Assembly (NCBI GenBank): GCA_964016885.1
Contig: OZ024743.1
Location: 267,840,001 to 267,904,000 of the forward strand
DNA length: 64,000 nucleotides
Source of the DNA: Eledone cirrhosa
Lineage: Eukaryota
Reading direction: 5' to 3'
Both the position numbers and the translations under genes were made by a program. Under the pieces are notes generated by a model that was given only the letters and a program-made list of their open reading frames with translations, was not told the DNA's origin and made no database searches. Shown one piece after another: positions 1 through 64,000 of this stretch (the stretch's first letter is position 1; each line of letters opens with the position of its first letter).

Positions 1-3000
1 GGTGTTGTTGTTGTTGTTGCTAATAGTGTCGTTCTCTTTGGTGGTGGTGTTGCTGTTGTTGTTGCTAATAGTGTCGTACTCTTTGGTGGTGGTGTTGTTG
101 TTGTTGTTGCTAATGGTGTCGTTCTCTTTGGTGGTGTTGTTGTTGTTGTTGTTGCTAATAGTGGCGTTCTCTTTGGTGGTGGTGGTGTTGTTGTTGTTGT
201 TGTTGCTAATAGTGTCGTTCTCTTTGGTGGTGGTGTTGTTGTTGTTGTTGCTATTAGTGTCGTTCTCTTTGGTGGTGGTGGTGTTGTTGTTGTTGCTAAT
301 AGTGTCGTTCTCTTTGGTGGTGGTGTTGTTGTTGTTGTTGCTAATAGTGTCGTACTCTTTGGTGGTGGTGTTGTTGTTGTTGCTAATAGTGTCGTTCTCT
401 TTGGTGGTGGTGTTGTTGTTGTTGTTGCTAATAGTGTCGTACTCTTTGGTGGTGGTGTTGTTGTTGTTGTTGCTAATAGTGTCGTACTCTTTGGTGGTGG
501 TGTTGTTGTTGTTGTTGCTAATAGTGTCGTTCTCTTTGGTGGTGGTGTTGTTGTTGTTGTTGCTATTAGTGTCGTTCTCTTTGGTGGTGGTGTTGTTGTT
601 GTTGTTGCTAATAGTGTCGTTCTCTTGGTGGTGGTGTTGTTGTTGTTGTTGCTAATAGTGTCGTACTCTTTGGTGGTGGTGTTGTTGTTGTTGTTGCTAA
701 TAGTGTCGTACTCTTTGGTGGTGGTGTTGTTGTTGTTGTTGCTAATAGTGTCGTTCTCTTTGGTGGTGGTGTTGTTGTTGTTGTTGCTAATAGTGTCGTA
801 CTCTTTGGTGGTGGTGTTGTTGTTGTTGTTGCTAATAGTGTCGTTCTCTTTGGTGGTGGTGTTGTTGTTGTTGTTGCTAATAGTGTCGTACTCTTTGGTG
901 GTGGTGTTGTTGTTGTTGTTGCTAATAGTGTCGTTCTCTTTGGTGGTGGTGTTGTTGTTGTTGTTGCTAATAGTGTCGTACTCTTTGGTGGTGGTGTTGT
1001 TGTTGTTGTTGCTAATTGTGTCGTTCTCTTTGGTGGTGTTGTTGTTGTTGCTAATAGTGTCGTACTCTTTGGTGGTGGTGTTGTTGTTGTTGTTGTTCCT
1101 AATAGTGTCGTTCTCTTTGGTGGTGGTGGTGTTGTTGTTGTTGTTGCTAATAGTGTCGTTCTCTTTGGTGGTGGTGGTGTTGTTGTTGTTGTTGCTAATA
1201 GTGTCGTTCTCTTTGGTGGTGGTGGTGTTGTTGTTGTTGTTGCTAATAGTGTCGTTCTGTTTGGTGGTGGTGTTGTTGTTGTTGTTGCTAATAGTGTCGT
1301 TCTCTTTGGTGGTGTTGTTGTTGTTGTTGTTGCTAATAGTGTCGTTCTCTTGGTGGTGGTGTGTTGTTGTTGTTGCTAATAGTGTCGTTCTCTTTGGTGG
1401 TGGTGGTGTTGTTGTTGCTAATAGTGTCGTTTCTTTGGTGGTGGTGTTGTTGTTGTTGTTGATAATAGTGTCGTTCTCTTTGGTGGTGGTGGTGTTGTTG
1501 TTGTTGCTAATAGTGTCGTTCTCTTTGGTGGTGGTGGTGTTGTTGTTGCTAATAGTGTCGTTCCCTTTGGTGGTGGTGTTGTTGTTGTTGTTGCTAATAG
1601 TGTCGTTCTCTGTGGTGGTGTTGTTGTTGTTGTTGTTGCTAATAGTGTCGTTCTCTTTGGTGGTGTTGTTGTTGTTGTTGTTGCTAATAGTGTCGTTCTC
1701 TTTGGTGGTGTTGTTGTTGTTGTTGTTGCTAATAGTGTCGTTCTCTTTGGTGGTGTTGTTGTTGTTGTTGTTGCTAATAGTGTCGTTCTCTTTGGTGGTG
1801 TTGTTGTTGTTGTTGTTGCTAATAGTGTCGTTCTCTTTGGTGGTGTTGTTGTTGTTGTTGTTGCTAATAGTGTCGTTCTCTTTGGTGGTGGTGTTGTTGT
1901 TGTTGTTGCTAATAGTGTCGTTCTCTTTGGTGGTGGTGGCGTTGTTGTTGTTGTTGCTAATAGTGTCGTTCTCTTTGGTGGTGGTGGTGTTGTTGTTGTT
2001 GCTAATAGTGTCGTTCTCTTTGGTGGTGGTGTTGTTGTTGTTGTTGCTAATAGTGTCGTTCTCTTTGGTGGTGGTGGTGTTGTTGTTGTTGTTGCTAATA
2101 GTGTCGTTCTCTTTGGTGGTGGTGGTGTTGTTGTTGTTGCTAATAGTGTCGTTCTCTTTGGTGGTGGTGTTGTTGTTGTTGTTGCTAATAGTGTCGTTCT
2201 CTTTGGTGGTGGTGGTGTTGTTGTTGTTGCTAATAGTGTCGTTCTCTTTGGTGGTGTTGTTGTTGTTGTTGTTGCTAATAGTGTCGTTCTCTTTGGTGGT
2301 GGTGTTGTTGTTGTTGTTGCTAATAGTGTCGTTCTCTTTGGTGGTGGTGGTGTTGTTGTTGTTGTTGCTAATAGTGTCGTTCTCTTTGGTGGTGGTGGTG
2401 TTGTTGTTGTTGCTAATAGTGTCGTTCTCTTTGGTGGTGGTTTTGTTGTTGTTGTTGCTAATAGTGTCGTTCTCTTTGGTGGTGGTGGTGTTGTTGTTGT
2501 TGCTAATAGTGTCGTTCTCTTTGGTGTTGTTGTTGTTGTTGTTGTTGCTAATAGTGTCGTTCTCTTTGGTGGTGGTGGTGTTGTTGTTGTTGCTAATAGT
2601 GTCGTTCTCTTGGTGGTGGTGGTGTTGTTGTTGTTGCTAATAGTGTCGTTCTCTTTGGTGGTGGTGTTGTTGTTGTTGTTGCTAATAGTGTCGTTCTCTT
2701 TGGTGGTGATGGTGGTGTTGTTGTTGCTAATAGTGTCGTTCTCTTTGGTGGTGGTGTTGTTGTTGTTGTTGCTAATAGTGTCGTTCTCTTTGGTGGTGGT
2801 GTTGTTGTTGTTGTTGTTGCTAATAGTGTCGTTCTCTTTGGTGGTGGTGGTGTTGTTGTTGCTAATAGTGTCGTTCTCTTTGGTGGTGGTGTTGTTGTTG
2901 TTGCTAATAGTGTCGTTCTCTTTGGTGGTGGTGGTGGTGTTGTTGTTGCTAATAGTGTCGTTCTCTTTGGTGGTGGTGGTGTTGTTGTTGTTGTTGCTAA

Positions 3001-6000
3001 TAGTGTCGTTCTCTTTGGTGGTGGTGGTGGTGTTGTTGTTGCTAATAGTGTCGTTCTCTTTGGTGGTGTTGTTGTTGTTGTTGCTAATAGTGTCGTTCTC
3101 TTTGGTGGTGGTGGTGGTGTTGTTGTTGTTGTTGTTGCTAATAGTGTCGTTCTCTTTGGTGTTGTTGTTGTTGTTGTTGTTGTTGCTAATAGTGTCGTTC
3201 TCTTTGGTGGTGGTGTTGTTGTTGTCGTTGTTGCTAATAGTGTCGTTCTCTTTGGTAGTGGTGTTGTTGTTGTTGTTGCTAATAGTGTCGTTCTCTTTGG
3301 TGGTGGTGTTGTTGTTGTTGTTGCTAATAGTGTCGTTCTCTTGGTGGTGGTGTTGTTGTTGTTGTTGTTGCTAATAGTGTCGTTCTCTTTGGTGGTGGTG
3401 GTGTTGTTGTTGTTGCTAATAGTGTCGTTCTCTTTGGTGGTGGTGTTGTTGTTGTTGTTGCTAATAGTGTCGTTCTCTTTGGTGGTGGTGTTGTTGTTGT
3501 TGTTGTTGCTAATAGTGTCGTTCTCTTTGGTGGTGTTGTTGTTGTTGCTAATAGTGTCGTTCTCTTTGGTGGTGGTGGTGGTGGTGTTGTTGTTGCTAAT
3601 AGTGTCGTTCTCTTTGGTGGTGGTGGTGGTGTTGTTGTTGCTAATAGCGTCGTTCTCTTTGGTGGTGTTGTTGTTGTTGTTGCTAATAGTGTCGTTCTCT
3701 TTGGTGGTGGTGTTGTTGTTGTTGTTGTTGCTAATAGTGTCGTTCTCTTTGGTGGTGGTGTTGTTGTTGTTGTTGCTAATAGTGTCGTTCTCTTTGGTGG
3801 TGGTGGTGTTGTTGTTGTTGCTAATAGTGTCGTTCTCTTTGGTGGTGGTGTTGTTGTTGTTGTTGTTGCTAATAGTGTCGTTCTCTTTGGTGGTGGTGTT
3901 GTTGTTGTTGCTAATAGTGTCGTTCTCTTTGGTGGTGGTGGTGGTGTTGTTGTTGCTAATAGTGTCGTTCTCTTTGGTGGTGGTGTTGTTGTTGCTAATA
4001 GTGTCGTTCTCTTTGGTGGTGGTGTTGTTGTTGCTAATAGTGTCGTTCTCTTTGGTGGTGGTGTTGTTGTTGTTGTTGTTGCTAATAGTGTCGTTCTCTT
4101 TGGTGGTGTTGTTGTTGTTGCTAATAGTGTCGTTCTCTTTGGTGGTGGTGGTGGTGGTGTTGTTGTTGCTAATAGTGTCGTTCTCTTTGGTGGTGGTGGT
4201 GGTGTTGTTGTTGCTAATAGCGTCGTTCTCTTTGGTGTTGTTGTTGTTGTTGCTAATAGTGTCGTTCTCTTTGGTGGTGGTGTTGTTGTTGTTGTTGTTG
4301 CTAATAGTGTCGTTCTCTTTGGTGGTGGTGTTGTTGTTGTTGTTGCTAATAGTGTCGTTCTCTTTGGTGGTGGTGGTGTTGTTGTTGTTGCTAATAGTGT
4401 CGTTCTCTTTGGTGGTGGTGTTGTTGTTGTTGTTGTTGCTAATAGTGTCGTTCTCTTTGGTGGTGGTGTTGTTGTTGTTGTTGCTAATAGTGTCGTTCTC
4501 TTTGGTGGTGGTGTTGTTGTTGTTGTTGCTAATAGTGTCGTTCTCTTTGGTGGTGTTGTTGTTGTTGTTGCTAATAGTGTCGTTCTCTTTGGTGGTGGTG
4601 GTGTTGTTGTTGCTAATAGTGTCGTTCTCTTTGCTGTTGGTGGTGTTGTTGTTGTTGCTAATAGTGTCGTTCTCTTTGGTGGTGGTGTTGGTGGTGTTGT
4701 TGTTGCTAATAGTGTCGTTCTCTTTGGTGGTGGTGGTGTTGTTGTTGCTAATAGTGTCGTTCTCTTTGGTGGTGGTGGTGGTGTTGTTGTTGCTAATAGT
4801 GTCGTTCTCTTTGGTGGTGGTGTTGTTGTTGTTGTTGTTGTTGTTGTTGCTAATAGTGGCGTTCTCTTTGCTGGTGGTGTTGTTGTTGTTGCTAATAGTG
4901 TCGTTCTCTTTGGTGGTGGTGGTGTTGTTGCTAATAGTGTCGTTCTCTTTGGTGGTGGTGGTGTTGTTGTTGCTAATAGTGTCGTTCTCTTTGGTGGTGG
5001 TGGTGTTGTTGTTGCTAATAGTGTCGTTCTCTTTGGTGGTGGTGGTGTTGTTGTTGCTAATAGTGTCGTTCTCTTTGCTGTTGGTGGTGTTGTTGTTGTT
5101 GCTAATAGTGTCGTTCTCTTTGGTGGTGGTGTTGGTGTTGTTGTTGTTGCTAATAGTGTCGTTCTCTTTGGTGGTGGTGTTGTTGTTGTTGTTGCTAATA
5201 GTGTCGTTCTCTTTGGTGGTGGTGGTGTTGTTGTTGCTAATAGTGTCGTTCTCTTTGCTGTTGGTGGTGTTGTTGTTGTTGCTAATAGTGTCGTTCTCTT
5301 TGGTGGTGGTGTTGGTGTTGTTGTTGTTGCTAATATTGTCGTTCTCTTTGGTGGTGGTGGTGGTGTTGTTGTTGCTAATAGTGTCGTTCTCTTTGGTGGT
5401 GGTGTTGCTGTTGTTGTTGCCAATAGTGTCGTTCTCGTTGCTGGTGGTGTTGTTGTTGTTGTTGCTAATAGTGTCGTTCTCTTTGGTGGTGGTGTTGTTG
5501 TTGTTGTTGCCAATAGTGTCGTTCTCTTTGGTGGTGGTGTTGTTGTTGTTGCTAATAGTGTCGTTCTCTTTGGTGGTGGTGTTGTTGTTGTTGTTGCTAA
5601 TAGTGTCGTTCTCTTTGGTGGTGGTGTTGTTGTTGTTGCTAATAGTGTCGTTCTCTTTGGTGGTGGTGCTGTTGTTGTTGCTAATAGTGTCGTTCTCTTT
5701 GGTGGTGGTGGTGGTGTTGTTGTTGCTAATAGTGTCGTTCTCTTTGTTAGTGGTGTTGTTGTTGTTGTTGCTAATAGTGTCGTTCTCTTTGGTGGTGGTG
5801 TTGTTGTTGTTGTTGCCAATAGTGTCGTTCTCTTTGGTGGTGGTGTTGTTGTTGTTGTTGTTGCTAATAGTGTCGTTCTCTTTGGTGGCGGTGTTGTTGT
5901 TGTTGTTGTTGCTAATAGTGTCGTTGTCTTTGGTGGCGGTGTTGTTGTTGTTGCTAATAGTGTCGTTCTCTTTGGTGGCGGTGGTGTTGTTGTTGTTGCT

Positions 6001-9000
6001 ATTAGTGTCGTTCTCTTTGGTGGCGGTGTTGTTGTTGTTGCTAATAGTGTCGTTCTCTTTGGTGGCGGTGGTGTTGTTGTTGTTGCTAATAGTGTCGTTC
6101 TCTTTGGTGGTGGTGTTGGTGTTGTTGTTGTTGCTAATAGTGTCGTTCTCTTTGGTGGCGGTGGTGTTGTTGTTGTTGCTAATAGTGTCGTTCTCTTTGG
6201 TGGTGGTGTTGTTGTTGTTGTTGTTGCTAATAGTGTCGTTCTCTTTGGTGGCGGTGTTGTTGTTGTTGTTGTTGCTAATAGTGTCGTTCTCTTTGGTGGC
6301 GGTGTTGTTGTTGTTGTTGCTAATAGTGTCGTTCTCTTTGGTGGCGGTGTTGTTGTTGCTAATAGTGTCGTTCTCTTTGGTGGTGGTGTTGTTGTTGTTG
6401 TTGCTAATAGTGTCGTTCTCTTTGGTGGTGGTGGTGTTGTTGTTGTTGCTAATAGTGTCGTTCTCTTTGGTGGTGGTGTTGTTGTTGTTGTTGCTAATAG
6501 TGTCGTACTCTTTGGTGGTGGTGTTGTTGTTGTTGTTGCTAATAGTGTCGTTCTCTTTGGTGGTGGTGTTGTTGTTGTTGTTGCTAATAGTGTCGTTCTC
6601 TTTGGTGGTGGTGTTGGTGATGTTGTTGCTAATAGTGTCGTTCTCTTTGGTGGCGGTGTTGTTGTTGTTGCTAATAGTGTCGTTCTCTTTGGTGGTGGTG
6701 TTGTTGTTGTTGTTGCTAATAGTGTCGTTCTCTTTGCTGGTGGTGGTGTTGTTGTTGCTAATAGTGTCGTTCTCTTTGGCGGTGGTGTTGGTGTTGTTGT
6801 TGCTAATAGTGTCGTTCTCTTTGGTGGTGGCGGTGTTGTTGTTGCTAATAGTGTCGTTCTCTTTGGTGGTGGTGTTGTTGTTGTTGTTGTTGCTAATAGT
6901 GTCGTTCTCTTTGGTGGCGGTGTTGTTGTTGTTGCTAATAGTGTCGTTCTCTTTGGTGGTGTTGTTGTTGTTGTTGTTGCTAATAGTGTCGTTCTCTTTG
7001 CTGGTGGTGGTGTTGTTGTTGCTAATAGTGTCGTTCTCTTTGGCGGTGGTGTTGGTGTTGTTGTTGCTAATAGTGTCGTTCTCTTTGGTGGTGGTGGTGT
7101 TGTTGTTGTTGCTAATAGTGTCGTTCTCTTTGGTGGTGGTGTTGTTGTTGTTGTTGCTAATAGTGTCGTTCTCTTTGGTGGTGGTGTTGTTGTTGTTGTT
7201 GCTAATAGTGTCGTTCTCTTTGGTGGTGTTGTTATTGTTGTTGTTGCTAATAGTGTCGTTCTCTTTGGTGGTGGTGTTGTTGTTGTTGCTAATAGTGTCG
7301 TTCTCTTTGGTGGTGGTGGTGTTGTTGTTGTTGCTAATAGTGTCGTTCTCTTTGGTGGTGGTGGTGTTGTTGTTCTTGCTAATAGTGTCGTTCTCTTTGG
7401 TGGTGGTGTTGTTGTTGTTGTTGCTAATAGTGTCGTTCTCTTTGGTGGTGGTGGTGTTGTTGTTGTTGCTAATAGTGTCGTTCTCTTTGGTGGTGGTGTT
7501 GTTGTTGTTGTTGCTAATAGTGTCGTTCTCTTTGGTGGTGTTGTTGTTGTTGTTGTTGCTAATAGTGTCGTTCTCTTTGGTGGTGTTGTTGTTGTTGTTG
7601 TTGCTAATAGTGTCGTTCTCTTTGGTGGTGGTGTTGTTGTTGTTGTTGTTGCTAATAGTGTCGTTCTCTTTGGTGGTGGTGGTGGTGTTGTTGTTGCTAA
7701 TAGTGTCGTTTTCTTTGGTGGTGGTGTTGTTGTTGTTGTTGCTAATAGTGTCGTTCTCTTTGGTGGTGGTGTTGTTGTTGTTGTTGCTAATAGTGTCGTT
7801 CTCTTTGGTGGTGGTGGTGTTGTTGTTGCTAATAGTGTCGTTCTCTTTGGTGGTGGTGGTGGTGTTGTTGTTGTTGTTGCTAATAGTGTCGTTCTCTTTG
7901 GTGGTGGTGTTGTTGTTGTTGTTGCTAATAGTGTCGTTCACTTTGGTGGTGGTGGTGTTGTTGTTGTTGCTAATAGTGTCGTTCTCTTTGGTGGTGGTGG
8001 TGTTGTTGTTGCTAATATTGTCGTTCTCTTTGCTGGTGGTGTTGTTGTTGTTGTTGCTAATAGTGTCGTTCTCTTTGCTGGTGGTGGTGGTGGTGTTGTT
8101 GTTGCTAATAGTGTCGTTCTCTTTGGTGGTGGTGTTGTTGTTGTTGCTAATAGTGTCGTTCTCTTTGGTGGTGGTGGTGTTGTTGTTGTTGCTAATAGTG
8201 TCGTTCTCTTTGGTGGTGGTGGTGTTGTTGTTGTTGTTGCTAATAGTGTCGTTCTCTTTGGTGGTGGTGTTGTTGGTGTTGTTGCTAATAGTGTCGTTCT
8301 CTTTGGTGGTGGTGTTGTTGTTGTTGCTAATAGTGTCGTTCTCTTTGGTGGTGGTGGTGTTGTTGTTGCTAATAGTGTCGTTCTCTTTGGTGGTGGTGGT
8401 GGTGGTGTTGTTGCTAATAGTGTCGTTCTCTTTGGTGGTGGTGTTGTTGTTGTTGTTGCTAATAGTGTCGTTCTCTTTGGTGGTGGTGGTGTTTTTGTTG
8501 TTGCTAATAGTGTCGTTCTCTTTGGTGGTGGTGGTGTTGTTGTTGCTAATAGTGTCGTTCTCTTTGGTGGTGGTGGTGTTGGTGTTGTTGTTGTTGCTAA
8601 TAGTGTCGTTCTCTTTGGTGGTGGTGGTGTTGGTGTTGTTGTTGTTGCTAATAGTGTCGTTCTCTTTGGTGGTGGTGGTGGTGTTGTTGTTGTTGCTAAT
8701 AGTGTCGTTCTCTTTGGTGGTGGTGGTGTTGTTGTTGCTAATAGTGTCGTTCTCTTTGGTGGTGGTGTTGTTGTTGTTGTTGCTAATAGTGTCGTTCTCT
8801 CTGGTGGTGGTGGTGTTGTTGTTGTTGCTAATAGTGTCGTTCTCTTTGCTGGTGGTGGTGTTGTTGTTGCTAATAGTGTCGTTCTCTTTGGTGGTGGTGT
8901 TGTTGTTGTTGTTGCTAATAGTGTCGTTCTCTTTGGTGGTGTTGTTGTTGTTGTTGCTAATAGTGTCGTTCTCTTTGGTGGTGGTGGTGTTGTTGTTGCT

Positions 9001-12000
9001 AATAGTGTCGTTCTCTTTGGTGGTGGTGGTGGTGGTGGTGTTGTTGCTAATAGTGTCGTTCTCTTTGGTGGTGGTGTTGTTGTTGTTGCTAATAGTGTCG
9101 TTCTCTTTGGTGGTGGTGGTGTTGTTGTTGTTGCTAATAGTGTCGTTCTCTTTGGTGGTGGTGGTGTTGTTGTTGTTGTTGCTAATAGGTTCGTTCTCTT
9201 TGGTGGTGGTGGTGGTGTTGTTGTTGTTGCTAATAGTGTCGTTCTCTTTGGTGGTGGTGGTGTTGTTGTTGCTAATAGTGTCGTTCTCTTTGGTGGTGGT
9301 GGTGGTGGTGTTGTTGCTAATAGTGTCGTTCTCTTTGGTGGTGGTGTTGTTGTTGTTGTTGCTAATAGTGTCGTTCTCTTTGGTGGTGGTGGTGGTGTTG
9401 TTGTTGCTAATAGTGTCGTTCTCTTTGGTGGTGGTGTTGTTGTTGTTGTTGCTAATAGTGTCGTTCTCTTTGGTGGTGGTGGTGGTGTTTTTGTTGTTGC
9501 TAATAGTGTCGTTCTCTTTGGTGGTGGTGGTGTTGTTGTTGCTAATAGTGTCGTTCTCTTTGGTGGTGGTGGTGTTGGTGTTGTTGTTGTTGCTAATAGT
9601 GTCGTTCTCTTTGGTGGTGGTGGTGGTGTTGTTGTTGCTAATAGTGTCGTTGTCTTTGGTGGTGGTGTTGTTGTTGTTGTTGCTAATAGTGTCGTTCTCT
9701 TTGGTGGTGGTGGTGTTGTTGTTGTTGCTAATAGTGTCGTTCTCTTTGGTGGTGGTGGTGTTGGTGTTGTTGTTGTTGCTAATAGTGTCGTTCTCTTTGG
9801 TGGTGGTGGTGGTGTTGTTGTTGTTGCTAATAGTGTCGTTCTCTTTGGTGGTGGTGGTGTTTTTGTTGTTGCTAATAGTGTCGTTCTCTTTGGTGGTGGT
9901 GGTGTTGGTGTTGTTGCTAATAGTGTCGTTCTCTTTGGTGGTGGTGTTGTCGTTGTTGTTGCTAATAGTGTCGTTCTCTTTGGTGGTGGTGGTGGTGTTG
10001 TTGTTGTTGCTAATAGTGTCGTTCTCTTTGGTGGTGGTGGTGTTGTTGTTGTTGCTAATAGTGTCGTTCTCTTTGGTGGTGGTGGTGTTGGTGTTGTTGT
10101 TGTTGCTAATAGTGTCGTTCTCTTTGGTGGTGGTGGTGGTGGTGTTGTTGCTAATAGTGTCGTTCTCTTTGGTGGTGGTGGTGTTGTTGTTGCTAATAGT
10201 GTCGTTCTCTTTGGTGGTGGTGGTGTTAGTGTTGTTGTTGTTGCTAATAGTGTCGTTCTCTTTGGTGGTGGTGGTGGTGGTGTTGTTGCTAATAGTGTCG
10301 TTCTCTTTGGTGGTGGTGGTGTTGTTGTTGTTGCTAATAGTGTCGTTGTCTTTGGTGGTGGTGTTGTTGTTGTTGTTGCTAATAGTGTCGTTGTCTTTGG
10401 TGGTGGTGGTGTTGTTGTTGTTGTTGCTAATAGTGTCGTTGTCTTTGGTGGTGGTGTTGTTGTTGTTGTTGCTAATAGTGTCGTTCTCTTTGGTGGTGGT
10501 GGTGTTGTTGTTGTTGCTAATAGTGTCGTTCTCTTTGGTGGTGTTGTTGTTGTTGTTGTTGCTAATAGTGTCGTTCTCTTTGGTGGTGGTGTTGGTGTTG
10601 TTGTTGTTGCTAATAGTGTCGTTCTCTTTGGTGGTGGTGGTGGTGGTGTTGTTGCTAATAGTGTCGTTCTCTTTGGTGGTGGTGGTGTTGGTGTTGTTGT
10701 TGTTGCTAATAGTGTCGTTCTCTTTGGTGGTGGTGGTGGTGGTGTTGTTGCTAATAGTGTCGTTCTCGTTGGTGGTGGTGGTGGTGGTGTTGTTGTTGTT
10801 GCTAATAGTGTCGTTGTCTTTGGTGGTGGTGTTGTTGTTGTTGTTGCTAATAGTGTCGTTGTCTTTGGTGGTGGTGTTGTTGTTGTTGTTGCTAATAGTG
10901 TCGTTGTCTTTGGTGGTGGTGTTGTTGTTGTTGTTGCTAATAGTGTCGTTCTCTTTGGTGGTGGTGTTGTTGTTGTTGCTAATAGTGTCGTTCTCTTTGG
11001 TGGTGGTGGTGGTGGTGTTGTTGCTAATAGTGTCGTTCTCTTTGGTGGTGGTGGTGTTGGTGTTGTTGTTGTTGCTAATAGTGTCGTTCTCTTTGGTGGT
11101 GGTGGTGGTGGTGGTGTTGTTGCTAATAGTGTCGTTCTCTTTGGTGGTGGTGGTGTTGGTGTTGTTGTTGTTGCTAATAGTGTCGTTCTCTTTGGTGGTG
11201 GTGGTGGTGGTGTTGTTGCTAATATTGTCGTTCTCTTTGGTGGTGGTGTTGTTGTTGTTGCTAATAGTGTCGTTCTCTTTGGTGGTGGTGGTGGTGGTGT
11301 TGTTGCTAATAGTGTCGTTCTCTTTGGTGGTGGTGTTGTTGTTGTTGCTAATAGTGTCGTTCTCTTTGGTGGTGGTGGTGGTGTTGTTGCTAATAGTGTT
11401 GTTCTCTTTGGTGGTGGTGGTGGTGTTTTTGTTGCTAATAGTGTCGTTCTCTTTGGTGGTGGTGGTGTTGTTGTTGTTGCTAATAGTGTCGTTCTCTTTG
11501 GTGGTGGTGGTGGTGGTGTTGTTGCTAATAGTGTTGTTCTCTTTGGTGGTGTTGGTGTTGTTGTTGCTAATAGTGTCGTTCTCTTTGGTGGTGGTGGTGT
11601 TGTTGTTGTTGCTAATAGTGTCGTTCTCTTTGGTGGTGGTGGTGGTGTTGTTGCTAATAGTGTTGTTCTCTTTGGTGGTGGTGTTTTTGTTGTTGCTAAT
11701 AGTGTCGTTCTCTTTGGTGGTGGTGGTGTTGTTGTTGTTGCTAATAGTGTCGTTCTCTTTGGTGGTGGTGGTGTTGTTGTTGTTGTTGCTAATAGTGTCG
11801 TTCTCTTTGGTGGTGGTAGTGGTGTTGTTGTTGTTGCTAATAGTGTCGTTCTCTTTGGTGGTGGTGATGGTGTTGTTGTTGCTAATAGTGTCGTTCTCTT
11901 TGGTGGTGGTGTTGTTGTTGTTGTTGTTGCTAATAGTGTCGTTCTCTTTGGTGGTGGTGTTGGTGTTGTTGTTGCTAATAGTGTCGTTCTCTTTGGTGGT

Positions 12001-12580
12001 GGTGTTGTTGTTGTTGTTGCTAATAGTGTCGTTCTCTTTGGTGGTGGTGGTGGTGTTGTTGCTAATAGTGTTGTTCTCTTTGGTGGTGTTGGTGTTGTTG
12101 TTGCTAATAGTGTCGTTCTCTTTGGTGGTGGTGGTGTTGTTGTTGTTGCTAATAGTGTCGTTCTCTTTGGTGGTGGTGGTGGTGTTGTTGCTAATAGTGT
12201 TGTTCTCTTTGGTGGTGTTGGTGTTGTTGTTGCTAATAGTGTCGTTCTCTTTGGTGGTGGTGGTGTTGTTGTTGTTGCTAATAGTGTCGTTCTCTTTGGT
12301 GGTGGTGGTGTTGTTGTTGCTAATAGTGTCGTTCTCTTTGGTGGTGTTGTTGTTGTTGTTGTTGCTAATAGTGTCGTTCTCTTTGGTGGTGGTGGTGTTG
12401 TTGTTGTTGCTAATAGTGTCGTTCTCTTTGGTGGTGGTGGTGTTGTTGTTGCTAATAGTGTTGTTCTCTTTGGTGGTGGTGTTGTTGTTGTTGTTGCTAA
12501 TAGTGTCGTTCTCTTTGGTGGTGGTGTTGTTGTTGTTGTTGCTAATAGTGTCGTTCTCTTTGGTGGTGGTGTTGTTGCTG
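1..12580. repeat. Minisatellite array, ~36-51 bp units: constant 21-bp core GCTAATAGTGTCGTTCTCTTT + variable (GGT)n(GTT)n; roughly 300 units, runs off the window start
   Basis: Seen directly. The very long ORFs (IVSFSLVVVLLL / KENDTISNNNTTT / KRTTLLATTTPPP) are translations of this repeat. Confidence 0.98.
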
Positions 12581-13270
12581 ATGGTGTCGTTCTCCTTGCT
12601 GTTGGTGGTGGTGCTGGTGGTGTTGCTGACGGTGTCGTTCCTTTGCTGTTGGTGGTTGTGTTTTAGTTGGGGATGGTGTTGCTACTGTCACTGCTGCAGC
12701 TGCTGTTGCTGTTGATGCATTTTCTTGTTGTTGTTGAAGATGAAGATGATGTCGTATTCTAGATTGTTGTTATTGTTGATGTTGATATTGTTGTTTACGC
12801 CGCTGCTGCTGCTGCTGATGATGTTATTGTTGTTTATCTTAGTGCTCTTGCAATTCTTGCTATTCTTGCTTTTTGCTATTGTTGTTGTTGATATTGTTGT
12901 TGCTGTAGTTGTTGTTGTTGTTGTTTTTGATGTTGGTGTTGTAGTTGTTGATAGTGTAACTAGATGATGTTCCTGGCCAGTTCTTTGAAGTCATTTAATG
13001 TCTTTGTTTGCAATTACAATAGTGAAGAAATCAAAGGATATTGGTAGCATCGATTCAGTGGTGCATTTCATTGTCATACTGTCGTGGTGGTCATAGTGGT
13101 AGTGGTTGTAGTAGTATCCGTACTACTAATAATAGTTGTAGTGGTACTTCTAGTTTTCATGGTGGTCATGTTGGGGGCCGCTGTAGTTGTAGAAGAAATA
13201 ATACTAGTGAGTGTGGTTGTGGTGATGTCACTGTTTGTGTGGGGTCATGCTGGTCATGGGTTGTAGTAGC

Positions 13271-13326
<56 letters not shown>

Positions 13327-13332
13327 TAGTGC

Positions 13333-13377
<45 letters not shown>

Positions 13378-13650
13378 GACTGGCGTTGGTGGTGCTGGTG
13401 GTGCTGGCGGTCGCGGTGGTAGTGTTGGTGATCTTGCTGGTTGTCATAGTCGTATTAGTAATATTAGTAGTTATAGTAATAGTGGTGTTGTTGTTGGTGG
13501 TGGTGATTGTGGCTGTAATAGAAATAACGCATGAAATATTAGTAATATTTGTACTGAGTCGTATTAGAAACAGCAGCAACAGCAATAGAATCAACAGCGG
13601 CACCAGTAGAAACAGCAGTAGAAACAACAGCAATAGTAGTAATCAAAAGC
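12581..13650. repeat. Degenerate trinucleotide low-complexity region (GTT/GGT/GTA/GCT), including a near-pure (GTA)n tract at ~13262-13376
   Basis: Seen directly; frames are interrupted by stops. Confidence 0.85.
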
Positions 13651-13955
13651 GTTACAGTTGTAATATTCCTCTCTTTTTCATGCCTTACAAAGACAACAAG
13701 TCGTAATATTTCTTTTGTTCTTCTTTCATAAGTCGATACTCTTTGCATTGAGGGAGATATGGGTGCTATATTTAGCACCCATATCCTGATGAAACGAGAT
13801 TGTGTGCTTTTCAGTTTCTGGTTGTATTCATTGATATTGAGCCCAATGTCATAATTAATCACAACACCTACGATTATCTATGTCGTTACCTTATATTTGC
13901 TACAAGAAAATGCCTATGGTTTTCTAATGTTTAAAATAGTTTTAAAAATTGACAC

Positions 13956-14049
13956 AAGAAGAAGAAGAAGAAGAAGAAGAAGAAGAAGAAGAAGAAGAAG
14001 AAAGTGATTATGATGATGATGACGATGATGTAGAAGATGATGATGATGA
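13956..14049. repeat. (GAA)n followed by degenerate (GAT)n microsatellite
   Basis: Seen directly. Confidence 0.9.
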
Positions 14050-14105
14050 AAAGCAAAACGAGAAAATGGTTAAGGAAACGCTGACATAAAAGAAGAGAAA
14101 ATACA

Positions 14106-14285
14106 ATTGTTTCTAATTTTGGCACAAGGCCAGCAATTATGCCAGTGCATTACTGGTACTTTATTTTATCGACCCCGTAATGATGAAAGGCAAAGTTAAC
14201 CTCGGCGGGATTTGAACTCAGAATGGCAATGGCTATAAATCTATGCGTTAAAGCATGGCGTACGACCCTCTACCTATACTGCCAT
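14106..14285 (-). mobile_element. tRNA-derived SINE, same family as 30350-30516 and 57016-57190
   Basis: Minus strand has A-box-like GGTAGAG and B-box GAGTTCAAATCC, then a conserved body CTTTGCCTTTCATC..CGGGGTCGATAAAATAAAGTACCAG and tail GCTGGCCTTGTGCC..AGAAACAAT. Three near-identical dispersed copies in the window. Confidence 0.85.
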
Positions 14286-14539
14286 ATAATACTGATTAAC
14301 TTGAAAGTACACATAAAACAATAAGTAGATTGAAGAAAGATCCATCTACACGAATCTTCCTGACACTCAAGTTTGTCATGTAGAAAGAATGGACATGAAG
14401 ATGTCTTGTTTCCCACTTAAGACTGCTTGAGGGAGTATTTAAATATTTACACAGAAACATCTTTTTATAAGTGGAAAAGGATATAAAAGTTTACGTATAT
14501 ATTCACTTGAGTATATCTACGTAAAACATATATATACAG

Positions 14540-14574
14540 ATAAAGACATTTACACATACACACACACACGCACA

Positions 14575-14654
<80 letters not shown>
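14540..14654. repeat. (CA)n/(TA)n microsatellite
   Basis: Seen directly. Confidence 0.95.
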
Positions 14655-14655
<1 letters not shown>

Positions 14656-14800
14656 GTTATTCCGGGTTGAATCGGAGGTAACCACAGTAAGTAAGGTACT
14701 CAATACATAGCAGAGTATAAAAGTTTTAATATAGATAAGATTCTACAGGACTAGAAATGCTTCATTCTTTAGAAATCATCAGGCATCTGGGTATCCAGGT
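14655..14800 (-). mobile_element. Penelope-type terminal repeat (pLTR) fragment with degenerate hammerhead at 14738-14788; inverted relative of 15795-15870
   Basis: Minus strand reads agatgc-CTGATGA-tttctaaagaat-GAAG-catttctagtcct-GTA-gaatct (GAAA mutated to GAAG). Flanked by (TA)n. Confidence 0.65.
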
Positions 14801-15146
14801 GGTAGGAGAGGGTGGCGAGTGGATTGGTAGAGCTCATTATATATATATATATATATATGTATTGCGATCGCTCATGAAATCCACCTAGTTTATGATAACC
14901 ATGTTGCTTGTTTATTCCTATCTTTGCGTTGCTTTCATCCATCTATGTTGTTTACTTGTCTCACTCGCTTTACGCGATTTACTTGTCCCAATAGCTTTAT
15001 TTAGCTATTGCTCGCACCAACCTGAGGTATATGATTTTTAATGCGATGTAATATCAATGATGGTTGGCAAATCACTGACGAAGGAGTATTTTTATCATAT
15101 GCAACCCATGTGCAACCACGCAGTATTGTTCTTTCTTCTCATGTTT

Positions 15147-15360
<214 letters not shown>

Positions 15361-15374
15361 TGAATGTGTCTGTT

Positions 15375-15870
15375 GACACCTGGAATATAGCTTAAGACAA
15401 ATTTGAAGATAATGATATGATAGGCACCCATATTTTGAATTGGTCTATAGAATTCTTTTGGCCTTTGTCACTCTAAGTAGAACTTTAAAGAATTAGCTTT
15501 TAAAGAATTTCTCTTTACTTTAAATCCTTCAACCATGACCGACCCCCAACGATCTTATAGACACCTGAAATATAGGCATTGTTAGCTTAAGAGAAACTTA
15601 AAAATAAGGAGTGGCACCCCATTCTGAACTTGTTTATAGAATTCTTTCTGCCTTTGTCACTCTAAATATAAATTATAGCTTTAAGGAATTAGCTTTTAAT
15701 GAATTTTCTTTTCTATCAACCAATGACCTCTACCCATCCCACTCCCCACCCTCTCCTACCACCTGAAAAGATCTATATATATCACTTTTATATTTGGATA
15801 CCCAGATTCCTGATGATTTCTAAATAATGAAACAGTTCTAGTCCTGTAGGATCTCATCTATATTAAAACT
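15375..15870 (+). mobile_element. Penelope-like 3' end relic: two diverged ~185-bp direct copies followed by a hammerhead-bearing pLTR
   Basis: GACACCTG...GCCTTTGTCACTCTAA...GAATTAGCTTTTAA...ATGACC occurs at ~15375 and ~15560. It translates to KELAFKEFLFTLN, resembling a GIY-YIG C-terminus (inference). Confidence 0.5.
15804..15854 (+). ncRNA. Type I hammerhead ribozyme
   Basis: Stem I AGAUUC/GGAUCU, core CUGAUGA, stem-loop II UUUCUAAAUAAU (weak), GAAA, stem III ACAG/CUGU, GUA cleavage triplet. Confidence 0.75.
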
Positions 15871-15976
15871 ATATATATATATATATATATATATAAGTAT
15901 GTACACGTTTCATATTTTTCGTTTATATATATATATATATATTTATATATAAGTATGTACACGTTTCAGTTTTTTC

Positions 15977-16029
<53 letters not shown>

Positions 16030-16071
16030 AATTAAAAAGTGACAAATGCGTTGTGTGGTTACTAATAAAAA

Positions 16072-16236
16072 TTATTCAGAAAAGGTAAGAATAACACAAA
16101 CATAAACAGAAGGGCAATTCCCTGCTCATTGGTTGTCTTTATTGCGTTCGAATCATCAGTCATCCACAGAAGACAGCTGATGAGCGGAAATTTTCATTCT
16201 GTTTATGTTTGTGTTTCTCTTACCTTTTCTAAATAA
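16072..16236. repeat. Imperfect inverted repeat, ~67-bp arms, ~30-bp spacer
   Basis: TTATTCAGAAAAGGTAAGA...TGTCTT pairs with AAGACAG...TCTTACCTTTTCTAAATAA. Confidence 0.85.
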
Positions 16237-16258
16237 CATATATATAATAGTAATATTA

Positions 16259-16361
16259 ATATTATACTATAGTTATAATTATAATATTAGTGGAAGTTGT
16301 TTGTAGCTTCATGCAGTGAGGCTCACACAGCGCTGTCATGCATTGATAGTTTAACCTATTA

Positions 16362-16408
<47 letters not shown>

Positions 16409-16528
16409 TATATATATATATATATATATACATTAATATGTTAAACTATCAATGCATGACAGCACTGTCTGGGCCTCACTGCATTAAGCTACAAACAACT
16501 TCCACTCATATTATAATTATAACTATAG

Positions 16529-16536
<8 letters not shown>
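16259..16536. repeat. Fold-back inverted repeat, ~105-bp arms separated by a (TA)n spacer
   Basis: 16259-16364 is the reverse complement of 16431-16536 with a few mismatches. Confidence 0.9.
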
Positions 16537-16627
<91 letters not shown>

Positions 16628-16629
16628 TG

Positions 16630-18480
16630 AGTATTTACGTATCGAGAGAGAGAAAAAAGGAAGGATAGGTGATACATGTAGTTATTTGCCAAATAGCGTA
16701 TGCAGAAGGTGCTCAATACTAGTGCCAGCAGTATTAAATATTAGAAGTGTTAATATTTAGTGGGCGAGAGAGTTAGCAGAGCGAAACACGTGGAAAAGTA
16801 AGAAATCGGAGAACAGACCGTTAATACATGTTTATTTAAAATAGCACCTACGTACGTTTCGCCTAATTTGGCTTCTCAAGGTCATAAATAACCAAAAGTG
16901 TTATTTACAATTGTTCGGAAAGTATTTTTGGGGTTAAGTTCACGTCATAGTTCATTCTTCGACCAAAAAGCGTGTTTTGATTTTGCCGTAGGTCAGGTGT
17001 TAGGGCAGTCTTTCCCGGACTAATGTTTTTTTCCGTTACAAGATGTGGTTACAACCTTACCATTGTCGATACGCACAGAGTCAGGTAATCAACGCTTAAT
17101 TTGAGACGTTTGTTTTTCTGCACCTGCTCGCCTGGGTCGTTTGAAATTGTGTCTGGGATGCATGGTTAGTTTCCTGGATGTTTTTTTGCAGCGCCTCCCC
17201 GCCAGTGTGTTAAACCTTGTTGCAGGGAGACCCGGTACACGGTTTCACTCAATCTTAACCCATCAGAAGAAGGATATTTTTAAGCGATGTGTACAACTTA
17301 TCGTCGTTTCAACTCTGCTGTTGATGAGCTCCTGAGGTGCAGTTATGATGTGGTAGAGCTCCATGAGGCAAAATCGCACTTCCTCTTGAAGTTGTAATGT
17401 GCAGCCCTGCCGACAATATCCCAGTGCGTGGCGAAGCTGATGTTTAAGTCTTTTAATGATGTGATGTAGACCGCGAGCGAAGTGGAGTTTCTTAATTTAT
17501 TATTTTTGAAAGAGTGGAGATGTGTTCGAAATCTAATTTTGAACGGGCCAGAGGTAGACCCTATATAATGTTTAACGCTATTGTGGCTTGTGACAGTGCA
17601 CCTATGTATAACCTTATCAGTCAAGCAGTATCCTCTGAGGGGGCAGCGTCCCCTGTCGCGGCAGTTGCAATTTCTGTCGCGGTTCCTTCTAATTCCCACG
17701 GTAAGGCTATCATTGTTGCTATCTACGTTGTTATCTACGCTCACACACCTGTCGTTAGCACCATTACAACGCACAGTTCACGGGGTGGTATATTATTATT
17801 CCGCACGTCATGTCCTGCATGTTCCCCAGTCGTGTCGCGGTTATGTTGGTTGCGTCGATAGATGCTGTTGCCAGCACTATTGGATGCTGCTAGGGAGTTG
17901 TTAAGGCCGATATAGTTATTGTCAGGTGTAGCTGCGTCTGTCCTAAGGTGCTGTGTCTTGGTGATCTTACTGTGGTTCGTTGTTCCAATGATGTCCGCTT
18001 GGGTAGGAGTAGTAGAGAAGGATATTTTTATATTGTTCCTATTAAGGATGTTTCTATACCTATGGTTGGGTGGGAAGCTCTTCTCTAAGGCTTCGAAGAA
18101 TATCCGGGGTATGTTGGAGGCCACACTCCGAGAGTAGGAGGGTGGGGGTGGAACCATAGGACGTTACGGTGGCGAATACGTGTCCTTGTACGTTTGCTAC
18201 GGGTGATTCAATCAAGGTGACCGTTCTTATGTATGTTAATGCGCTGTAGCCCGTTACGTGCCTCTTTCACTTTATGCTCGGGTGCACTCTTCTTCCTTCT
18301 TCCATGTTTATGTACAGGAAGATGTTGGTTGAAAGGCGTTAGTAGTAGGCCGTTGCCTTTGTTGATTTGATAGTAGGGGAATAATTCGAGTAGGCTACAG
18401 TGGTCACTGTCACCGGGATCGTGATCTTTATTGTGTGGTAAGTTACCTATACCATCGCCAGTGTAATTAACGTTGCAGCT
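16630..18480 (-). mobile_element. Degenerate Penelope-like element: RT thumb/linker remnant + GIY-YIG endonuclease + pLTR
   Basis: ORFs 17741-18157 (SFPPNHRYRNILNRNNIKISFS) and 17343-17774 (CNCRDRGRCPLRGYC, VIHRC..HYIGSTSGPFKIRFRTHLHSF). Frameshifted; hammerhead in the 3' region. Confidence 0.88.
16846..16882 (-). ncRNA. Minimal type I hammerhead with U3-A8 core variant, in the PLE pLTR
   Basis: Minus strand: ACC-UUGAGAA-GCC(aaauua)GGC-GAAA-CGUAC-GUA-GGU. Palindromic stem III ACGUACGU; stem I is short (3 bp). Confidence 0.7.
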
Positions 18481-18719
18481 GTGTTGCTTAGTGCGATTAT
18501 CTATACTATTATATCCGACTCCTACGATGTCGCCGCGTGATCGGTTATAGGTATGGCTTACTATAACGTTCGTCTTTTGAGGCGGAGGGGGGGGTTCTAG
18601 AGCTAGCGTTAGGGACGTAGGAAATTCCTCGGTTAAAGCCGGCGCTTATCAAGGCCCTATTGTAGTAATATGCCGCTTGGTTGAAGATATCCTCATTGGC
18701 GGAGAGCCTCGAGATTCTA

Positions 18720-19402
18720 TGTCAGAATGTGTTCCTTGATACTCAGAACCTTCCAGTCGAGAGATTCCCACACCATTATCCTTCTCTTCTCCACTTTTGC
18801 CCGACCACACCTTGAATACTGTTGTCCACTGTGGTCTCCCCACACGAAACAAAGTATCATGAAACTTGAAGCTCCCCAAAGGGCAATCACGAAAAAGATA
18901 GATGGCATGTCAGACCTTGACTACTGGGGTCGACTAGAAAAGCTGAAACTTTACTCACTCCAACGTCGCCGTGAGCGTTATATTATCTGCATGATGTGGA
19001 AAATGTTTCATCAGCACTGCTCAAGTGATGTTGGCACCACCTTCAAAATACACCCAAGGCTTGGGCCCTGTGCTATCCGTCCCAAACAAAAATCTAAATC
19101 GCAACTAATAACAACAATACGGCACAATTATTTCACCTCAATTGGCCGCTCTCTTCAACATCACACCAGGACACGTGAAAACTGAAACTAACCACACAAA
19201 ATTCACAAAGTCTTTGGACAAATTCCTCCAAGTAATCCCGGACAAACCACCCACACCCGGATATGTCTCCGCAAACAGTAATTCTCTTCTCGAATGGGCC
19301 ATGTTGCCCAAATCCTGAATTGAAAGACTTCGCCAGGTGGTGCTATTAAGTTAGACATTGCCTGGGCCAATACTGGCCAAAACATTTCAAAGTTATTCAA
19401 AG

Positions 19403-19403
<1 letters not shown>
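18720..19403 (+). mobile_element. 5'-truncated CR1/L2-group LINE (RT C-terminus + 3' UTR)
   Basis: ORF 18727-19185: LILRTF..LFSTFARPHLEYCCPLWSP..KLEAPQRAITK..RLEKLKLYSLQRRRERY. Has a 3' hairpin and a short repeated tail (TTCAAAGT) ending in (TA)n. Confidence 0.88.
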
Positions 19404-19447
<44 letters not shown>

Positions 19448-19565
19448 TATAGACATAGAATATTCGAAAATATTCTGTATGTTTATAATAAACATTTTGA
19501 AGACCTAATCGCTATAGAATAATACGTCACGTATTACAATTAGATTCTCGATAAAAGCAAGGGAA

Positions 19566-21148
19566 GTAATCTACGCGTTTCATTCTTGTTAGAAATCATC
19601 AGGACTACATATCCAGTGCTTTTATCGAGAATGACACAGCTAGAGACTTATAGAATACTTAGCTGTGTACAGGAACTGGTTAGAAAGAGCGGTTGCCGGT
19701 CCGGCAGAAATTAGAAATTGGAATAAATGCTCTGAAATAGCGATATATATGTGAATATAGACATTGAATATTCGAAAATATTCTGTATGTTTATAATAAA
19801 CATTTTGAAGACCTAATCGCTATAGAATAATACGTCACGTATTACAATTAGATTCTCGATAAAAGCAAGGGAAGTAATCTACGCGTTTCATTCTTGTTAG
19901 AAATCATCAGGACTACATATCCAGTGCTTTTATCGAGAATGACACAGCTAGAGACTTATAGAATACTTAGCTGTGTACAGGAACTGGTTTGAAAGAGCGG
20001 TTGCCGGTCCGGCAGAAATTAGAAATTGGAATAAATGCTCTGAAATAGCGATATATATGTGAATATAGACATAGAATATTCGAAAATATTCTGTATGTTT
20101 ATAATAAACATTTTGAAGACCTAATCGCTATAGAATAATACGTCACGTATTACAATTAGATTCTCGATAAAAGCAAGGGAAGTAATCTACGCGTTTCATT
20201 CTTGTTAGAAATCATCAGGACTACATATCCAGTGCTTTTATCGAGAATGACACAGCTAGAGACTTATAGAATACTTAGCTGTGTACAGGAACTGGTTAGA
20301 AAGAGCGGTTGCCGGTCCGGCAGAAATTAGAAATTGGAATAAATGCTCTGAAATAGCGATATATATGTGAATATAGACATAGAATATTCGAAAATATTCT
20401 GTATGTTTATAATAAACATTTTGAAGACCTAATCGCTATAGAATAATACGTCACGTATTACAATTAGATTCTCGATAAAAGCAAGGGAAGTAATCTACGC
20501 GTTTCATTCTTGTTAGAAATCATCAGGACTACATATCCAGTGCTTTTATCGAGAATGACACAGCTAGAGACTTATAGAATACTTAGCTGTGTACAGGAAC
20601 TGGTTTGAAAGAGCGGTTGCCGGTCCGGCAGAAATTAGAAATTGGAATAAATGCTCTGAAATAGCGATATATATGTGAATATAGACATAGAATATTCGAA
20701 AATATTCTGTATGTTTATAATAAACATTTTGAAGACCTAATCGCTATAGAATAATACGTCACGTATTACAATTAGATTCTCGATAAAAGCAAGGGAAGTA
20801 ATCTACGCGTTTCATTCTTGTTAGAAATCATCAGGACTACATATCCAGTGCTTTTATCGAGAATGACACAGCTAGAGACTTATAGAATACTTAGCTGTGT
20901 ACAGGAACTGGTTTGAAAGAGCGGTTGCCGGTCCGGCAGAAATTAGAAATTGGAATAAATGCTCTGAAATAGCGATATATATGTGAATATAGACATAGAA
21001 TATTCGAAAATATTCTGTATGTTTATAATAAACATTTTGAAGACCTAATCGCTATAGAATAATACGTCACGTATTACAATTAGATTCTCGATAAAAGCAA
21101 GGGAAGTAATCTACGCGTTTCATTCTTGTTAGAAATCATCAGGACTAC
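19566..21148 (-). ncRNA. Six type I hammerhead ribozymes (19566-19608, 19874-19916, 20182-20224, 20490-20532, 20798-20840, 21106-21148)
   Basis: Reverse complement of GUAGUC-CUGAUGA-UUUCUAACAAGAAU-GAAA-CGC-GUA-GAUUAC in every unit. Confidence 0.85.
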
Positions 21149-21268
21149 ATATCCAGTGCTTTTATCGAGAATGACACAGCTAGAGACTTATAGAATACTT
21201 AGCTGTGTACACAGCTAAGTATTCTATAAGTCTCTAGCTGTGTCATTCTCGATAAAAGCACTGGATAT

Positions 21269-22543
21269 GTAGTCCTGATGATTTCTAACAAGAATGAAAC
21301 GCGTAGATTACTTCCCTTGCTTTTATCGAGAATCTAATTGTAATACGTGACGTATTATTCTATAGCGATTAGGTCTTCAAAATGTTTATTATAAACATAC
21401 AGAATATTTTCGAATATTCTATGTCTATATTCACATATATATCGCTATTTCAGAGCATTTATTCCAATTTCTAATTTCTGCCGGACCGGCAACCGCTCTT
21501 TCTAACCAGTTCCTGTACACAGCTAAGTATTCTATAAGTCTCTAGCTGTGTCATTCTCGATAAAAGCACTGGATATGTAGTCCTGATGATTTCTAACAAG
21601 AATGAAACGCGTAGATTACTTCCCTTGCTTTTATCGAGAATCTAATTGTAATACGTGACGTATTATTCTATAGCGATTAGGTCTTCAAAATGTTTATTAT
21701 AAACATACAGAATATTTTCGAATATTCTATATCTATATTCACATATATATCGCTATTTCAGAGCATTTATTCCAATTTCTAATTTCTGCCGGACCGGCAA
21801 CCGCTCTTTCAAACCAGTTCCTGTACACAGCTAAGTATTCTATAAGTCTCTAGCTGTGTCATTCTCGATAAAAGCACTGGATATGTAGTCCTGATGATTT
21901 CTAACAAGAATGAAACGCGTAGATTACTTCCCTTGCTTTTATCGAGAATCTAATTGTAATACGTGACGTATTATTCTATAGCGATTAGGTCTTCAAAATG
22001 TTTATTATAAACATACAGAATATTTTCGAATATTCTATGTCTATATTCACATATATATCGCTATTTCAGAGCATTTATTCCAATTTCTAATTTCTGCCGG
22101 ACCGGCAACCGCTCTTTCTAACCAGTTCCTGTACACAGCTAAGTATTCTATAAGTCTCTAGCTGTGTCATTCTCGATAAAAGCACTGGATATGTAGTCCT
22201 GATGATTTCTAACAAGAATGAAACGCGTAGATTACTTCCCTTGCTTTTATCGAGAATCTAATTGTAATACGTGACGTATTATTCTATAGCGATTAGGTCT
22301 TCAAAATGTTTATTATAAACATACAGAATATTTTCGAATATTCTATGTCTATATTCACATATATATCGCTATTTCAGAGCATTTATTCCAATTTCTAATT
22401 TCTGCCGGACCGGCAACCGCTCTTTCAAACCAGTTCCTGTACACAGCTAAGTATTCTATAAGTCTCTAGCTGTGTCATTCTCGATAAAAGCACTGGATAT
22501 GTAGTCCTGATGATTTCTAACAAGAATGAAACGCGTAGATTAC
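21269..22543 (+). ncRNA. Five type I hammerhead ribozymes (21269-21311, 21577-21619, 21885-21927, 22193-22235, 22501-22543)
   Basis: Stem I GUAGUC/GAUUAC, extended by the 16-bp helix AUUCUCGAUAAAAGCA/UGCUUUUAUCGAGAAU. Core CUGAUGA, stem II UUCU/AGAA, GAAA, palindromic stem III ACGCGU, GUA cleavage site. Confidence 0.85.
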
Positions 22544-23300
22544 TTCCCTTGCTTTTATCGAGAATCTAATTGTAATACGTGACGTATTATTCTATAGCGA
22601 TTAGGTCTTCAAAATGTTTATTATAAACATACAGAATATTTTCGAATATTCTATGTCTATATTCACATATATATCGCTATTTCAGAGCATTTATTCCAAT
22701 ATATATATATATATATATATACTATACATATATACATATATATATATAAGTAAGTATGTTTTGAAAGAGTGAGCGAGTTTGAAATTAGAAATATAAGCTT
22801 TCACCGTATTTTTGACTAAAGAAATGGAAAAAGATAAGTATTGATGTATTGATTAGTATTGATTAGTATTGATCCACTAATATTATAATTATATATATAT
22901 ATACACGGGAGCATATCAACCAATTAATGGAATACAAGGCAACTGTTGTGCAGCTATGTGGATGTATGGGTTGATAGAAGTAGCAGACAATTCTTCCTAC
23001 AACTTTTAAAAGAGGGACACATCGCATAGTGTAGAACAAGGTAGCCGAAAATACAAGATGATTGAGACTGTTAGTTATGTTCGATCAGAGATGGACTGAC
23101 ACTAATCATCAACAACGGTAGAAACGACGGTAACAATAAAAGCTTAAATATATACATATACCTACCTACTCACACACCCGCATGCACGCAGATATTCAAT
23201 CCCTAAAGCCAAGTTTATGCCGCTTTGTATAGTTTTGTTCTTTCATTCTCATTCTCCCTCTATTTGTTATTCTTCTTCTGCTCCACTCTTTTCCACACGC

Positions 23301-23303
<3 letters not shown>

Positions 23304-23370
<67 letters not shown>
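23304..23370. repeat. (CT)n microsatellite
   Basis: Seen directly. Confidence 0.95.
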
Positions 23371-23374
<4 letters not shown>

Positions 23375-23379
23375 ATCTA

Positions 23380-24120
23380 ACTTCGTGAGTTCAATTTACA
23401 ACCACGCACTATGTCCTTCATCAAGGAATTGTATTTCAGGTTGCTCCATACTATGCAGTTTGCAAAATTTAGATATAACTTTAATTGAAAAGGTAAGCTA
23501 CACTCATATATAACAAAGAACCTAGCACGAAATATAGACAAGATACATTAAAGCAGATTAGAAAGGAAACAACCAAAACGTGAGTGAACTGGTGCGTACC
23601 CTCGCAAATAACATTGCAACCCTAGTGGAAATAGTAATGAACGCAATTCTATTCATCCGGACCTAGAGTTAACCGTCGCAGTAGGCAGAGTTCTACGGTA
23701 ATAGTGACTGTAACTGCAGACATCACGGAAACTGCCCCACATGGAGAAGATGCCCCCGCAGAAACGTTGTATATGAGTGTATAGTAACCACTAGTGATAG
23801 AACGTATAGGTATATAGGTTCTACAGCGACTAGTTTTAAGGATGGTGGTACAGACAATGCCACTCATTAATAGAATAGATAGGCATTATCCAAGGGATTA
23901 TCCAAGCTTATATGAAGACTAAAGCAGGTAGTACTAAATGCTTATTGTCGTGGCCTACACTTAGAACAACACACCCGCGCGTAGAAGAATTCTTTGCAAG
24001 TGGTTGTGATTTATGCACCACAGAAGCCATAGAAATTATAGAGGGTGGACTTCAAATAAAAAATATACGCTGCGATTTCTTTCATAAAAAAGACACAGCA
24101 TTTCAAGAACCTGCTTAAAT
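23380..24120 (+). mobile_element. Degenerate Penelope-like GIY-YIG relic, mostly missed by the ORF track
   Basis: Manual translation from 23706: DCNCRHHGNCPTWRRCPRRNVVYECIVTTSDRTYRYIGSTATSFK. Downstream ORF 23912-24118 has GCDLCTTEAIEII. Confidence 0.8.
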
Positions 24121-25039
24121 CTTCTACTTTTTGCCACCCCTACCCCTTTACATCAACCTGAACACAACCACGCATTACATCCCTTCGCAACCCCGTACTA
24201 TGTTGAAGTGTAGGTTTACTAGTTAATATATCCATTGAAGTGCCAGATTCTTCCATTTTCCTTAGCTAATTCGTCTAATAACTACTAAACCCTACGCTTC
24301 CATATTTAATACCTATAATACTTTCACCTTACAGATTGGGACCTTGAATAACAGTACCCTAATATCTAACTCTCTATTGTCGCCTTTATGTATGGCGTGA
24401 ATATACTTTCTAACTTTCTTAGCTTATATCCGGCTAATGGTATGTTTGAAGAGGCATGTATACGTCCGTATGAGTAGGATATGTCTGTCTGCCTATGTGC
24501 GCATTTAGTTGGTCAATCGTTCACGAGTACTTGAATGTATGTGGATATACTGCAGCTATATGTCCATCCGTATCAGTGTGTATGACATGAACCCACTATA
24601 GTAAAGATAAGTTCGTGCACACACAAACATATTGGCATGTTTTAACTCATGCACAGTTTCTCTCCCGCAGCTTAGATAAAAAATATTTATCCTAATACCT
24701 ATGGACACCAACGTGATAATAATATTGAAAATAATATATAGACGACCGTAGACTCCAGCTGCCATTGTACTGATGACCATATACTAATAGGAAAGATAGA
24801 TAAATCAACTTGTATAAATTATTTGTTTGATAGTTCTTTTAAGAGCCAAAGTAGAATGGCCAAAATAAGGAGGGCCTGGCACACCTTTAGTAAAACTGAC
24901 CTACTTTCACCTTCTACCACTACCACAGTAGCTCCCACTCCCCAACCGCTGACTTGCCGGCGCCAGCGTCGATATAGCATAGGCTTGCTGTAACCCTGAA
25001 CGAACAACATCCCTTCGACTGCAGGCATGTCAAAAACCA

Positions 25040-26090
25040 AAAACTCCAACAAAACAGTGTTTACATTTTCAGCACCTGTCTGACAACACATTAAATAACT
25101 ATTACCTAAAGCATTGTAATGCCTTTGATTGAAACAACAGTATAATGTAATGACAAATTGAATATCTAAAACAGTCTTTTCTTCTTTCTTAATATGGATA
25201 GTCCATCTGTGACCTATGGTACCATATCTTGGAGTCCTTTGCGATTACACCACCGTCAGTTGATTGCTTGGATCAACGAACAATTTATTTCTTTGCCTTT
25301 CATTTTTGTATCCACTACTACCTCATCATCATCATTACCCACTATCTACTATCCATTAAATATTTTTTATCAATATTTTAATCACCATCCACTAGCAGAG
25401 ATCCACTGAACCGTTTCATTCTGTTTTCTCAAATAATTCATTTTCTCAACAAATACTTTTCAGTAAATATTTTCCTAAATATTTTATTTGGTTTCATTTT
25501 GTTTTCATTTCCATCACCTTTCTTTCATCATTCTATATTCTCCTATTCTCATATTTGTATGCCCCCCCCCCCCCTTAATACTGCGACTACCACCATCATT
25601 ACGAAAATCAATCACTATAATTTCAATAATTTTGCTAATTTCCTCAATTTGTCATCATCAATAGTATCATCATCATAATCAACACCACCATATATGCATT
25701 ATCCAAGTGTATATATTTTTCTTCTTTGCTCGCTTATTACCCTTTTTCTTTTTCTTTTCTCCTTTTTTTTCTTTTCATTTAAAATCTTTCTTTTCTTCTC
25801 CATACTTCCTTCTTACATTTCTTTCTTTTGCTTCCCCCTTTTTATACTCCATTCAAATATACATATCAACATAATCCCTCCCTCATCCTCGAGTCTTCCC
25901 CTATTTATACTCTCTCTAGCATTGAAAAATGTGTTCTTGTCTGATGATACTGTGTAAAGGCAGGGGAAACTCCATAGTAACAAAGCTCATTTCTACCTAA
26001 ATCAGAAAGATTATTGGAAAGGGGCAAGCATAACACAAAGTAGAAATATATGTGATTTACATCAGTTCTGAATGGTGTACTTATTCAAAC
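25040..26090 (+). mobile_element. Highly degenerate PLE 3' end with hammerhead-bearing pLTR
   Basis: Fragments SAPV*QH..AFD*NNSI and LESFAI resemble a GIY-YIG C-terminus (inference); hammerhead at 25937. Confidence 0.45.
25937..25983 (+). ncRNA. Type I hammerhead ribozyme
   Basis: UUGU-CUGAUGA-UACUG(uguaaagg)CAGGG-GAAA-CU(ccau)A-GUA-ACAA: stem I UUGU/ACAA, stem III ACU/AGU. Confidence 0.7.
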
Positions 26091-26189
26091 AACATAACAT
26101 ATACCATTATGTGGGATTCAATGTGAGACAGTGTTATATATGGATAGTCTTTTAAATTGCAGGTGCAGGCTTTTTTTTCACCAAAATAA

Positions 26190-26285
26190 AGTGTCTAGCT
26201 CAGTGTACAACGTGCAGCCGAGAAACGAACTCTCATTCTTACGATCGTCTACTGAACCCCGTAACTACTAATCCATGTGACTCTC
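26190..26285 (-). mobile_element. Degenerate tRNA-derived SINE head
   Basis: Minus strand has ..GGATTAGTAGTTACGG..GAGTTCGTTTCTC.. (A/B-box-like) followed by TTGTACACTGAGCTAGACAC (CORE-like). By-eye recognition only. Confidence 0.4.
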
Positions 26286-26510
26286 TGCGCTTAGTAAATG
26301 AAGAACCGATCACTGATGAAAGACTAAAAAATTATAGATGATGAATATAGTCAGATCAAGCCCTTTTTTTTCTGGCCATGCATAGAATATGTGGTTTAAC
26401 TTTTCACAGCTATGCTAAAGACGTGTATTTGCTAACATCACAACTATTTATTATAATACCATCTAATGCTTTTCATAACAATAATCATAATATATACTCA
26501 TACATTCATA

Positions 26511-26730
<220 letters not shown>

Positions 26731-27299
26731 ATATACATGTCTATGTTTGTGCAAGTTATACATATTTTTTCATATATATAATTCTTTCTAAGGACTTGTC
26801 AAAATGTCGGAAGTAATAATCAATGCATTAATCTGTTTAAGCATGCGCTCTAACTTAATTACAACCTGTATCGCATATTAAGCAGCTATCATGTCTGTTT
26901 TCACATATTTCAAATTTCCTACGGAGGACCTAGTTATTTGTTTATATTTATCACTGATTTATTTACATGTTTATACATTTCAAGTAGTATCTATTATACA
27001 TCTTACAAATACGTGGTGCAAGGTAATACGACCTGATTTCGAACGTGAGAGCTTTTATATGCTCCACCGCTAATGATGTAGTGAAAATATTTAATTGTAT
27101 TAGTGAGATGGAGATGAGAGATATGGGGGATTGTTACATTAGGTGGTCATTCGTTGAGAGTAATTTCTCCTTTCGGGTATTGCTCTTCATCAGACATATT
27201 TTTACTGCATAATTTATATATTTTATACACTTAATGTAGTATCTATAACCTGCGAATTTGCAGAGTCATCGAATATAACTTTTTAGAATATTTGTTCCG

Positions 27300-27392
27300 G
27301 CTCTTTGGGTCTAAATCCCTCCGAAGTCAACCTTAGCTTTCATCTTTTCAAGGACAATAAATAAAATACAGCGCAGAACTGGGGTTGAATCT
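27300..27392 (+). mobile_element. Degenerate SINE body fragment related to the 57016 family
   Basis: GGTCTAAATCCCTCCGAAGTCAACCTTAGCTTTCATCTTTTCAAGGACAATAAATAAAATACAG aligns by eye to the SINE body. Confidence 0.5.
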
Positions 27393-28159
27393 TCTTCTAT
27401 ATCTCTATCTAACTTCCTCTGTATCGCTCTGACTCCTTCTGTGTCAGACCTTCAGAGGAGTTGGGCTTCGCCAGGTTTAAAATGCCCAACAAACGCCATA
27501 TATCACTACGGCTCCCGTAAGATTCCTTCAGAATTAACATATCCATGAAGAAGAAACTAAAATGTATTACATACAGCTTGAACTAATATGTGGTGCTAGA
27601 TAGAACGATTTTCCATCAAATGTGTGATTGTTTGTAAACTTTTGTGCTAACTATGATGTGAAGCTATTCAATTATATTTAAGAGTTAGCTACGAGAGGAT
27701 GATACATTCCTTGGTCAAGGGGTGAGTGTAGTTTTTTTCACGTTATTGCTCTCTGTCAGATATCCAGTAAAGGAGCAAAAAAGTGAAGTCTCTCAGCTCC
27801 CAAGGGCTAATAAACTGATAACACTTTCATAATGAAGTGTTTTATTGCTAGTTGATGTTTCTTTGTTTATTCCAATTCAGGAATATATCATATTTCATGC
27901 TAATTTTTCTGTTTGCCTCTACTCTTCGTTTGTGTTTATCGACTAAAAGCTCTAACAAAAAGAACGATAAAATAAGTAGCACTATTACAAAATTAGCTTA
28001 CTTCAAAGCAGTGCTTTAGCATGGCCACAATCAAATGACTGAAGCTGTTAAAAGAATAAATGCTACGCCTACATGCACCTGTGTTTATATATACATGCAC
28101 GCACACAAACATACATACATAAATACATATATACATCCATCATACCTACATACCCACAT

Positions 28160-28370
28160 GCACTCTCCCGGTGATTTTGGATGGCCATTGACTCTTAAGA
28201 GTGCGTTTGCCCTTTGACAGGTTTTGTTTTTAGTCCTGCAGGCTGTCCAAAGTCACCCTCCTCACAAAGAAACCTTGGTGGGGTTGCCAGTTTAGTCGCC
28301 AACGACCCGACCATGAGACAGGTTGTAGTGGGATACATGTTACCAGTAACACCAACTGGTGACCTGACAT
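28160..28370 (-). mobile_element. Probable RTE-type LINE 5' UTR fragment inserted in (CATA)n
   Basis: GC-richer island flanked by CATA repeats. The motif CATGGTCGGGTCGTTGGCGACTAAAC resembles RTE 5' ends from memory; not verified. Confidence 0.35.
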
Positions 28371-28749
28371 GCATACATACATACATACATCAAAGGAGGA
28401 GAACGTCAATGACGAATTGATCAAGTATTTGCAGATATTGCACCCATATTATAGTTTTAAATTTGTACCTGGAAACCCTGATATGATGTGTGTATTTATG
28501 TACATTAATGTAAAATTCTGCGTCTGTTCGATTTCTTAACCGAAGAAATTAATTACACTATTCTAGTTACAAATTGAAATAAATACTAGGGCGATGTAAC
28601 AATAAACACCATTTGAAATCATAAATCGTATTTACATGCAATAAATTACAGGGAAACACACTTAGATACATATAAGTATCCACAATAATCACGATCATAT
28701 AAACAGACAGAAAGAAATATACACGTATAAATGCATACAGATCAGTACA

Positions 28750-31550
28750 TCTAATACTACATTATTCAAAATGTTATTTCTTTTATCGGCAGAACGTTAT
28801 ATTTTTTAGAGAGAGTCGACTGCGATTCCTTCCTTATTGGCTGGTATAAAACAACGATCGCCCATTTGGTAAATGCAACGTGCATGCTTGAAATTACAAC
28901 AGGGTTTGGATAAAGAAGCATAACTAATAATTCTGATACTATGAGAATTTTCCCTTTTTATATGAACAAAGCTTCTCTTATCAAAATGGTATTACATCTC
29001 TTCAAAAGGGATCTTCATTGAAGTTAGCTTTGGCATTTAACACCATTTAACTGTTTAAGATCGGGTGTAGTTGATAAGATACACGATGCTGATTCTTCAT
29101 GAACCGGGTACTTCATCTACAGACAATATAATAATTTATTTCCCCTTAAAAACGGGTGTGGTATTCAGAGCATTTAACTCCCTACTACACACAAAAGTTG
29201 CTATGGAACATAGGCCAACAGTTTTTATCTGGCCTGAGAACTGGGTAGAACATATTAAATAGCTACATTATAATAGCGTAAACTATTTAAGTAATTTAAC
29301 CTTTTGAACAATTCACGTGATAATAAAAAAAAAAGAAAGCCACCCGATTTATTATTCTTGTGGTCTGGGTGTGGTAAATGTAATTTGTTTTCTATTTCTA
29401 TGAAAGTCGGGTGTGGTATCTGATATCTTTAACTCATATTAAATGCGAATAACTTTGAAATAACTACCCGGCTTCATTTTCCATACAATCGAGACTGGTA
29501 TGATGGTTCAGAGGCTAGCTTCATAGCTACAACGTTCCAGACTCGATCCCATTGTGCATCACCTTGGGCATGTATGCTGTATATAACTTCACGTCCGTCA
29601 AGTATTTTGAATGAAAATATATAGAAATACTTAAACATATGTTTATGTGGGTATATTGACAAATCCACCTCTTTGTGTGTGTATACTGACAAATCCCACA
29701 GCATCCACATATATTGCACCTCAATTCCAGCTGTATTTTTGCAGGCACTTTAATTGAGTCCCTCTTACGTAGTGAACTCTTCAAAGCAGCATTCTCCACT
29801 CGCATTTCTCAAAGACATGATATCCATACTTAATTCTCCGTGTCACCTAGTTCTCTATATCAATCTACAGAGCTTTAATTGTTTTTATGACATCATGAAA
29901 CATCACTTCATTCGTTTATGCTGTGGAATTTTACCTCTTGTCCCCATAAAATAACTGTTTAGGCAGCTTTCCATCATCCATTAGACTTGAAGCCATTGCC
30001 TTTGTAAATTGACAGCAAAATTGCACATACTAAGTCTTACAGGACAAACTCACCATGCCATACACATAAAACTAGCCCATGAATGAATCTAACATTGTCT
30101 CGTCGAAAGTGGATTAGTTCAACAGGTTTTCCATCCAAACCTAGAGCTTTCCCTATGTATAGCTCTTTGGTAGTAGACCTCAACCCATCAATGTTTGGAT
30201 CATATCCTTCTGTGATAGTACATTAATACATCTTTAGTATGTTCAGTCTTCCGACTCAGGATTCGTGCTGAGAACGTTCCCACCGTTTAATTTCAATGGT
30301 GTCAATTTTGAGGGTTGTGCATCAAAAACGTGCCTTATTGTGCTGAATAATTGATTCTACTTTTGGCACAAGGCCAGCAATTAATCCCAGTGTATTACTG
30401 GTACTTTATTTTATCGACTCCGTAAGGATAAAAGGCAAAGTTAACCTCGGCGGGATTTGAACTCAAACGATAACGGGACATAACTCTATGCTGTGAAGCA
30501 TGGCATCCAACCCTCAAGTATCTGTAGTTATCAGCTCTCTGCATCTCTGCTGGAACAACCCACTACCTGTTATACTTCATCTTACGAGGTTAACATTGCT
30601 GTTTTGACTTTGCTATTTTGAAGGCTTCTGAAAAGTGATTCTCAAAAGTAGAAGACCATTGGCCATCATCGTGACTATGCCATGATGTCCTAAAATACTC
30701 GAGATGTGATCATACTTTCCCACACTTTCATTTAACATTCCAAGAAGCAAGATCGTGTCCGCATGTGGAATTGATGTTATACTTCCTCATAAATATTGGT
30801 AAAAATGAAATGACAGTCGTGAAACGTTCCCCTGAAAGGGGAATTTACAGTTGGACAATTCGGTCACCTATGCCTTGTGGTTACTACGGACGCTTTGTGA
30901 CTTCTAGCCGGACAGAAAGATCTACGCTTCATCCTTGCGTCCTAATTTGGTTTCCCTTTCTAGAAAATCGTACAGTCAGCACCCACTCTCAGACACAGGA
31001 ACTTCACCATTAAGACAGAATGCAGGGAGTGCAGTAATATTATGCCTGCTGAATTCTCTTCTGGCAATAGTAGTTCTACATTCCGGATTTGTGTGTTATT
31101 CCGTCAAGAAATGTTATAAATTTACATGTAGAAACATCCAATGTAATTCTGTTCTTTTGAAAATTCTTTTGAAAATTACTATTCTTCTTGTTTTTCCTAC
31201 CGGTATGAACATCCGTCAGCCGAGGGTAGTTAACCATCCTGATGATTGAACGGACAATATTTTGGTCACCTTTACCAGACCTTTTCCAAGATATGTGTGA
31301 GCAGTGTTCTCCTTTCAAAGGGCTACACATTCACATGGGAATCCACCAAACCAATTCCTACTCCCAAAACTGACAATGACATTAAAGAAGCCTTAAACCG
31401 CCTGCGTATGGTATAGAAAATATATCTCCAACTTGTTAGGTCTGTATACGTCGCTGCTTCCCCGTCGCTACATGGCATCAAAGCAGCATGTGCTTGTGCT
31501 ATACAGAGAAACAAGCATACGCATGTTGTTTGATAGCTGTATCAACAGTT
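28750..31550 (-). pseudogene. Heavily decayed large-ORF relic, probably a DNA transposon of an uncharacterised metazoan family; interrupted by a SINE
   Basis: Collinear minus-strand peptide remnants VISFLPIF..ITFQKP, MIQTLMG, ILDGREVIYSIH, YGK..VKDIRYHTR resemble FLP..TFDQPL, IEQxLMR, VLDGGxLLH, VFDGY..KD motifs (inference). Many stops. Confidence 0.4.
30350..30516 (-). mobile_element. tRNA-derived SINE
   Basis: Near-identical to 14106-14285. Confidence 0.85.
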
Positions 31551-33309
31551 GGGTTTTTCCTTGTGTCCTCGCAGAAAAAAATTAACAAAACATTAATCGA
31601 AGCTACATCAACAGCATGGCTTTCTCAGATAAATAAATAAATAAAGATAAATAAATAAGATAGATAAATAATGAAAAACAATAAAAGACAAAATATGATT
31701 ATTTAGATTAAAAATTTAGAAAAACAAGTGCCTACTTATATGTTTGCCTACATACATATGCACCGACAAACAAACCCCTCCCAGACATGTATGTAAAGAC
31801 CCACACAATATGTACACATAATTGGGTGACCGTTGACTCGCATGAGTTAATCCGCCGTATGTTAGATTTTGTTTTTTCGACACTCTCTTCGAAATCACAC
31901 CTGTCATGCCTGGTGGGGCTGCCGATTTAATCGTCCTAGACTCCGCCATTACAGAGGATGTACTGGATAACATGTAACCCGAATGACATAACTATAACGC
32001 ACACATGATGATGATGGCTGCAACTCGATTTCCTGTAACGCCATGACCAGTATACCAGGCACCGCGAAATAGATAAAGAGAATAGAGAAGAGAAAGATCA
32101 TGTGTGTGTTAAGCGTGTATGTGTGAGGAGAGGAATATAATAAAAAGGAGTCGACGATTTAATACTTCTACACAATTCATGCTGGGAATTCATAAAACAA
32201 ATGGACATTTTCTTTATGCTCGGTGACAAGAAATTATATTCTAGCAAAATATTTACATCTACAATTTACAATATTATATACTGCTTGCCCTTGACTTGTT
32301 CTGAAATTATGCATATTAAATGAATGATTAGAGAGATGAATAAATCTAAAATAAATCTGAAACATATATACAATAGCTGCTTAAATAATAAATCACCTTA
32401 AATATTTTTATGTTTGTCATATTAAATGTGAACTAAAATATAAGAATATTAAAGGCATACAGAGCAGTATATTTGTTTAAATTTCATGAAACCATTAAAA
32501 ATTAATATGAGCTTTCATTTACATATAATATGTCGAATTTGGGGAGGCCTTTGATGAAGTGTTTTGCTGGCCTCAGCAGGTGTTTTCCCGTGGTTTCATG
32601 TGGATTCTCGCCGTGAAAACAAACTGCCCTTGTGAATAACAATTAAGATATTTTTTTGCCATACAGTTTGATCTCCCATGGAGGGAAATATTTAGCCTGC
32701 TTCTTTTTGCTCTGTTTCCCTATCCCTAACTCTGTTTCCCTCTCTCTCCTCCTTTCAATCTGTTAATCACTCAGCCTCTCTCGCTCTTTTTGCCAATGAA
32801 TTAAGAGAGGATAGATTGTAACGAGAAATGTTAATGCCCCCCAGATATAATCGATTATTAGAAAATATAAGGCAAGGTGCAGTGCTCACGTTTGGGGTTT
32901 GTGGCACACAAGGGTAAACGATTAATCTTTATGATCGGACCTACAATATATCCAGTACAGTTGACATACAATAGATGGTAACAAATGTTTAACAATAACG
33001 AATACTCAATCGATAAAGAAAATTATAGTGTAGTGTCACGTTTGCTACAAGCCCGCTTGCAACGCCTTTAACATTCAGATTTTAGACTCATTGTGAATAT
33101 ATAGTGGCATGCTACCAACTACCGCTTTTCATGGGGGTCCACATTTGGGTTGAACGTTTTCTGGCAGATAAGTTGGCGCGGCGCCTAAAAGTCATTTCAT
33201 AGTTACGGAAACATTTTTTCCGAATAACTGCCTGAATACAAGAGCAGATTTCTTCACCCGTTGTTCACACAGTTGTACAAGAAAACCATTTGCATATTTG
33301 CTGTATCTA

Positions 33310-33340
<31 letters not shown>

Positions 33341-33578
33341 GATTTGAATGGATACAGTTTAGTTGAAAGGAATTTATTGACACGTGTTTCTATAACAGTT
33401 ACATAACCTAAAACAGCTGCTATCTACAAACTTTTAGTTATGCAGACATTCAATATTTCAATGTTATTATTTACTGTCATTTCATCAGAATAATATTACT
33501 GAGGACCTATTTTCAATGTTATTATTTACTGTCATTTCATCAGAATAATATTACTGAGGACTCAATTTAAACTCTGGT

Positions 33579-34679
33579 TTGATTAAACCGTTTCATAAAT
33601 TGAATGAAAATCTCAAATACGTAAATGTTGGGTCTAACCACCCCATCTCTATAATTAAATCTATCCCTAAAAATATTTCCCTTAGAATCTCGGCTCTATC
33701 TTCTAACATACAAGTATTTAAGGAACACGCCGAGTACTACGATAACGCCCTTAGTAAAGCAGGCTACCTCAACAAAATAGAGTACATAGATGGGAACAAT
33801 CAAAACACCCAAAATAAATCCCACATAGGTAGATATAATAACACAACACCAAACCACACTTACTACCATAGTATGCACACCAGTAAACCAACAAACAAAA
33901 CTAATAGAAAGCGATGCAAAGAGTACTTATGGTATAACCCCGAATACAATAGTTCCATTAGTACAAATTTACCAGTACTCTTCTTTAAAATAATTAAAAG
34001 ACATTTTCCCACATCACACAAATACCACAAAATCCTAAACCCTACCACTATAAGACTGTCATACTCTACAGCGTTAAACCTTGAACAACACATAAAAAAG
34101 ATCAATACTAGAAGGTTAAACGAAAACACTAAGAACTTAAGTACAAAGAACACAAAAAAAACAGTAGACAATACACTACAGAACATAAATAAACCACACC
34201 TAAGTTCGTCCGCAATACTACTCCAGAGAAAACCCAACGTACACAACTGTAACTGCACCTATCCTGACAACTGCCCCCTCGGCAATAACTGCCTGGAAAA
34301 AAATATTATTTATAAGTGTACCATTAAATCCGGAGGCAACGAGTGGTATTACGTGGGATCAACGGCAACATCGTTTAAATCTCGATTGTATAGGCATTCT
34401 TACTCAATAAAACACCAGAGCCAAAGAAATGTAACAACTTTAGCAGAAAAAGCTTGGACGCTCAGGGATAGCGATCAAAAGTTTACCCTAAAATGGGAAA
34501 AATTAGCTAAAACCCAAAGCTTTTCCAGGAGCCAAAATTTCTGCAAATTGTGTAATCTTGAGATTTATTACATAATCACACACAAGAAGAAACTGCTGAA
34601 TAACAGAATTGAACGAACATTATTCTGCCGTCACAGAACTAAAACCCTTTTTTCCCACAACATGCCGAATATTACATAA
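33579..34679 (+). CDS. Penelope-like RT thumb/linker + GIY-YIG endonuclease (5'-truncated, uninterrupted 366 aa)
   Basis: YVNVGSNHP, WYNPEYN, CNCTYPDNCPLGNNC, NIIYKC..YYVGST..FKSRLYRH, FCKLCNLEIYYI, CRHR. Confidence 0.9.
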   Translation: MIKPFHKLNENLKYVNVGSNHPISIIKSIPKNISLRISALSSNIQVFKEHAEYYDNALSKAGYLNKIEYIDGNNQNTQNKSHIGRYNNTTPNHTYYHSMHTSKPTNKTNRKRCKEYLWYNPEYNSSISTNLPVLFFKIIKRHFPTSHKYHKILNPTTIRLSYSTALNLEQHIKKINTRRLNENTKNLSTKNTKKTVDNTLQNINKPHLSSSAILLQRKPNVHNCNCTYPDNCPLGNNCLEKNIIYKCTIKSGGNEWYYVGSTATSFKSRLYRHSYSIKHQSQRNVTTLAEKAWTLRDSDQKFTLKWEKLAKTQSFSRSQNFCKLCNLEIYYIITHKKKLLNNRIERTLFCRHRTKTLFSHNMPNIT

Positions 34680-34946
34680 AAGAGGGACATCCCCCAACTA
34701 TATAAACCTTAATCTAGTTAGAAAAATATAAAAACAATCTCTTCTCAACATATATTAATAACCTTAAATTACCACACTAATAATGGAAAGATATGCTGAT
34801 GAGAATAGGTACAAATATGCGATAATGAATGTGTCAAAAAACGTCCATAAGTATGTATATATATGTGAAAATGTATATAAATAAGTAAATATATATATAT
34901 GTTTGATGTGTATAGTTAGATGTAAGTGTATTCATGTATTAAAGTG

Positions 34947-34985
<39 letters not shown>

Positions 34986-34993
<8 letters not shown>

Positions 34994-35340
34994 ATAAATG
35001 GAAAACTATATTTATAAAACCATATCTATTTCATTATATATATTTCGGGGATATCATATTAACAATATGCTATGCCTTCATCAGACAAAATACAATATAA
35101 ACAGTTTTATAGATAAATATATTCGACATACCGTAATAAACATCAACTTCATTTGAAGAGGTTTACTCTTCAAATGAAGTTGATGTTTATTACGGTATGT
35201 CGAATATATTTATCTATAAAACTGTTTATATTGTATTTTGTCTGATGAAGGCATAGCATATTGTTAATATGATATCCCCGAAATATATATAATGAAATAG
35301 ATATGGTTTTATAAATATAGTTTTCCATTTATTTAATATT
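34986..35340. repeat. Perfect 175-bp-arm palindrome (5-nt loop GTTTA, 35161-35165) of a hammerhead-containing pLTR
   Basis: The arms are exact reverse complements as read. Confidence 0.95.
35234..35299 (+). ncRNA. Type I hammerhead with long stem II (mirror copy on - strand at 35027-35092)
   Basis: Stem I UAUUUUGU/AUGAAAUA, CUGAUGA, 14-bp stem II with 3 mismatches, GAAA, palindromic AUAUAUAU stem III, AUA cleavage site. Confidence 0.7.
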
Positions 35341-35427
35341 GTAAATATACTCCAAATATTTGTCGAGTGCTTTTATATCAGTTATAAATATTTACTAGTT
35401 GTAACCCAACAATTTTAAATATAACCT

Positions 35428-35429
<2 letters not shown>

Positions 35430-35504
<75 letters not shown>

Positions 35505-35780
35505 ATATATATATGTATGTATATATGTGTATATGGATGTGTATGTATGTGTATGTGTGTACACATGGACTAGAGTATGTATGTATATATGTGTGTGTCT
35601 ATACGTGTGTATATAAAGATAAGTTGAGTATGAAAATGTATACACATGAGCGCGTATGTATGTACATGAATACATGTGTGTATATATATGTGTATGCATG
35701 TGTATATATATGTAAGTATGAATATGTGAATTGTGAGTATATGTATTTTGTAGAGGTGTGCAAATATATTTGTGTGTGAA
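35430..35780. repeat. (TA)n / degenerate (TG/TA)n microsatellite
   Basis: Seen directly. Confidence 0.9.
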
Positions 35781-36077
35781 TGCGTGGGTGAAAGGATACG
35801 TACACTTGAAGGAAAATTTTAAGTCTGAATGTTAATTAAGTGCAAACACAAAACCAACCACGCATATCTTTACTATCTCTAATCCTTCTATAGATTTAGA
35901 AAAATAACCAATAATATATTCTATAAAAAATGTCAAAACAACAGATGGGAATCTAATTACTCACTGCCACCAAGAATTTTCACTGCTATCGAAAAACCAC
36001 TCCTTCAACTATTCTTCTAACAACTTCAGCCCTCCCTCCTAATATTCTCTATAAAAACTAAATAGGTCCTCAGTAAT

Positions 36078-36127
36078 ATTATTCTGATGAAATGACAGTA
36101 AATAATAACATTGAAATATTGAATGTC
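36078..36127 (+). ncRNA. Degenerate hammerhead-like motif in the PLE pLTR (inverted copies near 33445-33550)
   Basis: CUGAUGA-AAUG..CAUU-GAAA-UAUU; stem I pairing and cleavage triplet are ambiguous. Confidence 0.45.
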
Positions 36128-36345
36128 TGCATAACTAAAAGTTTGTAGATAGCAGCTGTTTTAGGTTATGTAACTGTTATAGAAACACGTGTCAATAAAT
36201 TCCTTTCAACTAAACTGTATCCATTCAAATCTTTCTATTTTTCTCCGGATTACTTTTGGAACTACAACTGGAACCGTCGAGCAAACTCTACGTGAGCTGA
36301 TAATCTACTGTGTGTAATATTTATATTACAACACAACGGAAAATA

Positions 36346-36404
<59 letters not shown>

Positions 36405-36407
<3 letters not shown>

Positions 36408-37092
36408 AGATTGTACTTAAGCGAGCGTTGACGAGAGCTATCGTCTACAACAAATAGTGGTTCGCCCTAAAAAGAGCTATTAGAGGAGAATGGATAAGGT
36501 TCAGTAATGCTGTAACAATAGAGAAAATTAGAGTAGATGGAGATCTTGTTAGAAAAATCAAAGAGTCACTTACTAAAGGTATCGCGGTCAACGTGCTCGC
36601 GGCAAGATTGGCCCTGGACCAATTCTTCAATGTCAAGCACGCAAGCTTCATTGTCAGAGCTAAGGCGCATGATCTTAGATACGATGGGACGAAGGCTGTT
36701 CAATGGGTGCATGTTACTTTATCGTTAGCAGATGTGTGAGTTTTTTCAGCGACACATGTTCGGAAGATGTGGCGAGTCGGATCGAGAGATGGATGTCTAT
36801 GGCCTACCGAGGCTGTTGACGAGGGAGGCGGGGTGTTGCGAAATACCGACGACAGTCGAGGAAATATAGAATGCAATGCCTAGTTGCACAAGAAGCACAC
36901 CCCCTGGCATAGATGGTCTTCCCTACAAGCTTTATAAAAACATGTCAGATTTGTTCGACGACATCGTAGTGGACGTCTATGTCACCTGGCAGCAGAAAGG
37001 GGAAATTTCAATTTCTGTGAGTTGAGGGTGGTAGCGATGCTATGGAAGGACCCAACTAGAGGGACCATATAGACAATTTCAGGCCCATAGCC
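36405..37092 (+). pseudogene. Old diverged Tx1-like ORF2 fragment
   Basis: Collinear with ~42280-43050 (AAGCGAGCGTTGACG..TGGTTCGCCCTAAAAAGAGCTATTAG..GACAATTTCAGGCCCATA); many stops. Confidence 0.8.
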
Positions 37093-37379
37093 TATGTATT
37101 GCCATTTAATAGACACGTATATCCTTTTACCCTGTTATTTTCTCTGTTCTGATTTGTCTTTTACTTTTTCAGTATCTTAAAGTCTCTCTCTCTGTTACAC
37201 TCATTCAATTTATCACATCACGTATTCACATATTCTCCCTATCTCTATCTCTATTTACTATCACTATCTCTATTTTGAATACGTTTCTATTTATTTTTAT
37301 TTCGCTGTTTCTCTTTTACTCTCAACATTATCTGACATCAGTGAGGACGGCCGCCATCAGCTAACCAATTTCTACTGAT

Positions 37380-38312
37380 GACGGAACTTGGGTCACTCGG
37401 ACCCTCACAGACATTTGACCTTCGTATAACGGCACCATGTTGATGTCTTCTCTACGGAGTGGCGTAATAGAGTGTGCTCTGGCTTCTTCGGGTGTAGCGA
37501 AGAGTACATCCTAGGTGCCATATTTTGTCTCCCGGGCTATGTACGTTTTTGGGAGACCAGTCGGCCCTCATTGACCTTTGAACTTGTGACTCAGTTGCCC
37601 ATTCCACCCGGCGTGAGTTGTGTCCAATTGCACGGTACGAGACCGTAAACAGATATCTGTTTTTCATGACGTCGGGTGGATGAACGAGGCTGACCCTATG
37701 GACGCTCTTCTAGACCAAACGCCTGGCCTCCTTCAACTCATTATCCCTAACGTGCATTCGTTTTACTGTATCGGCCGCCTTTACTAAGGATATGATCGCT
37801 TGGGTGCTTCCTTTCAACTTTGAGGCCTCGTCATATATGCTACTGTTGTTGCTGCTGTTTATCGTGTTTAGGCTGTTGGTAGTGGTGCTGGCAGGGCTGG
37901 TGGTAGCCATTTTACTATTGTGGTGGTGGTAGGCTTATTATTGTTTGTTTCGTTGAGAAGAAAGATCCATGCAGGCTACTGCTAGTTAAACGTTTAACAC
38001 AACTCGTACTGTCATTGCAGCTCTTCGAAACGTGACTGTTACTTTGATTAAAAAAACCGCTCTTCTTTTTTTGCGGACAGACGTTTGGCGTCCGCGATGT
38101 TGTTTTTGTTATTTTTGAAAACTAGGGAAGTGTGTGGGCAAAAAAACACAAATTTAGCCCCGAAGGGCTGCAAATATTGAAAAAAAATATATCTCTTACG
38201 GATGCTAACACTTTTATCTCTAAAATAATAATAACATTTCAAATAAAAAACAATGTTTAACAATAGAAATGATGAGAAAACTCAGTAGCTCACAAATCAC
38301 GTCTTCGTACTT
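37380..38312 (-). mobile_element. 5' portion (5'UTR + decayed ORF1) of a divergent Tx1-like element
   Basis: ORF 37452-37667 (FTVSYRAIGHNSRRVEWATESQVQRS) is homologous to ORF1 CTVSYRTINVKSRRVERASESQIQKA. 5'UTR motif GCCCTTCGGGG is shared with the copy at 57459. Confidence 0.75.
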
Positions 38313-38337
38313 CAATAAGCAATAATGATGATAATGA

Positions 38338-38402
38338 TTTCTTTATTAACCACAAAGGGTTTAAATCAAGAAAACCACTATGACAGTGGAGGACAAACAC
38401 AG
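38338..38402 (-). mobile_element. Short Tx1-like 3' end
   Basis: Minus strand ends AACCCTTTGTGGTTAATAAAGAAA, matching the 3' ends of the full copies. Confidence 0.65.
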
Positions 38403-38470
38403 TGTGTGTGTGGTTGTGTATGGTAGTAGTAGTAATAATAATAATAATAATAATAATTATTATTATTATT

Positions 38471-38993
38471 ACAGTTGCATTTATCTTGCTTTATGTTCAT
38501 ACGAGATATCACCAAGTCACAACCAGTGACCTCAAGAGACAACAAAGTACGCCATGTTCAAGAAAGAACATACATACACACATGCATGGTTTTTAGACCA
38601 GTGATGTACTTATATTGACAGAATCTTCCTTAGTATATGGGCAGTTCCCATTAGTACTATCTTTTTGTATTTCTCCTATACGCGGGCTTCCTGGGATTTG
38701 CGATAAGTATTCATTAGACCCCCTAAATATCATTCCTAGAGCGCCTACAACCACTGGTATTGTTTTAGTTCTCAATTTCCACATTTTTCCAATTTCTACC
38801 TCCAGGTCCTTATACTTGCTCAATTTTTCAAATGTTTTTATACACAACATTCTTGTCTATTGAAACGGACATATCAATTAGCAGGCATACCCTCTTTTTA
38901 AAGTCCTATAGTATTATATCAGGTCTATTTGCATCTATTTTTCGGTCTGTTTGGATGCTAAAGTTCCACAAGATTGAGATGTGATAATTTCAA
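38471..38993 (-). mobile_element. 5'-truncated Dong/R4-type RLE retrotransposon, family B
   Basis: KLSKYKDLEVEIGKMWKLRTKTIPVVVGALG; same 3'UTR as 62320-62460; (TAA)n flanks. Confidence 0.9.
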
Positions 38994-39012
38994 TATTATT
39001 ATTATTATTATT

Positions 39013-39264
39013 ACATTTGCATTTATCTTGCTTTATGTTCATACGAGTTATCACCAAGTCACAACCAGTGACCTCAAGAGACAACAAGGTCCGCCATGTT
39101 CAAGAAAGAACATACATATTCACACATGCATCTTTAGTGTTTAGACTTGTGATGTACTTATATTGACAGAATCTTCCTTAGTATTTGGGTAGTTCCCATT
39201 AGTACTATCTTTTGTATTTCTCCTATACGCGGGTTTCCTGGGATTTGCGATAAGTAATCATTAG
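39013..39264 (-). mobile_element. 5'-truncated Dong/R4-type family B 3' end
   Basis: Second copy of the same 3' end between (TTA)n tracts. Confidence 0.88.
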
Positions 39265-39499
39265 TATTATTATTATTATTATTATTATTAGGCGACCTAC
39301 GTAGTAAATCGTATCATCGTGAGCTCCGCAAAGGTTTGTTATTTCCGTTTGTTAAAAATTGCCATTTATAGAAATTTTTTATTGTTAACCATATATAACG
39401 CACATACATTGTTTTCCGAAAAGGACACCCAAAAAGATTGGGGCCTTGTGCCCAAAATTTAAACTTTTATTATTATCAAAAAATTTCTTTGAAAAAAAA

Positions 39500-41461
39500 A
39501 TGGCTAATTCACCTCTGCACCAAGCAGCTGAAAGCCTTCCTCACAAATTAACACCTCACACCGACACCACCATTGTAAATGTTACTACGTTTGCCAACAC
39601 TACAAAACAATATAAGCAGTAGCAATATTTTAAATTTGTCTCAGGCAGACATTCATTTCCCGCCATTACCAATGACTGCAGGTGTTAAAGCCTCCACCAC
39701 CACCACCATCACCGCGACAACAGAAACAAAAGAAGAAAAAAATAAATTAACTCGTGATGTCGAAATGAAATCAAGCAAAATGGACTCTTCCCCACCAAAG
39801 ACGACTGACGTCACCACCACCACAACTGAAACTAAAATTAATATTAACACAAATAACGATAGCAATAACAACAACAATGACATTATAAAAACCTCCCTCA
39901 GTTTCGCCAGAGTAGCAAAACAGTTCGAAGCATTTACGGTAACTCAGGAAGATGTAGAAAATGCCAAACAAATGGTAAAGAAAGATGGGTACAGGGTCAG
40001 CCTCACCCCCACCTAATAAAATGGAGCATCGGCGCCTATGCACCGTGTCGTATCGAACAATAAATGTAAAATCGCGCCGAGTGGAACGGGCATCCGAGTC
40101 CCAAATCCAAAAAGCTTTGGGACATGTGTGGGGAAGAAAAACCCACATCAGACGTGGGCAAAAGTATGGGACTGTGGACGTGTTCTTTGAAACACCAGAG
40201 GAGGCTAGAGAACACTCCATTAAGAAGTGACGACTTCACACTCGTCCCAAGCTATTGTGGCCAGAGACTCGTAAAGATCAGGATGACCCACGGTCCACCG
40301 GCCATCGAAATTCCCTGGCTAATAGCGGCCGTCCTCGCCGGCATCGAAGCCAACACAAACATAATAGCAATAGGAAAAGAAAAGCAGGAGAACTGGTCCG
40401 GATCTGGGATGGAGCTCCTGATCCAAGCGGACCAAAAAAGCATTGAGGAGATCCCAGAGGTAATAGACCTCACTGACGGCAGCCACCTCACGGTAATTGT
40501 CGAGGGCAGAAGACCTAGGTGTGTCGTTTGTGGTGAAGGAACCCACCTAAGGGCTTTCTGCCCTCAGGCTAAAAGGTTGAGGCCACCTCTCCTACCCACC
40601 CCAGTGACACAACCATCAACACCACCAGTAGTAGAGATGGCAGCAACAACTGTAGCAGCAACAACAGAAGCAACTATAACAGCAACAACCCCAGCAACAG
40701 TAGCAAAACCAACACCACCACCACCACAAGCAGCAAAACCAACACCACCACCCCCCAACGCTTCAGAACTAGCACCAGCGCCTACACCATCCACCACGCC
40801 ACAACTAAATCTAACGCCTGTGGAGGATTTTCCACTCCCCGGCCTATCACAACTGGAGACAGATTGTGACGACGAGGAGTGGGAAACGATATCCGGAAAA
40901 AAAAAGAAACCTAAAAGAAAAACTTCTCTTCCTTCCCCCTCCAAAAACAAAATACAGAGGGAAACAAATAAACTAAGAAACAAAAAAGTTAGGACAGATA
41001 TGCCACCATCCACACCAGCATCACCAACCCCATCAACCCAAACACCAACACCATCACCATCATTAACCCCAACACCACCATCACCTACACCACAAAAGCC
41101 ACCAAAATGCGAAACAGAAACAAACCCACAACAAACGCAAACAAAACAAAACAACCAAAACGATACACACTACACAGCATTAAATTTTAACAACAAGCAA
41201 TTATTACACTACATCCAACACAACACCAGCATCACAGAAAAAGACTACACAACAACCCCAAAATTCACACCACCTCCACACATACAAATCACTCGCATCA
41301 CACAGAAAACGTACATGACACTAAAAAAAAAATTCCCCAAAGACATCGGAGACTTCCGACAAGCTCTCTCCAGGAGGATTTATAAGGACATCCTTCCTGA
41401 GGAGGCCACAAGCAGTGAAAAGGATGGAAAAACCGTCCTTCCCCTACGAGAAGTAAGGTAA
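39500..41461 (+). pseudogene. Tx1 copy A ORF1 (RRM-like + CCHC knuckle + Pro/Thr-rich tail), frameshifted
   Basis: YGTVDVFFETPEEA; CVVCGEGTHLRAFC (Cx2Cx4Hx4C). Confidence 0.85.
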
Positions 41462-41495
41462 GTGGTCTTTCCCATCTTTTCCACTCCTTTTCAAC

Positions 41496-44400
41496 ATGAC
41501 CTCACTCAGAATAGGCAGCATAAATGCGCGTGGCTTGGGGTCGTCATGGAAGCAGGGTCACCTGCTCAACGACCTCAGGTCACTAAACATAGATGTAGTG
41601 GCCATCAGCGAGACCTGAATCTCCGAAGCAAAGGCTTTCACACCGATCTTCGTCGGCTACGATGTGTACGCATCTCCCAGCCGTCCGGGATCGGGGGAGG
41701 AGTTGCTGTGCTATTTCGGAGAGGTTTGGAACTTGCCATACGGGCCATCTTCCTGGACCCAGAAGGTAAGTTGGTGGTGCTGGACGTAACCAGCGGAGAC
41801 GGGAAAGCTTTCAGGTTAGTGGCCGTCTATGCCCCGACAGGAGCAAGGCGGCCTGATTTCTTCCGGCGTCTGGAGACCTTTCTTGGAACGTCCCGCTCTT
41901 TAGTGTTAGTGGGCGACTGGAACGGGATCTTAGATACACGCTGGGATTGTGTGGGATTAGTGGATAGGGAAGGAGGGTGCAAGAGTCTCACCAACATGCT
42001 CAGACGTTTTGAACTGTCTGACAGGTACCGAATGGATTTCCCGAATGTACCAATGTGGACTTGGACAAATCGCATAGGGTCATCCAGATCATATCTAGAT
42101 AGAGTATTTTGTAGGGAAATAGATAGGTCTAGCATAGGTTGTCCACAATTCAAGATAGTCAGCTACACGGACCACAAATTCGTGATCTGTGTGCTTGACT
42201 TAGATAGGCTTCATAGACGAGGACCCGGCTACTGGAAGCTAAACGCGTCCTTACCAGCGCGCAAGGCCTACAGAGACCGGATTAGCGAACTAGTTAAGCG
42301 GGCGTTGACGGGGGCCATCGTCAACAACAAGTGGTGGTTTGCTCTGAAAAGAGCAATTAGAATAGAGTCCATTAGGTTTAGTAAGACTTTAGCAATAGAG
42401 AAAAATAGAGCAGAGGGAGAATTAGTTAGAAAATTAGATGAGGCGCTTAGCAAAGGCATCGCGACCGACATGCTTGCGGCGAAATTGGCCCTTGACCAAT
42501 TCTTCAATGCAAAGCACGAAGGCTGCGTTGTCAGAGCTAGGGTGCGTGCTCTCAGACACGAGGGGACGAAAGCCGTTCAATGGGCCCAAGTGGCGGAGGC
42601 GCGTCGTGGCAACAAATCCACGATCCGGTCTTTGGTGGACCACGACGGGCGCATGCTACTCGATCCCGGGCAAATGTGTGAAGCTTTTCAGCGACACTTC
42701 GCTCAACTGTTCGGGGGCAGTGGCGGGCCGGATCGAGGGATGGACTTTAGTGTCTTCCTCGAAGGAATGCCGCGGCTTTCGGCCACTGAGGCGGAGTGTT
42801 GCGAAAAGCCGATAACAACCGCTGAAGTACGGGATGCAATGACTAGTTGCACAAGGGGTAAATCGCCTGGTTTTGATGGTCTGCCCTATGAACTTTACGT
42901 ACAAATGCCAGACTTGTTCGGAGGCCTCTTGGCGGATGTCTACTGCAACTGGCAACAGAACGGGAGAATTCCCAGCTCTGTGAGCTGAGGAGCCGTGGCG
43001 CTGCTGAGAAAGGATCCGAACAAGGGGGATAACATAGATCATTTTAGGCCCATAACTCTGCTAAACACAGAGTTCAAGATTTTGGCCAAGGTGCTAGCAA
43101 AGAGGTTGGCGCTTGTCGTTGGTGGTCTGGTGGGAGAGGCACAGACATGCGCCATTCCCGACAGATCCATCCACGACAACCTCCACCTCATGCGATACAT
43201 CGTAGAGAGGGTAGCTAGGGAACCTGGCACGGGTGGGTCTTTGATCAATTTAGATCAGTCGAAAGCCTTCGATAGGTTCGACCATCGTTACCTAGCGGCA
43301 GTCCTGAGGGCGGCTGGATTTGGGCCCGTCTTCAGAGGCTGGATCGCTGCCATGCACAGCGACATCTGCTCTGTAGTGAGAGTGAACGGTCACCTTTCGG
43401 AACCGTTCAACATCATGCGCTCGGTCCGCCAAGGATGTCCCCTCTCGTCCATATTGTACGTATTGACTCTCGAGCCATTACTGCACAAACTGGAGACGTT
43501 GAGGGGGGGTCCCACGCGAACTAGGATGCGGAAGATCCGTGTCAGCATATGCCAACGATGTCACCGTAGTGGTGTCGAACGCCAAACACGTCGACGCGAT
43601 CGGCACTACACTAAGAGAATACGAAGCGGTGACAGGAGCAATGATCAACCAGGAAAAGTCAGTGGGCCTGCAGCTCGGCACCTGGAGAGGCAGATCCATG
43701 CCGTCCAACAGCGTCGTCGGATGCTGGACGGACGGACCGGTTAAATTGCTAGGGGTCAGGTTCGGTCCAGACCTCCAGACGGACAAAAACTGGGACGAGG
43801 TGACGAGCAGGGTGGCTTCTCTCACCCAGAAATGGGCCGAGAGGAAGCTATCCCTGAAAGGTCGAGCGGAGGTGGCTAACGCGTACATCGCGTCCGTCAT
43901 CTACTACCGCCTGACCGTCGTACCTTGTCCTAAGCCCCGCCTGACTGCGCTGGATTGTTTGCTCTTTCGTTTCTTGTGGAAGGAACGCGCTCCGATGGTC
44001 AGGCGGTCCATCTGCTGCCAACCCCCGCTACGTGGAGGGCTGGGCATGCCGTGGCTGATGATGCGCAGACACGCGCTCAGGCTACGACATCTCCACCTCT
44101 TCCTCGACGGTGATTAGGTGTGGTCGCCGTTTGCTAGACACGTTTTTCCCCAGCTCGTCTCCTTGACGGAGCTGCAGTCCTGGGTCAAGCGTAGACCGAG
44201 AGGGAGCGCTTGGAGACTGGAATGTCTTCAGGCGCTCACAGCCCTCGACCAATCGGGCAATGTGATCGGTGGAAACTCCACCTTGGCGTTCTATAGGGGA
44301 TTAGTGGAGGGGTAGAGCGACGACGTACTTGGAGAACTCTAGGCGTCGACAAAAATCAACTAGCCAATCTCTTCGGAAGGACTTTCGGGCCGGGGCCTAT

Positions 44401-44914
44401 GGACAACTTCCAGAAATCCCTGGCCTGGCAGTGCTACAGGGGTGCTTTGCCAGTTCGGGATAAACTTTACAGGCATGGAGGTGCCGTCAGCCGGGCATGT
44501 CCGAGATGCGCACAAGGCGACGAAACCGTCCTGCACGCACTCGTCCAGTGTCCGAGCATTGCTGACTTGTGGGTTTATGTCGAACACCTGCTGTCACGTG
44601 TAGGACGGATCCAGCTATCAGCTGAGTCCATCGTGAGGATTGCCCCGCCCTCTTCCTTTAGCCGGGAAGGGCAGGCAGTTTTTATCTGTCTGGTGGCCAT
44701 GGCGAAAGAGATAGTATGGTGGACACGTTTGAAAGCGCTGAAGACGAGCACTTACCTCTTCGGTGATGCCCTGATTAACTTTTTCAAATTTCATCTGAAA
44801 AGGAAAATCAGGGTAGAGAGGGAAGTGCTCTCTTCCCAGCATTTTGTTGAAAGATGGGTGAGAGAAGCAAGTATGGCCCGAATGAATGGGCCTTCTCTGA
44901 GTATGTGTCTGTAA
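41496..44914 (+). pseudogene. Tx1 copy A ORF2 (APE endonuclease, RT, C-terminal Cys/His finger), with frameshifts and stops
   Basis: VYAP, GDWN, SYLDR, TDH; KSPGFDG, RPITLLN, DQSKAFD, VRQGCPLS, YAND; CPRC..ETVLHALVQC. Confidence 0.92.
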
Positions 44915-45156
44915 ATTAAAGGTGGAAAACTTGGAGAGGGCACTTGCCCTGGTGGTCAGGGCCACTGTGGTCTTTTAATGGGCTTTCTCCACAAATGTCC
45001 CTTGGAAGTCTCCCCCCTATTGGGGAATTTTTCTTTGTTATTTTATTTCAACCTCTGTTTTTTTACACGCAGAAATGCCCATTTGTACCGTCCTGTATTG
45101 TCCTGTACTGTCCTTAATGTCTACTTTATGTGAACCCTTGTGGTTAATAAAGAAAA

Positions 45157-45196
<40 letters not shown>

Positions 45197-45410
45197 ATTA
45201 TTGGCGACCTACGTAGTAAATCGTATCATCGTGAGCTCCGCAAAGGTTTGTTATCTCCGTTTGTTAAAAATTGCCATTTATGGAAAATTTTATTGTTAAC
45301 TGTTTATAAGCACACATACATTGTTTTCCGAAAAGGACACCCAAAAAGATTGGGGTCTTGTGCCCAAAATTTTAACTTTTATTATTATCAAAAAATTTCT
45401 TTGAAAAAAA

Positions 45411-47395
45411 ATGGCTACTTCACCTCTGCACGAAGCAGCTGAAAGCCTTCCTCACAAAATAACACCTCACACCGACACCACCATTGTAAATGTTACTACG
45501 TTTGCCAACACAAAAAAAAATATAAGCAGTAGCAATATTTTAAATTTGTCTCAGGCAGACATTCATTTCCCGCCATTACCAATGACTGCAGGTGTTAAAG
45601 CCTCCACCACCACCACCACCGCGACAACCACCACCACCACCACCACCACCGCGACAACAGAAACAAAAGAAGAAAAAAAAATAAATTAACTCGTGATGTC
45701 GAAATGAAATCAAGCAAAATGGACTCTTCCCCACCAAAGACGACTGACGTCACCACCACCACAACTGAAACTAAAATTAATATTAACGATAGCAACAACA
45801 ACAACAATGACATTATAACCCCCCCCCCAGTTTCGCCAGAGTAGCAAAACAATTCGAAGCATTTATGGTAACTCAGGAAGATTTAGAAAATGCCAAACAA
45901 ATGGTAAAGAAAGATGGGTACAGGGTCAGCCTCACGCCCCCACCTAATAAAATGGAACATCGGCGCCTATGCACCGTGTCGTATAGAACAATAAATGTAA
46001 AATCGTGTCGAGTGGAACGGGCATCCGAGTCCCAAATCCAAAAACTTTGGGACATGTGTGGGCAAGAAAAACCCACATCAGACGTGGGCAAAAGTATGGA
46101 ACCGTGGATGTGTTCTTTGAAACACCAGAGGAGGCTAGAGAACACTCCATGGCCCCATTAAAAAGTGACGACTTCACACTCGTCCCAAGCTATTGTGGCC
46201 AGAGACTCGTAAAGATCAGGGTGACCCACGTTCCACCGGCCATCGAAATTCCCTGGCTAATAGCGGCCGTCCTCGCCGGCATCGAAGCCAACACAAAAAT
46301 AATAGCAATAGCAAAAGAAAAGCAGGAAAACTGGTCCGGATCTGGGATGGAGCTCCTAATCCAAGCGGACCAAAAAAGCATTGAGGAGATCCCAGTGGTA
46401 ATAGACCTCACTGACGGCAGCCACCTCACGGTAATTGTCGAGGGCAGAAGACCTAGGTGTGTCGTTTGTGGTGAAGGAACCCACCTAAGGGCTTTCTGCC
46501 CTCAGGCTAAAAGGTTGAGGCCACCTCTCCTACCCACCCCAGTGACACAACCATCAACACCACCAGTAGCAGAGATGGCAGCAACAACTGTAGCAGCAAC
46601 AACAGAAGCAACTATAACAGCAACAACCCCAGCAACAGTAGCAAAACCAACACCACTACCACCACCAGCAAAACCAACACCACCATCACCCAACGCTTCA
46701 GAACTATCACCAGCGCCTACACCATCCACCACACCACAACCAAAACTAACGGCTGTGGAGGATTTTCCACTCCCCGGCCTATCACAACTGGAGACAGATT
46801 GTGACGACGAGGAGTGGGAAACGATATCCGGAAAAAAAAAAGAAACCAAAAAAGAAAAACTTCTCTTCCTTCCCCCTCCAAAAACAAAATACAGAGGGAA
46901 ACAAATAAACTAAGAAACAAAAAAGTTAGGACAGATATGCCACCATCCACACCAGCATCACCAACCCCATCAACCAAAACACCAACACCATCACCATCAT
47001 TAACTCCAACACCACCATCACCTACACCACAAAAGTCACCAAAATGCGAAACAGAAACAAACCCACAACAAACGCAAAAAAAAACAAAACAACCAAAACG
47101 ATACACACTACACAGCATTAAATTTGAACAAGCAATTATTACACTACATCCAACACAACACCAGCATCACAGAAAAAGACTACACAACAACCCCAAAATT
47201 CACACCACCTCCACACATACAAATCACTCGCATCACACAGAAAACGTACATAACACTAAAACAAAAATCCCCAAAGACATCGGAGACTTCCGACAAGCAC
47301 TCTCCAGGAGGATTTATAAGGACATCCTTCCTGAGGAGGCCACAAGCAGTGAAAAGGATGGAAAAACCGTCCTTCCCCTACGAGAAGTAAGGTAA
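45411..47395 (+). pseudogene. Tx1 copy B ORF1, frameshifted
   Basis: ORF pieces 45411, 45865, 46005, 46814, 47124; CCHC knuckle present. Confidence 0.85.
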
Positions 47396-47429
47396 GTGGT
47401 CTTTCCCATCTTTTCCACTCCTTTTCAAC

Positions 47430-50400
47430 ATGACCTCACTCAGAATAGGCAGCATAAATGCGCGTGGCTTGGGGTCGTCATGGAAGCAGGGCCACCTGCT
47501 CAACGACCTCAGGTCACTAAACATAGATGTAGTGGCCATCAGCGAGACCAGAATCTCCGAAGCACAGGCTTTCGCACCGATCGTCGGCAGCTACGATGTG
47601 TACGCATCTCCCAGCCGTCCGGGATCGGGGAGAAGAGTTGCTGTGCTTTTTCGGAGAGGTTTGGATCTTGCCATACGGGCCATCTTCCTGGACCCAGAAG
47701 GTAAGTTGGTGGTGCTGGACGTGACCAGCGGAGACGGGCAAGCTTTCAGGTTAGTGGCCGTCTATGCCCCGACAGAAGCAGGGCGGCCTGATTTCTTCCG
47801 GCGTCTGGAGACCTTTCTTGGAACGTCCCGCTCTTTAGTGTTAGTGGGCGACTGGAACGGGATCTTAGATGCACGCTGGGATTGTGTGAGATTAATAGAT
47901 AGGGGAAGAGGGTACAAGAGTCTCACCAACCTGCTCAGACGTTTTGAACTGTCTGACAGGTACCGAATGGATTTCCCGAATGTACCAATGTGGACTTGGA
48001 CAAATCGCACAGGGTCATCCAGATCATATCTAGATAGAGTATTTTGTAGGGAAATAGATAGGTCTAGCATAGGCTGTCCACAATTCAAGATAGTCAGCTA
48101 CACGGACCACAAATTCGTGATCTGTGTGCTTGACTTAGATAGGCTTCATAGGCGAGGACCCGGCTACTGGAAGCTAAACGCGTCCTTACCAGCGCGCAAG
48201 GCCTACAGAGACCGGATTAGCGAACTAGTTAAGCGGGCGTTGACGGGGGCCATCGTCAACAACAAGTGGTGGTTTGCTCTGAAAAGAGCAATTAGAATAG
48301 AGTCCATTAGGTTTAGTAAGACTTTAGCAATAGAGAAAAATAGAGCAGAGGGAGAACTAGTTAGAAAATTAGAAGAGGGGCTTAGCAAAGGCATCGCGAC
48401 CGACGTACTTGCGGCGAAATTGGCCCTTGACCAATTCTTCAATGCAAAGCACGAAGGCTGCGTTGTCAGAGCTAGGGTGCGTGCTCTCAGACACGAGGGG
48501 ACGAAAGCCGTTCAATGGGCCCGATTGGCGGAGGCGCGTCGTGGCAACAAATCCACGATCCGGTCTTTGGTGGACCACGACGGGCGCATGCTACTCGATC
48601 CCGGGCAAATGTGTGAAGCTTTTCAGCGACACTTCGCTCAACTGTTCGGGGGCAGTGGCGGGCCGGATCGAGGGATGGACTTTAGTGTCTACCTCGACGG
48701 ACTGCCGCGGCTTTCGGCCACTGAGGCGGAGTGTTGCGAAAAGCCGATAACAACCGCTGAAGTACGGAATGCAATGACTAGTTGCACAAGGGGTAAATCG
48801 CCTGGTTTGGATGGTCTGCCCTATGAACTTTACGTACAAATGCCAAACTTGTTCGGAGGCCTTTGGCGGACGTCTACTGCAACTGGCAACAGAACGGGAG
48901 AATTCCCAGCTCTGTGAGCCGAGGAGCGGTGGCGCTGCTGAGAAAGGATCCGAACAAGGGGGATAACATAGATAATTTTAGGCCCATAACTCTGCTAAAC
49001 ACAGAGTTCAAGATTTTGGCCAAGGTGCTAGCAAAGAGGTTGGCGCTTGTCGTTGGTGATCTGGTGGGAGAGGCACAGACATGCGCCATTCCCGACAGAT
49101 CCATCCACGACAACCTCCACCTCATGCGATACATCGTAGAGAGGGTAGCTAGGGAACCTGGCGAGGGTGGGTCTTTGATCAATTTAGATCAATCGAAAGC
49201 CTTCGATAGGGTCGACCATCGTTACCTAGCGGCAGTCCTGAGGGCGGCTGGCTTTGGGCCCGTCTTCAGAGGCTGGATCGCTGCCATGCACAGCGACATC
49301 TGCTCTGTAGTGAGAGTGAACGGTCACCTTTCGGAACCGTTCAACATCATGCGCTCGGTCCGCCAAGGATGTCCCCTCTCGTCCCTATTGTACGTATTGA
49401 CTCTCGAGCCATTACTGCACAAACTGGAGACGTTGAGGGGGGGTCCCACGCGAACTAGGATGCGGAAGATCCGTGTCAGCATATGCCAACGATGTCACCG
49501 TAGTGGTGTCGAACGCCAAACACATCGAGGCGATCGGCACTACACTAAGAGAATACGAAGCGGTGACAGGAGCAATGATCAACCAGGAAAAGTCAGTGGG
49601 CCTGCAGCTCGGCACCTGAAGAGGCAGGTCCATGCCGTCCAACAGCGTCGTCGGGCGCTGGACGGACGGACCGGTTAAATTGTTAGGGGTCTGGTTCGGT
49701 CCAGACCTCCAGACGGACAAAAACTGGGACGAGGTGACGAGCAGGGTGGCTTCTCTCACCCAGAAATGGGCCGAGAGGAAGCTATCCCTGAAAGGTCGAG
49801 CGGAGGTGGCGAATGCGTACATCGCATCTGTCATCTACTACCGCCTGTCCGTCGTACCTTGTCCTAAGCCCCGCCTGACTCACTGGAGCGTTTGCTGTTT
49901 CGCTTCTTGTGGAAGGGACGCGCTTCGATGGTCAGCCCGTCCATCTGCTGTCAACACCCGCTACGTGGAGGGCTGGGCATGCCGTGGCTGATGATGCGCT
50001 GACACGCGCTCAGGCTACGACATCTCCACCTCTTCCTCGACGTTGATCATGTGTGGTCGCCGTTTGCTAGACGCGTTTTTCCCCAGCTCGTCTCCTTGAC
50101 GGAGCTGCAGTCCTGGGTCAAGCGAAGACCGAGAGGGAGCGCTTGGAGACTGGAATGTCTTCATGCGCTCACAGCCCTCGACCAATCGGGAAATGTGATC
50201 GGTGGAAACTCCACCTTGGCGTTCTATAGGGGATTAGTCGAGGGGTAGAGCGACGACGTACTTGGAGAAAATCTAGGCGTCGACGAAAATCAACTAGCCA
50301 ATCTCTTCGGAAGGACTTTCGGGCCGGGGCCTATGGACAACTTCCAGAAATCCCTGGCCTGGCAGTGCTACCGAGGAGCTTTGCCAGTTCGGGATAAACT

Positions 50401-50848
50401 CTACAGGCATGGAGGTGCCGTCAGCCGGGCATGTCCGAGATGCGCGCAGGGCGACGAAACCGTCCTGCACGCACTCGTCCAGTGTCCGAGCATTGCTGAC
50501 TTGTGGGTTTATGTCGAACATCTGCTGTCACGTGTAGGACGGATCCAGCTATCATCTGAGTCCATCGTGAGGATTGCCCCGCCCTCCTCCTTTAGCCGGG
50601 AGGGGCAGGCAGTTTTTATCTGTCTGGTGGCCATGGCGAAAGAGATAGTATGGTGGACACGTTTGAAAGGGCTGAAGACGAGCACTTACCTCTTCGGTGA
50701 TGCCCTGATTAACTTTTTCAAATTTCATTTGAAAAGGAAAATCAGGGTAGAGAGGGAAGTGCTCTCTTCCCAGCATTTTGTTGAAAGATGGGTGAGAGAA
50801 GCAAGTATGGCCCGAATGAATGGGCCTTCTCTGAGTATGTGTCTGTAA
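47430..50848 (+). pseudogene. Tx1 copy B ORF2 (APE-RT-zf), with frameshifts and stops
   Basis: MTSLRIGSINARGL..SET..GDWN..TDH; RT motifs as in copy A. Confidence 0.92.
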
Positions 50849-51123
50849 ATTAAAGGTGGAAAACTGGGAGAGGGCATTTGCCCTGGTGGTCAGGGCCACT
50901 GTGGTCTTTTAATGGGCTTTCTCCTCAAATGTCCCTGGGAAGTCTCCCCCCTATTGGGGAATTTTTCTTTGTTATTTTATTTCAACCTCCGTTTTTTTTT
51001 ACACGCAGAAATGCCCATTTGTACCGTCCTGTATTGTCCTGTACTGTCCTTAATGTCTACTTTATGTAAACCCTTGTGGTTAATAAAGAAAACATTATTA
51101 TTATTATTATTATTGTTGTTATT

Positions 51124-51318
51124 CCTTGAATCTCAGTCATTGATGTTGGTTAACTGGAAAGTCCGTTGGAATGAATATCAAGCCACTACCTGCAACCTCA
51201 GATATTCAGGACGTATCGGAGGGTTCTTGCTGTTCCAAGCAAGCATGCCTTTTGAAGCGTTCCAAAAAGCGTGAAGGGGCCAATTTTCTTTAACCATCCC
51301 TGGAAACTTTTGGAGATA
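51124..51318 (-). mobile_element. Short 3' end of Dong/R4-type family A
   Basis: Same 3'UTR as 51345; (TTA)n flanks. Confidence 0.85.
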
Positions 51319-51344
51319 TTATTATTATTATTATTATCATTATT

Positions 51345-54300
51345 CCTTGAATCTCAGTCATTGATGTTAGTTAACTGGAATGTCTGTTGGAATGAATATA
51401 AAGCCACTACCTGCAGCCTCAGATATTCAGGACGTATCGGAGGGTTCTTGCTGTTCCCAGCAAGCATGCCATTTGAAGCGTTCCAAAAAGCGTGAAGGGG
51501 CCAATTTTCGTTAACCATCCCTGGAAACTTTTGGAGATAGTCCCCAGTGCGCCTATGACAATCGGGACCACTTTGACTTCATGGCAGTTCCAAATCCTTT
51601 TTACCTCCCACTTTAAGTCCTGGTATCGGTTAATTTTCTCCCTCTCCTTCTCTTGCACTCTCGTGTCGAATGGACAGGCCACATCCACAATCAGACACAA
51701 TCTTTTTTCACTTGTCCACAACCACCAGGTCAGGTCTATTGTGTTCCAGTTTCTTGTCCGTCTGTATCCTAAAATCCCACAGCACCTTCACCTGATCGTT
51801 CTCCATCACCGCCTCTGGCTTATGCTCATACCATTTCTCAGAATGTGGTAAATTGTTTACTTTGCACAGGTGCCAGTGGATCACCCTGCCATCACATCAT
51901 GTCTCCAGCCCTTATAGTGGGTCTGGGCTAGGTGTTTACACTCGGATACAATGTGAGCCACAGTCTCCTCTCTCTCTGTCCACAGATCCTGCACAGTGGG
52001 CTAGCCTCCTCCTTGTAAATATGGTGTTTCAACCACTTCGTTTTGAGGGCCTGCTCCTGCGCAGCCATTAACATTCCTTCTGTAGCCTTTCTAAGGTCTC
52101 CTCTTCTCAACCAGTTCCATGTCTGTGGATCTCTAAATTCAGTTTTCTCAAAGAAGGTACTATGAAGGGATTTTTCCTGAAGGCTGCTCTTTCTCCTTGA
52201 TGTTATTTCCTCCTTGGACATCCCCTGGCCTATTGTCCCCTCCTTCAGTACAGTTCTGAGCATTGGCTCCTTACTATCAGTCACGTATTTGTGTAGTTTG
52301 TTTTTCTCCATCTGAACACAGACCTCTATGCTGATAAGACCTCTTCCACCCTCAGATCTCCTTAGGTAGAGTCTATCGACATCACTCCTCTTGTGGAACA
52401 TTTTGTAGATAGTCAATAGCTTCCTAGTCTTCCTATCCATTTCTTTTTGTTCAGCAACATTCCATCTCAGAATCCCCGCACTGTACCTGATAATAGACAC
52501 AGCTCGGGAATTTACTGCGCTTATGGCATTTCTGCTGTTCAAATGTGACTTCAATACGCTCCTTACTCTCCGAATGTATTCAGTTCTTAACAATTCCTTC
52601 ATTTTTTTGTCTTTATGCCATCAGCCTCCAGAAGGCCCAAATACTTGTATCCTTCCTCAGAGTCAATTTCCTTTATCATCTCACCTGTTGGTATCTGGAT
52701 TCCGTTACTCTGCTCAACCTACCCCTCCTCATCACAATGACTCCACACTTACTAATACCAAACTGCATACATATATCACTGCTGAAAATACGGACAGTGT
52801 CAACAAGCACATCCAACTCCTTCTCACTCTTCCCGAAGAGCTTAAGATCGTCCATGAAGAGGAGGTGATTGATGGTACGCCCTTCCTTTTCCAACCCGTA
52901 TCCTGCTCTCACTTTTCGCAGTACACTGGTGAGGGGCATCAGGGCAAGGACAAACAACAGAGGGGACAGGCTATCTCCCTGGAAGATACCTCTCTTGATC
53001 TTCACGCTTCCCAAGGATTCTCCAGTTGATGTCAACTCTGTTTCCCAGGACCTCATACTCTTGCCCAACAACTGTCTGATGTTATCTGCCACCTTGAAGA
53101 TCTCCAGGCTTTTGGTGATCCAAGAGTGAGGCACCATGTCAAATGCCTTTCAGTAGTCTATCCATCCCATGGCAAGATCAGTGTGTCTACTCCTGCAATT
53201 CCCCATTACCATCTTATCAATAAGCAACTGGTCCTTTGTACCACGTGACTTCTTTCGGCATCCTTTCTGTTCGTCCGGTAACAAGTTGTTTGTGTGGAGG
53301 TGATGGTAGATTTCCTCAGACACAATGCTCGTCAACAGTTTCCACATTACGGACAGACATGTGATAGATCTATAGTTGGTAACATCATTACCCTTGATTC
53401 GGTCTTTCATTATCAGAACTGTGGTACCTTTTGTCAACCACTCTGGTACCTCACCTGACATCAAGCAGTCATTGAACATGGTTGTCAGTTTCGGGTGGAG
53501 GGTGTTATATTTTTAATCCAATACCCCTGCACACCATCTGGGCCTGGTGATTTCCAGTTGGTTAGTTTTTTGGCCTGCCCCTTAAGAGTTTCAACCGTGA
53601 TACTCAAATCAGTTTGTTGGTGTGCCTGCTCACCGATCTCCCTATGTACTGTCTCAATCCACCCTGCCTGGTCATTATGTCTAACATCCTGCACCCATAT
53701 TCCTCTCCAGAATGTTTTAGTTTGTTCCGCCTCAGGGATCAAGTCGTTGCCTCTTTCTTTCCCCTCAAGCTGTCCAAACAGCATCTGCTGGTTGTTGTCG
53801 AACATGCGGTTCTGTTTATACTGACTGACTCTGTTCTCGTATCGCCTGATTTTTGCACTCTTTGCTACAATGCGTTGCTTCAGTTCCTCTATGATAATAT
53901 TTAGCTTTTTCCTCCTAGTTTTGTACTTTATTTCCAGTCTATTTTTAGTGCCTATGTTTTTTAGTGTCCCATTCAGTAGTGACTCAAGCTTTCCAATGTT
54001 ATTTCTCATTTCCCTGATTTGACCACTCAGTCGTTTCTTCCACCAAGGCTCTGCTCTTTCTTGTCTGTTGTTTCCTCTCGCTTTTATACCAAGTAGTTTC
54101 CTCACCGTATTTGCTGTTGCTTTGAGGATATTGTTGCACTGGTGAAGGCTCCTCGCCTCAAGGTATGGGATGACTTTGTTTACCTTAGCTGTTGTTTCTT
54201 TTAACTTTTTCCTGTCTACAAATCTTAAGTTCATAGGTCTCCCACTATCATTGTTCAATTCATCTACCACTAAATTTAGGATGTCAACCGAATCTTGTCC

Positions 54301-56120
54301 TAGCCCGTCAGCATTCATCTCCTCAGTGGCCGTATCTCTGTTCCAGGTATTATTTATCTCAGTATTCAGATCATTGTCTGCTTCGGGTGGTTCCTCCGTT
54401 CTCTTGACCTCCTCACCTTCATTTCCCACTGGCTCGTTTGCCTGGCATACTCCACCCTCCATCTCCAAGCTAATCTCTCTGCTCAGTTCCTCCAGTTCCA
54501 GCTCGCTTATCCACCCATTAGTTCTTATTACCCGAGCCTGCCCGGCCAATTTTTGTTCATCTAATTTAAATAGACCAATCTCGTTCCAGATGTTATGCAT
54601 CCGTCTCCTATAGCCCTCTCCTTGGGGTTACTTTTCAGGTAACATTGCATAACAGTTCTATTCAATTCTTTCGTCCAGTTGGTTCTGGTCCCTTTCCTTC
54701 TTCTTCTTCCTCCGACACCAGCAGTATTTGGTTGACAGCCAGGTTCCTGCTGCTGAGCCAGGGAGCACCTGTTGGGTGAGAGTCTGTCACATGGCGTTCT
54801 AGTCTCCATTTCACCGTTATTCGAACTGTTTAGGTTCGATATTTAAACACTCTTATCGAGGATTGGCGAATGTATGGTTACATAACCATCTGTGGATTAA
54901 CCGTCTCCGGTGGTTTTGTCACTCCACTTGACTCTTGTGTGGCATTATCGCCACGCTGTAGACGAACACAAACAAACAAACAAACAAATAGGCAGAACAA
55001 ACCCCAAAAATGAATAAGCATAAGTTTCATTGTAATGTAGTGTTCGAATGTCTGACTTAGTTTTTCCCTTCTCTTCTCTGTCCGTCCGCTTGTTTCTCTC
55101 TTCATTCTTATTTTCTTTACGTTTTTTTTTTGTTTTTGTTTTTCTCTGTTTGTTTTTCTCTTTTTTTTTGTTGTTGTTGCTGCTTTGGTTTTGATGTTTG
55201 TTTTTTCTTTTGAGTCTATCTATATATTTTGATGCCTTCCTCTTTTTTAGTAGGAATTCTATAATGTGGTGGCAGCAACTAGCAGGAAGCAATGGGAGAG
55301 AATAGCGGCGGTAGCGATACTGAGACAGTGGTGGTAGTGATGTCGATACTGAGGCAGTGGTGGTGGTGATGTGATGGTATTACTGTAGTGATGGTGTTGT
55401 AGCGGTGGTAGCAATGAAGGAGTGGCGGCGGCGGTGATGGGATAGTGGTAGTAATGATGGCAGTGGTGGTGGTGATGTGAACGTATTACTGTAGTGATGG
55501 TGTTGTAGCGGTGGTAGCAATGAAGGAGTGGTGGCGGCGGTGATGGGATAGTGGTAGTAATGATGTATGGGCGACGTTGTCGTTACTGATGTCCGTTCGG
55601 TGAATCTATAGGGTTAGTCTCGTACATGTGTTGACATAAATTCCCTTAATGTTGGAATTAAACATTTTGTTAAAACTTGGGACAATAATAATAGTATTTA
55701 TTATTATCATTATTATTTTGAGATTGGTTGTGGTTGTGGTGAAATTGCCGTTATCTGGATGTTGTGTTTAGTGTACACAGAGAGGTGATGGGGTAGGTGG
55801 TGTATCTAGTTTCTGGTGTTGGTGAGATTGGTGTTGTTTGGCTGTTCTATATAGTGTAGACAGAGGAGGAGGGGTATTCTTCTTCCATTTATAGCCATTT
55901 TCTTTTTTGAATATACAATATACAATACAAAGTTCAATATTTGAATATTTGAGCCTTATAACAATATATTTGGGGTCCGAATTTTTTTTGGGCTCAAGCC
56001 GGTTGCTTTACGTAGCATTTGTATTAAGAGTTGTTATTCCACAAATGATTTAAATATGTTAAAAATTCGAAACTTACGGGAGCGATTTCATGACCTTCTA
56101 CCACCTCGTGCGTCTTCTTC
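51345..56120 (-). mobile_element. Near full-length decayed Dong/R4-type RLE retrotransposon, family A (ORF remnants 54809->51419; 5' limit uncertain)
   Basis: NWTKELN..CY N-terminus, WKSPGPDG, YRSITCL, GIFQGDSLSP, LFMDDLKL, RLY..R.EGGRGL, CRIC, and RLE motifs IVDVACP..EKINRY..VVPIVIGALG. Confidence 0.9.
55353..55565. repeat. 106-bp direct tandem duplication
   Basis: GGCAGTGGTGGTGGTGATGTG.. at 55353 and 55459. Confidence 0.85.
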
Positions 56121-56123
56121 CCT

Positions 56124-56542
<419 letters not shown>

Positions 56543-56545
56543 GTT

Positions 56546-57000
56546 CTTTGAGTCTCAGTCATTGATGTTAGTTAACTGGAAAGTTTGTTGAAATGAATAT
56601 CAAGCCACTACCTGCAGTCTCAGATATTCAGGACGTATCGGGGGGTTCTTGCTGTTCCCAGCAAGCATGCCTTTTGAAGCGTTCCAAAAAGCGTGAAGGG
56701 GCCAATTTTCTTTAACCATCCCTGGAAACTTTTTGAGATAGTACCTAGTGCGCCTATGACAATCGGGACCACTTTAACTTCATGGCAGTTCCAAATCCTT
56801 TTTACCTCCCACTTTAAGTCCTGGTATCGGTTCATTTTCTCCCTCTCATTCTCTTGCACTCTCGTGTCGAATGGGCAGGCCACATCCACAATCAGGCACG
56901 ATCTTTTTTCTTTGTCCACAACCACCAGGTCAGGTCTATTGTGTTCCAGTTTCTTGTCTGTCTGTATCCTAAAATCCCACAGCACATTCACCTGATCGTT
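56546..57000 (-). mobile_element. Dong/R4 family A 3' fragment (RLE domain)
   Basis: ORF 56620-56991: VLWDFRIQTD..NRPDLVVVD..IVDVACP. Confidence 0.9.
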
Positions 57001-57015
57001 ATTATTATTATTATT

Positions 57016-57190
57016 GGGAGTATCGGTAGAGAGTCGGACGCTATGCTTTCCAGCGTAGTTACGTCCCTTTACGGTCTGAGTTCAAATCCCGCCGAGGTAC
57101 ACTTTGCCTTTCATCCTTACGGGGTCGATAAAATAAAGTACCAGTAATGCACTGGGTAATTGCTGGCCTTGTGCCTAAAGTAGAAACAAT
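57016..57190 (+). mobile_element. tRNA-derived SINE inserted in (TTA)n
   Basis: GGTAGAG A-box-like, GAGTTCAAATCC B-box, conserved body; TTA on both sides. Confidence 0.87.
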
Positions 57191-57203
57191 TATTGTTATT
57201 ACT

Positions 57204-57437
57204 CTTTGAGTCTCAGTCATTGATGTTAATTAACTGGAAAGTTTGTTGAGATGAATATCAAGCCACTACCTGCAGCCTCAGGTATTCAGGACGTATCGGA
57301 GTGTTCTTGCTGTTCCCAGCAAGCATGCCTTTTGAAGTGTTCCAAAAAGCGTGAAGGGGCCAATTTTCTTTAACCATCCCTGGAAACTTTTTGAGATAGT
57401 CCCTAGTGCGCCTATGACAATCGGGATCACTTTGACT
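57204..57437 (-). mobile_element. Dong/R4 family A 3' fragment
   Basis: Shared 3'UTR. Confidence 0.87.
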
Positions 57438-57675
57438 ATTGTTATTATTATTATTATTGAATGCTATGGTTGACGGAGGCTCGGCTCTCTAAGGTATTGT
57501 AAATTTTGAACGCTATAACAATTGTAAATTGTTTAAAACTTTAACCAACTTGTAGACAAAAACACCCTCCTCCTCGTGAAAGGGGTCTTTCTGCCCGTTA
57601 TTTGGCCCTTCGGGGTTAAATAACTGCTTATTGGGGTTTTGTGCACAATATTTATTTTAAACAAAAAAAATCAAC

Positions 57676-59757
57676 ATGGCTACGAAAAAGAATTTTCATA
57701 GGTCACTCCCACTCATTCCGTCTTCTTCTTCCTCAATCGTCACAACAGCAGAGAGAAGATTGTCTCTCTCCCTCCCTTCTCTTTCGCAAGCGACGACAGA
57801 AAAGAAAAGTCTCGTGCAAAGCGTGCAGGATTTCTCCACGACGACGACGACAACGACGAAACAAGTGTGCGGGAAATACGAAAACCCATTTCATTCGTCT
57901 GACGTCAGGAATAATAGCAGTAGCAGCCGTAATAACAACAGCAACAGTGACAATGAAAACAACAGTAGCAGCCGCAACAGCATCACCAGCAGCATAAACA
58001 ACAACAGCATTAGCAGCAGCAACAACAACAACAACAACCACAGCAACAGCGGCGGCGGCAGTAGTCTTAGTACCTGCAGCAACAACAAAAGTAACAGCAG
58101 CTCTGACGACGACAACAACAACAACAGCAGCAAAGAAAAACAAATCTCGTCTGCAGGTATCGCGAAGAACCTGGAAACCATCCTCATAACAAATGAGGAA
58201 TTAGAGGAAGCGAAGAAGATGGCGATAAAAACTGGACACCGAGCAATCTGCAAGGCAGCGGAAACATTTTTCGAAACCCAACAGCACTGTACGGTCACGT
58301 ACCGTACAGTAAGTACAAAATCCCGTAGGGTGGAAAGAGCCACAGAGGCTCAGATACAAAAAGCCTTGGGGTCTGTGTGGCAGCGAAAAACGCACATCAC
58401 CCGAGGCAAAAAATATGCCACCGTAGACGGACTTTTTGCCACACCCCAGGAGGCAAAGGCCCAATCCGTAGTGACCCTAAGGAGCGAGGAAATGGTGTTG
58501 TTGCCCTCCTACTGCGGGCAAAAAATTGTGAGGGTCAAACTGACCCACGTTCCCCCCGGAATGGCCCCTTCTTGGCTGGCCGCGTCTGTCCTCGTCGGAA
58601 TCGAGGACAAAACAACTGTACTGCAAGTACAGAAAAAAGTAAGAGAAGATTGGGTCGGCACCTCCATTGAGATGTTAATCCAAACCAACCAGAAGTGCAT
58701 CGAAGCTATCCCGGATGTTGTAGACTTCCATAACGGCACTCAACTGCCCATAAGTGTTGAGGGAAAACGCCCGAAATGCTTTCGCTGTGGATCGAAGACT
58801 CACCTCAGGGCCTTCTGCAACGAGAAGACCCTGAGAAAGGAGAAAACCCCCCTCCTTCCAAAACCGGCTCCACGGCTATCAGCAACAGGACAAGCGGCAA
58901 CCAGGAACGAGAGGTCCGTGGCACCCATACCCACGCCAAGGAAATCAAAAACAGCAGCAGCAGTGGAAATATTAACAACAACAACAGCAATACCAAATGC
59001 AGCTGCAACAGAGACTCCAGTGCAAACATCACCAACAACAACAAGTGAAAGAGTGGAGCTGGTACCCCTCCCCGACCTCACAGAATCAGACATGGAGTGT
59101 GAGGTGGGAGAGGGATGGCAAAAGGTCGTAAGAAGGTACAAACGCAGAAGCAGCGCATCGTCGCCTTTGAAAAGGGGGGAAAGAAATGAAAAATGGTAAA
59201 GTCTACTGCAAAGACATTCACAGCAGCAACACCACCAACACCATCACCACCCACACTAGCACCACCATCACCGCCGGCCACAACCCCACCGCCAACAACA
59301 CCTTCAACACCACCACCAGAAACACCAACATCGCAAACACAACAGCAAAACACACACACCCAGCAACAACGACAAGAAAATAGCAGAACCACACCCCACG
59401 AAGCAGAAAAACAAATGCACGGCAATAAATACGGACAACAAGAAACTAATGACTTACATAATTGAACACACAGACATTTCACAACACGACTACATAATAC
59501 CAGCACCAATCAAAACGCCAACTAACATAAGACTGCTAAAAATAGCACAGAAACAATACACAAACATTAAAACTAAATTCCCCAACGCAGTTGGTGATTT
59601 CAGAGACCTAGGAGGAACTATCAACCGAAGAGTATATTCGGACATACTCATAGAAGAGCCGATGACCAGCCGAAAGGACGATTCAACGGTCCCTTCACCA
59701 GACGATCAAATGAAAAGGGATGTAAAAACGATCCCTCCTCTACGAAAAGTACGGTAA
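57676..59757 (+). pseudogene. Tx1 copy C ORF1 (Asn/Ser-rich N-terminus, RRM-like, CCHC); frameshifted near the C-terminus
   Basis: 507-aa ORF plus pieces at 59193 and 59449, ending PLRKVR. Confidence 0.85.
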
Positions 59758-59792
59758 GTGGTCTTTCCTATCTTTTCCACTCTATTTTAAAC

Positions 59793-61409
59793 ATGACCTC
59801 ACTCAGAATAGGCAGCATAAATGCGCGTGGCTTGGGGTCGTCATGGAAGCAGGGTCACCTGCTCAACGACCTCAGGTCACTAAACATAGATGTAGTGGCC
59901 ATCAGCGAGACCAGAATCTCCGAAACACGGGCCTTCGCAACGATCTTCGGCGGCTACGATGTGTACGCATCTACCAGCCGTCCTGGATCGGGGGGAGAAG
60001 TTGCTGTGCTTTTTCGGAGAGGTTTGGATCTCGCCATACGGGCCATCTCCCTGGACCCAGAGGGTAAGTTGGTGGTGCTGGACGTGACCAGCGGAGACGG
60101 GAAAGCTTTCAGGCTAGTGGCCGTCTATGCCCCGACAGGAGCAGGGCGGCCTGATTTCTTCCAGCGTCTGGAGACCTTTCTTGGAACGTCCCGCTCTTTA
60201 GTGTTAGTGGGCGACTGGAACGGGATCTTAGATGCACGCTGGGACTGTGTGGGATTAGCGGATAGGGGTGGAGGGTGCAAGAGCCTTACCAACCTGCTCA
60301 GGCGTTTTGAACTGTCTGACAGGTACCGAATGGATTTCCCGAATGTACCAATGTGGACTTGGACAAATCGCATAGGGTCATCCAGATCATATCTAGATAG
60401 AGTATTTTGTAGAGAAATAGATAGGTCTAGCATAGGCTGTCCACAATTCAAGATAGTCAGCTACACGAACCACAAATTCGTGATCTGTGTGCTTGACTTA
60501 GATAGACTTCATAGACGAGGACCCGGCTACTGGAAGCTAAACGCGTACTTACCAGCGCGCAAGGCCTACAGAGACCGGATCAGCGAACTAGTTAAGCGGG
60601 CGTTGACGGAGGCCATCGTCAACAACAAGTGGTGGTTTACTCAGAAAAGAGCGATCAGAATAGAATCCATTAGGTTTAGTAAGGCTTTAGCAATAGAGAA
60701 ACATAGAGCAGAGGGAGAATTAGTTAGAAAATTAGACGAGGCGCTTAGCAAAGGCATTGCGACCGACGTGCTTGCGGCGAAATTGGCCATTGACCAATTC
60801 TTCAATGCAAAGCACGAAGGCTGCGTTGTCAGAGCAAGGGTGCGTGCTCTCAGACACGAGGGGACGAAATCCGTTCAATGGGCCCGAGTGGCAGAGGCGC
60901 GTCGTGGCAACAAAGCCACGATCCGGTCTTTGGTGGACCACGACGGGCGTATGTTACTCGATCCAGGGAAAATGTGTGAAGCTTTTCAGCGACACTTCGC
61001 TCAGCTGTTCGGGGGCATCGGTGGAGGGATGGACTTTAGTGTCTACCTCGACGGACTGCCGCGGCTCTCGGCCACTGAGGCGAAGTGTTGCGAAAAGCCG
61101 ATAACAGCCGCTGAAGTAAGGGAGGCAATGACTGGCTGCACAAGGGGTAAATCGCCTGGTTTGGATGGTCTGCCCTATGAACTTTACGTACAGATGCCTG
61201 ACTTGTTCGGAGGCCTCTTCGCGGACGTCTACTGCAACTGGCAACAGAACGGGATAATTTTAATGGGCTTTCTCCACGAATGTCCCTCGGAACTCTCCCC
61301 CCTATTGGGGAATGTTTTCTTTGTTCCATTATTACATCCTCTGTTTATTGTTTTTTACACGCAGAAATGCCCATTTGTACCGCCTTGTATTGTCCTGTAT
61401 TGTCTTTAA
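59793..61409 (+). pseudogene. Tx1 copy C ORF2: uninterrupted APE endonuclease + linker, RT deleted
   Basis: APE motifs present (TDH reads TNH). Homology ends at CNWQQNG, then reads into the 3'UTR. Confidence 0.88.
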
Positions 61410-61479
61410 TGTCTACTTTATGTAGACCCTTGTGGTTAATAAAGAAAGCATTATTATTATTATTATTATTGTTATTATT

Positions 61480-62270
61480 CTTTGAGTCTCAGTCATTGAT
61501 GTTAGTTAACTGGAAAGTTTGTTGAAATGAATATCAAGCCACTACCTGCAGCCTCAGATATTCAGGACGTATCGGAGGGTTCTTGCTGTTCCCAGAAAGC
61601 ATGCCTTTTGAAGCGTTCCAAAAAGCGTGAAGGGGCCAATTTTCTTTAACCATCCCTGGAAACCTTTGGAGATAGTCCCTAGTGCGCCTATGACAATCGG
61701 CATCACTTTGACTTCATGGCAGTTCCAAATCCTTTTTACCTCCCACTTTAAGTCCTGGTATCGGTTCATTTTCTCCCTCTCCTTCTCTTTTACTCTCGTG
61801 TCGAATGGGCAGGCCACATCCACAATCAGGCACGATCTTTTTTCTTTGACCACAACCACCAGGTCAGGTCTATTGTGTTCAAGTTTCTTGTCCATCTGGA
61901 TCCTAAAATACCACAGCACCTTCACCTGATCGTTTTCTATCACCGACTCTGGCTTATGCTCATACCACTTCTCTGAATGTGGTAAACTGTTTACTTTGCA
62001 TAGGTGACAGTGGATCTCCCTGCCCATCACATCATGTCTCCAGCCCTTATAGTGAGTCTGGGCTAGGTGTTTACACTCGGATACAATGTGAGACACAGTC
62101 TCCTCTCTCTCTCCACAGATCCTGCACAGTGGGCTAGCCTCCTCCTTGTAAATATGGTGTTTCAAACCACTTCATTTTGAGGGCCTGCTCCTGCGCAGCC
62201 ATTAACATTCCTTCTGTAGCGTTTTTAAGGTCTCCTCTTTTTAACCAGTTCCTTGTCTGTGGATCTCTAA
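61480..62270 (-). mobile_element. Dong/R4 family A 3' fragment (CCHC + RLE)
   Basis: ORF 61554-62165: CRICGEREETVSHIVSEC..RHD..RPD..D. Confidence 0.9.
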
Positions 62271-62278
62271 TATTATTA

Positions 62279-62319
<41 letters not shown>

Positions 62320-64000
62320 TGCATTTATCTTGCTTTATGTTTATACGAGTTATCACCAAGTCACAACCAGTGACCTCAAGAGACAACAAGGTCCGCCATG
62401 TTCAAGAAAGAACACACATATTCACACATGCATCCTTAGTGTTTAGACTTGTGATGTACTTATATTGACAGGATCTTCCTTAGTATATGGGCAGTTCCCA
62501 TTAGTACTATCTTTTGTATTTCTCCTATACGCGGGTTTCCTGGGATTTGCGATAAGTAGTCGTTAGACCCCTTAGGTATCATTCCCAGAGCGCCTACAAC
62601 CACTGGTATTGTTTTAGTTCTCAATTTCCACATTTTTCCAATTTCTATCTCCAGGTCCTTATACTTGCTCAATTTTTCAAATGTTTTTATAGATACATTC
62701 TTGTCTATTGGAACAGACATATCAATTAGCAGGCATACCCTCCTTTGAAAGTCCTTCAATATTATATCAGGTCTATTTGCATCTATTTTTCGGTCTGTTT
62801 GGATGCTAAAGTTCCACAAGATTGAGATGTGATCGTTTTCAAGTATGGGAGGTGGTTGATGCTCCCACCAATTCTTTTGATGGGGCAGGTCAAAATGCTT
62901 GCACATTATCCAATGTATGTATTGTGCAGCTCTGTCATGCCTGTTTAGGTATTCGGTTGGAGCTATAGGACTGCACATTGAAATTATATGGTCAATGGTC
63001 TCTGGTTGTTTTTTGCATACACGGCATAATGGGCTGCACCCATTTTTTATTATGTTGGCTTGGTAATTTTTTGTTGGCAGACACTGATCTTGTGCGGATA
63101 TAATCAGTCCTTCAGTCTCCGATTTCAGTCCAGAGGATGCCAACCACTGATGGGTTAAAGAATTGTCAACATCAGGATTGTTAGCTCGCTCTGGGTATTT
63201 TCCATACAGAGGCTTTTCTTGCCATTTCTTAGCCAGTTTCTGTAGCAGTTCTTTCTTTGCAGTTACTTTTACCTGCTTTGCTTTTTCTGTGTTTTCCATT
63301 TCAGCAGTAAATGGGACTTCTGAAATTTGTAGTCCATTACTGTATCTTTGTGCATCTTTTGTAATGGAATATGATCTTTTGGTGCTTTCGTGTTTCAAAA
63401 CGAGTTTGATCATCCAATCATGTGATTCCCTTAGATATGTGGATAATCCAATTGTTGCAGTTTTCAACGCAATGTCTAACTGGATTAACCCACGTCCTCC
63501 TTCTTTCCTAGGGAGATATATTCTATCTATGTCTGCCTTAGGGTGATGCATTCTGTGCATGGTTAAGAATTTTCGGATTTTTGTATCGAGCCTACGGATC
63601 TCTGTGCTTGACCAGTTGATGACATTGTAACTGTAGGTTACTACTGGTATGGCAAGCGTGTTTATGGCATCGATCCTATTCCTTGCATTCAATTCCGTTC
63701 TTAAGATTGCTCTGACTCTGCGGTAACATTCCTTCCTTATCCTTTCCCTCATTGTCGAGTGCTTTATTCCGTCTCCTTCACAAACACCTAGATATTTGTA
63801 AGTTTGTTCTTGATCAAGCTCTCTTATCACGTTCCCCCGATCAAGATTAATGTCTGAACTCTTCAGCAGCTTTCCTCTGGTGAACGTTGCTTTGGCGCAT
63901 TTATCCAGTCCAAACTCCATTTTAATGTCATCACTGAACTGCTTCACAGTGGATAATAGCCCTTGCAATTGTTCATCATTTTTTGCAAATAGTTTCAGGT
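62320..64000 (-). mobile_element. Dong/R4-type RLE retrotransposon family B, continuing beyond the window end
   Basis: Uninterrupted ORF to 62460; 3'UTR ends in (TAA)n. Confidence 0.92.
62460..64000 (-). CDS. RT C-terminus + CCHC + restriction-like endonuclease (partial, open to the window edge)
   Basis: FGLDKCA, YKYLG, RIYLPRKEGGRGL, CRVC..ETIDHIISMC, RHD, RPDI..IDMSVP, EKLSKY. Confidence 0.9.
   Translation of the reverse strand, partial: LKLFAKNDEQLQGLLSTVKQFSDDIKMEFGLDKCAKATFTRGKLLKSSDINLDRGNVIRELDQEQTYKYLGVCEGDGIKHSTMRERIRKECYRRVRAILRTELNARNRIDAINTLAIPVVTYSYNVINWSSTEIRRLDTKIRKFLTMHRMHHPKADIDRIYLPRKEGGRGLIQLDIALKTATIGLSTYLRESHDWMIKLVLKHESTKRSYSITKDAQRYSNGLQISEVPFTAEMENTEKAKQVKVTAKKELLQKLAKKWQEKPLYGKYPERANNPDVDNSLTHQWLASSGLKSETEGLIISAQDQCLPTKNYQANIIKNGCSPLCRVCKKQPETIDHIISMCSPIAPTEYLNRHDRAAQYIHWIMCKHFDLPHQKNWWEHQPPPILENDHISILWNFSIQTDRKIDANRPDIILKDFQRRVCLLIDMSVPIDKNVSIKTFEKLSKYKDLEIEIGKMWKLRTKTIPVVVGALGMIPKGSNDYLSQIPGNPRIGEIQKIVLMGTAHILRKILSI

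Follow-up and report, generated by a model that had tools for sequence, protein, structure and literature searches.

In the window, the 64,000-nucleotide stretch of Eledone cirrhosa DNA analysed here, we observed two head-to-head arrays of a 308-bp unit, at 19445–21208 and 21209–22700, both of which are flanked on the outside by (TA)n (Table 1; unit positions are numbered from 21206). The sequence is mirrored about 21208/21209 over 1,492 bp on each side (19717–22700) with only 3 mismatched pairs, 20914/21503, 20686/21731 and 19765/22652. These features bear out the orientation flip and ~3-kb palindrome reported in the initial annotation of this DNA, as well as its observation that the arms are not exact mirrors and differ at an A/T site and two private variants (19765 and 21731). 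The left arm, with ~5.7–5.8 copies as compared with ~4.85–4.9 in the right arm, extends past the mirrored part to about 19445. The unit has a GC content of about 34%, no low-bias open frame of at least 170 aa is listed at the locus, and the insertion is non-coding, with the RT and GIY-YIG ORF of an autonomous Penelope-like element (PLE) being absent. The TGTACA at the center is one among several 6–8-nt palindromes of the unit, along with ACGCGT, CTATAG, TTATAA, AATATT, TTCGAA, GAATATTC and ATATATAT.

Table 1. Features of the head-to-head insertion and its target in the window.
Feature	Position	Strand	Remark
(TA)n run, left end; target microsatellite	19405..19444	.	Repeat and sequence inspection
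Left arm, ~5.7 units	19445..21211	-	Ribozyme sense outward on the minus strand
Outer end of left arm; family short end		-	Unit position 228-237, ...GTCTATATTCA into TA
TGTACA, 6-nt self-complementary overlap of both arms	21206..21211	.	Read as junction microhomology
Right arm, ~4.85 units	21206..22700	+	Ribozyme sense on the plus strand
Outer end of right arm; family long end		+	Unit position 263, ...TTATTCCAAT into TA
First type I hammerhead motif of right arm, predicted	21269..21311	+	Recurs each 308 bp
One-sided tail, 26 nt (unit 238-263)	22675..22700	+	On the right end, not on the left
A/T site, unit position 298	21503..21503	+	T nearly private to the locus
(TA)n-rich run, right end	22701..22748	.	

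The arrays carry CTGATGA...GAAACGCGTA motifs at 21275, 21583, 21891, 22199 and 22507 on the plus strand and at 21142, 20834, 20526, 20218, 19910 and 19602 on the minus strand. All 11 are intact, in agreement with the 6 minus-strand and 5 plus-strand ribozymes counted previously, and the ribozyme sense therefore runs outward from the center in both arms. Stems I–III can be drawn for the predicted type I motif, with a stem I of GUAGUC/GAUUAC, a CUGAUGA core, a stem II of UUCU/AGAA over a U-U, and GAAA. Stem III is the palindromic ACGCGU, and cleavage is predicted after GUA at 21305. The unit gives no match in Rfam at the gathering score; the best sub-threshold match is Hammerhead_HH9, at 19.2 bits and an E value of 0.051 (cut-off 52). 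On the basis of motif and pairing, we therefore describe the ribozyme as a predicted hammerhead. The unit is strongly self-paired (z −4.78, 0/100 shuffles), the minimum-energy fold of the monomer being a different one from the catalytic hammerhead fold, and two stem III halves are able to pair with a predicted −9.5 kcal/mol. Core variants are found among 105 loci, with CUGAAGA in 26 and CUGACGA in 2. In the accessible text of the respective sources, amphibian (axolotl) motifs with a weak palindromic helix III are described as cleaving as dimers (PMC7229834), and one of nine predicted Xenopus elements cleaved (bioRxiv 10.64898/2026.07.22.740005).

A genome search returned 135 matches from 31 scored candidates, and 28 further loci were fetched. 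The loci are dispersed over many contigs, and arms at the fetched loci end nearly always at unit position 237 (the short end) or 263 (the long end), directly in (TA)n. The two ends lie 26 nt apart in the unit, with long-end variants spanning positions 262–270. Genome-wide, on both strands, exact ends running into TA number 1,186 for the short and 1,041 for the long type, and reversed control patterns for both types give 0 matches. We estimate the family at about a thousand insertions, young and nearly identical, with a full set of roughly 1,100–2,000. The C1 sample comprises 100 short and 82 long ends, those listed for the first 222.5 Mb of this contig; in it, all 54 head-to-head pairs within 20 kb join a short to a long end, with no like pairs. 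Stretches were fetched around 40 C1 pairs and around the first 40 suitable unpaired ends; 29 of the latter 40 are head-to-head as well, with the long end at 263–270 or carrying a variant base, and 11 are single arms. A hand estimate from the C1 pairs and the unpaired ends places the head-to-head share of sampled insertions at roughly 80–90%, so that the window locus is not special in this respect.

The 109 stretches hold 93 head-to-head junctions, 92 of which were scored. One junction of L049 is unscored, L044 was excluded (466 bases and a gap between its arms), L092 (gap at the junction) and L029 were dropped, and L048, a duplicated insertion, is counted twice. The reading of L029 as a two-template chimera was set aside as ambiguous, its partner itself being an inverted element. 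The outer ends are short plus long at 85 of the 92 junctions, 40 of these coming from stretches picked as pairs and 45 from stretches not so picked. One junction (L031) has two long ends, none has two short ends, and at the remaining 6 one end is unreached, truncated or complex. The long end lies exactly at 263 in 67/92 junctions, and single arms use the 263 end too. Such regularity makes a later DNA-level inversion or amplification of a direct array, by unequal crossover or break repair, very unlikely, since this cannot yield two outward fixed ends of different kinds in 85/92 dispersed, near-identical junctions. Satellite-type local amplification is discussed for retrozyme arrays in the accessible part of bioRxiv 10.64898/2026.07.22.740005, and L023 and L058 display period-like variant repeats; later duplication may therefore add units.

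A spacer-less palindrome is also typical of fold-back chimeric reads, from which an inversion could arise as an assembly artefact. No spanning read was seen; among the contigs listed from public runs, none spans the locus junction or links both flanks, and a search for an empty-site haplotig via the right flank, of which all but the first 82 bases is single-copy, found none. An artefact is nevertheless highly improbable because the two flanks differ, the outer ends are the canonical short and long ones, and both arms share a private variant found at one other place only. The arms further differ at 3 sites, and the same structure, with other junctions, recurs at 92 further sampled places. In contigs of runs X1 and X2, we observe 7 other head-to-head joints as well as loose (TA)n ends at position 237, so the head-to-head structure exists outside the assembly, as far as these two runs, which are one sample and may be the source of the assembly itself, are separate from it. 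We regard the locus as genuine and as a typical copy within a retrozyme family that is both large and young; its junction is palindromic by chance.

The initial annotation treated TGTACA as the seed of the inversion, at which other arrays of the unit might likewise invert. With junctions scored with mismatch tolerance, this is not supported: the inner breakpoints are uniform over the unit in both arm types (KS p 0.09 and 0.90), and the TGTACA fold junction is found at one locus genome-wide, the present one. Microhomology of at least 2 nt occurs in 44 of 71 blunt-or-overlap junctions, as compared with 18.8% for random joins (p 1e-15), and inserts of 1–31 bases are present in 21 of 92. A single TGTACA junction per ~1,000 insertions is what microhomology joining leads one to expect (about 0.7, hand estimate). 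The window locus is the case where the junction fell on a palindrome.

Self-priming by fold-back, as had been suggested for this locus, would have a single cDNA (or an antisense template) form a hairpin at a palindrome and then serve as its own template. The accessible sections of PMC3846280 propose self-priming for PLE inverted repeats and report palindromes at PLE inverted junctions, and the exact palindrome at the window junction, the mirroring of 3/4 comparable A/T sites and the private T in both arms would all be in keeping with it. However, near-symmetric junctions (within 6 nt) stand at chance level, with 4/85 observed and 3.6 expected, neither the innermost A/T site nor either singleton is mirrored, and either arm can be longer. 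Because the fixed second end at 263 and the uniform junctions are left without a reason, fold-back fits poorly, and we consider it improbable. The template switch offered beside it is compatible with the data if it denotes joining to a second cDNA.

In L1 twin priming, both target strands prime cDNA, the arms run outward and microhomology is found at the inner junction. The retrozyme insertions differ in that the second primer site is fixed rather than random, both arms run several times through the same sequence, and no arm characteristically stops at the start of the other. Arms stop at the other arm's start site in 3/85 and 7/85 cases, with 5.8 expected, so classic twin priming, in which one arm halts at the other's start, is found at chance level only. 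The lengths of the two arms correlate (rho 0.37, p 0.0005, n=85), and either arm may be the longer.

Compared column by column, the two arms agree in their letters in 64 of 76 insertions, as against 7.7% of 6,729 cross-locus pairs; in the other 12 the arms differ. Copies within one locus differ at 0.1% of cells (minority rate 0.001), and 71 of the 79 insertions with at least 5 copies are homogeneous, with no recurrent minority variant. Across 61 loci, 30 unit types occur, 21 of them seen once. Many loci have new variants that are fixed in every unit of the two arms, and a monomer bottleneck is therefore needed, which is probably best met by a cleaved and ligated RNA circle. The rolling-circle cDNA of the initial annotation is thus retained as multimer cDNA, on a probably circular template. 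No error hotspot was found at the predicted ligation site, position 101 (5/826 copies, at 2 loci); a hotspot first seen in L023 and L034 is unsupported over 93 loci and 978 copies.

The template could also have been linear, with two-strand priming on a multimer RNA or on two RNAs of one source array and no circle involved. We judge this unlikely, though less so than fold-back, since variants fixed in every copy of both arms need the monomer bottleneck, and twin priming on one linear RNA predicts the stop at the other start that is observed at chance frequency. In favor of a linear multimer, L119 and L068 each have a minority base whose phase is the same in the two arms, L023 and L058 have recurrent variants, there is no ligation scar, and uncleaved RNA is the main PLE template in vitro in the accessible part of PMC11167929. 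Recurrent variants, for which a linear multimer or a later duplication could account, occur at a few loci, namely L023, L034, L058, L068, L105 and L119.

Read from the center outward, the A/T site is A,A,T,A,T in the left arm and T,A,T,A in the right. Exact matches to the T variant number 5 across the genome, with 4 at this locus, in both arms, and 1 in L024; among the sampled insertions, this is the only one with a near 50:50 alternating variant. The dimeric template put forward earlier is a plausible and the simplest reading here, for the window locus only, although 6/7 differing neighbors give a p of about 0.06 by hand calculation; one copy, the innermost A of the left arm, violates strict dimer alternation and is left unexplained. 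Alternatively, later gene conversion between the arms may account for the pattern.

Young Hydra-type PLEs abound in the genome, and two young families are candidate helpers: PLE-A, which lies beside L035, and PLE-B, at 33.3–36.3 kb of the window. For each, all 150 of 150 scored matches are at 94–100% identity, and the open frames measure 927 aa (PLE-A) and 785 aa (PLE-B). Frames of Hydra-type PLEs are intact at L211 and L212. By eye, both frames carry RWK, DKT, CxCX5C, CxxC and CxH motifs and a C-terminal endonuclease. The accessible text of PMC8557442 gives these five motifs as Hydra-clade marks and has nearly all families inserting in (TA)n; set against it, both elements appear by their motifs to be of the Hydra-clade type. 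Pfam and PDB sequence scans of the two frames returned no matches, homologues give weak RVT_1 and GIY-YIG matches below the cut-off, and Atlas neighbors carry HTH_animal, GIY-YIG and RVT_1. The stretch at 33.3–36.3 kb, considered as a two-family chimera, proved to be one PLE family with an inverted arm.

In PLE-A itself, two 3′ ends lie 161 nt apart; among 30 loci, 6 of its head-to-head pairs show both ends, and all 6 are short plus long. At L035, the short-ended arm of a retrozyme directly adjoins a 5′-truncated, long-ended PLE-A, with no TA between; L041 presents a similar head-to-head join between a retrozyme arm and a 5′-truncated fragment of another PLE, again with no TA between. These joins are suggestive of a retrozyme–PLE connection; alternatively, the retrozyme could have inserted later, at the margin of a PLE already in place. 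A comparison of the retrozyme unit with the 3′ ends of PLE-A and PLE-B at 60 loci gave no match, and three short matches of 74–76%, considered as a cognate pLTR, all lie outside the elements' 3′ ends. In the accessible text of PMC3846280, PLE mobility is argued to depend on family-specific pLTRs. Because no pLTR matching the unit was found among PLE-A and PLE-B, we leave the helper PLE unnamed.

The insertions share many traits with animal non-LTR retrozymes as these are described in the accessible portions of PMC7229834 and bioRxiv 10.64898/2026.07.22.740005: a non-coding tandem unit of 150–450 bp with a GC content below 50%, one type I hammerhead motif per unit, strong self-pairing (z −4.8 here) and PLEs in the same genome. 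The weak palindromic helix III and the U-U at the base of helix II are shared with the axolotl motifs (PMC7229834). The arrays described in those portions are direct tandems, whereas most insertions here consist of a head-to-head pair of arrays, with one fixed end short and the other long. Endonuclease-bearing (EN+) PLEs of the Hydra clade, in the accessible parts of PMC8557442 and PMC3846280, likewise have partial tandems, an inverted 5′-truncated copy placed head-to-head, a tail confined to one of the ends, insertion into (TA)n (as in the Hydra and Naiad clades) and no clear target duplication, which in the retrozyme is not scorable in (TA)n. The retrozyme differs in that it is without an ORF, both of its arms are multimers of the whole unit, and its tail measures 26–33 nt across the family as against the 30–40 nt described there. 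Its junctions, moreover, are mostly non-palindromic, contrary to the self-priming reading of PMC3846280.

In the accessible part of PMC11167929, the purified PLE Poseidon PAc is reported to cut and extend both strands of an AT-rich target in vitro and to start reverse transcription at two internal sites that bound the tail, as the short and long ends do here. The two sites are used without a strand difference in that system, in contrast to the present family, in which one insertion almost always pairs both.

We read the locus as a young insertion of an animal non-LTR retrozyme. Its two arrays likely arose in the act of insertion, when a Penelope-like RT-endonuclease, probably of the Hydra clade, primed cDNA from both cut (TA)n strands on one likely circular RNA, and we assign this reading a probability of roughly 70%. 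A multimer transcript would self-cleave, and the monomer (here perhaps a dimer) would be ligated into a circle. A PLE protein, perhaps dimeric, would bind the circle and nick both (TA)n strands, with one 3′-OH starting at the short site, the other at the long site, and each rolling several turns. The cDNA 3′ ends would stop at random, anneal through microhomology of 0–6 nt or more and prime each other's second strand; at the window locus, the self-complementary TGTACA would be the annealing microhomology. The tail would be the stretch between the two RT start sites. Points counted against this reading include the two long ends of L031, the lack of a position-101 hotspot and the differing arms of 12/76 insertions, as well as the non-catalytic minimum-energy fold, the CUGAAGA and CUGACGA cores and the lack of a unit match to the 3′ ends of PLE-A and PLE-B. 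The in vitro behavior of the purified PLE, with uncleaved RNA as main template and start sites that do not differ by strand, likewise counts against it, as does the innermost A of the left arm.

We lean slightly toward a more specific form of two-strand priming, in which an asymmetric two-headed complex commits each cut strand to a different start site on the same RNA and both enzymes roll together around the retrozyme circle. Arrays would then be born palindromic, the inverted arm and one-sided tail of PLEs would be explained, some thousand kilobase-long, hairpin-capable loci would be a by-product, and the window locus would record a dimeric circle. The proposed coupling of short and long sites to strands goes beyond the in vitro data in the accessible text of PMC11167929.

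The initial annotation had supposed that transcription from either flank would yield a cleavable multimer plus its antisense, and that the locus could make both circRNA and long dsRNA. The order of the arms points the other way for the circles: from either flank the antisense arm is transcribed first, so the ribozyme arm is likely trapped in a hairpin of ~1.5 kb, which would favor dsRNA over circRNA. Circles would be more likely to arise from transcripts that start inside an arm. Among the on-record holders listed for the retrozyme sequence, none is RNA.

In the literature covered, which leaves aside subscription papers and supplements (those on retrozymes may show inverted arrays), we found no head-to-head retrozyme arrays and no short/long pairing rule. 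An inverted arm and a one-sided tail are already known for PLEs, and their origin is called undefined in the accessible text of PMC8557442. The family bears on two questions about retrozymes, namely the origin of their arrays, by rolling-circle cDNA or by later amplification, and the enzyme that mobilizes them. With about a thousand young, near-identical events, a strict short/long rule, random junctions and shared units, the models can be separated by counting, and the open candidate helper ORFs in the same genome make an in vitro test of PLE insertion possible. The value of the finding lies in the family, as a countable test of PLE insertion and of the birth of retrozyme arrays.

The CUGAUGA core of the hammerhead motif is replaced by CUGAAGA in 26 of the 105 sampled loci of the retrozyme family and by CUGACGA in two, a change at the variable core position; across these loci, the remaining core letters are nearly invariant. 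In one sampled stretch of the genome (L095:491–610), the insertion is head-to-head with a long arm of just ~10 bases, corresponding to the end of the tail, followed directly by (TA)n.

We also observe an older sister family at two other sampled stretches (L043:4040–4270 and L028:4686–4946), with ~72–75% identity to the 308-bp unit over part of its length only. This family carries a hammerhead-like motif of its own, and its pieces are likewise arranged head-to-head; a first-look count of the genome gave 2,794 candidates. The isolated hammerhead-like motif in the window (listed below with the other features) probably belongs to a different small family.

Features in the window outside the double array
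Feature	Position	Description
Tandem repeat	1–12577	45 bp, 279 copies
Hammerhead-like motif	15790–15870	single (CTGATGA...GAAACAGTT), adjoining a (TA)n run
Left flank of array	18800–19404	looks, by eye, like a LINE 3′ end
Right flank of array	22745–22826	starts with the end of a different repeat family
PLE-B	33337–36300	young Hydra-type Penelope-like element with inverted arm
LINE	39257–51123	endonuclease and RT frames; tandemly duplicated, ~5.9 kb, 96% identity
LINE, partial	59.7–61.3 kb	additional copy of the duplicated LINE

The repeat family that opens the right flank is also found as opposed pairs at many loci, and nested insertions accumulate in (TA)n runs. In PLE-B, the right arm continues past the point where the left arm ends at (TA)n, and the inverted arm contains hammerhead-like motifs as a 55-bp tandem. 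The 45-bp repeat has stop-free frames of more than 3,000 codons on both strands, with the minus-strand frame rich in Asn and Thr, and may be a minisatellite or a mucin-like exon.

The 308-bp unit is found, nearly identical, in 20 public sequencing runs from 16 studies, coded as 17 organisms. Three runs (X4, X7 and X13) each yield a single closed contig of 340 bases, and a raw DNA run from one of the organisms gave 0 reads. The occurrence of a near-identical unit across organism codes may reflect cross-contamination, related species or horizontal spread.
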